Shown here: positions 1 to 64,000 of the stretch, piece after piece
Position numbering within the stretch: the stretch's first letter is position 1
How the letters are laid out: every line of letters begins with the position of its first letter
Source: a candidate division WOR-3 bacterium
GTDB taxonomy: Bacteria; Hydrothermota; 32-111
Assembly (NCBI GenBank): GCA_037481815.1
Contig: JBBFKX010000002.1
Coordinates: 15,300-79,299, forward strand
Length of the DNA stretch: 64,000 bases
Reading direction: 5' to 3'
Notes under the pieces: generated by a model
Told to the model about the DNA's origin: nothing
Database searches by the model: none
Seen by the model: only the letters and a program-made list of their open reading frames with translations
Program-made: the position numbers and the translations under genes

Positions 1-293
1 GTGCTTTCAATGTTCAATCTGTTAAAATGACATATGTTCCTTTCATCTATTATACACTCGGACTGATTCCAATGGGAATAATACAGGTTTTTGCAAAAGG
101 TTTTTATTCACTTTTAAACACAAAAACACCTTTATATGTCTCAGGTGTTTCGATGGTTTTGAACATACTTTTGAACATAATTCTTCTGCCAAAATTTAAC
201 CTTGCAGGTATCGCTTTTGCCACTTCACTTTCATACTGGTTCCATGCAACCTATCTTTATTTTAAACTGAAAAAAAATCTGGAAAGAATATGA
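1..293 (+). CDS. C-terminal fragment of a polytopic membrane protein, possibly MurJ/MviN-like or Wzx-like flippase (5' end outside window)
   Basis: Reading frame is open from the window edge (no stop upstream of the ATG at 27); translation is hydrophobic with TM-like segments; placed directly upstream of acpS. Family assignment is from composition only. Confidence 0.35.
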   Translation, partial: AFNVQSVKMTYVPFIYYTLGLIPMGIIQVFAKGFYSLLNTKTPLYVSGVSMVLNILLNIILLPKFNLAGIAFATSLSYWFHATYLYFKLKKNLERI

Positions 294-664
294 AGATATC
301 AAATGGGATAGATATCATAGAAGTTAAAAGGATAAAAGATAAATTTGAAAAAAATCAAAAATTCAAAGAGAAAATTTTTACTGAAAACGAATTGAACCAA
401 GTGAAGGGGCTTGAAATAGAATATATAGTTCTTGCAGGAAAATGGGCTTCAAAAGAAGCATTTTCAAAAGCACTTGGAACAGGTATAGGAAAAGAACTTG
501 ATTGGAAAGATATGGAGATCATAAACGATATCAATGGAAAACCTGAAATAAGAATTTCTCAGAATCTTATCAAAAAATATAAAATAGATCAGATCTCTCT
601 TTCGATTTCACATATAAAAGATTATGCCATAGCATCAGTTTTTATTCTTTTCAACCAAACTTGA
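290..664 (+). CDS. acpS: holo-[acyl-carrier-protein] synthase (4'-phosphopantetheinyl transferase)
   Basis: 124 aa; N-terminal GIDIIEVKRI motif and WASKEAFSKALGTGIG core typical of AcpS; size typical. Confidence 0.8.
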   Translation: MKISNGIDIIEVKRIKDKFEKNQKFKEKIFTENELNQVKGLEIEYIVLAGKWASKEAFSKALGTGIGKELDWKDMEIINDINGKPEIRISQNLIKKYKIDQISLSISHIKDYAIASVFILFNQT

Positions 665-3217
665 AATCTTTTTCTTGATACCCTTTATTGAAAGGTTATC
701 ATCCTTTTCAACTTTTGAAATTTTTATGAGATATTCTTTATACATTTTAATCAAGTATTTAAAATTTTCATTTGAAATCAATTTATAAATAGTAATAAAT
801 TCCTCATAATTATTCAAATCACCTAAAAGTTGCATATATCTTAAAGTTGAAGAAAATTCTGATAGATAATTCGATATCGATTGACGAACAACTCTATCCT
901 CTTCCTTATCAATCTTTTTCACAAAAAGTTCAACAAGATCAAACTTATGTTTTCTAAAACATTCAAGAATCTCAACTTTTAATCTGTAACTTCCTTTATC
1001 GTAATGCTCCAGTAAAAATGTTAAATCAACTGTTGTATCAAGATTTCCAATAGCAAAAACTGAAAGTTCTTTGATTTTTTGATCTGGATAAGAAAGGTGT
1101 TCTTTCAATGTCTGGAATGATCTATTGTATTTCGCCTGTGAAAGTATATAGATTATATTTTTTTTCGTATTTTTATCTTCGCTCCTGTTCAACTTTTCGA
1201 TCAATTTGTCTTTTAAAATATCTGAACAGTTTTTGAACAGATAGTTCATCGCTTCAAGTTCAAGTCCATCATCGGTTGAGATTTTTTTATCAAGAACATA
1301 TTTTACAGATTCATTTTCCCGTTTTAAAAGTATTTTTCTTGCTTTTTCAACTTTATAAAAGTTATCCCTTACAGCCCACTCTGATGAGATTTCAAATATT
1401 TTTTCTATCGGTAAATCTTCTGAAACAAAAAATGTATCCGGTTCTTTCTTTTCTTCAACAAATCCAACATCAACACCAAATCCATAATATTTGTTTATCC
1501 AACTGATTGAATCTTTGTTTGATTGCTTTGAATAAAAATCTTTCCCTTCACAGTCAATAAAAAGTCCAATACCTGAAAATCCTCTCGATTCGTTCACATC
1601 TCCATTTGAAAGTTTTTCACTTGAAAAATAGGAGTCGTTCCCTTTTTTATCAAGAAATATTCCAACAGAGTTGTTTAAGCCAACACCCTGACCACCTGAA
1701 ACGGTATAGTTGTCATCACCCTTCTGATCGATCAAAACCCCATAAGCAAAATCATGTCCTTCTCCTTGCGATGGACCATACCTTGAAAAGAACATATCAT
1801 CACCTGAATAATCGAACAAACCACCCACAGAAAGATGAATCCCGGATCCCTGTGCATACTGTGCTGAAGAGTAATAATCGTTTCCAGAAAAATCGAAAAG
1901 AAGTCCAACACTGTGCCAGTAACTTCCTCCCTGCCCAAAAACAGAGGAGAAATAGTTATCGTTCCCTTTATAATCAACAAGAATTCCGACTCCACCACAT
2001 GTTCTTGGTCTTAAACCAAATCCAAAGCCCTGACTCATCGAAAGATAATCGTTTTCAAGTAAAGGTGCATGCTTGAAAAATGTTCCTGATATATAATGGT
2101 CGTCACCTGAAGAATCAACAAGTATACCAGTACCTTTAACAAAACCAAATCCCTGTGAAAATGCAGAAGAATAATATATATCGTTTCCAGATTTATCGAT
2201 CAACTCTCCCCTTCCAAAGTAGCCCGCACCCTGCGTGAAAAATCCTCCTGAATAAAAATCGTTTCCACCACCATCATAAAGTTGTGAAAATCCTATAAAA
2301 GCTGCCCCCTGTGAAAAGTTGTATGTTTTATAAAAATCGTTACCATTAAGATCGAACAAAAAATTGACACCGTTTATTGCACCACAGGAAACCTTAAAAC
2401 TGTCTGTTGAAATATACTGGTCATCTCCATCAAAATCTATAATAAACCTGATTCTTTTTGTATAAGGATAAACAACCCCACAACTGTTAAAATATTTATC
2501 ATCACCACCAAGATCAATTATAAAATCATATTCATCATAATATGAGTTTGAATAAAAATCTCCAATAAACAATCTCCCATTTGAAAGAAAAGTATCAACA
2601 GGATAGAGTTGTCCATTAACAAAAAGTTCGATTATTCTTTTTTTAAAATTTTCAGTTAAAATTTTTACCTTTTCAAAGTCAGAATTTACCAGATAAGAAT
2701 AATTTACAAGGGAATCAACCTTTAAAGAATTAGTATCAATATTTATACCAAGAGATTGCTCTATCCTTCCTTTATATAGATAAGACAATGATTCTTCAAA
2801 AAAAAGTAATGGAATAATCTGTAAAATATCTCGACTTTTTTCAACATTTATTTTAATTTTTTCTCTCAAAATCTGATTGACATCTCCGGTATATTTTTCA
2901 ACAAGTTCAAAATGGTTTGTGATTTTTTCATAATCATTTTTTTCATAAATTTTATCGTGCAAATTTACAATCGAATCCAAATAAAACTCTCTTTTCTTAA
3001 CAAGTAGCAATGGATTGTTTAAAAGTGTATCTGCAAATGGCATTTTAAAGGAATCGTTAACAGAAAAATCTTTTTTAAAATTGAAATCTTTTTCCTCTAT
3101 ACCAAAATTTCTACCTTTTTCAATTATCATCTTGTAATCCTCTTCTGGAACTTTTGCAAAAATTGTTGAAAAACAAAAAAGTAAAAATAAAAACTTTTTT
3201 AAACTTCCAAAAAACAT
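635..3217 (-). CDS. secreted repeat protein: signal peptide, about 12 tandem ~23-aa Gly/Asp/Tyr-rich repeats (predicted beta-solenoid), C-terminal HEAT-like repeats
   Basis: N-terminal hydrophobic signal-like segment (MFFGSLKKFLFLLFCFSTIFA); repeated units such as LVDYKGNDNYFSSVFGQGGSYWHSVGLLFDFSGNDYY; C-terminal 300 aa alpha-helical with repeating hydrophobic periodicity. No confident family recalled. Confidence 0.6.
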   Translation of the reverse strand: MFFGSLKKFLFLLFCFSTIFAKVPEEDYKMIIEKGRNFGIEEKDFNFKKDFSVNDSFKMPFADTLLNNPLLLVKKREFYLDSIVNLHDKIYEKNDYEKITNHFELVEKYTGDVNQILREKIKINVEKSRDILQIIPLLFFEESLSYLYKGRIEQSLGINIDTNSLKVDSLVNYSYLVNSDFEKVKILTENFKKRIIELFVNGQLYPVDTFLSNGRLFIGDFYSNSYYDEYDFIIDLGGDDKYFNSCGVVYPYTKRIRFIIDFDGDDQYISTDSFKVSCGAINGVNFLFDLNGNDFYKTYNFSQGAAFIGFSQLYDGGGNDFYSGGFFTQGAGYFGRGELIDKSGNDIYYSSAFSQGFGFVKGTGILVDSSGDDHYISGTFFKHAPLLENDYLSMSQGFGFGLRPRTCGGVGILVDYKGNDNYFSSVFGQGGSYWHSVGLLFDFSGNDYYSSAQYAQGSGIHLSVGGLFDYSGDDMFFSRYGPSQGEGHDFAYGVLIDQKGDDNYTVSGGQGVGLNNSVGIFLDKKGNDSYFSSEKLSNGDVNESRGFSGIGLFIDCEGKDFYSKQSNKDSISWINKYYGFGVDVGFVEEKKEPDTFFVSEDLPIEKIFEISSEWAVRDNFYKVEKARKILLKRENESVKYVLDKKISTDDGLELEAMNYLFKNCSDILKDKLIEKLNRSEDKNTKKNIIYILSQAKYNRSFQTLKEHLSYPDQKIKELSVFAIGNLDTTVDLTFLLEHYDKGSYRLKVEILECFRKHKFDLVELFVKKIDKEEDRVVRQSISNYLSEFSSTLRYMQLLGDLNNYEEFITIYKLISNENFKYLIKMYKEYLIKISKVEKDDNLSIKGIKKKISSLVEKNKN

Positions 3218-3837
3218 AAAATTTTTCCTTTTTGATATTTTATCATTGCATTTCTTTTTATTATTCTATTACTAACACCTAAAGATGGGTGGTTGTTGAA
3301 CAAATCAGTTTTTTGATATTCATATTCAAATCCTTCAGATGTTATCATTTCACTCTTTTTAGTTATTGAGAAAAAAGAAACCCTTTTACCTTTCATATTG
3401 AAAAATGTATACTCGGTTTTCGGTTTTATTAAAAATATATCCTCATCTTTTGTCAAAATGTGAATGTTAAACTTTTCAAATTTTGAAATTAAAAGTAGAG
3501 ATGCAAAAAAATGGTCCTTTCTTGAACCAGAAACACCCGTTGCATAAATATTTTTAAAACCTTTTTCAACAGCATAGTTTATTGCAAGTTCAAGATCTAT
3601 AAAATCTTTTTTTACAGGGAACTTTTCTTTTTTTATAAAAGATGGGATTTTTTGTTCATCTATTGAATCAAAATCACCTATAACAATTTTAGGAAGCAAC
3701 CCTTTGGGAAGTTTATCATATCCTCCATCAGCAGCTACGATATATTTAAAACTTTTAATTATTTTTTCAGAACATAAATCTTCCCCGTTAGCAACTATCA
3801 AAACTTCTTTTTCTGTAAACATTATTTTAATATACAA
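3199..3837 (-). CDS. thiamine pyrophosphokinase
   Basis: 212 aa; AADGG and GDFDS motifs characteristic of the TPK catalytic domain. Confidence 0.7.
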   Translation of the reverse strand: MYIKIMFTEKEVLIVANGEDLCSEKIIKSFKYIVAADGGYDKLPKGLLPKIVIGDFDSIDEQKIPSFIKKEKFPVKKDFIDLELAINYAVEKGFKNIYATGVSGSRKDHFFASLLLISKFEKFNIHILTKDEDIFLIKPKTEYTFFNMKGKRVSFFSITKKSEMITSEGFEYEYQKTDLFNNHPSLGVSNRIIKRNAMIKYQKGKILCFLEV

Positions 3838-3860
3838 CTCTATAAAATTTAAGTCAACAT

Positions 3861-3890
3861 AAAAAAAGTGGGATGATAATCATCCCACTT
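3861..3890 (-). terminator. Rho-independent terminator-like hairpin downstream of the 3918..6194 gene
   Basis: Perfect 9-bp stem GTGGGATGA / TCATCCCAC (3868-3876 and 3880-3888) with a 3-nt loop, followed on the minus strand by a U-run (plus-strand A7 at 3861-3867); lies immediately 3' of the minus-strand stop. Confidence 0.5.
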
Positions 3891-3917
3891 GATTAAAAAA
3901 TGATTAAAAATTTACGA

Positions 3918-6194
3918 TTACTTTATAATGAACAAAAATTTTCCTTTTACAACATTTTTCGGTGTTTCAAGTTTAAAGAAATAGATATCAGAGGAAAACT
4001 TTTCTTTTTTCAAATCAACGATTATCTCCCTATTTACACCATTAAAATCAAGATTCTTAACAACTCTCCCATTTTTATCATAAATTTTTAAGTTTATTTT
4101 TCCTTTTACAGATTCAGAAAAAGTTGCATAGAATATGTTTGAAGTTATAGTTGAAACTTTTGTTTTTAGATCGATCTTCTCTTCTTTTGAAATTTCTTCA
4201 ATATTTGTCAACTCACTCGCTTTGAAAAGGTTATGTAAAAGTTCAACATAATCACCTTGTAATATACCATTCATAACAGACCAATCAGAAGGAAATATGT
4301 TGAGTCCTATCACTCCACCATAAGGTTGAGGAAGATCTCTATAGCCCAAAAGCCACTCACCATCATCCCACCTTGCAACAGTATCTGCACCAGGATTTAA
4401 AACAATATAATCTCTAAACATGTCGCTTAAATTTGTAACATTATCCATAAATGGGTGACCCACAACAAAAGTTCCAAGGTTTGCTGTAGTAAAATGGTTA
4501 TCACCATTTAAACTCTTAAATGGATTTATTAAAGTATCCATTATTCCACCTTCAAGATTGTTCCCATTATAATACCATGAAAAACCTCCGGTAATAACCC
4601 ATTTGCCTGAGTTTACAAATGAAAGAAGTGTATCTCCCATTGCTATTTTATCCAAATAACTATTGTCGGGATATGTGAAAACCATATCATAAAATGATAG
4701 ATCGTTACTGTTTGGTAAGTAAGTTGCTGCATTCATATAATCAATATTTCCGAAATCTGGGAACTCTTCTATCTGTTTTATTATGTTTGGTGAATTATCA
4801 TCAGCAACAGCCCAGAGTATATTTGGAGAATTGCCATATATCCAATACATATCAATATTTTCCAATATTTCTGACAATACATTATAATACGCATATTCAA
4901 TAGTCATTGTGGTTGCTATTATTCCTCCCTTATTTTGTCTTGAAATTAAAAGTAGAGTATCTATTGAATCAGCAGATAACAAAACAACATAAGAATTTTC
5001 TGGTAAATTTATCAGCCCCCCATGAGAAACAGAATTCCAATTAACAAGTGTCGTTGAATCTTCCTTAGAAAACTCATTTAAAAGAGGATGCCAACCATTT
5101 AATATCGCTACTGAATCAGTAGATCTTGAAGCCATCGTAAATCCAAAAGGCATTTCAACACCACTCCAATCATAAGAACTATAGGTTGCTCCATTTATCT
5201 GTAATATACCACCGTTGTTAACCCAATCTTCATATTTTGTTCTGTTGTTTGAAATCGCTTCATAAAAACTTCTCTCCTGTTGTGAAGCAAATATACATTT
5301 TTGAAATCTTGAAAGGTCAACAAGACCAATCTCGCTTTCATTAAAATGATGGAAAGCTATATTATACTTATAAAAAACATCTTCATTTGAGGTTGACCCC
5401 CATGGAGCATGGTTTTCAAAATACGCAATCCTTGTTTTGGCAAATCCAAGATCAAATCTGTAAGCACTGGTTCCATAATATGTGCTAATCCAGAGATCAT
5501 TCCCATCAAAAGCAACACCTTCTCCATAATTTGACATATCCGGATTAGGAAAACTATCAAGAATAATTGGTGGATCAACAGAAATATCAAGTTGTTTTAC
5601 ATACTCTGTAATATTATCAAGAACCCATAGAGTTGAATCTTTTCCACAATAAGCCATATCCATTGGCCAACCGATAACAGATGAAATGTGTATTGTATCA
5701 ATAATGTGAATCAAAGTATCTGTTACAAAAATATAACCAGCAGTGGATGCTATATAAAGATTTCGCCCGTCAGATGTAACACCTCTTGTGTTTACTCCTC
5801 CAGGAGAAATGAAAGTAGTAACATGGGTTCCATTCTTTTCAATTTTGTGAATACTTCCATTCGTCCAATCTGAAATATATAATCTTTCTCCCACTATTCC
5901 TATTCCGAATATGTATCCTGTAGTTGCCATCGTAAAGGAATCTATTGTTCCATAAATATAATCTATTCTATAAACTTTCGCAGGATTGGAATAGGTGTTC
6001 GCTAAATAAAAATATCTTCCATCAAACTCAAGTCCATTTGAATTTGTTCTATTATAATTCAATGTATCTATTACAGTTTCATTGATGCTAATACTTTTTA
6101 TATTAACATTTTCACTGTTAGCACCTGTTGGATCAAATGGGAAAAGATAAATGAAAAAAGATAAAAGTAAAAAGAAAAGTACTAATTTTTTCAC
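3918..6194 (-). CDS. secreted protein with type IX secretion system C-terminal sorting domain (Por_Secre_tail-like)
   Basis: N-terminal signal peptide (MKKLVLFFLLLSFFIYLFPF); last ~70 aa (LKIYDKNGRVVKNL...DIYFFKLETPKNVVKGKFLFIIK) fit the T9SS CTD pattern; body unassigned. Confidence 0.65.
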   Translation of the reverse strand: MKKLVLFFLLLSFFIYLFPFDPTGANSENVNIKSISINETVIDTLNYNRTNSNGLEFDGRYFYLANTYSNPAKVYRIDYIYGTIDSFTMATTGYIFGIGIVGERLYISDWTNGSIHKIEKNGTHVTTFISPGGVNTRGVTSDGRNLYIASTAGYIFVTDTLIHIIDTIHISSVIGWPMDMAYCGKDSTLWVLDNITEYVKQLDISVDPPIILDSFPNPDMSNYGEGVAFDGNDLWISTYYGTSAYRFDLGFAKTRIAYFENHAPWGSTSNEDVFYKYNIAFHHFNESEIGLVDLSRFQKCIFASQQERSFYEAISNNRTKYEDWVNNGGILQINGATYSSYDWSGVEMPFGFTMASRSTDSVAILNGWHPLLNEFSKEDSTTLVNWNSVSHGGLINLPENSYVVLLSADSIDTLLLISRQNKGGIIATTMTIEYAYYNVLSEILENIDMYWIYGNSPNILWAVADDNSPNIIKQIEEFPDFGNIDYMNAATYLPNSNDLSFYDMVFTYPDNSYLDKIAMGDTLLSFVNSGKWVITGGFSWYYNGNNLEGGIMDTLINPFKSLNGDNHFTTANLGTFVVGHPFMDNVTNLSDMFRDYIVLNPGADTVARWDDGEWLLGYRDLPQPYGGVIGLNIFPSDWSVMNGILQGDYVELLHNLFKASELTNIEEISKEEKIDLKTKVSTITSNIFYATFSESVKGKINLKIYDKNGRVVKNLDFNGVNREIIVDLKKEKFSSDIYFFKLETPKNVVKGKFLFIIK

Positions 6195-6254
6195 ACTCCC
6201 TCCTTTTAAGTTTAAATTTATTATAGACCTTTAAATAAAAATTTCAACAAAAAT

Positions 6255-8579
6255 CTACTCAAACTCAACAATCGTTACTCCATCTCCCCCCTCTTCGATT
6301 GGAGCCGGATAATATTTTTTTATAAATTTTACCTTTTTAAAAAATTCCCTTATGTTCTCCTTTAATATCCCTTTTCCATGGCCATGTATTATTCTCACTC
6401 TTTTAAGCCCTGCAACCGATGCTTTTAGAATGTAATTTTCAACCTCTTCCAAAGCTTCATTAACATACTTTCCCCTCAAATCCAACTCATCAGTTATCTC
6501 TTCTCCTATATAAAATTTTTTTTCTACACCACCCTTTCTCTCAACTCTGTTAACAATATTTTCTATATTCGTTTTTAAAATAACTCCATTAACATCAAGA
6601 GTCACTTTGTCTTTCTCTATACTTTTTACAAAACCTTCAACTCTATCTTTCAGTTGAACAAAATCTCCAATCTTAATTTTAAGATTTTTTTCAATGTGAG
6701 GTTTAAAATCATCTTCTTTTAAAACAACTTTTTCTTCAAGAAATTTTCTAAAATCTTTTATTATATTTTTATTTTCATCCTTATCTTTTTTGTTATACAA
6801 TTCTTTAACCACCCTTTCAAACTTACTCCTTATAGTATCTATTTCCTGATTGATTTTTGTTCTATATTCTTTTTCAAGAGAATTCTTTTTGCTCAAATAA
6901 TCTTCCAGCTCTTTTCTTGTAATCTCCTCAATTTTTTGTTGGCTCTTTTTTAACAGTTCCAACTTTTCCTTTTCTTTTTCTAACAACTCAATTTTTTTCT
7001 GATACTCTTTTATCAGTTCTGAATAATCAAGAAAATCTTTTCCAACAATCCTATAACTCTCCTGAATTATCTTTTCTGGAAAATTGTATTTTTTCAAAAG
7101 AGAAAACATCCCCGATTGACCCACGGTTCCATATTCAAGTTCAAAATATGGAGTATTTTTTTCAAAATCGTATTTCATAGCAGAACACATAATTTTTTCA
7201 TTTTTTAATGCAAATTCTTTTATCGGATCATAGTGTGTTGTAAAAATAACCGTTGAATTCTTTTCAAGAAAATCACTGACCAATGAAATTGCAAAAGATG
7301 TTCCCTCTTTTATAGATGTTCCAGTACCTATCTCATCAAGAAGTATTAAAGAGTTTTCATCACAATTTTCAACTATCCTTTTGTAGTTTATAAGATGGGA
7401 TGCAAATGTAGAAACTCCCTCTTCAAGTGATTGATCATCTCCTATATCACAAAAAATTTTTTCAAACAATCTGATTTTTGAATATTCGCTTGCACATACT
7501 GGAAGACCAAGTTTTGTAAGGATAACCGAGATGCCTATTGTTTTCAAAACAGCAGTTTTCCCTCCCATATTCGGACCGGTTATCAAAAGAGATTTCCCAT
7601 TCTCCACTTTTATGTTAACAGGTTTTGCTTCATTTTTTTTAACTTTTTTTATTATTGGATGGTAAACCCTTATCAGATCGATTTCATCAGCGATCTCAAC
7701 AAAATTTGCCTCATATTCATTCATAAAAATAACTATAGAATTTATAAAATCAATATCAGGGATAAACTTTGAAAAAATAGAAAATAATGAAATGTCTGAA
7801 ACAATTCCTTCTTTTAAATCTTCAAGAATTTTTGCTATCTCAAGACGCTCTTCCTCTTTCAATTCGTTCAACCTGTTATTCAAAAATACCAGTTCTTCAG
7901 GTTCAATAAAAACTGTTTTCTTAGTGTTTGAATAGGAATGGAAAACACCTTTAATTCTGTTCTTTTCGTGGACATCAACCTGTAACACTATTCTGTTGTC
8001 AACAATCGTTATGTTACTATCACTCAAATACTGTTCATATTTCTTTAGAATTTTTGAGATAACCTTATCCTGAGATGATATCAAAATATTAATATTTTTT
8101 CTTATCTGTAAAAGATTCGTTGAGGCATCATCTCTTATCTTTCCATCGTTGTTAACAATTTTTTCAAGTTTATCTTTGAACGAAAAAATTTTTTGAATAT
8201 CGAACTGAAAATCAAAAAATGAATAAAAGTAATTTTTATCGAGTTTTAGAAATTTTATCGAATAATCGATAGAATTTTTAATCTCGAGAAGATCTTGCTC
8301 AACTATATGTCCATTAAGGTTTTTCAACCTCAAACTTATATCATCAATATTTGAGAATCCATTAAAGGAAAGATTCGGGAAAATTTTTTGACTGTATATA
8401 AGAACATTTTGTTTGAAATTTAAATACTCATCTGTATTTGATAAATATGATAATTCATAAAATTTTTTCTTTGTGGATTTTAAAAGGGAATGTTTTTTAT
8501 ATTCTTCAAGTACAATATTTAATTCTAACTTTTCCCTTTCCCTAAAATTTTCTGACATTCTTAAAAATTTCAGTATCAA
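6255..8579 (-). CDS. mutS2: endonuclease MutS2 (MutS domain plus C-terminal Smr domain)
   Basis: 774 aa; Walker A GPNMGGKT, MutS ATPase region, C-terminal Smr-like segment (RVRIIHGHGKGILK). Confidence 0.85.
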   Translation of the reverse strand: MILKFLRMSENFREREKLELNIVLEEYKKHSLLKSTKKKFYELSYLSNTDEYLNFKQNVLIYSQKIFPNLSFNGFSNIDDISLRLKNLNGHIVEQDLLEIKNSIDYSIKFLKLDKNYFYSFFDFQFDIQKIFSFKDKLEKIVNNDGKIRDDASTNLLQIRKNINILISSQDKVISKILKKYEQYLSDSNITIVDNRIVLQVDVHEKNRIKGVFHSYSNTKKTVFIEPEELVFLNNRLNELKEEERLEIAKILEDLKEGIVSDISLFSIFSKFIPDIDFINSIVIFMNEYEANFVEIADEIDLIRVYHPIIKKVKKNEAKPVNIKVENGKSLLITGPNMGGKTAVLKTIGISVILTKLGLPVCASEYSKIRLFEKIFCDIGDDQSLEEGVSTFASHLINYKRIVENCDENSLILLDEIGTGTSIKEGTSFAISLVSDFLEKNSTVIFTTHYDPIKEFALKNEKIMCSAMKYDFEKNTPYFELEYGTVGQSGMFSLLKKYNFPEKIIQESYRIVGKDFLDYSELIKEYQKKIELLEKEKEKLELLKKSQQKIEEITRKELEDYLSKKNSLEKEYRTKINQEIDTIRSKFERVVKELYNKKDKDENKNIIKDFRKFLEEKVVLKEDDFKPHIEKNLKIKIGDFVQLKDRVEGFVKSIEKDKVTLDVNGVILKTNIENIVNRVERKGGVEKKFYIGEEITDELDLRGKYVNEALEEVENYILKASVAGLKRVRIIHGHGKGILKENIREFFKKVKFIKKYYPAPIEEGGDGVTIVEFE

Positions 8580-9024
8580 TTAAGATTTTATAATATTTTA
8601 AAGTTAAACTTTCTTCAAAATAATTTCGGAAATTTTTAGTCAAAACAAAAGAGTTTAAAAAATTTAAAATACCACCAACTATAAGAAAAGTCAAAAAACC
8701 CCAAACGATAATTCCCATAATTTTATCAAAGATAACAACAGGTGTTTTTTTCAAAATATTCACAAGAAGTAAAACAAAAAGTATTATCAAAGAAAAAATA
8801 ATTAAAAGAAGTATAAAAAATGAAAGAAATTTTAAAAGATTTCCCTCAAGTTTAATAAATTTAACCAGAAAGTTTGAAAATAAAACAAAATTTTTTAAAG
8901 TTAAAAAGAAAGATAAAATTAAAGCGAATATGTAACCAAATGGTGTCAAAATTCCTCTAAAAAAACCTAAAACAGAACTTATGAGGATTAAAGTCGATGA
9001 TACTATATCGACTATGTTCATCAA
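8542..9024 (-). CDS. CvpA-family membrane protein
   Basis: 160 aa, four predicted TM helices; typical cvpA position and size next to mutS2; assignment by architecture. Confidence 0.5.
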   Translation of the reverse strand: MMNIVDIVSSTLILISSVLGFFRGILTPFGYIFALILSFFLTLKNFVLFSNFLVKFIKLEGNLLKFLSFFILLLIIFSLIILFVLLLVNILKKTPVVIFDKIMGIIVWGFLTFLIVGGILNFLNSFVLTKNFRNYFEESLTLKYYKILIDTEIFKNVRKF

Positions 9025-9028
9025 TAAT

Positions 9029-9232
9029 TTAATCCTTCATAATGTTTGAGCGATAACTCTTCCTTATTGCCTGAATTCTTTCTCTTTTCTTTATTTCACT
9101 TGGTTTTTCATAAAACTGATGTTTCTTTATTTCACTTAAAATTCCTGCTTTTTCACACAATCTTTTAAATCTTTTTAAAGCAGCATCAAAAGATTCACCT
9201 TCTCTTACTTTAACTCCTGGCATTAACATCAC
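9029..9232 (-). CDS. rpsU: 30S ribosomal protein S21
   Basis: 67 aa, basic; [20 protein letters not shown] motif is the S21 signature. Confidence 0.85.
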
Positions 9233-9342
9233 CTCACTTCGTTAAAATTTTAAAGGTATTATATTAAAATAATCCTTTTTGTCAACATTTTTTTAGTTTT
9301 TATGAAAAAATTAAAAAATTTTCGTAAAATAAAAATAAGGTA

Positions 9343-9370
9343 TTGACAAAATAAAAAAATTTTATATAAT
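9343..9370 (+). promoter_or_regulatory. sigma70-like promoter (TTGACA, 16-nt spacer, TATAAT) immediately upstream of the OmpA-family gene
   Basis: Exact TTGACA at 9343-9348 and TATAAT at 9365-9370 in a 146-bp intergenic region; only 8 nt to the ATG at 9379, implying a leaderless or very short-leader transcript if functional. The background is AT-rich, so a chance match is possible. Confidence 0.35.
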
Positions 9371-9378
9371 TTTTTTAG

Positions 9379-10395
9379 ATGAAAAAGAAAGTTAAAATTC
9401 TGCTCATTTTCTTTTTGATCTTTTCCTCACTTGTTTTCGGGAAGGGGTTGGGGAAGATAGAATTAAATAAAGGTTTTTCCGGTTTTGGAGGGAATTGTTT
9501 GATTTCAATTTTTCCTAATTTTTCTAATTCTTCTTCCCTAACGAATTTTTTTAATTTGAGAGGTAATGAAGGTTTTCTGGTTGCAAATGTTTTTTCCGAG
9601 GAAGATAACATCGAAGTGGATGCTCTGATTTTTATAGGTAAAGAAAAATTTTTTGTTGAAGATGGAAATCGTAAAATAAAATTAAAAGAAGGAAATTATA
9701 AAGTTAAAATATTAGCAGATGAAATGAATCCTTTAGAGGATAACATAAATATAGTAAAAGATTCAACAGTGGTAAAAATTTTTCAATTAAAACCGGTATC
9801 CAAAAAAGTTGAAATTAAAGGCAAAATTCTGGACTTTGAAAACAATAGTCCCATTTCATTCTATTTTGATGCAAGGAATTGTAAAAACTATTACGAATGT
9901 TACTATGATTCATTAACCGGTACATTTAAAATAAAAGGTTTTGTTGGTCTCTGTACTCTTGAAATCTATCCTTATGGGAATTACATGCCATTGAAAAGAG
10001 AGATAAATTTATCCGAAACTTGTGATACTTTTCCTTCAATATTTGTATTGAAAGACAATGTTACAAAATCCTTCAACACCCTATTCTTAAAAAATGGGTC
10101 GATTCTTGATAAAAATTCTTTTACTGAACTCGATAAAATTGTAAATATTTTGAACGATTATCCAACATTAAAAATCAGAATATGTTCCTTTACAGATGAT
10201 TCCGGGAAAGCAGAGGATAATCTAAAATTGTCAGAGAAAAGATGCGAGACGGTTAGGGAATATTTATTGGAGAGAGGTATTGAACAGGAGAGAATATCTA
10301 TTAAAGGTTTTGGAGAAACGATGAATCTTTTTGACAATGAAACAAAAGAGAACAGGTTAAAAAATAGAAGGGTTGAGATAACTTTTTACAGGTAA
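9379..10395 (+). CDS. OmpA-family outer-membrane/peptidoglycan-associated protein
   Basis: Signal peptide; C-terminal OmpA-like domain (FTDDSGKAEDNLKLSEKRCETVREYLLERGI...NRRVEITF). Confidence 0.75.
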   Translation: MKKKVKILLIFFLIFSSLVFGKGLGKIELNKGFSGFGGNCLISIFPNFSNSSSLTNFFNLRGNEGFLVANVFSEEDNIEVDALIFIGKEKFFVEDGNRKIKLKEGNYKVKILADEMNPLEDNINIVKDSTVVKIFQLKPVSKKVEIKGKILDFENNSPISFYFDARNCKNYYECYYDSLTGTFKIKGFVGLCTLEIYPYGNYMPLKREINLSETCDTFPSIFVLKDNVTKSFNTLFLKNGSILDKNSFTELDKIVNILNDYPTLKIRICSFTDDSGKAEDNLKLSEKRCETVREYLLERGIEQERISIKGFGETMNLFDNETKENRLKNRRVEITFYR

Positions 10396-10396
10396 A

Positions 10397-10810
10397 CTAT
10401 TCTCCAAAAACCTTTAATATTATTCTCTTTTCTCTCATCCCATCAAATTCAAAATAAAAAATTCTTTCCCAAACACCAAGATCAAGTTTTGAATCTGTTA
10501 TCGGAATAATAACCTGATGGTTGATCAGGATTCTTTTAAGATGTGCATCACCATTATCTTCACCAGTATTATGATGTTTATAATCTCTTCTTTCGGGTGC
10601 AAGTTTCTCAAGCCACTCAAAAATGTCCTGCCACAACCCTTCCTCATAATCGTTAACAAGAATACCTGATGTGATATGCATACTTGATACAAGAACAAAA
10701 CCTTCTTTAACTTTACTATCCTTTACAATCTTTTCAACCAAATCGGTTATATGAACTATATCTTTTCGTTTTTTTGTTTTTATCTTTAAATATTCAGTTT
10801 TGATTATCAA
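10397..10810 (-). CDS. YjbQ/UPF0047-family protein (secondary thiamine-phosphate synthase-like)
   Basis: 137 aa; conserved HITSGI and [15 protein letters not shown] motifs typical of YjbQ. Confidence 0.75.
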
Positions 10811-11936
10811 AGAACACCTCCTTTAATTTTTTTCTATAGGTTTCAACTGAATCCAATCTATCATATTTAAAATCAGGATAAATTTTCTTCCAATCATTTA
10901 CAACTTTTTCGATTAAAGATTTCAAAGCCATATGATTGTTGTTTTCAAATATGTACAATTTTTTATAATCTTTCAACAACTCTTTAGCAGGTGTCAAATT
11001 TGAAGCTATTATAATTTTACCACATTTTGCCGCCTCAAAGATCACTCTACCAGATGTCTCTGGCCAGATAGAAGGGAATATGAGAACATCAAAACTGGCT
11101 AAAACCTGATCGATTTTCTCACTTTCGAATTTACCTTTAACTGATATCCTTTTATCTTTAACTTTATTTTTAACATCACCCCATAAAAGTAGTTTTATAT
11201 TTCCATCTTTTATAAGTTTAAAAGATTTTAAAACCGTATGTAACCCTTTATGGTAAGCTGAATGACCGATAAAAGCAAAAACAGGGTATTCTTCCTTTTC
11301 CCTTTTTTTACATAAAATATCCTTTTGAAAATTTTTTAAAACAACACTTTTATCATTTAAATTCAAAAATCTGTTCGTTATTTCAAAAGATTTTTTTGAA
11401 GGGTAAATAATTTTATCGATGTATAAAAAAATTTCGTCAAAAAATTTTTTTCGATTTTTATACCAGTTCAACCTTTTCATAAACAATGCTAAAAATGGGA
11501 ATAGAAGATCTCTTATCTGTCTTGTGATTGGAAGAAAAGGATATTTATCCATATAGCAATAGATGCAGTTTCTTCCATAAGGTCCGGAGCATAACATTTT
11601 TCTGTTGTTTATAAGAACCACTCTTTCACAGATAGAGTAATAATCATGAGAGACAAAACCAATTTTTATATTTTTCTTTTTGACTACATTTAAAATTTTT
11701 GGGGTAATGAATTTCAATGAATGAAGCAACAGTAAATCAAAATCTTCATTTCCAATCTTATTGAAAAAATCTTCATCATTTAAAAAATTTTTATCTTTTT
11801 TAACTATCAAAATTCTTCTATCATTCACTCCTGTAAATGATGTTAAAATTTTTTCATCATCAAGAGCTAATTCTTTTACAAACAGCGATGAACCACCATC
11901 ATCTTTGAACTCATCTATATAGTGTAAAATTTTCAT
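10794..11936 (-). CDS. glycosyltransferase, GT-B fold (family 4-like)
   Basis: 380 aa; C-terminal [21 protein letters not shown] resembles the GT4 E-x7-E region. Confidence 0.65.
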
Positions 11937-13135
11937 AACAAATACTCCAGAATTTTTTCAAACTGTATTACGAACCTATTTTTGTCAAAAGGTCCATCTT
12001 TATATCCTTCAACTGCTTTACTACCTTTTAATGAAGTTAATCTTGCATTATAGGATAAATTTTCTTTTAGGTTTTTATCAAGGTATAACTGCTTGAGATA
12101 ATTGTAAGTCAAAATATAATCCTGAAAAGGAACAAGGAAGCCATTGAATCCATTTTTCACAATATAGCATGACCCCCAGCAGTATGAGTTAATTGTAGGG
12201 ATACCATAGGAGTGTGCTTCAACACTCACGATACCAAACGATTCGGCTATCGAAGGTAAAAGGAAAACATCAGTGTTTAAAAAGAGTTCCTCTTTCTTTT
12301 TTTCTGATACATGGGGATAGTAAATTATAAAATCTTCATTTAAACTTCTAAAATATTTTTTATCGATCTTCCCTACGATTGTGAATCTTATATTTTTAAA
12401 TTCAGAATATAACATTTTTGTTGCTTTCAAACTCGTTTCTATCCCTTTTTCATAATTCTGCCTTCCAATAGAGAGAATATTGAAAATACCATTTCCACCT
12501 TTTGAGGTTTTTTCAGGAATGTTAATGTAAGAGTTCAATTGAAAAACTTTTTTTCCAAATTTTTCCAAATAATCTCTCTCATAGGAGTTCAGACAGATCA
12601 AAATATCAGAAAGTTCATATAAACTTTTATAATAAGGATGAAAAAACTCATATGAAAACCTTTCGGTATGAGGTAATGTCGAATGGATTAAAGGTATAAA
12701 AACTGTTTTTCTACCATATTTTTTAGAATAAAAAAGTGCAGGGTAAACTATCGATGAAAAAGGAAGAAAACCTGTTATGATGATATCATACTTTTTTACA
12801 TTTTTTTTAAGATTTAATACTAAGGATGGGGATAAAATTTTAAAATTCAAAGTGTAATATTTTAAAAGGCCCATCTCTTCAAAATATTCCATTATCCTGT
12901 TCTTATATGGGAAATTTATAAGAAAAAACCTTTTTATCAAAGAACCATAAAAATTTTCCTCGGTTTCTAACATTTTATCATTTTTTTCATAAGAATCATC
13001 TGATACCTTTAAAGTATAAACATCAACATCAAAACCTTTTTCTTTAAGGAAATCAAAAATTTGTTTTGAATACACTTCTGAACCTGAAACAACAGGGAAA
13101 AACCTGTTAAAAACTAGTAAAAATTTTTTAGCCAT
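11933..13135 (-). CDS. glycosyltransferase, GT-B fold (family 4-like)
   Basis: 400 aa; ESFGIVSVEAHSYGIPTI motif typical of GT4. Confidence 0.7.
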   Translation of the reverse strand: MAKKFLLVFNRFFPVVSGSEVYSKQIFDFLKEKGFDVDVYTLKVSDDSYEKNDKMLETEENFYGSLIKRFFLINFPYKNRIMEYFEEMGLLKYYTLNFKILSPSLVLNLKKNVKKYDIIITGFLPFSSIVYPALFYSKKYGRKTVFIPLIHSTLPHTERFSYEFFHPYYKSLYELSDILICLNSYERDYLEKFGKKVFQLNSYINIPEKTSKGGNGIFNILSIGRQNYEKGIETSLKATKMLYSEFKNIRFTIVGKIDKKYFRSLNEDFIIYYPHVSEKKKEELFLNTDVFLLPSIAESFGIVSVEAHSYGIPTINSYCWGSCYIVKNGFNGFLVPFQDYILTYNYLKQLYLDKNLKENLSYNARLTSLKGSKAVEGYKDGPFDKNRFVIQFEKILEYLL

Positions 13136-14462
13136 TCTTTTTGCCTATGTATGTAATTTTTATTTTTTCCTTTGTTTCAATCTTTAAATGTAATTTCCCT
13201 TTTACGACTTTGAAATAAAAAGGAGATTTTTTTGATAAGATTTCTGTGTCATTGTGTTTTATTAAAATCTCTTTATCTTCAGGATAATAAACGATCAAAT
13301 ACTCACAATCCTCATCACTCTCCAAAAAAATCTCACCTTCTTTTGACACGAATCTTCCAACAGGAAAATTTTTATCAAGAAAAGAAAAGCCCTTTCCGAT
13401 GTAAAGATCATCTATTCCAAAAGTGATAGAATTTTTTAAATTTGGTATTTCGTTAAAACTTGAAACCACTTTTACCTTTTCGTAAAACACCTCTTCGATT
13501 GGGAAAGGATTAAAACTCTTATCGAGGAAATCTTCAACCCTTCTTGCATTTAGCAAAAATTTTCTTTTAAATCTGATAAAAAGAATTTTTGGAAACTCTA
13601 TCAACAATGAAAATAATATTTTCAAATGTAGAAGATTTTTTTTTAAAAATCTTGTTTTAAGAAAAAACATTTTTGTTAACAAAAGATTTTTAAAAGATAA
13701 AAATTTCAATAGAAAATAGTACTGATTTTTTAAAATTAAAAATTCTTTTCTCTTTGAAAAATTTTTAAAACTTCCAGAGTACTCATGATAACATACCGCA
13801 TCCCTGACAAACCCAATTTTGAAATCTGTTTCAGTTAAAATTCTCATCGAAAGATCAGCATCTTCATAAAAGGACGAATAAGAAAAATCAAAAAGTCCTG
13901 TTTTATTTAAAACTTCCTTTTTTATTCCAAAACAACCACCTGTTAAAAGGATGTTTGAATCTCTGGAAAATTCTACATCATCGTTTAAACCATAATCTCG
14001 ATTTTTAGCAAAACCTGCAAGATTCAATACCAGTCCTGTCGAGTTTATTATATCCCTTTTACCATTAAATTTTATAAGGGGAATCGCTGCTCCGATATCC
14101 TCATTTAAAAAGATCCTGTCAAAGTTTTCCAAAAAATCTTTATCCAAAATGATATCGTTGTTCATCACAAGAAGTATATCAGCACCAGAATAGAAGAAAT
14201 AATTTAATCCAAAATTGTGTGAAACATAACCAAAATTTTTGTTGACTCTTGTAACTTTAACTGCAGGAAACAATCTATGAACATCTTCAACTGAAGAATC
14301 GTTTGAACAGTTATCTATAAGATGAACTATATAATTTTTATAAGTTTGCTTAAAAATCGAATCGATGGATTCAAAGAAAACATCTTTCAATAATGAACTT
14401 CCATTAAAATTGACTATCTGAACTATGTAAAGATTTTTCTTCATAAAAATTCTTTGATGCAT
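13128..14462 (-). CDS. glycosyltransferase family 2-like protein with C-terminal extension
   Basis: N-terminal GT-A-like region (IVQIVNFNGSSLL, DNCSNDSS, DED-like motifs); 444 aa. Confidence 0.6.
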   Translation of the reverse strand: MHQRIFMKKNLYIVQIVNFNGSSLLKDVFFESIDSIFKQTYKNYIVHLIDNCSNDSSVEDVHRLFPAVKVTRVNKNFGYVSHNFGLNYFFYSGADILLVMNNDIILDKDFLENFDRIFLNEDIGAAIPLIKFNGKRDIINSTGLVLNLAGFAKNRDYGLNDDVEFSRDSNILLTGGCFGIKKEVLNKTGLFDFSYSSFYEDADLSMRILTETDFKIGFVRDAVCYHEYSGSFKNFSKRKEFLILKNQYYFLLKFLSFKNLLLTKMFFLKTRFLKKNLLHLKILFSLLIEFPKILFIRFKRKFLLNARRVEDFLDKSFNPFPIEEVFYEKVKVVSSFNEIPNLKNSITFGIDDLYIGKGFSFLDKNFPVGRFVSKEGEIFLESDEDCEYLIVYYPEDKEILIKHNDTEILSKKSPFYFKVVKGKLHLKIETKEKIKITYIGKKNG

Positions 14463-15286
14463 CTTTTTAAAGCATCATCAAATGGTGGCATTTCTTTAAT
14501 TCCAAGGTCATTTAATCTTATACTTTTCAAAGCACAATTTTTCGGAATCTTTTCAATCAGTTCATCACTTCTGATATTTATTTTTACATTTTTTTTCAGA
14601 TAATCTCTTATCATTTTAGCAACTTCAATATAAGAAACCTTGCCCAAGTTTACAAGATGTAAAATCCCGGAAACGGTTCTGTCTTTCTTCAGTAATTCTT
14701 CCATCTTTAAAGATAAATCCAAGGCGTATGTTGGAGAAGTGAGTATGTTATATAAAGAGACATCTTTTCCATCGATTATCTTTTTTATCGTAAATCCTAT
14801 TACATTATGACCTGGGGTAAAGTTCCCATATCCAAAAATTTCATCAGTTCTTATTATCAGAGCATCAGGATTGTTTTCCAAAATCAATATTTCACCTTTA
14901 AATTTAGAAAATCCGTAAACGGTTTTCGGTTCAGGAGAATCTGATTCAATATATTCTTCCCCTTTTTCACCATTAAAAACAAATCCAGTAGAAAGGTGAA
15001 CAAACTTTATACCAAGTTCTTTTGAAATCTTTGCAAGTTCGCTCGGTGCATATGCATTTATTTTCAGTGATTCTTCAGGATTTTTTTCACAATAATAAAT
15101 GTTTGTGATTCCTGCACAGTTAATACATATATCAATTTTATTTTCCTTAACAAACAGATAAAATTTTTCATAATTCACTATATTCAAATCCCCATGTGAA
15201 ACTGCAAAGACCTTAAATTCTCTTTTAAAATTTTCTGCAAGATATTTCCCAAGAAGACCTCCACTTCCCAAAATTAAAACATTCAT
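14441..15286 (-). CDS. NAD(P)-dependent sugar reductase/epimerase, RmlD-like (dTDP-4-dehydrorhamnose reductase family)
   Basis: GSGGLLG Rossmann motif, YGFSK catalytic Y-x3-K, 281 aa. Confidence 0.6.
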   Translation of the reverse strand: MNVLILGSGGLLGKYLAENFKREFKVFAVSHGDLNIVNYEKFYLFVKENKIDICINCAGITNIYYCEKNPEESLKINAYAPSELAKISKELGIKFVHLSTGFVFNGEKGEEYIESDSPEPKTVYGFSKFKGEILILENNPDALIIRTDEIFGYGNFTPGHNVIGFTIKKIIDGKDVSLYNILTSPTYALDLSLKMEELLKKDRTVSGILHLVNLGKVSYIEVAKMIRDYLKKNVKINIRSDELIEKIPKNCALKSIRLNDLGIKEMPPFDDALKRCIKEFL

Positions 15287-15341
15287 ATCCCCCTCCTGAC
15301 AGCGAAATAACCATCAAATTTTTTATAATAATTAGAAAAAT

Positions 15342-16469
15342 TCATAATTTCCATTTAACAGGTATTTTTACAAAACCCAAATGTGTTTTTTTTGCTCCAT
15401 CAACCTCAAATGAAGAAGCAAAATCTATATGATCGTAAGGAAATCTGTTATGAACATCATAGAATGCAATGGAAATATAATATTTACCTGGATTCAGGTT
15501 TACTGGATTGAAAGAAAAACTTATTTCACCATAATCTTTGAGATCAACATATCTCCCTTCATAATCATAGATGTTTGGACCAGATATCACATTTGAAAAT
15601 TGATCGGTTATTGAAAACCCAAAGATTCCCTTATCAACTTTTCCATTTTTTTTATACCTGACCTTAAAAGATATTTCCTTTCGTTCGAAAGAAGAATATC
15701 TATTGTTTTCGCATAATATTTCAACTATCTCTATCTCTCTGCTTCCTCTTCTTATTATATTTTTTGATGGATCATTCTCTTTTTTCGAAAGATAATTTGA
15801 AACAACATCTTCCGGATTTCCAATATCAACGATCTCACCATTTTCAAGAAGTGCTACCCTGTCCGAAAATCTTGAGATCAGTCCCATATCATGTGAAACA
15901 AAAAGTATTGTAACTCCTTCATTTTTTAGATTCTCAACTTTTTCAAGACATTTCCTCTGAAAATGGATATCTCCAACAGCAAGTACTTCATCTATAATGA
16001 GTATCTCTGGATTTGAAAATATGGCAACAGAAAATCCCAATCTGATATACATCCCCGTTGAATACTCTTTTACCTTCATATCAACATAATTTCCCAATTC
16101 TGAAAACTCTAGAATCTTATCGTATATCGAGTTTATATATTTTTTTGAAAATCCCATAATCGTTCCATAAAGAAAGATGTTCTCCTTACCAGATAACTCA
16201 GGGTTGAATCCAATTCCAAGACCAAGGAAGGGAGAAACTTTACCATAAACCCTTACTGTACCTTTATCAGGTTTTAATATTTTTGAAACTATCGATAATA
16301 GAGTTGTTTTCCCGGAACCATTGGCACCTATTAAAGAAAAAAACTCGTTTTTCGAAACATCAAAGGAAATATTTTTTAATGCCTCAATTTTTTTCTTTTT
16401 AAAAAAACCAACATTGGGATAGTATGTTAAAGCAACATCTTTTAAAGATATAACAATGTTACTTTTCAT
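15342..16469 (-). CDS. polysaccharide ABC exporter ATP-binding protein (Wzt/TagH-like) with C-terminal extra domain
   Basis: Walker A GANGSGKTT, signature LSGKEN-like region, Walker B IIDEVLAVGD; about 130-aa C-terminal extension as in Wzt. Confidence 0.8.
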   Translation of the reverse strand: MKSNIVISLKDVALTYYPNVGFFKKKKIEALKNISFDVSKNEFFSLIGANGSGKTTLLSIVSKILKPDKGTVRVYGKVSPFLGLGIGFNPELSGKENIFLYGTIMGFSKKYINSIYDKILEFSELGNYVDMKVKEYSTGMYIRLGFSVAIFSNPEILIIDEVLAVGDIHFQRKCLEKVENLKNEGVTILFVSHDMGLISRFSDRVALLENGEIVDIGNPEDVVSNYLSKKENDPSKNIIRRGSREIEIVEILCENNRYSSFERKEISFKVRYKKNGKVDKGIFGFSITDQFSNVISGPNIYDYEGRYVDLKDYGEISFSFNPVNLNPGKYYISIAFYDVHNRFPYDHIDFASSFEVDGAKKTHLGFVKIPVKWKL

Positions 16470-17218
16470 AAACTCTTAACCATCCTATCCTCATAAATGT
16501 TGAATATAAGATATCCAATAAGTACAAAAATTATTGCGAAGAAAATGGAATTTATAGTAACTGTTACATCTGGTAGATTTGAATAAAAAAGTATATTCTG
16601 GATCCCTATAACATAAACAGCAACAGGGTTTATAAGATACAGGTGAATAAAATTGTATGGCACGAGTTCAAATGGGTAAAATACTGGACATAGAAAAAAT
16701 AATGCCTGAACAAGTATCTCCCATCCTGCCTTAACATCTTTGAAAAAAACATAAATTATGGAAAGAATTGTTGATATACCAAAAAGAAAAAATGAAAATA
16801 TTATAATGTAAGGAATAAAAAACAGAGAAATAAAAGGAAAAGATTTGTTTATAACGATATAGAAAATTATGTAAATCACATATTCAAAAAAAACTATTAT
16901 AAGATTTGAAATAACAAGTGATAATGGTAAAATCAACCTTTCGATCTTAACCTTTAAAATCAATTCTCTGTTTCTGTGGAATAACTGTAAGGATTGTGTT
17001 GTTGTATTGACAAAAAATCTCCATAAAGTTGTTCCAGCAAGAATAAAAAGTGGATAATTTTTCATGTTGAATCTCATAAACCTGTTAAAAACGATATAGA
17101 TTATGATCATCAAAAAGAGAGGTTCAAAAATTATCCAGAAAAAGCCCAACAATGAATTTTTATATTTCGTTTTAAGATCTGATTTTATGAGTTCAACTAT
17201 TAGATCAAGATTTATCAT
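16466..17218 (-). CDS. ABC-2 type polysaccharide exporter permease (Wzm/TagG-like)
   Basis: 250 aa, about 6 TM helices, translationally coupled to the Wzt-like ATPase. Confidence 0.7.
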   Translation of the reverse strand: MINLDLIVELIKSDLKTKYKNSLLGFFWIIFEPLFLMIIIYIVFNRFMRFNMKNYPLFILAGTTLWRFFVNTTTQSLQLFHRNRELILKVKIERLILPLSLVISNLIIVFFEYVIYIIFYIVINKSFPFISLFFIPYIIIFSFFLFGISTILSIIYVFFKDVKAGWEILVQALFFLCPVFYPFELVPYNFIHLYLINPVAVYVIGIQNILFYSNLPDVTVTINSIFFAIIFVLIGYLIFNIYEDRMVKSL

Positions 17219-17270
17219 AAATGTATTTTAACAGAGATTGTTTATCAGTCAAGAATATAATCGGGTTGTA

Positions 17271-17299
17271 TTGACTATTTAACTATGTTATGTTATAAA
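17271..17299 (+). promoter_or_regulatory. sigma70-like promoter (TTGACT, 17-nt spacer, TATAAA) upstream of dapB
   Basis: TTGACT at 17271-17276 and TATAAA at 17294-17299 in the divergent intergenic region; the ATG of dapB is at 17306, so the leader would be very short. Confidence 0.3.
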
Positions 17300-17305
17300 T
17301 AAATT

Positions 17306-18091
17306 ATGATAAGAGTTGGAGTTAATGGTTGTGCTGGAAAGATGGGAAGCATCTTATGCTATAAGATCCTTCATGAGGATGATATTGTATTGACTGAAGC
17401 TTTTGAAAAAGCAGGTTCAGAATTTATTGGAAAGGACCTTGGAATAGTTCTTGGTATAGAAGAGTGGAAATTGAATATAAAAGAACTCTCAGTATCTGAA
17501 AAATACAAAATGGATATACTTGTAGATTTTTCAACGGAAGAGGGATTTTTAAATTCTCTTGAGTATTCTTTTACCCAAAAAATTCCTTTCATCTCCGGAA
17601 CAACCGGACTTTCAGAAGAAAGTTTAAAAAAAATGAAAAATTATTCTAAAGACATTCCAATCCTATACTCATCAAATATGTCAACTGGTATAAACTCGAT
17701 TTTAAACGCCCTGGAAGATATGAAAGATATTCTTAATGACAGGAAAAGAGATATTGAAATTATTGAGTACCATCATAACAAAAAAAAGGACTCACCAAGC
17801 GGAACAGCACTTATGATCGCAGAAAAAATATCAGAACTTACAAAAAGAGGCATCAACAAAACTGGAACAGTAAACTTTCCAAGAAACGATGAGATAAGGA
17901 TACATTCTTTAAGGCTTGGGGAAATATATGGTTATCATAAAGTGATAATCTCGGGAAACGGTGAAACAATCGAAATATCACATACAGCATTATCAAGAGA
18001 AACTTTTGCGAATGGAGTTATTCAAAGCATAAAGTTTTTATCGGACAAAAAGAATGGCTTATACTCGCTTTCAGACATCAAAAGGAGTTAA
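17306..18091 (+). CDS. dapB: 4-hydroxy-tetrahydrodipicolinate reductase
   Basis: 261 aa; N-terminal GxxGxxG-like NAD site (VGVNGCAGKMGS); position in a lysine operon. Confidence 0.8.
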   Translation: MIRVGVNGCAGKMGSILCYKILHEDDIVLTEAFEKAGSEFIGKDLGIVLGIEEWKLNIKELSVSEKYKMDILVDFSTEEGFLNSLEYSFTQKIPFISGTTGLSEESLKKMKNYSKDIPILYSSNMSTGINSILNALEDMKDILNDRKRDIEIIEYHHNKKKDSPSGTALMIAEKISELTKRGINKTGTVNFPRNDEIRIHSLRLGEIYGYHKVIISGNGETIEISHTALSRETFANGVIQSIKFLSDKKNGLYSLSDIKRS

Positions 18092-18092
18092 A

Positions 18093-19238
18093 ATGTTCTC
18101 TCAAAATCTTGAAAAACTTCCACCGTACCTTTTTGATCAAATAGATAAAATGAAAAAAAGTATAAAAAATCCTATAGATTTTGGTGTGGGAGATCCAGAT
18201 CTACCAACCCCAAAAATCATCGTTGATGAGATGATCAAAAATGTTAAAAAATCGGAATACCACAAATATCCCCCATATGAAGGCATTTCTGAATTAAAAA
18301 AAGAGATCTCGATATATTTTAAAAACAGATTCTCAGTGAAAGTTGATCCAGAAAAAGAGATACTAGTTTTAATAGGTTCAAAAGAAGGTATCGCACATTC
18401 ACTTGAAGCATTTATGAATAAAGGAGATAAAGTTTTTATACCTTCAATATGCTATCCGGTTTACAAAAATCAAACGATTTTAAAAGGTGGTATTCCCATA
18501 GAATACAGGATAAGTTATGAAAACAAATTCATACCTGATATAGAGGAAATAAAAAAGAAGATAGACAAAAAAACAAAAATTCTTTTTTTAAACTTTCCGA
18601 ACAATCCAACGGGAACAAAGGTCCAAAAAAGATTTTACGACGATATATACGAACTGTGCTCGAAAAAAAATATATTCGTGTTAAACGATAATGTTTATTC
18701 TGAAATATATTTTGATGATGATCCTCCCCCATCTTTTTTAGAATCAGATAAAAACAAGGATATATCCTGTGAGTTTCACTCTTTTTCGAAGATTTTCAAT
18801 ATGACGGGCTGGAGGATTGGCTTTATGGTTGGAAATCAAAAAATGATCGAGACGGTAAAAAAAATAAAAACGAACACAGATTCTGGAGTTTTTATTCCAA
18901 TCCAGTTAGCTGCCGTTAAAGGTTTAAAAAACTTTGAAAAGATTAAAAAAGATAACATAAAGGTTTACAAAAAAAGGATGGATATCCTTTCACAGGAACT
19001 TTACAGAAAAGGTTTTGAATTCCATAAACCGGTTGCAACTTATTACCTTTTCTCAAAAACCTTGAAAAATATGGATTCCCTATCTTTTACAAAATTACTT
19101 TTACAAAAAACTGGTATAGTTACAACTCCCGGCATAGGTTTCGGAAAAGATGGTGATAGGTTTATCAGATTTTCTATAACTTTAAACGAAAAAGATTTTT
19201 ATAGAGGAATAGAAAAAATAAAAAGATTAAAAATTTAA
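18093..19238 (+). CDS. dapL: LL-diaminopimelate aminotransferase (class I aminotransferase, DapL-like)
   Basis: LPPYLF motif near N-terminus, PLP-lysine region SFSKIFNMTGWRIG; start moved to the internal ATG at 18093 to avoid overlap with dapB. Confidence 0.7.
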   Translation: MFSQNLEKLPPYLFDQIDKMKKSIKNPIDFGVGDPDLPTPKIIVDEMIKNVKKSEYHKYPPYEGISELKKEISIYFKNRFSVKVDPEKEILVLIGSKEGIAHSLEAFMNKGDKVFIPSICYPVYKNQTILKGGIPIEYRISYENKFIPDIEEIKKKIDKKTKILFLNFPNNPTGTKVQKRFYDDIYELCSKKNIFVLNDNVYSEIYFDDDPPPSFLESDKNKDISCEFHSFSKIFNMTGWRIGFMVGNQKMIETVKKIKTNTDSGVFIPIQLAAVKGLKNFEKIKKDNIKVYKKRMDILSQELYRKGFEFHKPVATYYLFSKTLKNMDSLSFTKLLLQKTGIVTTPGIGFGKDGDRFIRFSITLNEKDFYRGIEKIKRLKI

Positions 19239-20414
19239 ATGGCTTTAATAGTAAAAAAATTTGGCGGGACATCTCTTGCAACGCCAGATCTTATAAAACA
19301 TCTTGCAAAAAAAGTTGCTCTGGATATTAAATCCGGAAACAAGGTTGTTGTTGTTGTTTCTGCAATGGGTAAAACAACAAACGAACTTATATCGATGGCT
19401 AAATCCTTAACCTCAAATCCCGATCAAAGAGAAATGGATATGCTATTAACAGCAGGCGAGAGGATATCGATGTCATTGTTTTCGATGGCTTTGAATTCCC
19501 TTGATATAAAAGCATACTCTTTCACAGGTTCTCAGGTTGGAATCATAACAACATCAACTCACACTGATGCTAAAATTATTACCGTAAAAGGTGAAAGGTT
19601 ACTTGAAGCGTTATCAAATGGAATAACACCAATAATTGCTGGATTTCAAGGGGTATCTTCTACAAAAGAGATCACAACTCTTGGAAGAGGCGGTTCGGAT
19701 ACAACCGCGGTTGCAATAGCGGCTTTTTTGAAAGCTGATCTGTGTGAGATCTATACTGATGTTGATGGAGTCTATAAAGTTGATCCAAGGATTATCCCTG
19801 AATCAAAAATAATTAAAAAAATATCCTATGATGAGATGCTTTTGATGTCACATTTGGGTTCGAAAGTTTTACATCCAAGATCCGTTGAGATCGCTAAAAA
19901 ATATAAAATACCGATTGTTGTAAAATCATCTTTTAATGAAGGAGAAGGAACAATGGTAACCAACATTGAAAACATTGAATCTCCAGGTATAAACAGTATA
20001 AGCGTAAAGGATGATCTCGCGCTTGTTAATATGAAAACTGGAGATTTGGGTCTTGTTAAATTTTTGAATGATCTAAACGAAAAAGATTTGAAAATCGAAC
20101 TGTTTATTACAAAAAGTTTGGAAAATATTTCACTTGTGATCTCCCAGGATAAAGTCAACGATCTTTTACCTCTTGTTGAAAACTTTTCAAACTCATTGAG
20201 TATCAGCAGTGATATCTCTTTAATATCACTTATCGGAGAAGGTATTTCAGAGGATAAAAACATTATCAAAACAATAATCGAAATAGTTTCAAAATATGAT
20301 AAGGATATATTTGGAATATTCACCAACAAAATTTCTTACACGATAGTTACTAAAAGGGCTTACAAAGAAAAAATTGTTAAAGAGGTAGGTAAAAGATTTG
20401 AACTTATCAAATAG
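19239..20414 (+). CDS. lysC: aspartate kinase
   Basis: N-terminal KFGGTSL and VVVVSAMGKTTNEL motifs; 391 aa. Confidence 0.85.
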   Translation: MALIVKKFGGTSLATPDLIKHLAKKVALDIKSGNKVVVVVSAMGKTTNELISMAKSLTSNPDQREMDMLLTAGERISMSLFSMALNSLDIKAYSFTGSQVGIITTSTHTDAKIITVKGERLLEALSNGITPIIAGFQGVSSTKEITTLGRGGSDTTAVAIAAFLKADLCEIYTDVDGVYKVDPRIIPESKIIKKISYDEMLLMSHLGSKVLHPRSVEIAKKYKIPIVVKSSFNEGEGTMVTNIENIESPGINSISVKDDLALVNMKTGDLGLVKFLNDLNEKDLKIELFITKSLENISLVISQDKVNDLLPLVENFSNSLSISSDISLISLIGEGISEDKNIIKTIIEIVSKYDKDIFGIFTNKISYTIVTKRAYKEKIVKEVGKRFELIK

Positions 20415-21375
20415 AAATGTGAATATCGCTCTTGTAGGAGCAACAGGTCTTGTTGGAAGAGAATTTTTAAAACTTGTTGAAGAAAGGGATTTCCCTTTTA
20501 AACAGTTGTATCTTTTTTCTTCAAAAAAAAGTGCTGGAACAAAATTTAAAGTAAAAGGTAAAATCCATACTGTTAAAGAGTTTGATAAAGATGATTTTCA
20601 AAATATAGATCTTGCATTCTTTGCTACTTCTGCGGAAGAATCCACAAAATATATAGAAGAGATTAAAAAATTTAAAACGGTTTGCATAGACAACTCTTCA
20701 GCTTTCAGATTGAAAAAAAATATTCCCCTTGTGGTCCCTGAGATAAATTTTCATATGATAAAAAGTAGAACAAAAATAATAGCTAATCCAAACTGTTCTA
20801 CGATACAACTCGTTTTGGTATTAAACAGTTTGTTAACAATTGAAAAAATACATTCCGTGAACGTTTCAACATACCAGGCGATATCAGGTGCAGGGAAAGA
20901 TGCTTTGACAAAATTCTTTGAACAAAAAGATGGTAGATATAAAAAGGGAGAACCAGTTTTTTTCAATAACCTAATACAACACATCGGGAATTTTAATCAA
21001 GATTGGTGCGAAGAGGAAAATAAAATAATCAACGAAACAAGGAAAATTTTAAACGAAAAGAGTTTAAATGTTTCTGCAACAACCATTAGAGTTCCTGTTA
21101 TAAATTCTCACACTGAGGTTGTTATGGTAGAGTTTAAAAGAAAAATTGATTTCAAAAAGGTAGTTGAAGTCCTTCAAAAAACCCCATATCTGATACTGTT
21201 AAAAGAAACCGACCCTATCTCTGTCTCTGGAACCAACCTTGTTTTTGTTTCCCGCCTAAGAAAAGATAAATTCTTAGATAACAGAATCCATTTTGTTATT
21301 ACTGCGGACAACCTAAGAATAGGTGCTGCCCTCAACGGTATAAAAATAGCCGAAAGGATAATATATGAAAGTTAA
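20398..21375 (+). CDS. asd: aspartate-semialdehyde dehydrogenase
   Basis: VGATGLVG NAD motif; active-site region NPNCSTIQL; the ORF-track start is a TTG overlapping lysC, and an in-frame GTG at 20416 is an alternative. Confidence 0.85.
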   Translation: MNLSNRNVNIALVGATGLVGREFLKLVEERDFPFKQLYLFSSKKSAGTKFKVKGKIHTVKEFDKDDFQNIDLAFFATSAEESTKYIEEIKKFKTVCIDNSSAFRLKKNIPLVVPEINFHMIKSRTKIIANPNCSTIQLVLVLNSLLTIEKIHSVNVSTYQAISGAGKDALTKFFEQKDGRYKKGEPVFFNNLIQHIGNFNQDWCEEENKIINETRKILNEKSLNVSATTIRVPVINSHTEVVMVEFKRKIDFKKVVEVLQKTPYLILLKETDPISVSGTNLVFVSRLRKDKFLDNRIHFVITADNLRIGAALNGIKIAERIIYES

Positions 21376-22525
21376 AATAATTTTTTTGATTTTGTTTCTT
21401 ACAAACATTTACCTTTTTTCTGCTTTCGATGACGCAATCATTGTTTCTGAAATAAATATAGATTCAACCAATTTCCCCTATTTAAATTTGAATATTGAGA
21501 TCCCATCTAAGGATATAATTTTTTTAAAGGATAGTTTAGGATATTTTTCAAAAATAAACATCATATTCACCTTTTTAAAAGGAAATGATAATCCCATACT
21601 TTCAAAAGAAATAGATACAACAATAAAATATGATACTTTCCCATCATCCATTGATACGCTGATAATAAAATTTAAAAACATTTCTTTAAATGTTCCAGAG
21701 GAAACAAAAAAATTGGTAATAAGTATTCTCGACAAAAAAACCGATAGATCAAAAAATTTTATTTTTAAAGTCGAGATACCAAAGATACCACAGACAGGCA
21801 ACTATCTTAAAAGTTTTTCAATAATAAATGGAACAAATGGTTCATTTTTCGCTGGAGAAACGATAAAAGTTGAAACTAAATTATTTAAAAGGAATGAGAA
21901 ACAGGGAAACTACAATCTTTTGATAATCGATCAAAACGAAAGGATAGTTTTCAAGAAAAAGTTCGCTTCTAAAAATTTAACTGATACCCTTTTGATAATC
22001 AAGGAACTTTATGGTGGGAAATACAGGTTGAAAATCGAATATATTGAAGATAATAAAATCACAAATTTTCTAACAAAAGACCTGTTTATAAAATTCTCAT
22101 TCATAAACTCGGAAAATGAATTCCAGGATATTTTAAACGCTTTATCTTATATCGCTAAATGGGATGAATTAGATAAACTGAAAAAATCCACAAAAGAAAA
22201 TAGAGAGGAAGAATGGAACAGGTTCTGGATAAAACAGATTTCAGAACCTATTATAACAACGAATATTTCTTATGCTGAATTTATGGAGAGGTACAACTAT
22301 TCGAATAAAAATTTTTCAGGATTCAAAAAAGGTTATAGAACAGATTTTGGAAGGATATATATAATTTATGGGAAACCTGATGAAATTGAAAGACATCCAT
22401 TTGATAAAGATAGTAAGCCATATGAGATCTGGTACTATTACAAAAACAACATACAGTTTATCTTTGTTGATGTAAATGGCTACGGAGAATATGTTCTACA
22501 GAATTATCTTGAACAGTTGAGGTGA
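21365..22525 (+). CDS. secreted GWxTD-like domain protein
   Basis: Signal peptide; C-terminal WNRFW...GYRTDFGRIYIIYGKPDE...YEIWYY segment resembles the GWxTD domain signature. Confidence 0.5.
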   Translation: MKVKIIFLILFLTNIYLFSAFDDAIIVSEINIDSTNFPYLNLNIEIPSKDIIFLKDSLGYFSKINIIFTFLKGNDNPILSKEIDTTIKYDTFPSSIDTLIIKFKNISLNVPEETKKLVISILDKKTDRSKNFIFKVEIPKIPQTGNYLKSFSIINGTNGSFFAGETIKVETKLFKRNEKQGNYNLLIIDQNERIVFKKKFASKNLTDTLLIIKELYGGKYRLKIEYIEDNKITNFLTKDLFIKFSFINSENEFQDILNALSYIAKWDELDKLKKSTKENREEEWNRFWIKQISEPIITTNISYAEFMERYNYSNKNFSGFKKGYRTDFGRIYIIYGKPDEIERHPFDKDSKPYEIWYYYKNNIQFIFVDVNGYGEYVLQNYLEQLR

Positions 22526-23841
22526 ATATGAGAATTTTTAAAATTTTGATTTTGACACTTTTTTCAATAAATGTTTTTGCAAACTATGATGTATCGATTA
22601 CATCTTTTAAAGCAAAAGATAACATACATCAAATATTTTATGATATCCAGTTCTACGCAAAGGATATCACGTATAAAAATGTCGATGGAAAAAATACCGG
22701 GATTCTACATTTTAAAATTTTTGTTAAAAACCTTGAAACATCACAGGAAATATATGATGAATGGAATTCAAAATCTTATATTTCACAATCTGAACAACTC
22801 AACAGAGAAATGTTCCTTCTCGATCGATCATCTTTTATCCTCTCTCCTGCAAAATATGAAATAAGAAGTTTGATAGTTGATTCTTTTTCAAAAAAGGAGT
22901 TTTCAAAAATCGATACGATAATTTTAGAAACTTTTGACAGTAAACCAACAATTTCAAATATACTTGTAGGATACACCGTAAAAAAAGATTCTCTTGAAGG
23001 TAAATTTACAAGAAACGGATATTCAGTTACTCCAAATCCATCAAAAATATTTACTCTTGTGAACCCTTTGATTTATCTGTATTTTGAAATTTATAATTTA
23101 CACAACAAAGAATATACTCTTGATTACCTTATATACAATGATAAAGATTCATTGATCACAACAATAAAAGGTGAAAAGAAAATATCGCCTCCTTTCGATT
23201 TTGTTGTGAATAACTTTTTCAACACTCTTGGTTTTAAAGATGGAAAGTATAGATTGGATGTCAAAATAAAATATGATGATAAAGAAATTCTTCAATCAAC
23301 AAATTTTGAAAAAATTTCAAACCTCTATACAGGCAGAGAAACCAAATATATTCTAACAGAAGAGGAAATGAAATATTATTCTTTAATAGATTATATTGCA
23401 ACTCCTTCCGAGTTAACACAGTTCAAATCCATAAAAGATGAAAAAGCAAAACATAATTTCCTTCTAAATTTCTGGGAAAGGAGAGATATCGATAAAACAA
23501 ACGATAAACTCGAATCTTTGAAAGATTTTATCTTAAAAGTTAAATATGTCAGAAAAAATTTTTCATCGGGTGGAGAAGATGGCTATCTTTCAGCGAGAGG
23601 AAGGATATATTTAAAATATGGTCCACCGGATGAAACATTACTTGTTCCGATGAGTAAAGGATCAAAAAATTATGATTCCTGGATTTATTATTCGAAAGGT
23701 GGCATGCAGTTCATCTTTATGGATATAAAAGGATTTGGTAAATATGAACTTATATATACAAATGTTATGGAAGAGGAGATACCACAAAATTGGACAAATT
23801 ACATTGACGATTACAATATAATCCAATTTTATAGAAATTAA
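22522..23841 (+). CDS. secreted GWxTD-like domain protein (paralog of upstream gene)
   Basis: Signal peptide; C-terminal FWERRD...GYLSARGRIYLKYGPPDE...YDSWIYY segment parallels the upstream gene. Confidence 0.5.
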   Translation: MNMRIFKILILTLFSINVFANYDVSITSFKAKDNIHQIFYDIQFYAKDITYKNVDGKNTGILHFKIFVKNLETSQEIYDEWNSKSYISQSEQLNREMFLLDRSSFILSPAKYEIRSLIVDSFSKKEFSKIDTIILETFDSKPTISNILVGYTVKKDSLEGKFTRNGYSVTPNPSKIFTLVNPLIYLYFEIYNLHNKEYTLDYLIYNDKDSLITTIKGEKKISPPFDFVVNNFFNTLGFKDGKYRLDVKIKYDDKEILQSTNFEKISNLYTGRETKYILTEEEMKYYSLIDYIATPSELTQFKSIKDEKAKHNFLLNFWERRDIDKTNDKLESLKDFILKVKYVRKNFSSGGEDGYLSARGRIYLKYGPPDETLLVPMSKGSKNYDSWIYYSKGGMQFIFMDIKGFGKYELIYTNVMEEEIPQNWTNYIDDYNIIQFYRN

Positions 23842-23842
23842 A

Positions 23843-25414
23843 ATGAAAAATTTTGATATTATTGTTGTAGGTTCAGGAATCGCTGGTTTAACTTTCGCAT
23901 TCAAGATTGCACCTTATGTTAACAATGTTTGTTTGATAACCAAGAAAAGTATTGAGGACTCAAACACAAACTATGCTCAGGGAGGAATCGCTGCTGTTTT
24001 TGGAGAAGATGATTCTTTTGAACTTCATATAAAGGATACTATCGAAACGGGAAGATATCTATCACATAAGGATGCTGTTGAGATAATGGTTATGAACGGT
24101 CCCAAACTCGTTCTGGAACTCAAAGAACTTGGAGCAAAATTTGAAATAGATGAAAATGGGAAATTTAAACTTGGTAAAGAAGGTGGGCATTCAAGAAGAA
24201 GGATTGTTCATGCCGGCGATTATACGGGATATGAAATTGAAAAAACACTTATAGAAAATATAAAAACCTACAACAATGTTTTGATGTTCACCAACCATTT
24301 TGTCTGTGATCTGATCGTTGATGAAAACAACCTATGCCAGGGTGTTTATGTTCTCGATGTTGAAAAAAATGAGATAGAGCCATATTTCTCTCAGTTCGTG
24401 GTGATCGCAACAGGCGGATGTGGTCAGGTTTACAAATTTACAACAAATCCCATGATCGCAACAGGTGATGGTATTGCGGTTTCATATCTTGCAAATGCCA
24501 AAATAGCAAACATGGAGTTCTTTCAATTTCATCCTACAGCTTTATACAACTCCGAAGAGATGGGGAGATCTTTTTTGATCTCCGAAGCTGTGAGAGGTGA
24601 AGGAGCATTTTTAAAATTGAAAGATAACAGGCAATTCATGCATAAATACAGCGAAAAAAAATCTCTTGCTCCAAGAGATATCGTTGCAAGAGCCATAGAT
24701 AATGAATTAAAACTTTCAGGAGAAGATTTTGTTTACCTTGACCTCTCTCCTTTCACAGAGAAAAAATTTAAAGAAAGATTTCCCAAAATATATGAAAAGT
24801 GTAAACAGATGAACATAAATGTTCCCTATGAACCGATACCTGTTGTTCCAGCAGCACATTATTCGTGTGGTGGTATTTATACTGATACAAATGCAAGGAG
24901 TTCTATTAAAAACCTCTATGCAATAGGTGAAGCCGCATGTACGGGAGTTCATGGAGCAAACAGATTGGCATCAAATTCATTGCTTGAAGCTCTTGTTTTC
25001 GCTGATCAGGCCTTTCGTGATGTGAGGGAAAAATTGAAAGAACCTTTTGAAACCACTGTTCCAGGATTTTACAGTCAGCCAAAACCTATAGATCAAGAAA
25101 CAAGGAAAATTTTGTTCGAATTGAGAAGAAAACTTAAAGAGATAATGTGGAAGAAGGTTTCAATCGTAAAAACTGTAAAATCTTTAAAAGAAGCTGATGA
25201 GCAACTAAACATTCTATCAGAAACATTTTTCAATCTTGAAAATTACAATACTGTTGAATATTTTGAGGTCAGAAATATGATAATAGTTTCAAAAATTATA
25301 ATAAACTCAGCACTCAAAAGAAAAGAATCGAGAGGATTACATTTTGTAAAAGATTATCCTGAAGAGAAAAAGGAATATTTACATGATACAATTATTCAAA
25401 AGGAGGTTTTATGA
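23843..25414 (+). CDS. nadB: L-aspartate oxidase
   Basis: FAD-binding N-terminus IIVVGSGIAGL, flavoprotein core (HYSCGGI, RLASNSLLEALVF); 523 aa. Confidence 0.85.
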   Translation: MKNFDIIVVGSGIAGLTFAFKIAPYVNNVCLITKKSIEDSNTNYAQGGIAAVFGEDDSFELHIKDTIETGRYLSHKDAVEIMVMNGPKLVLELKELGAKFEIDENGKFKLGKEGGHSRRRIVHAGDYTGYEIEKTLIENIKTYNNVLMFTNHFVCDLIVDENNLCQGVYVLDVEKNEIEPYFSQFVVIATGGCGQVYKFTTNPMIATGDGIAVSYLANAKIANMEFFQFHPTALYNSEEMGRSFLISEAVRGEGAFLKLKDNRQFMHKYSEKKSLAPRDIVARAIDNELKLSGEDFVYLDLSPFTEKKFKERFPKIYEKCKQMNINVPYEPIPVVPAAHYSCGGIYTDTNARSSIKNLYAIGEAACTGVHGANRLASNSLLEALVFADQAFRDVREKLKEPFETTVPGFYSQPKPIDQETRKILFELRRKLKEIMWKKVSIVKTVKSLKEADEQLNILSETFFNLENYNTVEYFEVRNMIIVSKIIINSALKRKESRGLHFVKDYPEEKKEYLHDTIIQKEVL

Positions 25415-25698
25415 ACATAAGAATTACAGGTAAACATCTTGAAATTTCACCAGAAATAAAAAATTTTATTGAAGAATCCTTAAAACACCTTGAAAAATTT
25501 GAACATAATATAATCGATTGTAATGTAGTGGTCGAATTGAATGGAAGAAGATATAAAGTCGAAATAGATGTTGATGTAAAAAAACATAGATTCGTTTCTT
25601 CAGATGAATCTTTCGATCTCATGACATCGATAGATAAAGCGATTGATAAAATGAAAACCCAGCTTAAAAAGTTTGAGGAGAAAAAACATGACAGATAA
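25411..25698 (+). CDS. hpf: ribosome hibernation-promoting factor (HPF/RaiA family, short form)
   Basis: 95 aa; MNIRITGKHLEISPEIK N-terminus is the classic HPF start. Confidence 0.8.
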   Translation: MNIRITGKHLEISPEIKNFIEESLKHLEKFEHNIIDCNVVVELNGRRYKVEIDVDVKKHRFVSSDESFDLMTSIDKAIDKMKTQLKKFEEKKHDR

Positions 25699-26686
25699 TG
25701 TAAAACAAAGAAGTGAGTTGAGCGTAGAAGACCTTTTTAAAGACAACAAAGAGGAATTAGTTTTGAAAGTGGTGTCAGGGAACAACGGGATGACAAACCT
25801 TATTAAAAGCAAAGAGGTTATAAATGCTGGACTCGCTTTTGCAGGATATACAGAACATATTCAAAAAAGCTCCATAATAGTTGCCGGTGATGTAGAACTT
25901 GATTTTTTTAACAACCTGAACAGTTCAAAGAGAAAGCTCTTTTTAAACTCAATCTTTGAAAAAGGATGTGCTGCTTTATTTATCGTAACTGAAAGAAATA
26001 TCCCTAAAATAATAAAAATACTTTCAAACAAAAAAGGTATCCCGGTTATTACAAGTAATAAAACTATATACAATACGATAAATAAACTCTCACTTTACCT
26101 TTCAAGCAAACTTGCTGAATCGATAACAAAACATGGAACACTTGTAGATATTTATGGTGTTGGAGTTTTACTTACAGGCAAAAGTGGAATCGGGAAAAGT
26201 GAGTGTGCTCTTGATCTTGTAGATAGAGGTCATCGTCTCGTTGCTGATGATGCTGTTAAAATTTATAAAAGAGGAGAGCATATTTTAATGGGAACAGGGA
26301 TTGCACCTGATTCGTCAATCCAATATCATATGGAAGTCAGAGGTGTCGGAATACTCGATATAGCCAAAATATTTGGGATAAGAGGTGTCAGATTGCACAA
26401 AAGAATCGAGATTGAGATAAACCTGATAGAATGGAAACCTGACACTGATATCGAAAGGGTCGGACTCAAAGAGGAAACATCCAACATTCTCGGAGTCGAA
26501 ATCCCTTTAGTTAAAATACCACTTTTACCAGGTAAAAATATTTCAGTTATAGCAGAAGTTGTAGCACTTAACCATCTTTTAAAAATTTCAGGTTATGACA
26601 CGAGCAAGGTCTTCAATGCTACACTGATAAAACTTATGCAGGAAAAAGCAAAAAAACTGGCAAGACTTGATGAGGACGAAGAATGA
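25673..26686 (+). CDS. hprK: HPr kinase/phosphorylase
   Basis: P-loop GKSGIGKSE followed by LVADD; 337 aa; the start may instead be the ATG at 25688. Confidence 0.85.
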   Translation: MRRKNMTDNVKQRSELSVEDLFKDNKEELVLKVVSGNNGMTNLIKSKEVINAGLAFAGYTEHIQKSSIIVAGDVELDFFNNLNSSKRKLFLNSIFEKGCAALFIVTERNIPKIIKILSNKKGIPVITSNKTIYNTINKLSLYLSSKLAESITKHGTLVDIYGVGVLLTGKSGIGKSECALDLVDRGHRLVADDAVKIYKRGEHILMGTGIAPDSSIQYHMEVRGVGILDIAKIFGIRGVRLHKRIEIEINLIEWKPDTDIERVGLKEETSNILGVEIPLVKIPLLPGKNISVIAEVVALNHLLKISGYDTSKVFNATLIKLMQEKAKKLARLDEDEE

Positions 26687-27063
26687 TATACGGAATTTTT
26701 ACAGGTCATAACAATTTTGCATACGAAACAGTTAAAAGCTGCGAAAGTATAATCGGTGATCAGCAAAACTATTCAACAATTTCAAACAGAGAACTTTCAA
26801 ACGATGAGATCTATGAGCAGTTTGAAAAAATTTTAAAAACTCATCCTGATTGTAAAGAGTTTTTCATATTTATAGATTTCTATGGCTCTTCAATCTCACT
26901 TCCTGCAATAAAGATTAAACAGAAAACAGAAAAGGAAACAATTAAACTCATATTCGGGTATAATCTTCCGATGGTTATCGATTTTTTTCTTCACAGGAAT
27001 AAATTGACTGGAGAACAACTTTTCGAAAAAATCATCGATGTTGGAAAAAGAGGTATAAGATGA
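26683..27063 (+). CDS. PTS EIIA component, mannose-family-like (orphan, regulatory)
   Basis: 126 aa; N-terminal IFTGHNNFA with the conserved His position of EIIA-Man; no EIIC/EIID in the window. Confidence 0.6.
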   Translation: MIYGIFTGHNNFAYETVKSCESIIGDQQNYSTISNRELSNDEIYEQFEKILKTHPDCKEFFIFIDFYGSSISLPAIKIKQKTEKETIKLIFGYNLPMVIDFFLHRNKLTGEQLFEKIIDVGKRGIR

Positions 27064-27530
27064 AAATATTAAGGATAGATGACAGGTTGATCCATGGACA
27101 GATAATCGCTGGATGGCTACCAAATCTTGGTATTTCAAACATTTTGCTTTTCAACGAATCTTTACCTTTAGATATGTTACAGATCTATAAAAATATGATA
27201 CCGGAAGATGTAAATCTCCAGATTATTGATATAAATCATATTGATATGATCCCTGATAAAAACTCTTCCATATACCTTTTTGAAAATATAAAAACCTTAA
27301 AAAATAATTTGAACAAACTTGAAAATATCAGTTTTGACATTTTTAATCTTGGTGGAATGAGGAACAAAGATAACAAACAAAAAATCTTGGATTTTATTTA
27401 TATGGATGAAACAGATATAGAAGATTTCTTCGCTATAGTAAAAAGTTTGAAATTAAAAAAAATCAACGCTCAACAGTTGCCAACAACACAATCTTATGAT
27501 ATAAAGAGAATTCTCGAAAGAAGGAGTTGA
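27060..27530 (+). CDS. PTS EIIB component, mannose/sorbose-family-like (orphan, regulatory)
   Basis: N-terminal [10 protein letters not shown] motif containing the phosphorylatable His of EIIB-Man/Sor. Confidence 0.65.
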
Positions 27531-27531
27531 G

Positions 27532-29202
27532 ATGAAAAAGAAAAATAGGACAAGAAGTTTACTGACAACTATAATCATCACAGTTATTCCCTTTTATGTT
27601 GCTTTCCTATTCATCATTCTTTTCTTTATCGAATACAGAAACATTTCACATCATAACAAAGATACTGAGGATTATTTTAGAAGTATAATGGATAACTATT
27701 CATTTTCATCAGCAAATTACATCCAGAGAGATGATACAAATGGTATATTAATCATATTAAACAATTTTTTAAAAATGCCTGACTTTAAATTTGCTCTGGT
27801 TCTTGATTCAAACCTTCAAATATTCAACTATCTGAAGAGCGATAATAAAAATGAAATGATCATCTCAAAAGAAATCGCTAAAAATTCTATACAAGATCTG
27901 AAGATTTTAAAAGAGTTTAACAAAAATCTTCTAATCGATGTCTATTATTCACCTATATATTATGAAATGAACGGAGAAAGAAAACCTTTAGGTGTTCTCT
28001 GTGTCGGTTTATCAAGAGGTGAAAATGTAAATGCGATAATAAGTATACTCCTTCAGACATTTGCGATAATAGCGGTTTCGCTTATTCTATTTTTCCTGAT
28101 TTTACTCCTTCTTTACAGAAGAATAAAAAATCCTATAGCGATGATAACACAGGAGATGAAACAGATAAATGAGGGAAAGGGTAATATAGAAAACCGTAAA
28201 ATAACCGTAGAAGCAGAGAGAGAAATAAATGAGTTGATCGAGGAGTTCAACAAGGTTCTTGATTTTCTTTATAATATAAAAAATAATGTTTCGATCATAA
28301 CAAACCAATTAAATGAACACATTGAACTTTTATCATCTTCATCTGAGGAACTAACCGCCTCATCGGAAGAAATCACTTCAACGATCCAGGAAATTTCTCA
28401 GAATTCCTCTGAACAGGCAAAAAAAATCGAAGAGGTTTTCCAGAAAACAGAATCAACAAAATCAAGTATAAACACATCTTTTGATAAAACAAAGATGAAC
28501 GAGGAATTCTCTTCAAAGATTAACGAAGTCACAATCACAGGAAAAGAACTATCAAAAAAAGCTGTTGAAAAGATTGAAACAATCATAAACAGTTCGAATG
28601 AACTTTATGAAAAAATAAAAGATATAAATGAAAAACAGGAAAAAATATCTATAATAACCGACACTATAGAATCGATAACCAACAGAACAAACATTTTATC
28701 ACTCAACGCATCGATTGAAGCTGCAAGAGCTGGAGAGTATGGAAAAGGATTTCAGGTTGTAGCAGAAGAGATAAGAAAACTTGCTGAAAAATCCCAAGAA
28801 TCTGCGTTGGCTATACATGGAATAATAAATGAAATCAAAAGTTCAATAGAAATACTCATAAATCAAAGTAGATCAAACGAATTTGTCCTTAACGAAGGGA
28901 AAGATGTAATCATGAATACATCCGAGGTTCTTGAAAATATAAGCAACAGCATATCTTCAATAACCGAAAACAATAAGAGCATCTCAAATGAAATTAAAAA
29001 TGTAAAAGCGATTATAGATGAGTTCAGTTTAACGATAAACGAGGTGGTAAAAATCTCCGAGACAAACGCTTCAGCAAGTGAGGAGATCGCTGCAAGTATA
29101 GAACAACAGGGAGCTTCAATAGAAGAGTTGGCTTCAAGTGCCCAACAACTTTATGAAATAATCGGAAAACTTAAAGATATAGTTAATAAGTTTCAGGGAT
29201 GA
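27532..29202 (+). CDS. methyl-accepting chemotaxis protein
   Basis: Two TM segments flanking a ~150-aa periplasmic region, HAMP, highly conserved signalling segment [33 protein letters not shown]. Confidence 0.85.
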
Positions 29203-29203
29203 A

Positions 29204-29791
29204 TCACAACCTTTGAAGGATCATCTTTGAAACAGCTTTGAGTGTTTCAAACACACCGATTCCCTGAGTTGCAACCGCTTCAAAATATGGTACATTCCAG
29301 GGATTCAACGCCTGTTGTAGATCCTCTATCGATGAAATATTCGGTAGATCCCTTTTGTTGTACTGCATTACAAATGGGATGTCTTCTATTTTAAGGTTAT
29401 GCTCAGCAAGATTTTCAAGAAGATTGTCAACACTTTCTATGTTATCTTCAAACCTTTCAATCTGTGAATCAGCAACAAATACTATTCCATCAACTCCTTT
29501 AAGGATCAATTTTCTTGATGCGTTATAATAGATTTGCCCTGGCACGGTGTAAAGTTGAAATTTTGTTTTAAAACCTTTTACTGAGCCAATATCCATAGGT
29601 AAAAAATCAAAAAACAAAGTCCTGTCCATCTCTGTTGCAAGAGAGATCATCTTTCCTCTTGTCTCTGGACTTATCTTGTTGTATATCACTTTCAAATTTG
29701 TTGTTTTCCCTCCTAAACCTGTTCCATAGTAAACTATCTTAAATGTTATCTCTCTTGATGAGTAATTAATAACTGACAACTTTTCCTCCAA
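29204..29791 (-). CDS. mglA: Ras-like small GTPase MglA
   Basis: 195 aa; near-identical signature blocks to MglA ([56 protein letters not shown]). Confidence 0.85.
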
Positions 29792-29793
29792 TT

Positions 29794-30291
29794 TTACTTG
29801 AACAGATCATCAAGTTCACTTTCTGCTGCCTTTTTGAAATCTTCGTTAAAAGTATCTTTCATTCTTTCTGTGTTACTGCTCAATTTAGCAAATATATTGT
29901 TGAAAATCCTTTCGAGTTCAGTAACAGTTGTTTTGATTCTTATTCTGATAAGTCCAAGGTTTGTGGTTTTACCAAAAATAACAACGAGGATTATTCTTGA
30001 TAGAATTATTGTTATATAAATATTTTCCTGTTTACCCTGATGAAAAAGTTCTGTAAACTCATCTTCACCTATAAGTAATGCAAGTTGACTCGTTGCTGCA
30101 AAATCTGCTGCTGCAAGTGAGCCAAACGAAACAAGGTCAAGGTTTGAAATATTTCCAACAGAAGTAATAAGTTGTCCTGCCTTGTCGACAAGAAGTAGTG
30201 CAGTTGCGTTTGTCGATGTTAAAAGTTTGTTTAATGAGTTATTTATATCCCAGAAATCTTGTTCAAATATGCTCAGATTTTCATAACTCAA
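29794..30291 (-). CDS. mglB: Roadblock/LC7-domain protein, MglB-like GAP partner of MglA
   Basis: 165 aa; immediately upstream of and co-oriented with mglA; roadblock-like composition and size. Confidence 0.65.
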
Positions 30292-30299
30292 AAATCCTC

Positions 30300-31223
30300 C
30301 TATCTATTTGAACATTCCTCTTTCTTCAAAAGGTTCTGATACTTTTCATTCAAAAATCTTCTTAACTCCTCAACAAGTTCAGGATTATTTTTAAGGTGTT
30401 TAAACCTTTGCTGTCTGAAAAGGAAATCCTCTAACGGTCTCTCTCTTTTTGGCTTAACATTCACCTTATATTTACCATTTTCATATTCATAAACATTCCA
30501 GAAATGTGTTGAAACAGCAAGTTCTGCAAGTTCAACTGTTTCAGATGGCTCTGAGCCCCAACCAAGTGGACATGGGGAAAGAACATCTATGAACGATGGA
30601 CCATCAACTTTTAAAGCTTTTTTTACTTTTTCAACAAAATCGTTCCAATAAAAAATAGATGCCTGTGCTACATAAGGAATATTGTGTGCGATCATGATTT
30701 CTGTAAGATCCTTTCTGTGTTGCATTTTTCCTTTGATACTTTTTCCAGCAGGACTTGTGGTGGTGTTTGCTCCAAAAGGTGTTGCTGAAGATCTCTGGAT
30801 ACCTGTGTTCATATATGCACCGTTATCATAACACACATACAAAAGTTTATGCCCTCTTTCCATCGCACCTGATAAAGATTGTAAACCGATATCATAGGTC
30901 CCACCATCACCACCAAAAGCGATTATGTTTATATCCTTGTTAATCTTCCCTTTTTTCTTTAAAGCTCTGTACGCACTTTCGATTCCACTCGCTGTTGCTG
31001 CTGAATTTTCAAAAGCGTTATGCATAAAAGGAACCTTCCACGATGAATATGGGTATATCGTTGAAACTACCTCCATACATCCGGTTGCTCCAACAAAAAC
31101 CGTATTCTCACCTGCCGCAGCAGCGATAAGTCTTAAAATTATTGTTCCCCCACACCCAGCACATGCTCTATGTCCCGGGGTGAACAGATTGCCTTTACTT
31201 GCTAACTCTTTTATATTTGCCAT
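30300..31223 (-). CDS. porB: pyruvate/2-oxoacid:ferredoxin oxidoreductase beta subunit (TPP-binding)
   Basis: GHRACAGCGG motif, TPP-binding GGDGG region; 307 aa. Confidence 0.85.
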   Translation of the reverse strand: MANIKELASKGNLFTPGHRACAGCGGTIILRLIAAAAGENTVFVGATGCMEVVSTIYPYSSWKVPFMHNAFENSAATASGIESAYRALKKKGKINKDINIIAFGGDGGTYDIGLQSLSGAMERGHKLLYVCYDNGAYMNTGIQRSSATPFGANTTTSPAGKSIKGKMQHRKDLTEIMIAHNIPYVAQASIFYWNDFVEKVKKALKVDGPSFIDVLSPCPLGWGSEPSETVELAELAVSTHFWNVYEYENGKYKVNVKPKRERPLEDFLFRQQRFKHLKNNPELVEELRRFLNEKYQNLLKKEECSNR

Positions 31224-31232
31224 TTTTTACTC

Positions 31233-32408
31233 CTACTCTCTAACAGTTATATATCTGACAGGATCACCTTTACCATTCTTTTCAGTGAAATCTTTAATAT
31301 CATAAAAAACTTTTTCGATATCATCAACATCAATATCCCTTCCCCCAAGGCCATAAACATAATCTCTCAAAATTGGCTTTGATGAGGAAATATACAAAGC
31401 AGATTTGATATCGTTGAAAAGATGCCCACCGGTTCCTGAGAACATATCACTCCTATCAAAAACAGCACAACCTTTAATATTTTTTAAAGATTCAATTATA
31501 TCTTCCTCAAAGAATGGTCTATAGAATCTTATTTTTAATGATCCAACTTTATGACCATCTTTTCTTAGTTTATCAACAACATATCTTATCGTTCCAGCTG
31601 TTGAACCAAGAGCAACAAGACAATACTCAGCATCATCCATCATATATTTTTCAACAACATTATAATTTCTTTTCATGTTTTTGTTAAAATCTTTCAGAAT
31701 CTCTTTTATCTTAGTTTTAGATTCTCTTATAAAGTTTGCCTGCTGGACCTTCACTTCCATATAATAATCCTGTAAAGCAAGAGGCCCGACGGTTATGGGA
31801 TTATCAACATCAAGAATATTGTACGGTGTCTTTGGTTCGCCAAGGTATTTTTTTACCTCCTCATCATCATACATCTCAACTCTTTGCATAGCATGGGAGA
31901 TTATGAAACCATCTGTTGTAACCATCGATGGAAGAAAAAGATTTTCAGAAATTTTTACAGCCAGAATCGTTTGATCGTAAGCCTCCTGTGGATCTTCTGA
32001 AAAAATCTGTATCCAGCCAGCATCCCTTGAAGCCATTGTATCAGAATGATCACAGTGTATGTTTATTGGAGCGGATAATGCTCTGTTGACTTCACATATT
32101 ACTATTGGCAACCTTAAACCACCTGCTATAAATAGAATTTCATGCATAAGAGCAAGTCCCTGCGATGAAGTCCCTGTCATAACTCTTGCCCCAGCTGCCG
32201 ATGCACCAACACAGGCTGAAATCGCTGAATGTTCAGATTCTGTTGGAACAAAAACTGTATCAACTTCTCCGTTATTAACAAAGGAAGAAAATATTTGAAC
32301 TATTTCCGTAGCAGGGGTTATTGGATATGCAGCGACAACATCAGGATTTATCTGTCTCATCGCTTCAGCCATAGCTTCATTACCCGTTTTTGCAACTATT
32401 TTTGACAT
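31233..32408 (-). CDS. porA: pyruvate/2-oxoacid:ferredoxin oxidoreductase alpha subunit
   Basis: 391 aa; conserved N-terminal MTGNEA-like region of the alpha subunit; operon context. Confidence 0.8.
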   Translation of the reverse strand: MSKIVAKTGNEAMAEAMRQINPDVVAAYPITPATEIVQIFSSFVNNGEVDTVFVPTESEHSAISACVGASAAGARVMTGTSSQGLALMHEILFIAGGLRLPIVICEVNRALSAPINIHCDHSDTMASRDAGWIQIFSEDPQEAYDQTILAVKISENLFLPSMVTTDGFIISHAMQRVEMYDDEEVKKYLGEPKTPYNILDVDNPITVGPLALQDYYMEVKVQQANFIRESKTKIKEILKDFNKNMKRNYNVVEKYMMDDAEYCLVALGSTAGTIRYVVDKLRKDGHKVGSLKIRFYRPFFEEDIIESLKNIKGCAVFDRSDMFSGTGGHLFNDIKSALYISSSKPILRDYVYGLGGRDIDVDDIEKVFYDIKDFTEKNGKGDPVRYITVRE

Positions 32409-32426
32409 TTTATTTCTCCTTATAAA

Positions 32427-32702
32427 TCATTTCTCTTCTTTTATCATATCGATAGCATCAAAAGGACAAACCTTACTACAGATACCACAACCTTTGCAGT
32501 GATCATAATCTATTCCTATCATTTTTCCATCTTTTATTATAATCGATGAATCAGGACAAAAAAGCCAGCACTGTAAACACTGTTTACATTTGTCACTCTT
32601 ATACAAAGGTTTTTCAGATCTCCAGTCACCAGTTTTGAATTCTTCCGCTGTTCCACCTTTTACTATAAGAGCTATATCAACTTCTTTCCAATTTTTTTTC
32701 AT
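32427..32702 (-). CDS. porD: pyruvate:ferredoxin oxidoreductase delta subunit (2x[4Fe-4S] ferredoxin)
   Basis: 91 aa; two CxxCxxCxxxCP-type cysteine clusters. Confidence 0.8.
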   Translation of the reverse strand: MKKNWKEVDIALIVKGGTAEEFKTGDWRSEKPLYKSDKCKQCLQCWLFCPDSSIIIKDGKMIGIDYDHCKGCGICSKVCPFDAIDMIKEEK

Positions 32703-33280
32703 TCTGAAACAACCTCCTCATAAGCCCTTTTTATGGATTTGATGTTTCCATCAACAACTTCGGGCTTATTTGCAAATTTCTTTTTCAATTTCTCTTCAGT
32801 ATCTTTTAACATTCTTTCAAAATCAAGAATTTTTGTCACCTTAACCAATGCCCCAAACATGGGTGTGTTAGGTTTATTTGCACCTATTTCTTCCAGAGAA
32901 ATTTTTGAAGCATCAACAGTATAGATTTTTATATTCTTATTGATCTTATATTTCTCTCTTATCTCTGATGGTTTTTTTACAGTGTTAACTATAAGTATTC
33001 CACCATCTTCCATTCCAGAAGTGGTATCAACTGTATCCATAAGCGATTGATCAAGAACCACAACAACATCGGGATTTTTGATCGGGGAATGTATCGTTAT
33101 CTCTTTGTCGGACAACCTGTTAAAAGATTGAACCGGTGCTCCCATTCTTTCAGGTCCATACTCTGGAAAAGCCTGGATATATTTACCTGTAGCCAGAGCT
33201 GAATCTGCAAAAAGAAGTGCAACAGTTTTTGCTCCCTGACCACCACGTCCATGCCATCTGATCTCAAAAAAATCTTTCAT
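32699..33280 (-). CDS. porG: pyruvate:ferredoxin oxidoreductase gamma subunit
   Basis: 193 aa; RWHGRGGQGAKT motif typical of the gamma subunit. Confidence 0.8.
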   Translation of the reverse strand: MKDFFEIRWHGRGGQGAKTVALLFADSALATGKYIQAFPEYGPERMGAPVQSFNRLSDKEITIHSPIKNPDVVVVLDQSLMDTVDTTSGMEDGGILIVNTVKKPSEIREKYKINKNIKIYTVDASKISLEEIGANKPNTPMFGALVKVTKILDFERMLKDTEEKLKKKFANKPEVVDGNIKSIKRAYEEVVSE

Positions 33281-33388
33281 CGTTTAACCTCCGATTCATT
33301 AAAACTATATTATATTTTAACTCTTTTTAAAGTCAAGAAAATTTTCTTTTCTATTGATTTATTGCTTAAAACAATTAAACTATCATTT

Positions 33389-34408
33389 ATGGAATCTATA
33401 TATAACTATACTTTAACAAAGTTGAAAGAAGATCTTGAAAAAAAAGGATTTAAACCTTTTCGAGCTGAACAGATCTACAAATGGTTATATTGTAAAAAAA
33501 TCAACGATTTTACAAAAATGACAGATATCTCTTTAAAAGAGAGAGAGATTTTAGAAAAAATCTATGATCTCTCTTTATTTAAAAACTTCTTAGAGTTCAT
33601 TTCAAAAGTTGATAGAACAAAAAAATATCTTTTCAATCTCTCAGAAAATGAGAGTATTGAAACTGTTCTTATGAAAGAAGGTAAAAGGACAACCATCTGT
33701 TTATCTTCACAAACAGGTTGTCCATTAAAATGCAGATTCTGTGCTACAGGGAAAAAAAGTGGTAGAAATCTTTCAATTGAGGAGATTGTAAAACAGTTTA
33801 CAACAATCTACTATTTAAACCCTGAAAGGATTACCAACATAGTTTTTATGGGTATGGGAGAACCTCTTTTGAACCTTTCAAACATTTTTGAAACGATAAA
33901 AATTTTTAACGAAGAAAAAGGTATTAAAATCGGGGCAAGGAAGATTACAATTTCGACTGCGGGAATAGTTGAAGGGATTGAAAGGATCATTGAATTTCCG
34001 CTACAGGTTAAACTTGCCGTTTCTTTGAACAGTGCAATAAAAGAAAAGAGAGAATATCTTATGCCCATAACAAAAACAAACAGCATCTCTGCATTGAAAA
34101 AAGTGTTAAAAAAATATCAGGAAATCAAAAAAAAGAGGATCACTTTTGAATATATAATCATTCCAGGATTCAACGATAGCGAAGAGGATATAAAACAACT
34201 TTTAAAATTTCTTTCAGAATTCGACTGTAAACTCAACCTAATTCCCTACAACAAGACGGGTGGAGAGTTCAGAGAACCAACAGAAAAGGAAATAAAAAAT
34301 TTCTTTGAAAAGGTTTCTGTTCTCAAAGATGCAGTATCTATCAGAAAAAGCAAAGGCAAAGATATTTCAGGCGCATGTGGACAGTTAAAAGGGAAATTCA
34401 TTTCTTAA
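33389..34408 (+). CDS. rlmN: 23S rRNA/tRNA (adenine-C2)-methyltransferase RlmN (radical SAM)
   Basis: Radical-SAM CxxxCxxC (CPLKCRFC), conserved FMGMGEPLLN; start moved to the internal ATG at 33389 (conserved N-terminus begins there). Confidence 0.85.
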   Translation: MESIYNYTLTKLKEDLEKKGFKPFRAEQIYKWLYCKKINDFTKMTDISLKEREILEKIYDLSLFKNFLEFISKVDRTKKYLFNLSENESIETVLMKEGKRTTICLSSQTGCPLKCRFCATGKKSGRNLSIEEIVKQFTTIYYLNPERITNIVFMGMGEPLLNLSNIFETIKIFNEEKGIKIGARKITISTAGIVEGIERIIEFPLQVKLAVSLNSAIKEKREYLMPITKTNSISALKKVLKKYQEIKKKRITFEYIIIPGFNDSEEDIKQLLKFLSEFDCKLNLIPYNKTGGEFREPTEKEIKNFFEKVSVLKDAVSIRKSKGKDISGACGQLKGKFIS

Positions 34409-34913
34409 ACAGAGGATACTTTTTAAAACCTAAAATAGAAGATATAAGATTATAAGGGAACTGTTCGATCTTTGTGTTGAAATTTGTAACACACCAATTA
34501 TAACTTTCCCTTCTATCAGCTATATGGTTTTCTATCGTTGTTATCCTTTTTTGAAGGTTCAGAAAATTTTCATTCGCTTTAAGGTCTGGATATTTTTCTG
34601 CCAATGCAAAAAGTTTTTTTGTTTCTTTACTTAAAGCATTATCAAATTTTGATTTTTCACTTATTTCCATATCATCAGAATAACCACTTCGGATTTTGAT
34701 AACCTTTGCAAGAGTTTCCTGTTCATAGGAAGCATAACCTTTTACAACTTCAATAAGGTTTGTTAACTCATCATTCCTTTGCTTTAAAAGAACATCAATA
34801 TTTGAAAGTGATTGAAATATTCTATTTTTTAAAAATATCAGATCGTTGTAAAGGATTATAAAAATTGTCAAAAGGAAAAACAAAAAAAACAAAAAAATTA
34901 TCATAAAAATCAT
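34398..34913 (-). CDS. LemA-family membrane protein
   Basis: N-terminal TM anchor then helical LemA-like domain; 171 aa. Confidence 0.75.
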   Translation of the reverse strand: MIFMIIFLFFLFFLLTIFIILYNDLIFLKNRIFQSLSNIDVLLKQRNDELTNLIEVVKGYASYEQETLAKVIKIRSGYSDDMEISEKSKFDNALSKETKKLFALAEKYPDLKANENFLNLQKRITTIENHIADRRESYNWCVTNFNTKIEQFPYNLISSILGFKKYPLFKK

Positions 34914-36619
34914 TAAAAACCTCCAATTAAAAAAATTAATATAATTAATAAAATAACCATTATAAAAGACGATATTAGAAAAATGTTAGAATACTTTAAG
35001 AATGTTCTTTCACTGAAATCTGAAATAAAAAGTATTTTATCATCTTTAGAATATACCAGTTCAAGATTTTCATTTTCTTTTCTTTCCATTAATTTTTTAT
35101 CGAAATCTTTTTCCATACTGATTTTTGCTATCTCCCATTCATCACTGTCTATTTGCTCATCTTTGTTAAGGTCAAAGTTTTTCATATAGTCATGGTCCAA
35201 TTTTTTTTCTTTAATAAATTCATTTTTCTCTTTCATATAATCTTTGTTCACAACAGAACCAACAACAAAAACTTCACTCATAACAGGTAAAATCTCTTCT
35301 TCGTATTTTACTTCACCAACATCTTCTGTTGAAAAAAATTTATAAAATGTCTTCGTATAAACCGTTTTATTCTTTAGATTGAATGTGGCATTTTCTGTTT
35401 TCACAGATATCCTGTTCCCGTGTTCATCCTGTACAATAAATTTTTCTGGCAGATACTCTCCAATATGTTCGAGTTGCCATTTTGTTTTTCCCTCACTATC
35501 CTTTACTTTTCTAAATTTTTTGTACTGAAAATACACACATTTTGTTCCTGAAATTGGGGATGGGATTGCATACTCATCGGTTATAAAACCCTTTATTTCA
35601 TTTATCCCAACACTGATCGATTCAATTTTTGAAAATGGTATCGATTCAAGAAAAACTTTAAGTTTGAAAACTTTCACAAATGAAATAAAATAATAGAAAA
35701 TCCCACCAAGAAAAATATAGGAAAGCAGGTTGATTTTACCTATTCTGAAAAGTATTAGAAAACTAAAAAAAATTATTCCAAAAGGTATAAAAAAAGTTTC
35801 CAGCAGATTAAATTTGTTTACAGGGATCCTTTTTTTCTTAAAAATCAGATCATTTGGTTTATAGATATTATATTTAAAATCATATACAAGGTTATTATAA
35901 TCCTTCGTTTTTTTTCTATCAACATATTTTTGGTCATATTCAAAAGAATAAATCCCTTCTTCAAAAAGCAAAGATGAAATCATTGAATATGTTTTTAAAT
36001 CAAAAAAAAGTTCTTCAACAAAATTTTCAGAGTAGTTCAAATCTTCATAAAAGACCGAAGAAAAATTTTTTAAGGATTCATAAAATTTAAAAAAATTTTC
36101 ACTTTTCGAATACTTTGAAAAATTTTTAAGATTTGTATAATTTATCCTTTCCTGCTCAAATTTCAAAAGTATATTTTTTTCATGGGAATACAAGTAGAAT
36201 TCAAAATTTGACTGTAACAGTAGTTTTTTTAAATTAACATTTTCAATTCTTGTTTTATCAATTCCAGCCAAAAAAAGCAACCTATCATTTTTAGAGATTG
36301 TTATCTCACCTTTTTCAGTAAAAAATTTATATGCCTGTTCATCATACCTAAAAGTGGACACATCTGCAACCTTTATAGATGAGATATCATGATCTGAAAG
36401 TACAACAGATTTAATATTAATGGAATTCAGTAAATCTTTAATCTTTTCTAACTCTTCCTTATTTTCAGATCTTTTTAATACAGCCCAACCTTTTCCAATA
36501 AATTTCTGTTTTAGGGTATAAACATCGATTTTGGTAGTATGAAAAATTTGTTCAAAAAATTCTTTGTCAACGGATTCTGTTCTATCAAAGATACATTTTA
36601 TAAAAAGTTTAAACTCCAT
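34913..36619 (-). CDS. large membrane protein, C-terminal half GIDE-like (TM pair, ~220-aa domain, terminal TM); N-terminal 265 aa unassigned
   Basis: Start codon overlaps the LemA stop (translational coupling); topology TM-TM-soluble-TM fits bacterial GIDE-domain proteins known to pair with LemA; assignment from architecture only. Confidence 0.4.
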   Translation of the reverse strand: MEFKLFIKCIFDRTESVDKEFFEQIFHTTKIDVYTLKQKFIGKGWAVLKRSENKEELEKIKDLLNSINIKSVVLSDHDISSIKVADVSTFRYDEQAYKFFTEKGEITISKNDRLLFLAGIDKTRIENVNLKKLLLQSNFEFYLYSHEKNILLKFEQERINYTNLKNFSKYSKSENFFKFYESLKNFSSVFYEDLNYSENFVEELFFDLKTYSMISSLLFEEGIYSFEYDQKYVDRKKTKDYNNLVYDFKYNIYKPNDLIFKKKRIPVNKFNLLETFFIPFGIIFFSFLILFRIGKINLLSYIFLGGIFYYFISFVKVFKLKVFLESIPFSKIESISVGINEIKGFITDEYAIPSPISGTKCVYFQYKKFRKVKDSEGKTKWQLEHIGEYLPEKFIVQDEHGNRISVKTENATFNLKNKTVYTKTFYKFFSTEDVGEVKYEEEILPVMSEVFVVGSVVNKDYMKEKNEFIKEKKLDHDYMKNFDLNKDEQIDSDEWEIAKISMEKDFDKKLMERKENENLELVYSKDDKILFISDFSERTFLKYSNIFLISSFIMVILLIILIFLIGGF

Positions 36620-36690
36620 CTTTTGATTATATAATTATCTAAACCAATTTCAATACTTGAACATTCTTTTTTAAAATATATAATTTTAGG

Positions 36691-37257
36691 ATGTATAAAA
36701 AAGAGATTGAAAGAAGGTTTCTTGTTATCGATAAAAACTATTCTAAAAAGATATCATTTTTTAACAGGAAAAGAATAATTCAGGGATACTATAGGTCCGA
36801 GGATTTAAAAAAAATAAAAGGTGTTGATGAAATTTTAAAAAAAAATCCTGAATTTATAAATAAAATCGTTAGAATAAGAATTGAAAATAAAAGAGATATC
36901 TTTTTTACACTAAAAAAAGGTGAAGGAATTGAAAGGGATGAATTTGAAATAAAACTTGATTTCGATGAAAAAATTTACAAATTTATGAAAAGTGATAAAA
37001 AAGTTCTGTCAAAAATAAGAGGAGAATTTTTCATTGAAGGATATAAAGCAATTTTAGACAGATATACCAAAAGATACAGAGGGATTGAAATAGTTGAAAT
37101 CGAATTTAAAACCGAACCCGAAGCAAAAAAGTTTCAACCTTCAAAAAGCTTAGTCGAGATAACCAATCTTAATGAGTTATCAAATATGAGTCTCTATTTT
37201 AAGGATGAAAAAGAAATAATTAAAAAAGTTGAGGAGAATTATGGTTATAAAAATTAA
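36691..37257 (+). CDS. CYTH-domain protein (triphosphate tunnel metalloenzyme-like)
   Basis: N-terminal EIERRFLV matches the CYTH ExExK-type start; 188 aa. Confidence 0.55.
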   Translation: MYKKEIERRFLVIDKNYSKKISFFNRKRIIQGYYRSEDLKKIKGVDEILKKNPEFINKIVRIRIENKRDIFFTLKKGEGIERDEFEIKLDFDEKIYKFMKSDKKVLSKIRGEFFIEGYKAILDRYTKRYRGIEIVEIEFKTEPEAKKFQPSKSLVEITNLNELSNMSLYFKDEKEIIKKVEENYGYKN

Positions 37258-38248
37258 AAACAGGATAATAAAGAAGGGGGATATTTTTATCATCGCTGAA
37301 GGAGGGGTTAACCATAACGGTGACATGAATCTAGCAAAAGAACTTATCGTTAAAGCGAAAGAGGCAGGAGCTGATGCTATAAAGTTTCAAACATATAAAA
37401 CAGAAAAGTTGATAATAAAAAACAAAAAAACAGAGAACTTTTTTAATATGATAAAAAGATTGGAACTCTCTGAAGAAGATTTTATAAAATTAAAGGATTT
37501 CGCAATAAAAAATGATATAATCTTTCTTTCAACACCAGATGAGGAAGATTCTTTAAATTTCCTGCTCTCATTAAATCTTCCTGCTATAAAAATAGGTTCA
37601 GGTGAAGCAAACAATATCGATTTTCTCATAAAAGTTGCAAAAACGAAAAAAGTAGTTTTGATATCAACAGGATGCTGTAACGAAGAAGAAATCGATAGAA
37701 TCTATCAAACCGTATACCCTTTGAATAAAAAGATGATACTTATGCATTGTATTTCAGAATACCCTGCTAAGATAGAATCTTTAAACCTTCAATTTATAAA
37801 AAAAATGATAAAAAAATATAATTGCCCGATTGGATTTTCTGATCACACTACTTCCATATTTACTCCATCGATTGCATACATACTTGGGGCAACAGTTATT
37901 GAAAAACATTTTACGCTTGATAAAAATCTTCCAGGACCAGACCATTCATCTTCTCTTGATGTTGGTGAATTCAAAAGTATGGTTAACTTGATTTATGAAA
38001 CAAAGGAAGCACTCGGTAAAGATATAAGGAAGATAACTGAAAGCGAGGACAGGATGAGAAAGTTCATAAGAAAATCTCTTTTTTCCAAAAGTGAGATAAA
38101 AAAAGGTGAAACCTTAACAAAAGAAAATACAATCCTTTTAAGACCAGAAATAGGGATAAGGGCTGATCAGGCAACAAAAGTTTATGGAAAAAGGATAAAA
38201 ATTAAAAAAAATAAATTTAAACCAATATTTTCAAATGAGATAGATTAG
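37229..38248 (+). CDS. N-acylneuraminate-9-phosphate / nonulosonic acid synthase family (NeuB/PseI/LegI-like)
   Basis: IIAEGGVNHNGDMNLAKELIVKAKEAGADAIKFQTYK is the NeuB-family TIM-barrel signature; start ambiguous (37229 or 37241). Confidence 0.8.
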   Translation: MRRIMVIKIKNRIIKKGDIFIIAEGGVNHNGDMNLAKELIVKAKEAGADAIKFQTYKTEKLIIKNKKTENFFNMIKRLELSEEDFIKLKDFAIKNDIIFLSTPDEEDSLNFLLSLNLPAIKIGSGEANNIDFLIKVAKTKKVVLISTGCCNEEEIDRIYQTVYPLNKKMILMHCISEYPAKIESLNLQFIKKMIKKYNCPIGFSDHTTSIFTPSIAYILGATVIEKHFTLDKNLPGPDHSSSLDVGEFKSMVNLIYETKEALGKDIRKITESEDRMRKFIRKSLFSKSEIKKGETLTKENTILLRPEIGIRADQATKVYGKRIKIKKNKFKPIFSNEID

Positions 38249-38403
38249 AAGATGGTGTATATGAATGGAGAAATTGTTGTTGATGTGAATAAAAAGATCA
38301 ATAAACCTAAAAGTAAAATTATGATAATAAGAGGGAGTAACCAGTATTTTTTCTTTTTCAACAAAAATTTCATCAAAGATTTCAGAGTTTTTAAAAATCC
38401 CAT

Positions 38404-38778
38404 TTAGAACGGCTCCTCAATATCAAATTCATCTTCCACATATTTGTTGTAATACGAACTCTCTTGTTTTTTTATATTCTTATAAAACCTTTTATCCATA
38501 ATGTAAAGTATCGGCTTAAACATTAAAAAAATTATATAATAGATTATAACTACTATCAATACTGTAAAAAGAAATGCAACAAACAAAAAGAGTTTATCCA
38601 ACAATTTTTTAGCAATAAATAATTTTTTCGGTAAAAATATTAAAAATAAGAGTGAAACCACTGTTAATGAAAAGAAAAAAATTTTCAGTAATCCAAATTT
38701 TCTAAAGATAAAGGTTAACATTAAAAATATTAAAACTACCTGAACGGATTTTAACCTTTCAATCATTCCTTTTTTCAA
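38404..38778 (-). CDS. small hypothetical membrane protein (3 predicted TM helices)
   Basis: 124 aa, hydrophobic, last gene of the long minus-strand gene string; no family recalled. Confidence 0.35.
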   Translation of the reverse strand: MKKGMIERLKSVQVVLIFLMLTFIFRKFGLLKIFFFSLTVVSLLFLIFLPKKLFIAKKLLDKLFLFVAFLFTVLIVVIIYYIIFLMFKPILYIMDKRFYKNIKKQESSYYNKYVEDEFDIEEPF

Positions 38779-40549
38779 TTTTAAAATCTCCCTTTTTTCT
38801 TACCTGTTCTTCTTTTCGTAACAGAAAATTACCAATTATTAAAACATCTATATCGGTTTCGATGAAAGTTTTAAAAGCATCTTCAGGATTTTCAACTATC
38901 GGCTGTCCCCTTACATTGAAGGATGTGTTTATGACCATAGGACATCCTGTCCTTTCATAAAAATTATAGATTAGCGAATAAAACAGTGGGTTACTCTCTT
39001 TGCTCACAAGTTGAACTCTTGAAGTAAAATCTGAATGGACCACAGATGGGAACTGTGTGATACTTTTCCTAAGAATTTTAAAATCATGTGTGATAAACTC
39101 TTCAGTGTTTTTAAAATCATCTTTAATTTCACATACTGTTAACATATAATGAGTGGGATAACCCTTTTTAAAAATCAGTTCATATTTATCTTCGAGAACA
39201 GCAGGTGCAAGTGGCCTGAAAGATTCTCTGAACTTAATCTTCATGTTCATTATTTTTTGCATTTCAGGATCCGTTGGATCACCTAAAATACTTCTATTTC
39301 CTAAAGCTCTTGGCCCATACTCCATTTTCCCCTGAAACCATCCAACAACTTTTTTCTTGAGTATCTCTTCACAACCAATAACATCAGGATTGGTTATTTT
39401 TTTGTAAACACCATTTAATCTTTTTAAACTTTCCTCGATCTCATGATCTGAATATTCTGTTCCAAGAAAAGAATAATTCTGACAACCCCTGATATTCAAA
39501 TTATAATATCTGTTCGCAACATACAAAGCGGCTCCAAGTGAACCACCAGCATCCCCTGATGCAGGTTGAATAAAAAATTTTTCAGGTTTATAAGATTCTA
39601 AAACTTTAGAATTCGCAACACAGTTTAAACCAACCCCTCCCCCGATTATCAAGTTTTTTTCTTTCGTTTCACTTTTCAACTTTAAAGCCATTTTTATAAG
39701 AATCTCCTCTAAAACCTTCTGAACAGAAGCAGCAATGTCTGCATACACTTCGTTTAAAGGTTGTTCTTCTTTTCTAATCTTTATTCCAAAAAGTTTTTCC
39801 ATCTGTTTCCCACACATCTGTAAACCATTCTGGAAATCAAAAAATTTCAAATTCAATCTGTAAGATCCATCATCTTTGATATCTATCAAATTCTCTTTTA
39901 TCAGAGAAACATACCGTGGAACACCATAGGGGGCAAGCCCCATCAATTTGTATTCACCTGAATTAACTTTAAATCCAGTAAAATAGGTAAATGTTGAATA
40001 AAACATCCCTAAAGAATGCGGATAATCTATAGAATATAGGATCTTTATGCTTTTATCATCAACAACTCCAAGAGTTGTTGTTTCCCATTCTCCAACACCA
40101 TCGTTTACCATAAATGCTGCTCTTTCAAGATCAGATGGATAGAAGGAAGAAGATATGTGTGAAACATGATGTGGAACATAGAATATTTTATAATTCCCCT
40201 TAATCAATTTTCTTAATTTAGATTCAGTATAAAGTTTATCTTTAATCCACAACGGTAAAGAAGTGAAAGCAAACTCAAAATTTTTCGGCGTCGAATAAAT
40301 CAGATTTTCAATTATTCTTTCAAATTTCAAAATCGGTTTATCATAGAAAACAATTGCTTTCAGATTTCCAGGATCAAAATCGAACTTTTTTTTAAGAATC
40401 TCTATTGATAACTCTGGTAACCTTTCATCAAATTTTATTTTAGAAAACCTTTCTTCCTGAAGAGCAGCAATAACCTTACCTTTTTTTATGTACGTTACAG
40501 ACGAATCGTGAAACAATGCCGAAATTCCTAAAATTTCTATTTCACTCAT
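38759..40549 (-). CDS. carbamoyltransferase (NodU/CmcH/TobZ family)
   Basis: 596 aa; N-terminal ILGISALFHDSSVTYIKKGKVIAALQEERFSKIK matches the carbamoyltransferase N-domain. Confidence 0.8.
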   Translation of the reverse strand: MSEIEILGISALFHDSSVTYIKKGKVIAALQEERFSKIKFDERLPELSIEILKKKFDFDPGNLKAIVFYDKPILKFERIIENLIYSTPKNFEFAFTSLPLWIKDKLYTESKLRKLIKGNYKIFYVPHHVSHISSSFYPSDLERAAFMVNDGVGEWETTTLGVVDDKSIKILYSIDYPHSLGMFYSTFTYFTGFKVNSGEYKLMGLAPYGVPRYVSLIKENLIDIKDDGSYRLNLKFFDFQNGLQMCGKQMEKLFGIKIRKEEQPLNEVYADIAASVQKVLEEILIKMALKLKSETKEKNLIIGGGVGLNCVANSKVLESYKPEKFFIQPASGDAGGSLGAALYVANRYYNLNIRGCQNYSFLGTEYSDHEIEESLKRLNGVYKKITNPDVIGCEEILKKKVVGWFQGKMEYGPRALGNRSILGDPTDPEMQKIMNMKIKFRESFRPLAPAVLEDKYELIFKKGYPTHYMLTVCEIKDDFKNTEEFITHDFKILRKSITQFPSVVHSDFTSRVQLVSKESNPLFYSLIYNFYERTGCPMVINTSFNVRGQPIVENPEDAFKTFIETDIDVLIIGNFLLRKEEQVRKKGDFKIEKRND

Positions 40550-42404
40550 ATTTGAAATCTTTAATATACGATTTTAAAATTTGACGAACATTACCTTCAG
40601 AATTTGTGAAATCATCAACCATTTTTTCAATTTTATCATTCTCTAACTTCTCCACTAAAAGAATTTTAAAGATCTTATCAAACCTTGTTTTTTCTATCTG
40701 TTCCTCTTCTCTATACAGTTCCTCATAAAGTTTTTCTCCTTTTCTTATTCCAGTATAAACTATCTTTATATCCTTATGGGGAACATAACCATACATTCTT
40801 ATAATGTTCTCTGCAATATCATTTATTTTTACGGGTTTCCCCATATCGAGCATAAATGTTTCCCCACCTTCTCCAATACCTGCTGCTTCGAGACAAAGTG
40901 TTACCGCTTCCGCAATCGTCATAAAATATCTTGTCATATTTTTATCTGTTACCGTAACTGGCCCCCCGTTTTTTATCTGTTCTTCAAAAATTGGAATAAC
41001 ACTTCCCCTTGATCCAAGAACATTTCCAAATCTTACAGCGAAGTATTTTGTCAGAGGATCTTTCTGAGAAACAACAAGCATTTCTCCAATCCTTTTTGTA
41101 GCACCCATTATCGAAGATGGTTTAACAGCTTTATCAGTTGATATATAAAGAAATCTTTTAACCTTCCCTTTCGATGCTTTAATTAGATTGAAAGTTCCTA
41201 AAATATTTGTTTTTACAGATTCATAAGGGAATTCTTCACATATTGGGACATGTTTTAAAGCTGCAGCATGAAAGATGATGGATATTTTTTCTTTTTCAAT
41301 AACCTTTACCATATCTGAAAAATTCCTGATATCAGCAAGAACTATTTTTATATCTTTTGAATATCTCTGCTTCATTCTTTCCTTAAGATAAAAAAGTTCA
41401 GTTTCGTTTATATCAAGTGCATACACATTTGCAGCTTTAAATTTAACAACCTGGTTTATAATCTCACTACCGATCGATCCAGCAGCACCTGTAACAAGTA
41501 CATTCTCTCCATCAAGATAACTGCCTATCAATCCAAGATCATATGAAACCTTTTCTCTCCCCAAAAGGTCTGTAATGTCTATATTTCGTACATCTTTTGA
41601 AGATACTTTCCCATCAACAATACTATCAACCGATGGAAGAACTTTTATTTCTTTACATCCACTTTTTTCCAAATTTCTGTATATCTTCTGTAAATTTTCT
41701 CTATCAAGAGATGGTATCGCTATCAGTACAGTGTAACAATCGTTCTCCTTCATTACACTTTTTAAAATCTCGCTCCCACCAACAACCTTTAATCCATGAA
41801 TCCTGTTTCCTTTTTTCTTTGGATCATCATCAATGAATAGGATAGGATTGTACTCACTTTTTCTTGAAAGCATATCCCTTACAATCTGTTCACCAGCATC
41901 CCCTGCACCATAGATAATAATTTTTTTCCTTTTTTCCATCTCCCTTCGACCTTCAAAAGAGAGCAAAAACCTTTTTAAACTTCTCAAAGTCAAAAGAAAC
42001 CAGAGTGAGAAGAAATAATCAAGAAAAAAAACCGATCTAGGTAAAAAGGAAAGAATTTGATTCTTCAAAAAGAATAGAGATATGTAAAAGGAAATAAACT
42101 GTGAAAAAGTCAGTGCGATTCCAAGTTTTATAGCATCCTTAAAAGAAAAATACCTCCAGTTGAAAGAATATATATCAAAAATAAACAGAAAAAAAATTTT
42201 GGAAACAATAAAAATTGGAAGGAAGTTTTTATAGAGTTTAAAATTTAAAAAGACCTCCGTTATACTGAATCTGATACTGAATGAAAGAAAATATGATAAT
42301 GTGAAAAGAAACAGATCAAACAGAACAAAAAAAATTATTCTTTTCAGATAACTAGGTTTAAACAGATCTTCTTTCAAAAAATTCTTTAATCTTTTTATAA
42401 ACAT
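40542..42404 (-). CDS. membrane-anchored UDP-sugar 4,6-dehydratase (CapD/PglF/WbpM family)
   Basis: N-terminal 4 TM helices, two Rossmann regions (IIIYGAGDAGEQI and LVTGAAGSIGSEI); start uncertain, the ORF-track start 42458 overlaps the upstream gene by about 100 nt. Confidence 0.8.
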   Translation of the reverse strand: MFIKRLKNFLKEDLFKPSYLKRIIFFVLFDLFLFTLSYFLSFSIRFSITEVFLNFKLYKNFLPIFIVSKIFFLFIFDIYSFNWRYFSFKDAIKLGIALTFSQFISFYISLFFLKNQILSFLPRSVFFLDYFFSLWFLLTLRSLKRFLLSFEGRREMEKRKKIIIYGAGDAGEQIVRDMLSRKSEYNPILFIDDDPKKKGNRIHGLKVVGGSEILKSVMKENDCYTVLIAIPSLDRENLQKIYRNLEKSGCKEIKVLPSVDSIVDGKVSSKDVRNIDITDLLGREKVSYDLGLIGSYLDGENVLVTGAAGSIGSEIINQVVKFKAANVYALDINETELFYLKERMKQRYSKDIKIVLADIRNFSDMVKVIEKEKISIIFHAAALKHVPICEEFPYESVKTNILGTFNLIKASKGKVKRFLYISTDKAVKPSSIMGATKRIGEMLVVSQKDPLTKYFAVRFGNVLGSRGSVIPIFEEQIKNGGPVTVTDKNMTRYFMTIAEAVTLCLEAAGIGEGGETFMLDMGKPVKINDIAENIIRMYGYVPHKDIKIVYTGIRKGEKLYEELYREEEQIEKTRFDKIFKILLVEKLENDKIEKMVDDFTNSEGNVRQILKSYIKDFKYE

Positions 42405-43518
42405 ATTTCTGCTCCATAACAGAGAGTCCAGTAAAAAATGGAATAGCAACAAGTTCATCAGATATTTTTTCAGTTACAGGGAAATCTCCATTTTTAAAAC
42501 CAAAAATTTTTTTATAGAAGGGTTGAAGGTGTATTGGATAAAAATACCTTTTTGAAGATATTCCACTTTTATTTAAAAATTCTATTAACTCGTTTCTAAT
42601 CTTTTTATCCACAAATATATAAAATAAAAACCATGAATTCTTTTGCCCTTCAATCAAAGAAGGCAACTTTATCTCCTTTATTCTATTCAACAACTCCATA
42701 TATCTTTTCGCAACATTCTCTCTTCTTTTTAAAATTTCTTCCAGATTTTCCATCTGTGCCAAGCCAATAGCTGAATTTATATCACTAACCCTGAAATTGT
42801 ATCCAAGATATCTATGTATAAAGTTCGGGTCACCTTCCATCCTTCCCTGATTTCTTAACGCTTTAAGATAAAGATAGAGTTTTTTATCATCGGTTACAAT
42901 CATTCCACCTTCACCTGTTGTAATCTGCTTATTCGGATAGAAAGCGAAAACTGCCCCCCTCCCAAAAATACCAGATTTTTTACCTTTAAATTCACTCCCA
43001 AGCGATTCTGACGAATCCTCAAACAATAAAAGATTGTAATCGTTACATAACTCTTCGATCTTTTGATAATCACACAGATTCCCAAGAATGTCTACCGAGA
43101 GGATACCTTTTAAAATTTTTCCATTTTTTTTGTTCACAATTTTTTTGCCCTTTTTTTTATAATCACTTTTTATCTTCCTTTCGATCAGATCAGGAGAAAT
43201 ACACAAACTCTTTTCATCTATATCGACAAAAACCGGACTTGCATTACAGTACAAAATCGAATTTGCAGATGCTATGAATGAAAAAGGGGTTGTAATTATT
43301 TCATCGTTACTTTGAATTCCAGCTGCTTTTAAAAGTAGGAAGAGTCCAGCGGTTCCAGATGATACCATAACGGCATATTTTCTACCAACATAATCTTTAA
43401 ATATGTTCTCAAATTTCTCTGTATATTCCCCCATGCTGAGTTTTTCAGATTTAAGCAGAAAATCCACATACTTTTTTTCATTACCTTTAAAATACAAACC
43501 AGATAATGGAATCTTCAT
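42358..43518 (-). CDS. DegT/DnrJ/EryC1/StrS-family PLP aminotransferase
   Basis: 386 aa; N-terminal LSMGEYTEKFENIFKDYVGRKYAVMVSSGTAGL and PLP-Lys region FYPNKQITTGEGGMI. Confidence 0.85.
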   Translation of the reverse strand: MKIPLSGLYFKGNEKKYVDFLLKSEKLSMGEYTEKFENIFKDYVGRKYAVMVSSGTAGLFLLLKAAGIQSNDEIITTPFSFIASANSILYCNASPVFVDIDEKSLCISPDLIERKIKSDYKKKGKKIVNKKNGKILKGILSVDILGNLCDYQKIEELCNDYNLLLFEDSSESLGSEFKGKKSGIFGRGAVFAFYPNKQITTGEGGMIVTDDKKLYLYLKALRNQGRMEGDPNFIHRYLGYNFRVSDINSAIGLAQMENLEEILKRRENVAKRYMELLNRIKEIKLPSLIEGQKNSWFLFYIFVDKKIRNELIEFLNKSGISSKRYFYPIHLQPFYKKIFGFKNGDFPVTEKISDELVAIPFFTGLSVMEQKYVYKKIKEFFERRSV

Positions 43519-43519
43519 A

Positions 43520-44545
43520 TCATTTCTTTTTCAAAAAGATTTTTCTTCCTTTCCTTGATGCATCATATATAGCCATAATAAGTTCAAGAGATTTCCTTCC
43601 CTCTAAACCATCAGTCAACGGCACACTATCCTTTTCAAGTGAGTTTAAAACATTCTCATAATATGCAAAATGTCCTTCACCGTAAACATTCTTTGGAACA
43701 TAGTTAACCTTTTCAATCATAGCATCGTCATCATCATATTTTTCGAATTCCCATTTTTCAATCCTGTTCAGAGCTGTTCCCCCGATTTTGACTGTCCCTT
43801 TTTCACCGATAACCGTGATCGAACCTTCATAGTTTCTTGGATAGGTTAGCATCGTTACCTGTATAACACCCAAAGCTCCATTTTTATATCTTAAAACTGC
43901 TCCACCTGTATCCTCTGTTTCTATCTTTCGTGCGAGTCGTGCAGTTATTGAAACAACTTCTTTAACTTCTCCACCGAGCCAGACCATAAGATCAACATAA
44001 TGGGATGCCTGATTCAAAAAAGCACCACCATCATACTTCCATGTCCCTCTCCACTTTGCCTGTTCATAATACTCTTGTGGCCTATTCCAGTATACGGTTG
44101 TATTTATAAAATATATTCTTTCAAACCTGTTTTTTTCAATTGCACTTTTTAAAAGTTGAACAGTTGGGTTTAATCTGTTCTGTTTAACAACAAAAAGTTT
44201 GACTTTATTTTTTTTACATTCATTTATAAGTTGATCGGCATCCTTGAGATTTACAGCCATCGGTTTTTCGGTTAGAACATTTATTTTTCTTCTTGCTGCC
44301 ATCATACCATGAATCGGATGTAATCCTGAAGGAGTACAGATAGATAAAAGGTCAAGTTCCTCATTTGAAAGCATATCTTCGAGATTTTTGTAGTATGGTA
44401 CATCAAACCTTTCAGCTGATCTTTTTGCTTTTTCTAAAACTATATCGCACACAGCAACAAGTTTTATTCTTTCATTGAATTTTTCATATACCTCAAAATG
44501 TTTTTCAGATATTCTGCCACATCCAACAAGCCCAACTCTTATCAT
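43520..44545 (-). CDS. Gfo/Idh/MocA-family NAD(P)-dependent sugar oxidoreductase
   Basis: N-terminal IRVGLVGCGRISEKH Rossmann motif; 341 aa. Confidence 0.8.
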   Translation of the reverse strand: MIRVGLVGCGRISEKHFEVYEKFNERIKLVAVCDIVLEKAKRSAERFDVPYYKNLEDMLSNEELDLLSICTPSGLHPIHGMMAARRKINVLTEKPMAVNLKDADQLINECKKNKVKLFVVKQNRLNPTVQLLKSAIEKNRFERIYFINTTVYWNRPQEYYEQAKWRGTWKYDGGAFLNQASHYVDLMVWLGGEVKEVVSITARLARKIETEDTGGAVLRYKNGALGVIQVTMLTYPRNYEGSITVIGEKGTVKIGGTALNRIEKWEFEKYDDDDAMIEKVNYVPKNVYGEGHFAYYENVLNSLEKDSVPLTDGLEGRKSLELIMAIYDASRKGRKIFLKKK

Positions 44546-45486
44546 ATAACACCTCTAAAATATTGTATCGTTTTAGAGAGCCCTAATTCAATGGGAACAC
44601 CATTCTTGTATCTTAAAACTTTCCTTGCAAGTGTTAGATCAGGTTTTCTCTTAACAGGGTCATCAGCAGGCAAATCTTTAAAAACTATCTTTGATTTTGA
44701 TTTTGTTAATTTTATAATCGTTTGTGCTAAATCGATAATCTTGATCTCTTCATCTGAACCAAGGTTTACAGGGCCTGTAAAGTTAGGTTCACTATCGCTT
44801 AATTTTATAATACCCTCTATAAGATCATCTATATAACAAAAAGATCTTGTTTGTGTCCCATCTCCATAAACAGTTATATCACGATTTCCAAGGGCCTGGA
44901 CGATAAAATTTGAAACAACTCTACCATCATCTTTTGACATATATTCTCCATAGGTGTTGAATATTCTACAAACTTTTACTTCAATATTAAAATTTCTATA
45001 ATATTCAAAAGTTAAAGTTTCAGCCACCCTTTTTCCTTCATCATAACAAGCCCTAACACCTATAGGGTTTACATTCCCCCAATAATTTTCATTCTGTGGG
45101 TGCACCAGTGGATCTCCGTATATTTCAGATGTTGAACTTAGAATAAACTTTGAACCAGTTTTTTTTGCAACCTCAAGCATATTCATTGTTCCTATAAAAT
45201 TTGTTTTCAAAGTTTCCAGAGGATATTTTTGATAAAATTTTGGGGAAGCCATTGAAGCAAGATGAAAAATTTTTTTTATGTCCCTGTATTCTATCTGTAT
45301 TTTTTTAGAAACATCTTTTTTAAAAAATTCAAAATTTTTAAACTTTTTTAAAATTTTTAAATTTTCAAGTGAACCAGAGGAAAGGTTATCAATTCCTAAA
45401 ACTCTCTCTCCTCTTTTCAACAGGTATAACGAAAGATTTGTTCCAATAAAACCAGCACAACCAGTTATCAAGTTTATTTTTACCAT
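44542..45486 (-). CDS. NAD-dependent nucleotide-sugar epimerase/dehydratase (UDP-glucuronate decarboxylase-like)
   Basis: ITGCAGFIG motif, Y-x3-K (YDEGKR); 314 aa; adjacent to a UDP-sugar 6-dehydrogenase. Confidence 0.65.
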   Translation of the reverse strand: MVKINLITGCAGFIGTNLSLYLLKRGERVLGIDNLSSGSLENLKILKKFKNFEFFKKDVSKKIQIEYRDIKKIFHLASMASPKFYQKYPLETLKTNFIGTMNMLEVAKKTGSKFILSSTSEIYGDPLVHPQNENYWGNVNPIGVRACYDEGKRVAETLTFEYYRNFNIEVKVCRIFNTYGEYMSKDDGRVVSNFIVQALGNRDITVYGDGTQTRSFCYIDDLIEGIIKLSDSEPNFTGPVNLGSDEEIKIIDLAQTIIKLTKSKSKIVFKDLPADDPVKRKPDLTLARKVLRYKNGVPIELGLSKTIQYFRGVI

Positions 45487-46802
45487 CCGATCCCTTTATA
45501 GTTTTTCGAACTTTTCTTTTCAGGGAAAATGTTCACAAGATCTACGACTATAAGTTCCTTTTTGTTATATGAGTTCAACAATTCTCTGTAAGAGTTGTCT
45601 CTATTGGCAACAACAACGAGTTCTACATTATCCAGAAATTTTTGTGGATCCTCTACAAGAATTTCAGAAATATGTTTTATCTCTCTTTCAATATATTCTT
45701 TATTGGAACCAACCAGTTTTGAAAGTTTTACATTTTCATCATATATTAAAACATTTTTACCTTTACCTAAAAGTTTCTCAACAAGAACAACCGATGGAGA
45801 TTCTCTTAAATCATCTGTCCCACTTTTAAATGTTATACCCATCACTCCAATTCTATTTACCTTTTCTTTTAAGATTAAATCAAAAGCCCAATCGATATGA
45901 AGATCGTTGGAATCCATTATATTTTCGATTATAGGTAAAGATAATCCATTCCTTTTGGATTCATAAGACAAAGCTCTTACATCCTTCGGTAAACATGAAC
46001 CACCGAATGCGAATCCTGGTTTTAAATAATATTCAGATATATTTAGTTTTCTATCCATAAGGAAAAGTTCCATCACTTCTCTGCTATCGATCCCTTTCTT
46101 TTTACATATTCTTGCGATTTCATTAGCGAAACCAACTTTTAACCCATGAAAGGTGTTGTTAACATATTTAAGCATTTCAGCAGTTTTTATAGATGTTACG
46201 ATAAATGGCGCTTCAAGAAATGAATACATCTGTCTTATTATCCTTTCACTCGCCTCACATTCACAACCTATAAGAGTATAAGGAGGGTTATAGAAATCGT
46301 TTACAGCATTACCTTCCCTTAAGAATTCAGGATTTGACAGAACATCAAAATCTTTTTTCCTTTTCTTTCCACTTATACTCTGGACTATCTCGGCATACTT
46401 ATCAACGGTTCCGGGCATCGATGTTGACCTTATGAGTATAAGGTACTCTCTTTCAAAATTTTCCTTTTTCCTCAAAGCATCACCTATCTGTTGGGCAGTT
46501 TTAAAAATGTATGAAAGATCAACCTCTCCAGTTTCTGAAGACGGAGTTCCTACACAGATCAATGCGATATTGGTATTCTTAACCGCATACTCAAAATCAT
46601 CTGTTGCCTCAAGATTCCCGGCTTTTACAACTTTTGATACTATCTCATTGATATAGGGTTCAACTATAGGGGATCTTCCATTGTTGACTTCAGAGATTTT
46701 TATATCGTTTATCTCAACCCCTATAACTTTGTATCCCTGCTCTGCCAAACATGCAGCGGATATTATACCAACATAACCCAAACCAAAAACAGCGATCTTC
46801 AT
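45480..46802 (-). CDS. nucleotide-sugar 6-dehydrogenase (UDP-glucose dehydrogenase-like)
   Basis: N-terminal KIAVFGLGYVG, catalytic Cys region GFAFGGSCLPKD; 440 aa. Confidence 0.8.
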   Translation of the reverse strand: MKIAVFGLGYVGIISAACLAEQGYKVIGVEINDIKISEVNNGRSPIVEPYINEIVSKVVKAGNLEATDDFEYAVKNTNIALICVGTPSSETGEVDLSYIFKTAQQIGDALRKKENFEREYLILIRSTSMPGTVDKYAEIVQSISGKKRKKDFDVLSNPEFLREGNAVNDFYNPPYTLIGCECEASERIIRQMYSFLEAPFIVTSIKTAEMLKYVNNTFHGLKVGFANEIARICKKKGIDSREVMELFLMDRKLNISEYYLKPGFAFGGSCLPKDVRALSYESKRNGLSLPIIENIMDSNDLHIDWAFDLILKEKVNRIGVMGITFKSGTDDLRESPSVVLVEKLLGKGKNVLIYDENVKLSKLVGSNKEYIEREIKHISEILVEDPQKFLDNVELVVVANRDNSYRELLNSYNKKELIVVDLVNIFPEKKSSKNYKGIGW

Positions 46803-48967
46803 TTTTCACCTTCTTTTGTATGATAATGATAATAATAATGATAATAGTAATATTTCCCATAGAAACTTTCGGTGTTAACATTGTTAAAAACAAAACCAAC
46901 TAATGGTATATTAAGATTTTTCAACAATTTTTTTGTATAGTGTAACTCTCTTTTTTTCGCTTTTTTAAATTGAACAACCCAGAGTAAACCATCCGATAAC
47001 CTTGAAATTATTGTAGGGTCTGCAACCGAAAGTATCGGAGAAGTATCAACTATGATAAAATCAAACATCCCTTTTAACTGTTCAAAAATTTTTCTTGTCA
47101 ATTTCCCTTCAAGTAGTTCAGTTGAATGAGATGTCCTTTCACCATAAGGTATTATCCATAGATTCTCAATTCCACTTGGATATATAACCTTTTCAACACT
47201 TGTTTCCCCTTTCAGTATGTTTGTAAAACCTTTATCAAAACTTAAATTAAACATTTTATCGATCACAGGTCTTCTCAAATCTCCATCTATCAAAAGAACC
47301 TTTTTGTCCAGTTGTGCTAAAACGATGCTAAGGTTTGATGCGGTAGTTGATTTCCCTTCACCTTTTGTGGCTGATGATACAACGATTATTTGGGGAGTTT
47401 TTGTTCCTTCGGAAAGATATAAAAGGTTTGTTCGAAGAATTTTATACGATTCAACAATCGGTGAATTTTCTGGAACTTCAGTTAAAAGTTTACTCCTTTC
47501 ACTAACCATCGTTTTCCCATTTTTGAGTTTAATCAAAGGGATATTACCAATTATATTAACTTTTAATTCTCTTTCAATTTCATCTATATCCTTTACAGAA
47601 TCGTCTATATATTCTTTAATAAACACTGCACCTATTCCCAGTATTATGGCAAGAAAGAATCCAAAAAGATAATTTCTGTTTTTCTTTGGTAAAACTGGAT
47701 TTTTATTCAACACAGGTTTATCTATTATCTTTACAGAACCAAGTTTACCAGCTTCTGCCACTTTTGCCTCTTCAAATTTTCCTTTCAACATCAGATAAAG
47801 TTCCTCTGAAACTTTTTTATTTCTTTCAAGTCGTGCAAGCATAAGTTCCTGATATGGGATCTTTTTCATCTTATCTTCAAAAATTTTTATCACATTGTTT
47901 AACGCTTCAATCATCGACTCCTTAACTTTTATTTCAAGTTGAACCGATACGATTTCGTCCATAAGACTTTTTGAATAATCCAAAGGATTGGTTGCGAAAT
48001 ATTTTTCAGTCAAAGATTTTTTACTGTTGGTCACTATGTTGTTTTTCAAATTTTCAACCCTTATCTTTATCTCCTTCATTTTCGGATGTGATGTGTCGTA
48101 TCCAAGTGATAGAAAATATGCATAGGATGACTGTAAAGAATCGAGTTCCTTCATAGATCTTTCAAGGAAGGGATTAAGTTCATTCAAAAATCCTTCAGCC
48201 ATCATTTTGTTCGACTGGGAAAGGTTCTCTTTTAGATAATTCAATTTTGCAAGAAGCATCTCCCTTTCAACATAGTTCTGTTTTTTCTGACCTTCAAAAT
48301 TTGATATCATATCAACAAGTTTTGAGGTCTCTTCGGTGAGTTCGATAATAGAATTATTCTCTTTAAACTTTTTTAAATTTTCTTCATTTATTTGTAGATC
48401 ATTTTCTATTTTAGTTAACTGTTCTTCGAGAAATTTTCTCACCTCACTCAATTCTCCCCTAGTCATTTCAAGGTTAATATTGTAATACTGCTCAACTATG
48501 ATTTTTGTTATATAGAAAGCATCCTCTGGACTCTTATCATTATAGATTATTTTCAAAATATCAGTATCCTTAACCGGGATCACTGTGAGATTTTTTTTGA
48601 GATATGATATCCTTGCTTCTTTTTCTTTAAATTTACCTATATAAAGAGAGTCAAGATAACCACTGTTTGATATAACATTTTCGACTCTTTCAAAAAGAGT
48701 TCTGGATTGAACCATTTCTATGTGGTTATTTATAACAGTTTGTCTTGGATTTAGATCCCTTATAGGTAAAAATGAAAGTCCTTTATCACTTGTTTCAATT
48801 AGTATCAGTGAAGTAGATTGATAGGTTGGTTTTGTAATTTTCGTTATCAAAAAAACAAGAACGATCACAATAAAAAATGTTGTTAAAAACAAAATTTTAT
48901 TCTCGAGTAAAAGAAAAAAATATGTCTTTAACTCTTTTCCTTCCTCTTCTATAACCCTCTCCGGCAT
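46799..48967 (-). CDS. polysaccharide co-polymerase / tyrosine autokinase (Wzc-like BY-kinase)
   Basis: Wzz-like N-terminal TM plus coiled coil, second TM, Walker A SSATKGEGKST, C-terminal Tyr-rich tail YGKYYYYHYYYHYH. Confidence 0.75.
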   Translation of the reverse strand: MPERVIEEEGKELKTYFFLLLENKILFLTTFFIVIVLVFLITKITKPTYQSTSLILIETSDKGLSFLPIRDLNPRQTVINNHIEMVQSRTLFERVENVISNSGYLDSLYIGKFKEKEARISYLKKNLTVIPVKDTDILKIIYNDKSPEDAFYITKIIVEQYYNINLEMTRGELSEVRKFLEEQLTKIENDLQINEENLKKFKENNSIIELTEETSKLVDMISNFEGQKKQNYVEREMLLAKLNYLKENLSQSNKMMAEGFLNELNPFLERSMKELDSLQSSYAYFLSLGYDTSHPKMKEIKIRVENLKNNIVTNSKKSLTEKYFATNPLDYSKSLMDEIVSVQLEIKVKESMIEALNNVIKIFEDKMKKIPYQELMLARLERNKKVSEELYLMLKGKFEEAKVAEAGKLGSVKIIDKPVLNKNPVLPKKNRNYLFGFFLAIILGIGAVFIKEYIDDSVKDIDEIERELKVNIIGNIPLIKLKNGKTMVSERSKLLTEVPENSPIVESYKILRTNLLYLSEGTKTPQIIVVSSATKGEGKSTTASNLSIVLAQLDKKVLLIDGDLRRPVIDKMFNLSFDKGFTNILKGETSVEKVIYPSGIENLWIIPYGERTSHSTELLEGKLTRKIFEQLKGMFDFIIVDTSPILSVADPTIISRLSDGLLWVVQFKKAKKRELHYTKKLLKNLNIPLVGFVFNNVNTESFYGKYYYYHYYYHYHTKEGEK

Positions 48968-48976
48968 AAAAACTCC

Positions 48977-50284
48977 TTAAAGTTTAATGATATTCTTGCT
49001 CTTAACCTTTTTAAAACCATTTCTCGTATCAAATATGATCTTTGCATTTTTTGCAACCATTTCATAATCAAAAGAAGAGTGGTCTGTCAGAAGAATAACA
49101 CAATCAAATTTTCTTATTTCATTCTCTTTAATACTCTTTAAAACTTTTACCTTCTTATGTTCACCCTTTTCGTCTATAAAACTGTTAACCATTGGATCAT
49201 AAACCGTTACCAAAGCTCCCATCTCTTTCAACAGATGGTATACCTCAAGAGCAGGCGATTCTCTTAGGTCATCAATATCTTTTTTATAAGTTATCCCCAT
49301 CAACAAAATTTTTGAACCATTTAGTGTTTTTTTATATTTATTTAAAATCTCTGTAACCTTATTCAAAACAAATCTCGGCATGTTTGAATTTACATCTGAA
49401 GCAAGTTCAATAAATCTGTTGTAGTAATCATACATCTTTGCTTTCCAGGAAAGATACATAGGATCGAGAGGTATACAATGACCACCGATTCCAGGTCCTG
49501 GATAAAATGGCATAAAACCAAAAGGTTTTGAAGATGCTGCCTCTATTACATTCCAGATATCTATTCCCATCCTATGACACATGATTGCAAGTTCGTTTAC
49601 AAGTCCTATATTCACTGCTCTGAACGTATTTTCCAGTAATTTCACCATTTCAGCTTCCTCAGGGGAATTAACCGTTATCACCTTCTCTATAACCTGTTCA
49701 TACAACATTTTTGTGATCAGTGTATCTTTATCAGTTATTCCTCCAACAACTTTTGGAGTATTTTTTGTATTGTATCTGGGATTACCTGGATCAACCCTTT
49801 CTGGAGAAAATGCAACAAAAAAATCTTTTCCCACTTTATAACCAAAATTTGAAACTCTTTCAGCAATAAGTTCTCTTGTAGTTCCTGGGTAGGTAGTAGA
49901 TTCCAGAACTATAAGCATATCTTTATGAAGATATTTAACTATCTCATCCATTGCACCGGTGATATATGATACATCTGGATCTTTACTTTTTTGAAGTGGA
50001 GTCGGAACGGCTATCAAAACACAATCAGATTTTTTTACAACAGAATAATCGGTAGTGGGTAAAAATCTTTTGTTAACAACATCTTTAACATCTTTATTAT
50101 CAACATCAAGAATATACGACTCGCCCTTTTTTAAAAGTTCAACTTTCTCTCTCAATAGATCTATTCCATAAACAAAAAAACCTGCTTTTGCGAATTCAAC
50201 AGCAAGCGGTAAACCAACATAACCAAGACCAACTACCGAGATTACAGATTTTTTATCTTTAACCTTTTGAAGTAGAACACTCAT
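48977..50284 (-). CDS. UDP-N-acetylhexosamine 6-dehydrogenase (WecC/TviB/WbpA-like)
   Basis: N-terminal ISVVGLGYVGLPLA, catalytic Cys region GPGIGGHCIPLDP; 435 aa. Confidence 0.8.
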   Translation of the reverse strand: MSVLLQKVKDKKSVISVVGLGYVGLPLAVEFAKAGFFVYGIDLLREKVELLKKGESYILDVDNKDVKDVVNKRFLPTTDYSVVKKSDCVLIAVPTPLQKSKDPDVSYITGAMDEIVKYLHKDMLIVLESTTYPGTTRELIAERVSNFGYKVGKDFFVAFSPERVDPGNPRYNTKNTPKVVGGITDKDTLITKMLYEQVIEKVITVNSPEEAEMVKLLENTFRAVNIGLVNELAIMCHRMGIDIWNVIEAASSKPFGFMPFYPGPGIGGHCIPLDPMYLSWKAKMYDYYNRFIELASDVNSNMPRFVLNKVTEILNKYKKTLNGSKILLMGITYKKDIDDLRESPALEVYHLLKEMGALVTVYDPMVNSFIDEKGEHKKVKVLKSIKENEIRKFDCVILLTDHSSFDYEMVAKNAKIIFDTRNGFKKVKSKNIIKL

Positions 50285-50300
50285 GAAAATCCTCCTTTAT

Positions 50301-50915
50301 TTATATTACAAGTAAAGATATTATATAATCCAAATACTCATCTATGTCAATAGAATTAACTCTTTCCATCTGGTAAGGCTCAAAATCTACTGGAATCTTT
50401 CTATTCTTTAAAAAATCTTTTACATTAAATATATAAAATGCACCGTTCTGCCTATATATATTTTTGTAAGGAATTAGAATTAAACCATCTTCCGATGAAA
50501 AGAACATGTGTTCTTTGTTTTCAATTTTTTCTACAGAGATTACAGTTTTTTTCTTTTCTGAAAACAAAAATAGAGCTTCTTTTAAATCATTTTTGCTTCT
50601 CAAAGGTGATGTCGGTTGAAGTAAAATTATAACATCATCATTTTTCATTTTATATTTTTTGATCATATATAAAATCAATAGATCCATAGTAGTAGTCGCT
50701 TTTGCGAGTCGTTTAGGCCTTAAATCAAAAACGACTTTTGAATGCATTAAAGAGCCCATCCTTTTGTCTGAAGAAACTATAATTTTATCAAAAATTTCAG
50801 ATTCAATGGCAAAATCTAAGGTTATTTCAAAAAGAGTTTTTCCTGAAATCCTCACAAAATTTTTATTTTTAACCCTTCTGCTTTCACTTTTAGCAGGTAT
50901 TAAAGCGTAAATCAT
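50301..50915 (-). CDS. acylneuraminate (nonulosonate) cytidylyltransferase-family protein
   Basis: N-terminal ALIPAKSESRRVKNKN resembles the IPAR-x-S-x-R/KN motif of CMP-sugar synthetases; 204 aa. Confidence 0.65.
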   Translation of the reverse strand: MIYALIPAKSESRRVKNKNFVRISGKTLFEITLDFAIESEIFDKIIVSSDKRMGSLMHSKVVFDLRPKRLAKATTTMDLLILYMIKKYKMKNDDVIILLQPTSPLRSKNDLKEALFLFSEKKKTVISVEKIENKEHMFFSSEDGLILIPYKNIYRQNGAFYIFNVKDFLKNRKIPVDFEPYQMERVNSIDIDEYLDYIISLLVI

Positions 50916-50917
50916 TT

Positions 50918-53900
50918 TTATCCAAAGAATATATCTCCAAAAGTTTCCTTTTCAATTTTTTCATCTCTTTTTTCTAACTCTTGATTTTTTTCTTCAAACC
51001 ATCTTTCTAAAGACACTCTTTCCATCTTTTCTTTTTCCATATCCTCTTTTTCTTTCTTAGAGATATCCGGTATTCTATGTTCTTCAGTCTTTCTTTCCCC
51101 AGAAATTTCATGTTGCATCTTTTCCTGTAAGGTCTCACTCATCCTATCCTTTTCCTCATTCAATTTTTTAATCTCTTCTTCAAGATTTTTGATCACATTA
51201 TCTTTTTGTTCATAATCAACTTTCTTTGAAGAAACTTCATGTTTTAACCTGTTATTTTCCTTAATGAGATTTTCGATCTTCATTTTTAAATCTTTTATGG
51301 TTTCATCCTTTTTATTGATTTCGACAGATAGATCCTTTTGGTATAGAGATTCATTATCTTTTGCAAGTTCTATTTTTTCATGTAAGATCTTCAACTGCTG
51401 CTTTTTTTCTTCAATCTCATTCAAAGTCTTTTCTTTTTCCAAATCATATTTTTCTTTTTCAACTTTTGAGATTTCAACTTCTTTCTTAATCTGTTCATAC
51501 ATACCTTTCATCTTTTCGATTTCATTTTTTATCTGCTCATACTGTTTTTGCATCTGTTTTTCTATTCCAGCAATTTTGATCATCTTTTGTGTTGTTTCGG
51601 TAAACTCTTTTTTAAGATTCTCAGTTTTTACTTGAAGATCAATATATTCCTGCTGAAGAGATTGCCTGCTTTCCGTTATTTTAGCGATTTCTGACTTTTT
51701 ACCATTTATTTCCTCATTTATTGTAAAGAGCTCTTTTCTCATATTCAAAAGAAGTTTTTCTTTTTCAGCCAGTTCCATCTCAATGTTCTTTTTGATATTT
51801 TCAATTTTTTCAAGACCTAAAACGGCAGCCAGTTTTCTTTCCTGATTTTTTCTTAAAATTATTATTTCGTCCAACTTATTCTTTATCTTTAATAGTTGAT
51901 TTAAACTCATCTTGGTTTCTATTATTTGCGGAGAATCTCCTTCAACCGGTTTGAATTCTCTTATATTTGGAAAATCTGTTTCAATCTTTTGAATCTTTTC
52001 TTCAAGTTCACCAAGATCGATTCTCTTTTCATTTATAGTTGTGTTCAGTCTTATTTCTTCTTTCTTCAAAGATTCTATTTCATTTTCAAGAGATTCCTTT
52101 TGTAACTGAAGATCTTCGATATCCATCATCGACATTTTAAGCGTGTTCTGTATCTCTTCAAGTTTTTCATTTTCCTGTTTTATCCTATTTCCTATCTCTT
52201 TTGATTCTTTTTCCTTTTCAAGCAACCATCTGGTTATCTCATCCTTATCATTTTTTAAAGAAACGAGTTCGTTGTTAAGTTCTATGATCTCTTCATCGAT
52301 CCGATTCTTCTCTTTTTCAAGATCTTCTATAACACCTGATGTCTCTTTGATTCTTTTTTGAAAATTATTTTCAAATTCATTGAGTTCTCTCTTCTTTTCT
52401 TCTATAATCTTTTCCAGATTCTCCTTTTCTTTTAAAACCTGCTCAGTTTCTTTTTTTGAAAGTTGAAGTCTGTTTTCATTTTCATCGAGCAATTCTTTCA
52501 ATTCTTTTTCTTTTATCTGGCATTCTTTTTCCTTTTGACTTAACTCTTGTTCGAACTCCAGCAGTACCTTTTTCAACTCTTCTATTTTCAAATTTTTTGC
52601 TTCGATTTCTCTATCCAGTTCATTTTTTTGATTATTTATTTTTTCGAGTTCGAGTAAAAGTTGTTTTCTCTCCTGTTCCTTTCCGTTGAAATTTTCAAGT
52701 ATCATTTCAGCATTAACTTTTAGCTGCTCAAGTTCCTGCTTATCCTCTTCTATCTGTGAAGTTAGTTTTTCTTTCTCTTTCCTCAATTTTAACACTTCAT
52801 CAAAAATATTTTCCTTTTCTCTTTTTAACTCCTCTATTTCTCCAGCAAGTCCTTTTTTCTGTTTTTCAAACTCGTTCATCTCGTTCCTTATTTCAGTATA
52901 TCTATCTGAAAAACCTGAATACTCCCTCATCAATTCATCCAGTTTTTTCTCTTCCTTTTTGATGGAATTCACAAGTTGGAGTAGTTCTCCATTTTTTGCC
53001 TTTATTTCCTTTTCAAGGGTATCTTTTCGTTTTTCATCATTTTTTATTATTCCTGAAAGTTCATTGAAGTATGATTCTTTAGTTTTTATTTCTTTTTCCT
53101 TTTCATTAAGTTTTTCAGTCAAAATGTTATATTCCAAATCTAATTTTTTGAGCGTTTGGCTTTTTTCATCGATTTCATCTTCTATTTTTTTAATATTGTT
53201 TTTCAATCGCTCTTCAGTTTTTTCAAGATCATCTATAACCTTTCTTGTTTTTTGATTTTCTTCTTTTAAATCATCTCTTTCTTTTTCGTATTGTTTTATG
53301 GTCCTTTTCAAATCGTTTATCTTTTCTGTCAATTCGAGTTCATCACCAAGAGAAACTCCCATGCCGGATTCGATTTTTTCGAGATATTTTTTCTTATCAT
53401 TTATCTTTTGTTCTAAAAGATTTAAACTGTTTTCATCCTCTTCAAATTTTTTCTTTAAACTTGAATATCTTTTTTCAAGATTTTTTAATTGCTCGGTTTT
53501 CTCCTTTTCCTCTTCTTTCAAAGATTCAAGATTTTTGCTGACCTTTTCAAAAGCAGTTTTGTTCTCTTCTAGTTCTCGTCTTAAAATTTCATTTTTCCTT
53601 TCTTCCTCTTCATTTTCCTTTCGTAGTTCAGAGAGTTTCTTCTCTTCCAGATCATATTTCGCTTTCAACTCTTCAAAGTCCTGTAATGTACCATTTTTTT
53701 CTTTTCTTATATTTTCAAGTTCTTTTAATATTTTTTCCTTTTCTCTCTTTCTTTCCTCAATATCTATTTCAAGATTAGTTATCTCCATTTCAATTGATTC
53801 TTTCTTTTTATTCAAATCATCAACTGTTTTCTCTTTTTCCTTCGTTAACCTTTCGATCTCTTTTTTTAATTCATCTAATCTTTTTTCCCTTTCATTTATT

Positions 53901-54850
53901 TCTTTTGTTAAATTTTTTAAAAGTGTTGTTTGTTCATCGATTTTTTTTCTAAGTTCTTTTTCTTCTATTGACTTCTTCATAAGGTTGGAAACTATCCTGT
54001 TTAACTCCTCATTCTTCTGAATGATTTCCCTTTCCAATTTTTCAAAATCAACTCTTCCTTCAATATCTTTTGATTTTATATGCTCAACGGTTTCAACTGT
54101 TTCGTTTATTTCCTCTCTATTTTCCTCTTTTATCTGTTCTTTCAATTCTTGTTCGACATAGTTTTTTTCTTCTAAAAACTCTTCTTTTATATTCTCTTTC
54201 TCTATTTCTTCTTCTTTTTTCTCGCTTTCAACTTCAAGATCAGTGATATCTATTTCCTGCAGTTTTTCAACAAGGTCCTTGGCAACATTCTCTTCATTTT
54301 TTTTATCAAGATCTATCTCGTTGATATATTCTGTTCTATACCCTGTTTCCTCTGATGATAATTCCTCTTTTAGATTGTCTATAGGAATGGTTTCTTTTTT
54401 CTGTTCGTCAGAAATTATTTCTTCTTTCTTTTCAGGTTCTTCAATTTTTTCAAATGTTTCATCCTTCTGTAAGAAACTCTCTTTTTCATCTGTTTCTATT
54501 TTTTCTTCCACTGTTTCAATTTTTTCAAACACATCAAGAAGATCTCCTATACTTTCCTCATGGGGGGGCTCCATAATGGTTTCATCTTTGGTTGAATCAA
54601 CCTTTTGTTCTGTAACAACAGTTTCTGAATCAAAAGTATCAAGAATATCTGAAAGATCAGAAACTATATCTTCTGTTATATTCTTATCATCTTCAAGGGA
54701 TTCTTCTTTCGTTTCTTCATTCTTACTAATTTCTTTTGATGCTACTTTTATACCTTTTTTCTTTTTTAAAACTACTTTTTTTTGTTCTTCACTCTTTTTT
54801 ATTTCATTTTCATCTCTTTCTGATTCATCCTTTTTTCTAAAAAACATCAT
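50918..54850 (-). CDS. giant coiled-coil protein (1310 aa, Lys/Glu-rich, no recognisable catalytic domain)
   Basis: Continuous heptad-like K/E/L/I periodicity over about 1000 aa, acidic low-complexity N-terminal ~250 aa; start 9 nt after the xerD-like stop; antisense frames are low-complexity S/F artefacts. Confidence 0.7.
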   Translation of the reverse strand: MMFFRKKDESERDENEIKKSEEQKKVVLKKKKGIKVASKEISKNEETKEESLEDDKNITEDIVSDLSDILDTFDSETVVTEQKVDSTKDETIMEPPHEESIGDLLDVFEKIETVEEKIETDEKESFLQKDETFEKIEEPEKKEEIISDEQKKETIPIDNLKEELSSEETGYRTEYINEIDLDKKNEENVAKDLVEKLQEIDITDLEVESEKKEEEIEKENIKEEFLEEKNYVEQELKEQIKEENREEINETVETVEHIKSKDIEGRVDFEKLEREIIQKNEELNRIVSNLMKKSIEEKELRKKIDEQTTLLKNLTKEINEREKRLDELKKEIERLTKEKEKTVDDLNKKKESIEMEITNLEIDIEERKREKEKILKELENIRKEKNGTLQDFEELKAKYDLEEKKLSELRKENEEEERKNEILRRELEENKTAFEKVSKNLESLKEEEKEKTEQLKNLEKRYSSLKKKFEEDENSLNLLEQKINDKKKYLEKIESGMGVSLGDELELTEKINDLKRTIKQYEKERDDLKEENQKTRKVIDDLEKTEERLKNNIKKIEDEIDEKSQTLKKLDLEYNILTEKLNEKEKEIKTKESYFNELSGIIKNDEKRKDTLEKEIKAKNGELLQLVNSIKKEEKKLDELMREYSGFSDRYTEIRNEMNEFEKQKKGLAGEIEELKREKENIFDEVLKLRKEKEKLTSQIEEDKQELEQLKVNAEMILENFNGKEQERKQLLLELEKINNQKNELDREIEAKNLKIEELKKVLLEFEQELSQKEKECQIKEKELKELLDENENRLQLSKKETEQVLKEKENLEKIIEEKKRELNEFENNFQKRIKETSGVIEDLEKEKNRIDEEIIELNNELVSLKNDKDEITRWLLEKEKESKEIGNRIKQENEKLEEIQNTLKMSMMDIEDLQLQKESLENEIESLKKEEIRLNTTINEKRIDLGELEEKIQKIETDFPNIREFKPVEGDSPQIIETKMSLNQLLKIKNKLDEIIILRKNQERKLAAVLGLEKIENIKKNIEMELAEKEKLLLNMRKELFTINEEINGKKSEIAKITESRQSLQQEYIDLQVKTENLKKEFTETTQKMIKIAGIEKQMQKQYEQIKNEIEKMKGMYEQIKKEVEISKVEKEKYDLEKEKTLNEIEEKKQQLKILHEKIELAKDNESLYQKDLSVEINKKDETIKDLKMKIENLIKENNRLKHEVSSKKVDYEQKDNVIKNLEEEIKKLNEEKDRMSETLQEKMQHEISGERKTEEHRIPDISKKEKEDMEKEKMERVSLERWFEEKNQELEKRDEKIEKETFGDIFFG

Positions 54851-54858
54851 CCCCCCTT

Positions 54859-55752
54859 TTAACTTCTTGGATGGAATCTATCGTAAATCTTCGTAAGTTG
54901 TTTTTTATTAACATGAGTATATATCTCAGTCGTCATAATGCTTGAGTGTCCCAACATTTCCTGCACACTTCTCAGATCCGCTCCTCCCTCTATCAGATGT
55001 GTTGCAAAAGAATGTCTGAGAATATGAGGGTGCAATCTCTTTTGAATACCCAAATGTTTTACTCTTTTTTTCAAAATGTTCCATACATCCATTCTTGTTA
55101 GTTTTTTCCCTGTTCTGCTCAAAAACAAATATTCACTTTTATATTTTTCAAAAAAACTTCTATAATTCCTCAAATATTCTTGAATACTGTTTAAAGCTAT
55201 TCGATTCAAAGGAACAATTCTTTCCTTCATTCTCTTCCCTAAAACCTTTATAAAACCTTCTTCATAAAATACTGATTCGATTTTTAAATTTATAACCTCG
55301 GAAACTCTTAATCCCGCACCATACATGGTCTCCAAAATCGCTTTATCCCTTTTATCAAAAGGATCATCGCTATTTATGGAATTCAATATCAAGGTTGTTT
55401 CTTCAAGTGTTAGATAATCAGGCAAATTTTTTGAAATTTTTGGTGGAGATATATTTTCTGTCGGGTCTTTATCTATGATCTTTTCCCTATAGATAAAACT
55501 ATAAAAATTTTTCAAAGAGGTCAATTTTCTAGAAAGTGTTCTTCCATTTAAACCTAACATCGAGAGTTCCTTTAAAAAAAATTCAATAATGTTTTCATCA
55601 GCTTCAAAAACATCTTTTTTAAAATTTTCACAAAACTGTATATACTGGGCTATATCATTAAGATAAGCGTCGACAGTCAGATCAGAGCATCCCTTTTCAG
55701 ATATAAGAAAATTTTTAAAATCCGATAAAACATTGTTTTTATAAGACATCAA
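54859..55752 (-). CDS. tyrosine site-specific recombinase, XerC/XerD-like
   Basis: 297 aa; C-terminal catalytic box HILRHSFATHLIEGGADLRSVQEMLGHSSIMTTEIYTHV with the catalytic Tyr. Confidence 0.85.
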   Translation of the reverse strand: MMSYKNNVLSDFKNFLISEKGCSDLTVDAYLNDIAQYIQFCENFKKDVFEADENIIEFFLKELSMLGLNGRTLSRKLTSLKNFYSFIYREKIIDKDPTENISPPKISKNLPDYLTLEETTLILNSINSDDPFDKRDKAILETMYGAGLRVSEVINLKIESVFYEEGFIKVLGKRMKERIVPLNRIALNSIQEYLRNYRSFFEKYKSEYLFLSRTGKKLTRMDVWNILKKRVKHLGIQKRLHPHILRHSFATHLIEGGADLRSVQEMLGHSSIMTTEIYTHVNKKQLTKIYDRFHPRS

Positions 55753-57112
55753 AAGAATCTCCCTTAAATGGTATTATTACATTCTCATACCCATTTTCTT
55801 TTAAAGCATCTTTTAAAGAGTTTATCTGTTTTTCTTCTCCATGAACCAGGTATATTTCTTTTTTAGGGTTTATATTTTTAACATAGTTGATAAGGTCGTT
55901 TCTATCAGCATGTGCTGAATATTCATTCATGATAACAACTTCAGCTTTCAATCTATACTCTTCACCAAAAATTTTTACTTTTTCTTCTTTTTCAACTATT
56001 TTCCTACCAAGTGTATTCGATGCCATAAAACCTGTGATCAAAATTGTATTTGAAGGATTTTCAATATTATTTTTAAGATGATGCAAAATTCTGCCTGCCT
56101 CACACATACCACTTGCTGAAATGATTATCTTTGATTCTCTCATGCTATTTAACTTCTTTGATTCCTCAACACCCTGAATGTAATATAGTCCATCAAAATT
56201 AAAGGGATCTTTGTTAAAGTTAAAAAGATTCATCATATCACTATCATAACATTCGGGATGTTCCTTGAACACTTTGGTTATATTAACAGTCAAAGGCGAA
56301 TCAACAAAAATGTTCATCCCTAAGTCATAACCTTCTTCTTTTAACATAAAAAGATCATACAAAAGTTCCTGGGTTCTTCCAACAGAAAATGCTGGGACGA
56401 TCAGATTTCCCTTCTTTCTTTTTACACTTTCAATAACTTTCTTTAAATTTTCTCTACTCTCTCTTATATCAGGATGTGTTCTGTCTCCATAGGTTGATTC
56501 CATAATCAAAAAATCTACATCTTTTATTATATCAGGATTTCTTATGATCGGAAGATGTTTCCTCCCCAGATCACCTGTAAAAAGCATCTTCTGCCCATCC
56601 TTTTCAAAAAGAATTTGAGATGAACCCAAAATGTGTCCTGCATCTAAAAATGTGACTTTAAGATCTTTATCGATTTCCAGTTCAGAGTAATAATTGATCC
56701 CTTTAAAATATTTAAAAGAAAGTTCGACATCTTTTACTGTATAGATAGGTTGTTTATTTTCGGGATTTTTGTTTTTTTTGTTTAAAAATTCTATATCTTT
56801 CTCATGAATATGCGCACTATCAAGAAGCATCGGTTTTAAAAGATCAACCGTTGCATAGGTAGACACGATTTCCGAATCATATCCTTGTTTCACAAGATTG
56901 GGTATGTTTCCAGAATGATCTATGTGAGCGTGGGATAATAAAACCATATTCAAAGATTTTGGATCAAAAGGAAAATTTAAATTTGCAATTTCACTTTCCT
57001 TTCTCCTTCCCTGAAAAAGGCCACATTCAACAAGAATTCTCTTTCGATCAGTTTCGAGAAGGAACTTGGAACCTGTAACCTCTTTTGTTGCACCAAAGAA
57101 TGTAATCTTCAT
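55739..57112 (-). CDS. beta-CASP family metallo-beta-lactamase-fold ribonuclease-like protein
   Basis: 457 aa; MBL HxHxDH motif (SHAHIDHSG) followed by a beta-CASP region; 3' end overlaps the xerD-like start by 14 nt. Confidence 0.7.
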   Translation of the reverse strand: MKITFFGATKEVTGSKFLLETDRKRILVECGLFQGRRKESEIANLNFPFDPKSLNMVLLSHAHIDHSGNIPNLVKQGYDSEIVSTYATVDLLKPMLLDSAHIHEKDIEFLNKKNKNPENKQPIYTVKDVELSFKYFKGINYYSELEIDKDLKVTFLDAGHILGSSQILFEKDGQKMLFTGDLGRKHLPIIRNPDIIKDVDFLIMESTYGDRTHPDIRESRENLKKVIESVKRKKGNLIVPAFSVGRTQELLYDLFMLKEEGYDLGMNIFVDSPLTVNITKVFKEHPECYDSDMMNLFNFNKDPFNFDGLYYIQGVEESKKLNSMRESKIIISASGMCEAGRILHHLKNNIENPSNTILITGFMASNTLGRKIVEKEEKVKIFGEEYRLKAEVVIMNEYSAHADRNDLINYVKNINPKKEIYLVHGEEKQINSLKDALKENGYENVIIPFKGDSFDVL

Positions 57113-57113
57113 T

Positions 57114-57749
57114 TTAAATCCTGATATTAAAATCTTTCAGTACATCACTAAATTTTTTCGCTTCACCAAAAAATCCATGACCTGGAAAAATTTTTGTTTC
57201 CTTATTTATATTTGAAAATATTTTTTTTATCGATCCGATTATACTTTTATAATCACCTCCAAAAAGATCTGTCCTTCCTATTCCCTCTGTAAAAATTAGA
57301 TCACCAGAAATTATATTGTTTCCGATCTTTAAAGTTATTGATCCCGGGGTATGTCCCGGAGTCGAAAGGACATTTATTATTTCTTGATCAAAACAAAACG
57401 AATAACCTTCATCTAAGATGACTTCGGGTTGTGGAGAGATGTAATTATTTCCAATATAGTAGGACATATTCAATTCAGGGTCCAGTAAAAAATCGTAATC
57501 TTTAACTCCAACACATATTGGTATGTCGAAATAATTCTTCAAATAAAGATTGCCTGAAATATGATCATAATGACCATGAGTGTTCACTATTTTTTCAGGA
57601 ATCAAGCCATTACCTTTTATGTAATCAACCACCATCTTTCCATCAGCAGGATCAATAATAATGGTTTTTTTATCCTTTGATATAAGAAAATAGGTGTTTG
57701 TTTCAAGTTCACCATTTACAAGACAATCTATTTTTAAATTTGATTCCAT
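57114..57749 (-). CDS. metallo-beta-lactamase-fold hydrolase (glyoxalase II-like)
   Basis: 211 aa; THGHYDHISG metal-binding motif; 1-nt gap to the downstream beta-CASP gene. Confidence 0.75.
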   Translation of the reverse strand: MESNLKIDCLVNGELETNTYFLISKDKKTIIIDPADGKMVVDYIKGNGLIPEKIVNTHGHYDHISGNLYLKNYFDIPICVGVKDYDFLLDPELNMSYYIGNNYISPQPEVILDEGYSFCFDQEIINVLSTPGHTPGSITLKIGNNIISGDLIFTEGIGRTDLFGGDYKSIIGSIKKIFSNINKETKIFPGHGFFGEAKKFSDVLKDFNIRI

Positions 57750-57833
57750 AATTTATAAGTTTAACAAAAATTCCCAATAAATCAATATAATATTATATAT
57801 TTACTTTTCAAAATTTATTGATAATATTACACT

Positions 57834-59069
57834 ATGCTGAATCTAAGAAAAAGTATTGATTATTACAAATATGTTTTTCAAAGAATAGATAAAAATGCTT
57901 ATTTTTATCTATCCGGGAACCTCCTTTCAGGTTTTGGATTTGCTGCTTTTTCACTTCTTTTTAACATCTATTTAAAAAGTTTAAACATAGGTGAATCTAA
58001 AATCGGGAACCTTTTATCAATCGGAACGTTTACAACAGCGATACTCATCTTACCAGCAGCGTATATTGTAAAAAGAACGGATTTGAAAAAATTTTTTGTT
58101 TTATCTCCCCTTTTAACTGTTGTGGGGTATTTGATAGCCATTCAAAGTTCTACTTTTACTTTTAGAATTATTGGATTTATCCTCGCTGGAATTGCAGGTG
58201 CTTTCACATCAGTTATCGGTGGTCCTTTTATTATGTCGGTTTCAGATGAAAAAACAAGGACTTTTTTATTTTCGTTGAGCCAGGCAACAATGTTGACCGC
58301 GGGGATAAGTGGAAACCTGATATCAGGTTTTTTGCCAAACATCATCAAAAAGTTTGGCTTATCAGATGTCCTATCTTTAAAATATGCGATATTTTTCCAT
58401 CTTTTTTTCGTTTTTTTATCATTATATTTTTTTTCAAAAATAAAAACAAAAAGACTTTACAGTTCAACTTTTAAAGACAAAATCAAATTTAATACAAATC
58501 TAAAGATTCTCTTTTATTTAATTCTACCCCCTCTAATAATAGGTCTTGGGGCAGGTATGACTATTCCTTTTTTGAATATCTATTTTAAAACAATATTTCA
58601 TCTTTCATCATCACAGATAGGTATAATTTTTTCGATAGCCCAAATGTTAACAATTTTAGGTTCGTTAATTTCTCCATTGATCGCCAGAAGACTCGGACTC
58701 ATAAACACAATAATCATTACACAACTCATTTCTATTCCTTTTCTATTCTTTTTGGGTTTCTCTTCATATTTTCCTCTCGTTCTTATATCATTTTTTTTAA
58801 GAAACGCTTTAATGAACATGGCTTCCCCTCTCTCTTCAAATTTTTCTTTAGAAATAGTTGACAAAGAGGATAGACCTTTTACCAGTGGACTACTTTCACT
58901 GGCATGGCTTGCTTCATGGGGACTCACAGCAAACTTTGGAGGGTATTTTATAGAAAAAAGTGGTTATAAGATTCCTTTCACATTTACCATCTTATGTTAT
59001 TTCACATCTTCAATACTTTATCTGTTACTCCTAAAACCACTCGAAAAAAGTTTTAAAACCTCAAAATAA
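57834..59069 (+). CDS. MFS transporter
   Basis: 411 aa, about 12 TM helices in a 6+6 arrangement. Confidence 0.7.
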   Translation: MLNLRKSIDYYKYVFQRIDKNAYFYLSGNLLSGFGFAAFSLLFNIYLKSLNIGESKIGNLLSIGTFTTAILILPAAYIVKRTDLKKFFVLSPLLTVVGYLIAIQSSTFTFRIIGFILAGIAGAFTSVIGGPFIMSVSDEKTRTFLFSLSQATMLTAGISGNLISGFLPNIIKKFGLSDVLSLKYAIFFHLFFVFLSLYFFSKIKTKRLYSSTFKDKIKFNTNLKILFYLILPPLIIGLGAGMTIPFLNIYFKTIFHLSSSQIGIIFSIAQMLTILGSLISPLIARRLGLINTIIITQLISIPFLFFLGFSSYFPLVLISFFLRNALMNMASPLSSNFSLEIVDKEDRPFTSGLLSLAWLASWGLTANFGGYFIEKSGYKIPFTFTILCYFTSSILYLLLLKPLEKSFKTSK

Positions 59070-62000
59070 ATTTTATACCACTGTTGAAATTACCCTGTTC
59101 ATCCCTTTCGGTAATAAAACTTGAATTCTTTCCAAATCGATATTCGATTTTAAACTGGTCTTTAGAAAAAGAAAAAATATCATGTGTATATGATAGATAC
59201 AATTTTTTACCTATATACTTACCAACAGAAAGTTTCGCACTTTTATCTTTTTCTAAAAGTGTTGTATTCAAATCAAGTTGATCAACCCCTATCGATGAGG
59301 ATATAAGATTCAAATATCTGTTTCTAAGATATATTTGTAAAGCTTTTTCTGGAAGAGTTCTTGTAAAATCATTAAAATTTGTAATATTGTTTAAAGTAGT
59401 ATTAAAACTCAAAACACTCAAAATATTTTCTATCGACATCAAAGGATCTGAACTTACTATTATTTGAGGATTTGAAGCACTTCCTTTTACATTTATACTT
59501 ATTCTCGCTTCTTTTCTTTCATCTCCTTCGCTGAACAAAACATCTGTACTTGCAAGAATATCCAAGAATGGATCGATGTCTTTGGAACTCTGTTGAAATG
59601 TAAAAATTCCTCGTTCTATTAAAAATCTTTTCTCAAGATAAAAATATGTTCCTCTTATTACTTCAGCGTTGCCTGTTATACTGTATTTTAAGTTTTCCTT
59701 TTTAAGTTTAACCTCACCTTTCAGTTCAACATCAACAAAATTGTTTTTAAGCCATAAGTTCCCTTCGGATATGAACAGAAGATCAAGGTTCGTTTTATAT
59801 CCCGATTGTGGTGACAATCCACTTTCCTGAGATTTTATAAAGAATGGGAAATTGGAAACACCTTCGTTGATAAAAATTCTGCCAGTAGTGGTTACCTGAG
59901 TTTGATCACCCAATATTTTCAACGAACATTTTGCAAAAGCATCAACATAATCTAAACCATTTGAATGAACACCATCTGCTAAAATATCGAAAGAATAGTT
60001 ATCCAGAGTCCAGTTTTTCTTTTTTACTCTTCCTGTAAGTTTAACCTTACCCTTTTCTGTGAATCCATTCAATTCTATGTCTTTTAGATAATTCCCATAA
60101 CATACACCTTGCCCTGTGACATTTCTAATTTCGGTTCCAAGTTTTACAATATAAATGTTTGAAGAGTCAACAAAAACATTTCCATAGATTTGTGGATCAG
60201 ATAAAGTCCCGGAAATTTTACCTTCAAGTTCTAATCCTTTTTTTGTTTCAACTGTGAATACATTTTTCAAGGGAACGAAATATTTCCCATCAATATTATT
60301 CAATTTGACATTTAAGTTAAGTTCGGAGTCGAAAATTTTCGAAAAATCTTTGATCGAAATTTCCCCAAACATGTAGGAAACATTTTCATCGTTGTATAAA
60401 TTAAAATAATTTAATTTTAATAATTTATTTTCAAGTTCACAATTGAAATCGATAGAATCTATTTTGAGTTCATAGTAATTTATATCCTTAACTTTTCCCG
60501 AAAAATTGACACTTTTTTTATAATCAGAAATAAGCCCTTTTCCATAAATTAAGGCATCACCAGATATTTCAAAACCTGTAAAATATCTTGTAAGCAAAAG
60601 ATTTTTATCCATAACTTCAAAGTCAAAATCAAACATGTTTTGTGAATTCATCAGATCAAGATGAACATATCCCTCTTTACCTTCAAGGGAAACACCTTTT
60701 ATGGTCAAATCATTTCTGGAGATTTTTATATCAATAGGTTTTGTTAACCTTAGAAAATCAACATCTGTTTTGAGTTCAAGTTTATCTATATTCCCTGAAA
60801 ATTCATAATCCTTTTCTTTAAACTCACCGTTAAGTCCCAAACTAATGGTTATTAGTTCTGAAACAGCATCCAGATCAAGATAAACTTTATCATTTTCCTT
60901 TTTTATTTCAGCGTAAAGGATGTCAAGATTCTTTTTAAATATTTTTCCATTCAAAGCATAAAAATTACCCACAAGATTTTTCAATGAATTATCAGCAAAA
61001 ACAAACTTTGAGTTGAAAGATAGAAAACTTATAAAACTGTTATTCAAGTTAAAATCCTTCACCACAAAAGAATTTTCACAAGATATATACCCTTTTTTAC
61101 CTCTCAGATTTATCCAGCCATCTGCATTTCCACTCAGAGATACTTTCTTATCAATTTCGGTAATGAAACTGAGCGGGAATTTATCGAACGTAACTGTTAG
61201 ATTTTCCCTTTGGTTCCCGAATCTGCCATCAACACACATAAATCCCTGGTTTAGATATAAATTGAGATTTTTTGCAAATATTTCATCTTTTTTTAAAGTA
61301 AAAATTCCATCCAAAAGCAAACCATCAAACTCTCCATAAGAACCTTTTACTGAATCCAGATTTACGGTTATGTATGTTAAAAAATCTGTTTTAAAATTCA
61401 CATTTCCGTAAAATCTATTTTTTTTCAAATCCACATTACTTATAAAACTTTCAAGAGATAAAGAATCAAATTTTAATAAAAATTCCCCATTTAACCCTTT
61501 GTCAAAATCGATGAAACCTTTCGCACTCAAACATAGATTTTTATCATTACATTCAATTTTTTTAAAGTTCAAAGTATCAAATCTGAAAAATATTTCACCC
61601 TTTAAATCTTTAAATGAGAAGCTGTTGTAGCCAATCCTTTTTATATCAAAACTAAAATCCGCATTTTCAAGAGATGGTGAAAAAAGACAACTCGCTGAAA
61701 TTTTCCCATCGATATTAAACTTTTTTCTTTCAAATTCAAATTTTCCGTTCGAAATTTTTGTTTCAAAATTTTTAACAAACAAAAAGGTATCCTTTAATAT
61801 CAAACTGAACTCAGAATTGATATTATCAGAGATGATCGAATTGTTGAGGATTATTGAGTCCATTAGAAAATAAGATATTTCTCCTTCAATCTCTTTCACT
61901 TTAAAAGTATCAACAGTTAAATCAAGAAATTTATAGTAGGCAAAAATCAGGTCTTTTTTTATATTTATCGATGACAAAAACTTCGAATTTGTGAAAATGT

Positions 62001-62481
62001 TACCTTTATAAACGATTTTAACATTCGAAACTTCAACATTGTTTAAATCAATTTTTAAATTATTTTCAAAATGTGGTAACAAAAAGTTAAACTTAAAATC
62101 TTTTAGATTCAATTCTTTATTCTCAGATTTATAATTTTGTTGTCCTTCCTTTATTTCAGCCATCACACCCTCAACAAAAAATTTATTTACCATCAACCTT
62201 TTAAACAAAAAAGAAGATAAACTCAAAGATATGTTAATCTTTTTGATAGAAAGTTTTACTTTTTCATTTTCAAATGTTAGATTTTTAAACTGGAACCTAT
62301 TCAGATTACCTTTTAAATTAGAAATTTCACACTTCCCATTAAACGATTTTGAAATAAAATTTTCGACTCCCGACTTTATCCATCTATTAAACACACCAAA
62401 ATTTAAAAGTAGAACATATGTTAAATAGAAAAAGAGAACAAAAAAAAGTAACAATAAAAGCCATATTTTTCTTCTTTTCAT
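59053..62481 (-). CDS. TamB-like translocation and assembly module protein (DUF490-type C-terminus)
   Basis: 1142 aa; single N-terminal TM anchor, long beta-rich body, C-terminal LSVGKYIGKKLYLSYTHDIF...KIEYRF region as in TamB; start abuts the upstream Omp85 gene. Confidence 0.65.
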   Translation of the reverse strand: MKRRKIWLLLLLFFVLFFYLTYVLLLNFGVFNRWIKSGVENFISKSFNGKCEISNLKGNLNRFQFKNLTFENEKVKLSIKKINISLSLSSFLFKRLMVNKFFVEGVMAEIKEGQQNYKSENKELNLKDFKFNFLLPHFENNLKIDLNNVEVSNVKIVYKGNIFTNSKFLSSINIKKDLIFAYYKFLDLTVDTFKVKEIEGEISYFLMDSIILNNSIISDNINSEFSLILKDTFLFVKNFETKISNGKFEFERKKFNIDGKISASCLFSPSLENADFSFDIKRIGYNSFSFKDLKGEIFFRFDTLNFKKIECNDKNLCLSAKGFIDFDKGLNGEFLLKFDSLSLESFISNVDLKKNRFYGNVNFKTDFLTYITVNLDSVKGSYGEFDGLLLDGIFTLKKDEIFAKNLNLYLNQGFMCVDGRFGNQRENLTVTFDKFPLSFITEIDKKVSLSGNADGWINLRGKKGYISCENSFVVKDFNLNNSFISFLSFNSKFVFADNSLKNLVGNFYALNGKIFKKNLDILYAEIKKENDKVYLDLDAVSELITISLGLNGEFKEKDYEFSGNIDKLELKTDVDFLRLTKPIDIKISRNDLTIKGVSLEGKEGYVHLDLMNSQNMFDFDFEVMDKNLLLTRYFTGFEISGDALIYGKGLISDYKKSVNFSGKVKDINYYELKIDSIDFNCELENKLLKLNYFNLYNDENVSYMFGEISIKDFSKIFDSELNLNVKLNNIDGKYFVPLKNVFTVETKKGLELEGKISGTLSDPQIYGNVFVDSSNIYIVKLGTEIRNVTGQGVCYGNYLKDIELNGFTEKGKVKLTGRVKKKNWTLDNYSFDILADGVHSNGLDYVDAFAKCSLKILGDQTQVTTTGRIFINEGVSNFPFFIKSQESGLSPQSGYKTNLDLLFISEGNLWLKNNFVDVELKGEVKLKKENLKYSITGNAEVIRGTYFYLEKRFLIERGIFTFQQSSKDIDPFLDILASTDVLFSEGDERKEARISINVKGSASNPQIIVSSDPLMSIENILSVLSFNTTLNNITNFNDFTRTLPEKALQIYLRNRYLNLISSSIGVDQLDLNTTLLEKDKSAKLSVGKYIGKKLYLSYTHDIFSFSKDQFKIEYRFGKNSSFITERDEQGNFNSGIKFILRF

Positions 62482-64000
62482 CAGAACGGATTCCCTATAC
62501 TGAAATAATATTTCATATCTTCTGCTACATTAAAAGGCTTTGCAACATCAATTCTCAATGTGCCAAACATTGTATTATAAAAAATTCCTATTCCACCTGA
62601 TAAAACAAAATCCTTTAAGTTGAAGTTAAAGTCAAAATATTTTTTTAACATTCCTGTGTCAAAAAAATAAATTATACCAAAAGATTTGTAAGCTTTAACT
62701 CTTAACTCATAATTAAGGTTTATCAAAAAATTCCCTGATCTTGTGCCGAGATCATTCAAAGGTCCTATGGAGTCCTGCTGAACACCTCGAACACTTGTTA
62801 ATCCTCCAAGGGTGAATTGTTCGTTTATAGATATACCTCTTTCATATGAAACTCCGTAAGGGAGAATTATACCTGTTCTTATTCTAAACATATTCACAAG
62901 TTGTTCTTTATAGCCATAATAATTTGAATTTTCATAAACAAATCTATAAAAATTGTTATAACCTCTCAAAAATCCCCCAGCGAGATCAAATTTTACCATT
63001 GAATAAACACCTTTTGTCGGGAATATCACTTCATCTCTTGAATCAAAATAGAAAATTATGTTTGTTGAATTTGTAGTTACTTTTTCATATCTATAACTTC
63101 TATCTTCAAAAAATGTATCAATGGTACTGATTCTGTATGACCAATTGTTGGAAAATGAATATTGACCAAAAATTCTACTTATACCTGTGTTAAAAACAAA
63201 ATCTTTTTTAAGGTAAAAGGGGTTACTTTCAATGTTGAAACCTATTTGAGAATTGAAAGAATAAAAAGTACTGAAAAGGTAAGGGACTTTGTATCTTAAT
63301 ATTGAATAAAACCATTTATCATACATCATAAATGGATCACTAACAAAAGAGGATGCAGCAGAACTTTCAAGAGAAAGTTTTTCAGCGTTGTTGAAAAGAT
63401 TGTCGTTTCCTATGCCGGTCGAAATCTTAAGTTTATTTGGGAATTGATATAAAACAGCAGATGAAATCCAATTTTTCTTTTTTTCTTCACCATAAAAAAA
63501 AACATTAAGCGATTCTTTTTTCTCCTCAACACCTTCTACCTTAAAATTCAATGAATTGAAGAGATTTGAAGAATAAATCTTTCTCTGGAGATAATATATA
63601 TCTTCCGGGATATACTCTTTCTCTTTATAATTTTGAGTTTCCATTTCAAAAATTTTTTTTGTTGTTATAAAATTTAATGAGTCAAAGTAAATATCTTTTA
63701 TATAAGTTTTCCCTCCTTCTTCTATATTCACATACAAAGCAACTCTGTATCTGTTTTCCTGGGGAACCAGTTCATAATCTACCGACGCATAGATAAATCC
63801 TAAAGAAGCATATCTATCGATAATGTTTATCTGCCTCTGATAGATTTTTCCTATATCGAGAGGAGAATTTTTTTTTAAATCAAGGATTGAAAGTATTTCA
63901 GAAGTTTCAAGTACTTTGTTACCATATATTTTCACATCTGTTATTAAAGTCAAAAAACCTTCGTTGATTTTTATATATATATCCGCTTTATCCGAATCTA
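62481..64000 (-). CDS. Omp85-family outer-membrane protein (TamA/BamA-like), N-terminus outside window
   Basis: POTRA-like segment then beta-barrel with aromatic C-terminus (DVAKPF...YFSIGNPF); the reading frame is open from 63953 to the window edge, so the ORF-track start (a TTG at 63953) is not the true start. Confidence 0.75.
   Translation of the reverse strand, partial: DSDKADIYIKINEGFLTLITDVKIYGNKVLETSEILSILDLKKNSPLDIGKIYQRQINIIDRYASLGFIYASVDYELVPQENRYRVALYVNIEEGGKTYIKDIYFDSLNFITTKKIFEMETQNYKEKEYIPEDIYYLQRKIYSSNLFNSLNFKVEGVEEKKESLNVFFYGEEKKKNWISSAVLYQFPNKLKISTGIGNDNLFNNAEKLSLESSAASSFVSDPFMMYDKWFYSILRYKVPYLFSTFYSFNSQIGFNIESNPFYLKKDFVFNTGISRIFGQYSFSNNWSYRISTIDTFFEDRSYRYEKVTTNSTNIIFYFDSRDEVIFPTKGVYSMVKFDLAGGFLRGYNNFYRFVYENSNYYGYKEQLVNMFRIRTGIILPYGVSYERGISINEQFTLGGLTSVRGVQQDSIGPLNDLGTRSGNFLINLNYELRVKAYKSFGIIYFFDTGMLKKYFDFNFNLKDFVLSGGIGIFYNTMFGTLRIDVAKPFNVAEDMKYYFSIGNPF

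Follow-up and report, generated by a model that had tools for sequence, protein, structure and literature searches.

A conserved, very long coiled-coil protein encoded beside xerD in candidate phylum WOR-3, a candidate cytoplasmic scaffold

Several large cytoplasmic coiled-coil proteins organise polarity, motility or shape machinery in bacteria, among them AglZ and FrzS of Myxococcus and HMW2 of Mycoplasma. Scy of Streptomyces has around 1300 amino acids, and the rod of Scy and FilP consists of a non-heptad 51-residue repeat. In Escherichia coli, the long coiled-coil linkage of MatP, ZapB and ZapA connects the terminus region to the division site. SSB and FtsZ carry C-terminal docking peptides, DDDIPF and D-I-P-x-F-L, respectively. 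The Ccrp proteins of Helicobacter are long bacterial coiled-coil scaffolds (PMC7002697). The coiled-coil-rich, intermediate filament (IF)-like class is defined by at least 80 aa of coiled coil, no other assigned domain and an unstructured head and tail, and bacterial coiled-coil-rich proteins often give sub-threshold matches to SMC models (PMC7002697).

The gene and its neighbours

The window analysed here is a stretch of 64,000 nucleotides from a WOR-3 bacterium. It encodes a long coiled-coil protein, below called the CC protein, in which E makes up 22.5%, K 17.4%, and K+R+D+E 49.4% of the residues; the first-pass annotation had put the charged fraction at about half. The gene and its flanks are as follows.

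50918..54850, minus strand: complete ORF of the CC protein, stop codon included (1310 aa from the first ATG, 1309 aa from the second ATG at 54847)
54851..54858, minus strand: 8 intergenic nt, 'aagggggg', forming a Shine-Dalgarno-like run that separates the xerD stop codon from ATGATG (read directly from the sequence)
54859..55752, minus strand: xerD, immediately upstream of the CC gene, listed as context only (TIGR02225, 341.7 bits, above the 329.6 cut-off)
50301..50915, minus strand: CMP-sugar cytidylyltransferase, 2 nt downstream of the CC gene and first gene of a polysaccharide/nonulosonic-acid cluster (annotation)
57784..57811, minus strand: best promoter-like site, upstream of the MBL gene, a possible start of a long polycistronic unit containing the CC gene (consensus match only)

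The gene opens with ATGATG. Since the Shine-Dalgarno-like run directly abuts the first ATG (54850-54848) and three more distant orthologues start with MFF, the second ATG is probably the true start. The xerD stop codon is found at 54859-54861, leaving an 8-nt gap between the codons, so that the CC gene does start 9 nt after XerD, as noted before. Because the gap is this short and no terminator-like site was found between the two genes, co-transcription is plausible. No tandem repeats were found in the DNA of the CC gene, and neither the Rfam nor the tRNA scan of the window gave a hit.

The CC gene belongs to a conserved collinear block of 8-9 genes, which includes MBL, a beta-CASP RNase, xerD, CC, the cytidylyltransferase, two UDP-sugar dehydrogenases and Wzz/BY-kinase, and which runs into polysaccharide synthesis. 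TamA/TamB are encoded near the CC locus. A Ras-family GTPase and a Roadblock/LC7 protein are found at 29204-30291, about 21 kb from the CC gene.

Family and layout of the protein

Five other independent assemblies, from WOR-3/TA06 MAGs and metagenome contigs, each hold an intact orthologue of 1292-1447 aa in a single ORF, and there are two more partial copies. A library-wide HMMER search with residues 111-1310 against 1.84 billion representatives returned one true relative, a 466-aa fragment labelled 'hypothetical protein', and one spurious repeat protein; the hub described below was the only CC region matched in that search. A metagenome scan using a hand-made back-translation of NQERKLAAVLG gave four loci, while automatic peptide patterns gave nothing. 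Word-index protein searches that started from the full-length sequence, from the hub alignment or from a 68-aa peptide of the hub found no relative, but the first two were swamped by low-complexity words and are thus no evidence of absence. Exact-sequence look-ups of the window CC protein, XerD and the orthologues gave no match. The CC proteins make up a tiny, unannotated family confined to a few uncultured thermophile WOR-3 genomes, with no detectable relatives elsewhere.

The identity to relatives is 66/42/42% for the CC protein, 73/51/49% for XerD and 59/39/39% for the cytidylyltransferase, and the purifying constraint on the CC gene is comparable to that on the adjoining enzymes. All members have a net charge between -80 and -104. 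The features of the protein are kept in relatives with 44-47% GC and are therefore not a by-product of AT-rich DNA. The gene is real and conserved, and it encodes a very long coiled-coil protein without an enzyme domain. Its parts are listed below, from the N- to the C-terminus.

54737..54850, minus strand: N-terminal conserved motif, residues 1-38, MFF[RK]K..DE ... [IV][VT]LKKKK.I[KR].AS, with a hydrophobic tip and a basic patch (family alignment, conservation profile)
54059..54850, minus strand: head, residues 1-264, acidic, without heptads (z=1.2) and presumed disordered; about 250-330 aa in relatives (heptad test, family alignment)
54629..54673, minus strand: acidic amphipathic motif 1, residues 60-74 (EDIVSDLSDILDTFD), kept in 6/6 full-length members
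54515..54556, minus strand: acidic amphipathic motif 2, residues 99-112 (ESIGDLLDVFEKIE) (family alignment)
51977..54058, minus strand: rod 1, residues 265-958, a canonical heptad coiled coil of about 103 nm (heptad statistics)
51905..51976, minus strand: conserved non-heptad, Pro-containing loop, residues 959-982 (DFPNIREFKPVEGDSPQIIETKMS) (alignment, conservation, heptad test; AF2 loop at 960-973)
51539..51976, minus strand: hub, residues 959-1104 (about 140 aa), including LNQLLKIKNKLDEIIILRKNQERKLAAVLG and TETTQKMIKIA.IEKQMQ (alignment, conservation)
51116..51820, minus strand: rod 2, residues 1011-1245, a heptad coiled coil of about 35 nm, its length varying among relatives (z=7.8, family alignment)
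50951..51115, minus strand: tail linker, residues 1246-1300, charged, non-heptad (z=0.4) and containing Pro (AF2 low-confidence break)
50921..50950, minus strand: C-terminal peptide, residues 1301-1310 (KETFGDIFFG), family consensus [DG]-D-I-[FL]-F-G-COOH

The rods are built from true heptads. In residues 265-958 the best register gives a hydrophobic a/d occupancy of 0.686 compared to 0.467±0.013 in composition-preserving shuffles (z=16.4), and residues 1011-1245 give z=7.8 against shuffles. The spectral maximum of the rod lies at exactly 3.50 residues, and a single register runs unbroken from around 330 to around 770 (about 440 residues). Across the rods the a/d occupancy is 0.69-0.70 compared to around 0.1 at the other positions, and this hydrophobic seam rules out an ER/K single alpha-helix (SAH) there; only stretches of the head (about 200-260) and of the tail (1265-1300) might have such a character. 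The core has I30/L25 at a, L41/I17 at d and E43 at g. The heptad periodicity previously read over about 1000 aa is thus borne out for some 930 aa, whereas the description as almost purely coiled coil goes too far, as only about 71% of the protein (930/1310 aa) is heptad rod, with the head, residues 959-1010 and the final 65 aa lying outside it.

All register changes in rod 1 are +4 stutters. The conserved knuckles are non-heptad, and in rod 1 they are NEELNRIVSNLMKKS (280-294), ESGMG (494-498), EYSGFSDRY (643-651), NAEMILENFNGKE (713-725) and KETSGV (835-840). The only long break is the conserved non-heptad segment of about 50 aa at 959-1010, which splits the rod into 694 and 235 residues. Conservation is block-wise, with an invariant hub and invariant termini in an otherwise fast-evolving rod. 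The hub, made up of the proline loop and the N-terminal part of rod 2, is the most conserved part of the family and almost invariant; over residues 981-1020 the identity is 95-97% between sequences that share only about 40% overall. An hhalign self-comparison for internal repeats gave only off-diagonal alignments at unrelated offsets, which is generic coiled-coil self-similarity and no repeated domain.

The acidic N-terminal region of about 250 aa seen earlier corresponds to the 264-aa head, where residues 51-250 have a net charge of about -48, and distant relatives have 3-5 acidic amphipathic motifs per protein in this part. The short tail FGDIFFG was likewise correctly read: the D-I-[FL]-F-G peptide is kept in 8/8 of the C-termini seen, and it was found on no other ORF of the sequences examined. 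Both the head (1-264) and the tail (1246-1310) are charged, heptad-free and length-variable among relatives, and are predicted to be disordered. An identity of the FFG end as a membrane-targeting peptide like the MinD tail was rejected, since it follows acidic and not basic residues, which would speak against such a role.

Single-sequence AF2 models are all-helical, and their helix breaks coincide with the conserved knuckles. The hub is modelled as one long helix, 974-1129, with pLDDT 87, while the long model from a single sequence has low confidence (pLDDT 61, pTM 0.28).

Known families and rival explanations

Searches of the CC protein in Pfam, NCBIfam and PDB gave no significant domain match, in keeping with the original view of a long coiled-coil protein without a catalytic domain and without a confident hit to any family. 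The profile check against SMC and IF-like families that had been called for gave the same answer: Filament (PF00038) and crescentin-related models do not match any member at E≤0.01, and DivIVA, EzrA, ZapB, GpsB, SepF and the like were not found in Pfam/NCBIfam scans of the whole protein, pieces of it or its relatives. None of the members contains a hydrophobic segment (the highest Kyte-Doolittle mean over 19 residues is 0.5-0.8), and the CC protein showed no features of membrane insertion, secretion or nucleotide binding. With about 930 heptad residues, no Pfam/NCBIfam domain above cut-off and a non-heptad head and tail, its predicted layout fits the coiled-coil-rich IF-like class, which is an operational class and not a homologous family.

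The first-pass annotation had allowed for an SMC protein with missed ATPase heads and for several genes fused by sequencing errors. That the CC protein is a degenerate SMC/Rad50-type ATPase or such an artefact is refuted by the tests run. The sub-threshold matches to NCBIfam models that speak for the former cover, for SMC (TIGR02168), only arm positions 231-522 of 1181 at 84.5 bits compared to a cut-off of 567.35, and reach 21-27 bits for Rad50, where the cut-offs are 700-1087. Walker A (G/AxxxxGK[ST]) is absent from the seven members, SMC head, hinge (Pfam/NCBIfam) and CxxC zinc hook were not found in the CC protein, and there is at most one Cys per member. The main break is asymmetric (694 vs 235 residues), and a simple fold-back hairpin does not fit. 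Foldseek with the long AF2 model gave no match at E≤0.001, only generic helical hairpins, and SMC arm fragments are among its non-significant top matches. A fusion is contradicted by the single intact ORFs of 1292-1447 aa in five other assemblies and by the absence of tandem DNA repeats. Highly improbable, too, is a role as effector or scaffold of an MglA-like GTPase/Roadblock (MglB-like) polarity module, in the manner of AglZ/FrzS or a Sec2/Rabin8-like GEF. The Ras-family GTPase and Roadblock/LC7 genes would suit it, but they are unlinked, 21 kb away in a different transcription unit, and the CC protein has no receiver or other MglA-related domain. The best match of the hub in the PDB profile search is the Rabin8 GEF coiled coil (E=0.13, 15.2 bits), which is at chance level for a coiled coil, and with Pfam Sec2p absent even at E≤10 this identity was rejected.

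The context has been read as a tie to chromosome resolution, and of this the co-expression with xerD stands as plausible, while the tie itself is not supported in the form put forward. The CC protein would then be a partner of XerD (and FtsK) when chromosome dimers are resolved or the terminus is positioned, a long coiled-coil linker from the terminus region to the division site in the manner of MatP-ZapB-ZapA, which we consider unlikely. The CC gene follows xerD after 8 nt without a terminator-like site, and the adjacency, checked in relatives as had been proposed, is kept at all five further loci whose upstream side can be seen, with XerD identities as low as 49-51%. However, the whole block is collinear in the same relatives, so the pair is no better conserved than functionally unrelated pairs; with the order of every other block gene equally conserved, the adjacency says little on function. 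The CC gene is packed just as tightly against the cytidylyltransferase, distant XerD loci from other phyla lack a long charged CC-like neighbour, and no DNA-binding domain was found in the CC protein. That the gene sits behind xerD is most likely due to a small, tightly packed genome and not to a pathway common to both. The genes on the other side bring up a fibre of the envelope or surface that would need no signal peptide for its export (for instance by a type I system) and be tied to the polysaccharide cluster, like S-layer or spacer rods. The strongly acidic protein with at most one Cys, its gene directly upstream of the large surface-polysaccharide/nonulosonic-acid cluster and the nearby TamA/TamB agree with this. 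Nevertheless it is very unlikely, as the protein shows no signal peptide, TM segment, SLH domain, RTX or other secretion repeats or domains, and type I ABC/MFP/TolC genes were not found among the Pfam-annotated window ORFs of at least 150 aa, in a scan covering all but three ORFs of that size. The neighbouring genes with a Pfam annotation encode polysaccharide enzymes, XerD and RNase-type hydrolases. K/E-rich canonical heptads with short conserved motifs in flexible termini would moreover be typical of cytoplasmic scaffolds.

Proposed role and likeness to known systems

We favour, with a probability of roughly 55%, the reading that the CC protein is a cytoplasmic, non-enzymatic, lineage-specific structural protein of the bacterial coiled-coil-rich (IF-like) scaffold or tether kind; the family itself is new, while the kind is already known. 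Since a is rich in I and L, d in L and g in E, these residue statistics suggest a parallel pairing of the rods into a two-stranded coiled coil with a length of about 140 nm. Flexible or recognition points might be built in at the four conserved glycine-containing knuckles, and the invariant hub (959-1104) could be either a rod-rod association site for higher-order assemblies or a binding site for a conserved partner. By analogy, the conserved end peptides, that is the MFFRKK...LKKKKGIK patch, the 2-5 acidic amphipathic head motifs D-L-x-D-[IM]-L-D-x-[FI] and the terminal D-D-I-[FL]-F-G, may dock other proteins, the last in principle as SSB and FtsZ do with their acidic-aromatic C-terminal tips. 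With docking peptides at its ends and a long rod between them, the protein would act as a spacer or organiser that keeps its partners in a defined position or at a defined spacing within the cell.

A more far-reaching proposal, which we regard as quite unlikely, makes the CC protein the chief cytoskeletal or positional organiser in this WOR-3 lineage, an IF-like polymer or 140-nm tether with the hub for rod-rod assembly and terminal peptides docking FtsZ/FtsA, FtsK-XerD or SSB-type partners, which would physically couple chromosome dimer resolution to the division site. It would then have evolved independently, as a counterpart to linkages of the MatP-ZapB type. Should the scaffold reading hold, WOR-3 has one more independently evolved giant coiled-coil organiser in bacteria. 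We know of no cell-biology data for this candidate phylum. The practical value is limited by the few uncultured thermophile genomes, the lack of relatives elsewhere and a context that points to no pathway, but the invariant hub of about 140 aa in a fast-evolving rod and the conserved terminal peptides are handles for heterologous-expression work.

When it comes to known systems, the CC protein shares with Scy/FilP of Streptomyces and crescentin of Caulobacter the lack of a catalytic domain, a presumably unstructured head, a long interrupted rod and a tail, and with Scy also the approximate size. There is no sequence relationship, and Pfam Filament and related models are silent. The CC rod has canonical heptads (period 3.50) and not the 51-residue repeat of Scy/FilP, and with about 980 aa it is some three times longer than the rod of eukaryotic-type IF proteins and crescentin (about 310-350 aa, with a 1A/1B/2A/2B pattern). 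The arms of SMC, Rad50 and MukB resemble it in having hundreds of heptad residues with conserved interruptions, and weak profile matches fall in the arm region, while the CC protein has no ATPase heads, hinge, zinc hook or Walker A and its breaks are asymmetric (694 vs 235). No homology to AglZ/FrzS, HMW2 or Ccrp was detected, and the CC protein has no receiver domain. The tips of SSB and FtsZ would resemble the CC terminus in having an acidic-then-aromatic peptide at the C-terminal end after a flexible charged linker, while the CC peptide differs by ending in Gly after two aromatic/aliphatic residues and by having no Pro.

A long coiled-coil protein and its relatives

The minus strand at 50918-54850 of the window holds one ATG-initiated ORF of 1310 codons, here called the CC gene. 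Its product is rich in Glu (22.5%), Lys (17.4%), Leu (10.4%) and Ile (8.9%); charged residues make up 49.4%, Pro 0.6%, and there is a single Cys. The first-pass annotation had described a giant coiled-coil ORF, and this is borne out both by the reading frame and by strong heptad statistics. The 5' end of the gene reads ATGATG (54847-54850, -). The second ATG is probably the true start, since a G-rich Shine-Dalgarno-like run abuts the first and three more distant orthologues begin with MFF.

The neighbouring XerD, used as query against one genome per GTDB species, identified three relatives: two hot-spring candidate division WOR-3 MAGs (XerD 88-90% identical) and 'TA06 bacterium 32_111' (72%). 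An intact CC orthologue follows straight after xerD in all three (1312, 1310 and 1292 aa, being 87, 86 and 66% identical to the CC protein, respectively). When metagenome contigs were scanned for NQERKLAAVLG, an invariant peptide back-translated into a DNA pattern, two more distant full-length members came to light (1447 and 1368 aa, ~42% identical), one of them encoded by 47%-GC DNA, as well as an incomplete copy and a second instance of the TA06 locus. HMMER, run library-wide on 1.84 billion cluster representatives, returned only one true relative, a contig-end fragment in the MAG GCA_028698175.1 annotated as 'hypothetical protein'. Over the same genome pairs the identities are 66/42/42% for the CC protein, 73/51/49% for XerD, 59/39/39% for the cytidylyltransferase and 67/42% for the MBL hydrolase, and the CC protein diverges at about the rate of its enzyme neighbours. 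The family is new, narrowly distributed and unannotated, and belongs to a well-known kind of bacterial protein.

Anatomy of the CC protein

Heptad periodicity was scored as hydrophobic occupancy of the a and d positions in the best register, compared with composition-preserving shuffles. Two rods stand out: residues 265-958, with an occupancy of 0.686 vs 0.467+-0.013 in shuffles (z=16.4), and residues 1011-1245 (z=7.8). The same test puts residues 1-264 (head), 959-1010 and 1246-1310 (tail) at chance level. The spectral maximum lies at exactly 3.50 residues, the register is unbroken from ~330 to 770, and all register changes are +4 shifts (stutters). The core positions are mainly I (30%) and L (25%) at a and L (41%) and I (17%) at d, with E (43%) at g, a pattern that usually goes with two-stranded coiled coils; the rods are thus likely to be two-stranded. 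Their hydrophobic seam excludes an ER/K single alpha-helix. At 0.1485 nm per residue the predicted spans are ~103 nm and ~35 nm. Self-comparison revealed no discrete internal repeat.

An alignment of seven members and the conservation profile directly display an architecture that is not that of a featureless rod. The N-terminus, MFF[RK]K..DE followed by [IV][VT]LKKKK.I[KR].AS, is conserved, and the head carries two acidic amphipathic motifs, EDIVSDLSDILDTFD and GDLLDVFEKIE, of which distant members have 3-5 copies. The rod-start motif is NEELN.IVS.(L/I)MKKS.EEK, and the rod is interrupted by glycine-containing knuckles, i.e., conserved non-heptad breaks: ESGMG, EYSGFSDRY.EI.NEM.E[FY]EK.K, NAEMIL.NFNGKE.ERK and KETSGV (GVSAA in distant members). 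There is also a proline loop, DFPNI[RK]E[FY]KP...PQ. The almost invariant stretch LNQLLKIKNKLDEIIILRKNQERKLAAVLG.EK.ENIKKNIE is 95-97% identical where whole proteins share ~40%; TETTQKM.KIA.IEKQ.Q lies C-terminal of it, and the protein ends in the consensus [DG]-D-I-[FL]-F-G. Conservation is lowest, and length variable, in the remainder of the head and in residues 741-835 and 1120-1300.

Single-sequence AlphaFold2 gave an all-helical model of residues 255-1310, in which helices are interrupted precisely at the knuckles, at the proline loop and at AVLGL; helix packing in this model is unreliable because overall confidence is low (pLDDT 61, pTM 0.28). The hub, the most conserved segment of the protein, was modelled alone (935-1130) as a loop at 960-973 and one continuous helix at 974-1129 (pLDDT 87), and is therefore a strongly constrained coiled-coil segment, not a globular domain. 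At ~981-1036 non-a/d positions also hold hydrophobic residues (0.27-0.40), which is compatible with a wider interface, e.g., a four-helix association.

Genomic setting

The CC gene lies within a same-strand run of tightly packed genes, with gaps of 8 nt on its upstream side and 2 nt on its downstream side.

Features at and around the CC gene
57114-57749, -, MBL hydrolase
55739-57112, -, beta-CASP RNase (beta-CASP metallo-hydrolase), 14-nt overlap with xerD
54859-55752, -, xerD (TIGR02225 above cut-off)
50301-50915, -, PseF/NeuA-like cytidylyltransferase
Further along the run, two UDP-sugar dehydrogenases, Wzz/BY-kinase, epimerase, GFO oxidoreductase
Also in the run, DegT aminotransferase, CapD-like protein, carbamoyltransferase; NeuB nearby
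52686-53255, 53298-54020 and 54243-54896 (examples), +, Ser/Phe-rich long ORFs antisense to the CC gene

The antisense ORFs are shadow images of the GAA/AAA/AAG-rich coding strand. AT skew (-0.43) and GC skew (-0.36) are both stronger in the CC region than anywhere else in the window, whose GC content is ~30% throughout. The top NCBIfam match of the beta-CASP hydrolase, 'type VII CRISPR Cas14', was rejected at 420 bits vs an 800-bit cut-off; the predicted product is an ordinary CPSF/RNase-J-like beta-CASP nuclease. In consensus scans, the best promoter-like site of the run is ahead of the MBL gene, and no minus-strand terminator-like site was found before ~46.5 kb.

Across the window, two large surface-polysaccharide regions (37229-50915 and 10794-17218) include NeuB, the PseF/NeuA-like cytidylyltransferase, two UDP-sugar dehydrogenases, DegT, CapD-like protein, carbamoyltransferase, glycosyltransferases, a Wzm/Wzt ABC exporter and a Wzz/BY-kinase whose C-terminus is rich in Tyr and His (YYYYHYYYHYH). 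An Omp85/POTRA (TamA/BamA-like) protein and a TamB-like protein of 1142 aa are encoded side by side (59053-63953, -), a pair consistent with a diderm envelope. A Ras/Arf-family small GTPase (29204-29791, -) and a Roadblock/LC7 protein (29794-30291, -) are adjacent, a layout that matches the MglA/MglB polarity module, and a methyl-accepting chemotaxis protein gene (27532-29202) adjoins them. At E<=1e-5 no Pfam family matches four sizeable ORFs: 635-3217 (-; 860 aa), 3918-6194 (-; 758 aa), 22522-23841 (+; 439 aa) and 34913-36619 (-; 568 aa). No tRNA genes or Rfam families at gathering threshold were found in the 64-kb window.

Proposed role and relation to known proteins

The CC protein most likely works in the cytoplasm as a scaffold or tether, in the form of a two-stranded rod about 140 nm long. 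Through the invariant hub, rods would associate with each other or one conserved partner would be bound; the motifs of the head and the acidic-aromatic peptide at the C-terminus may be docking sites on flexible ends.

The adjacency to xerD had earlier been taken as a link to chromosome resolution. Judged from gene spacing and the consensus scans, co-transcription with xerD is plausible, but it is equally so with the sugar-nucleotide enzymes. The entire gene order around the CC gene is conserved in relatives, not the xerD-CC pair alone, and the adjacency therefore carries no specific signal; moreover, XerD loci from other phyla have no long charged neighbour. A XerD/FtsK-linked linker between terminus and septum is accordingly improbable, though the foremost of the rivals. 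A fibre exported to the envelope and linked with the polysaccharide cluster would suit the sugar-nucleotide neighbours, and is less probable still; the protein has no enzymatic, membrane or secretion features. That it serves the MglA/MglB-like module, which lies 21 kb away, as an effector is very doubtful. An SMC protein or a fusion artefact is refuted: the NCBIfam SMC and Rad50 models match arm positions only, far under cut-off, and the Walker A motif, like any hydrophobic segment, is absent from every member checked, while orthologues are intact in other assemblies and the gene holds no DNA tandem arrays. Weak SMC matches are common among bacterial coiled-coil-rich proteins (PMC7002697).

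The initial interpretation is thus partly supported: other searches agree with a coiled-coil-rich protein that lacks a catalytic domain, and the tie to chromosome resolution is not supported as stated. Pfam gave nothing but generic coiled-coil models below threshold for the protein and its relatives (APG6_N, 17.8 of 45 bits; CENP-F_leu_zip in three relatives). Whole-family and hub profiles had no significant match among all PDB sequences; the best, Rabin8, was rejected as a Sec2-type match (E=0.13, Pfam Sec2p not detected). Foldseek gave 0 PDB matches at E<=0.001 for the model.

The family will not surprise a specialist and opens no long-standing question, but with so sharply conserved a hub and termini it would be tractable for anyone working on WOR-3 cell biology. 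Bacterial coiled-coil-rich proteins of the intermediate filament (IF)-like kind form an operational class (PMC7002697): the coiled coil covers 80 aa or more, head and tail are unstructured, and other domains are absent. The CC protein falls within this class, with a head and tail that are presumed to be disordered. Crescentin and other proteins of the class have been assembled in vitro by dialysis (PMC7002697). The CC protein is not homologous to crescentin, FilP or Scy. The rod repeat of Scy and FilP differs from a strict heptad, while that of the CC protein is strictly heptad.
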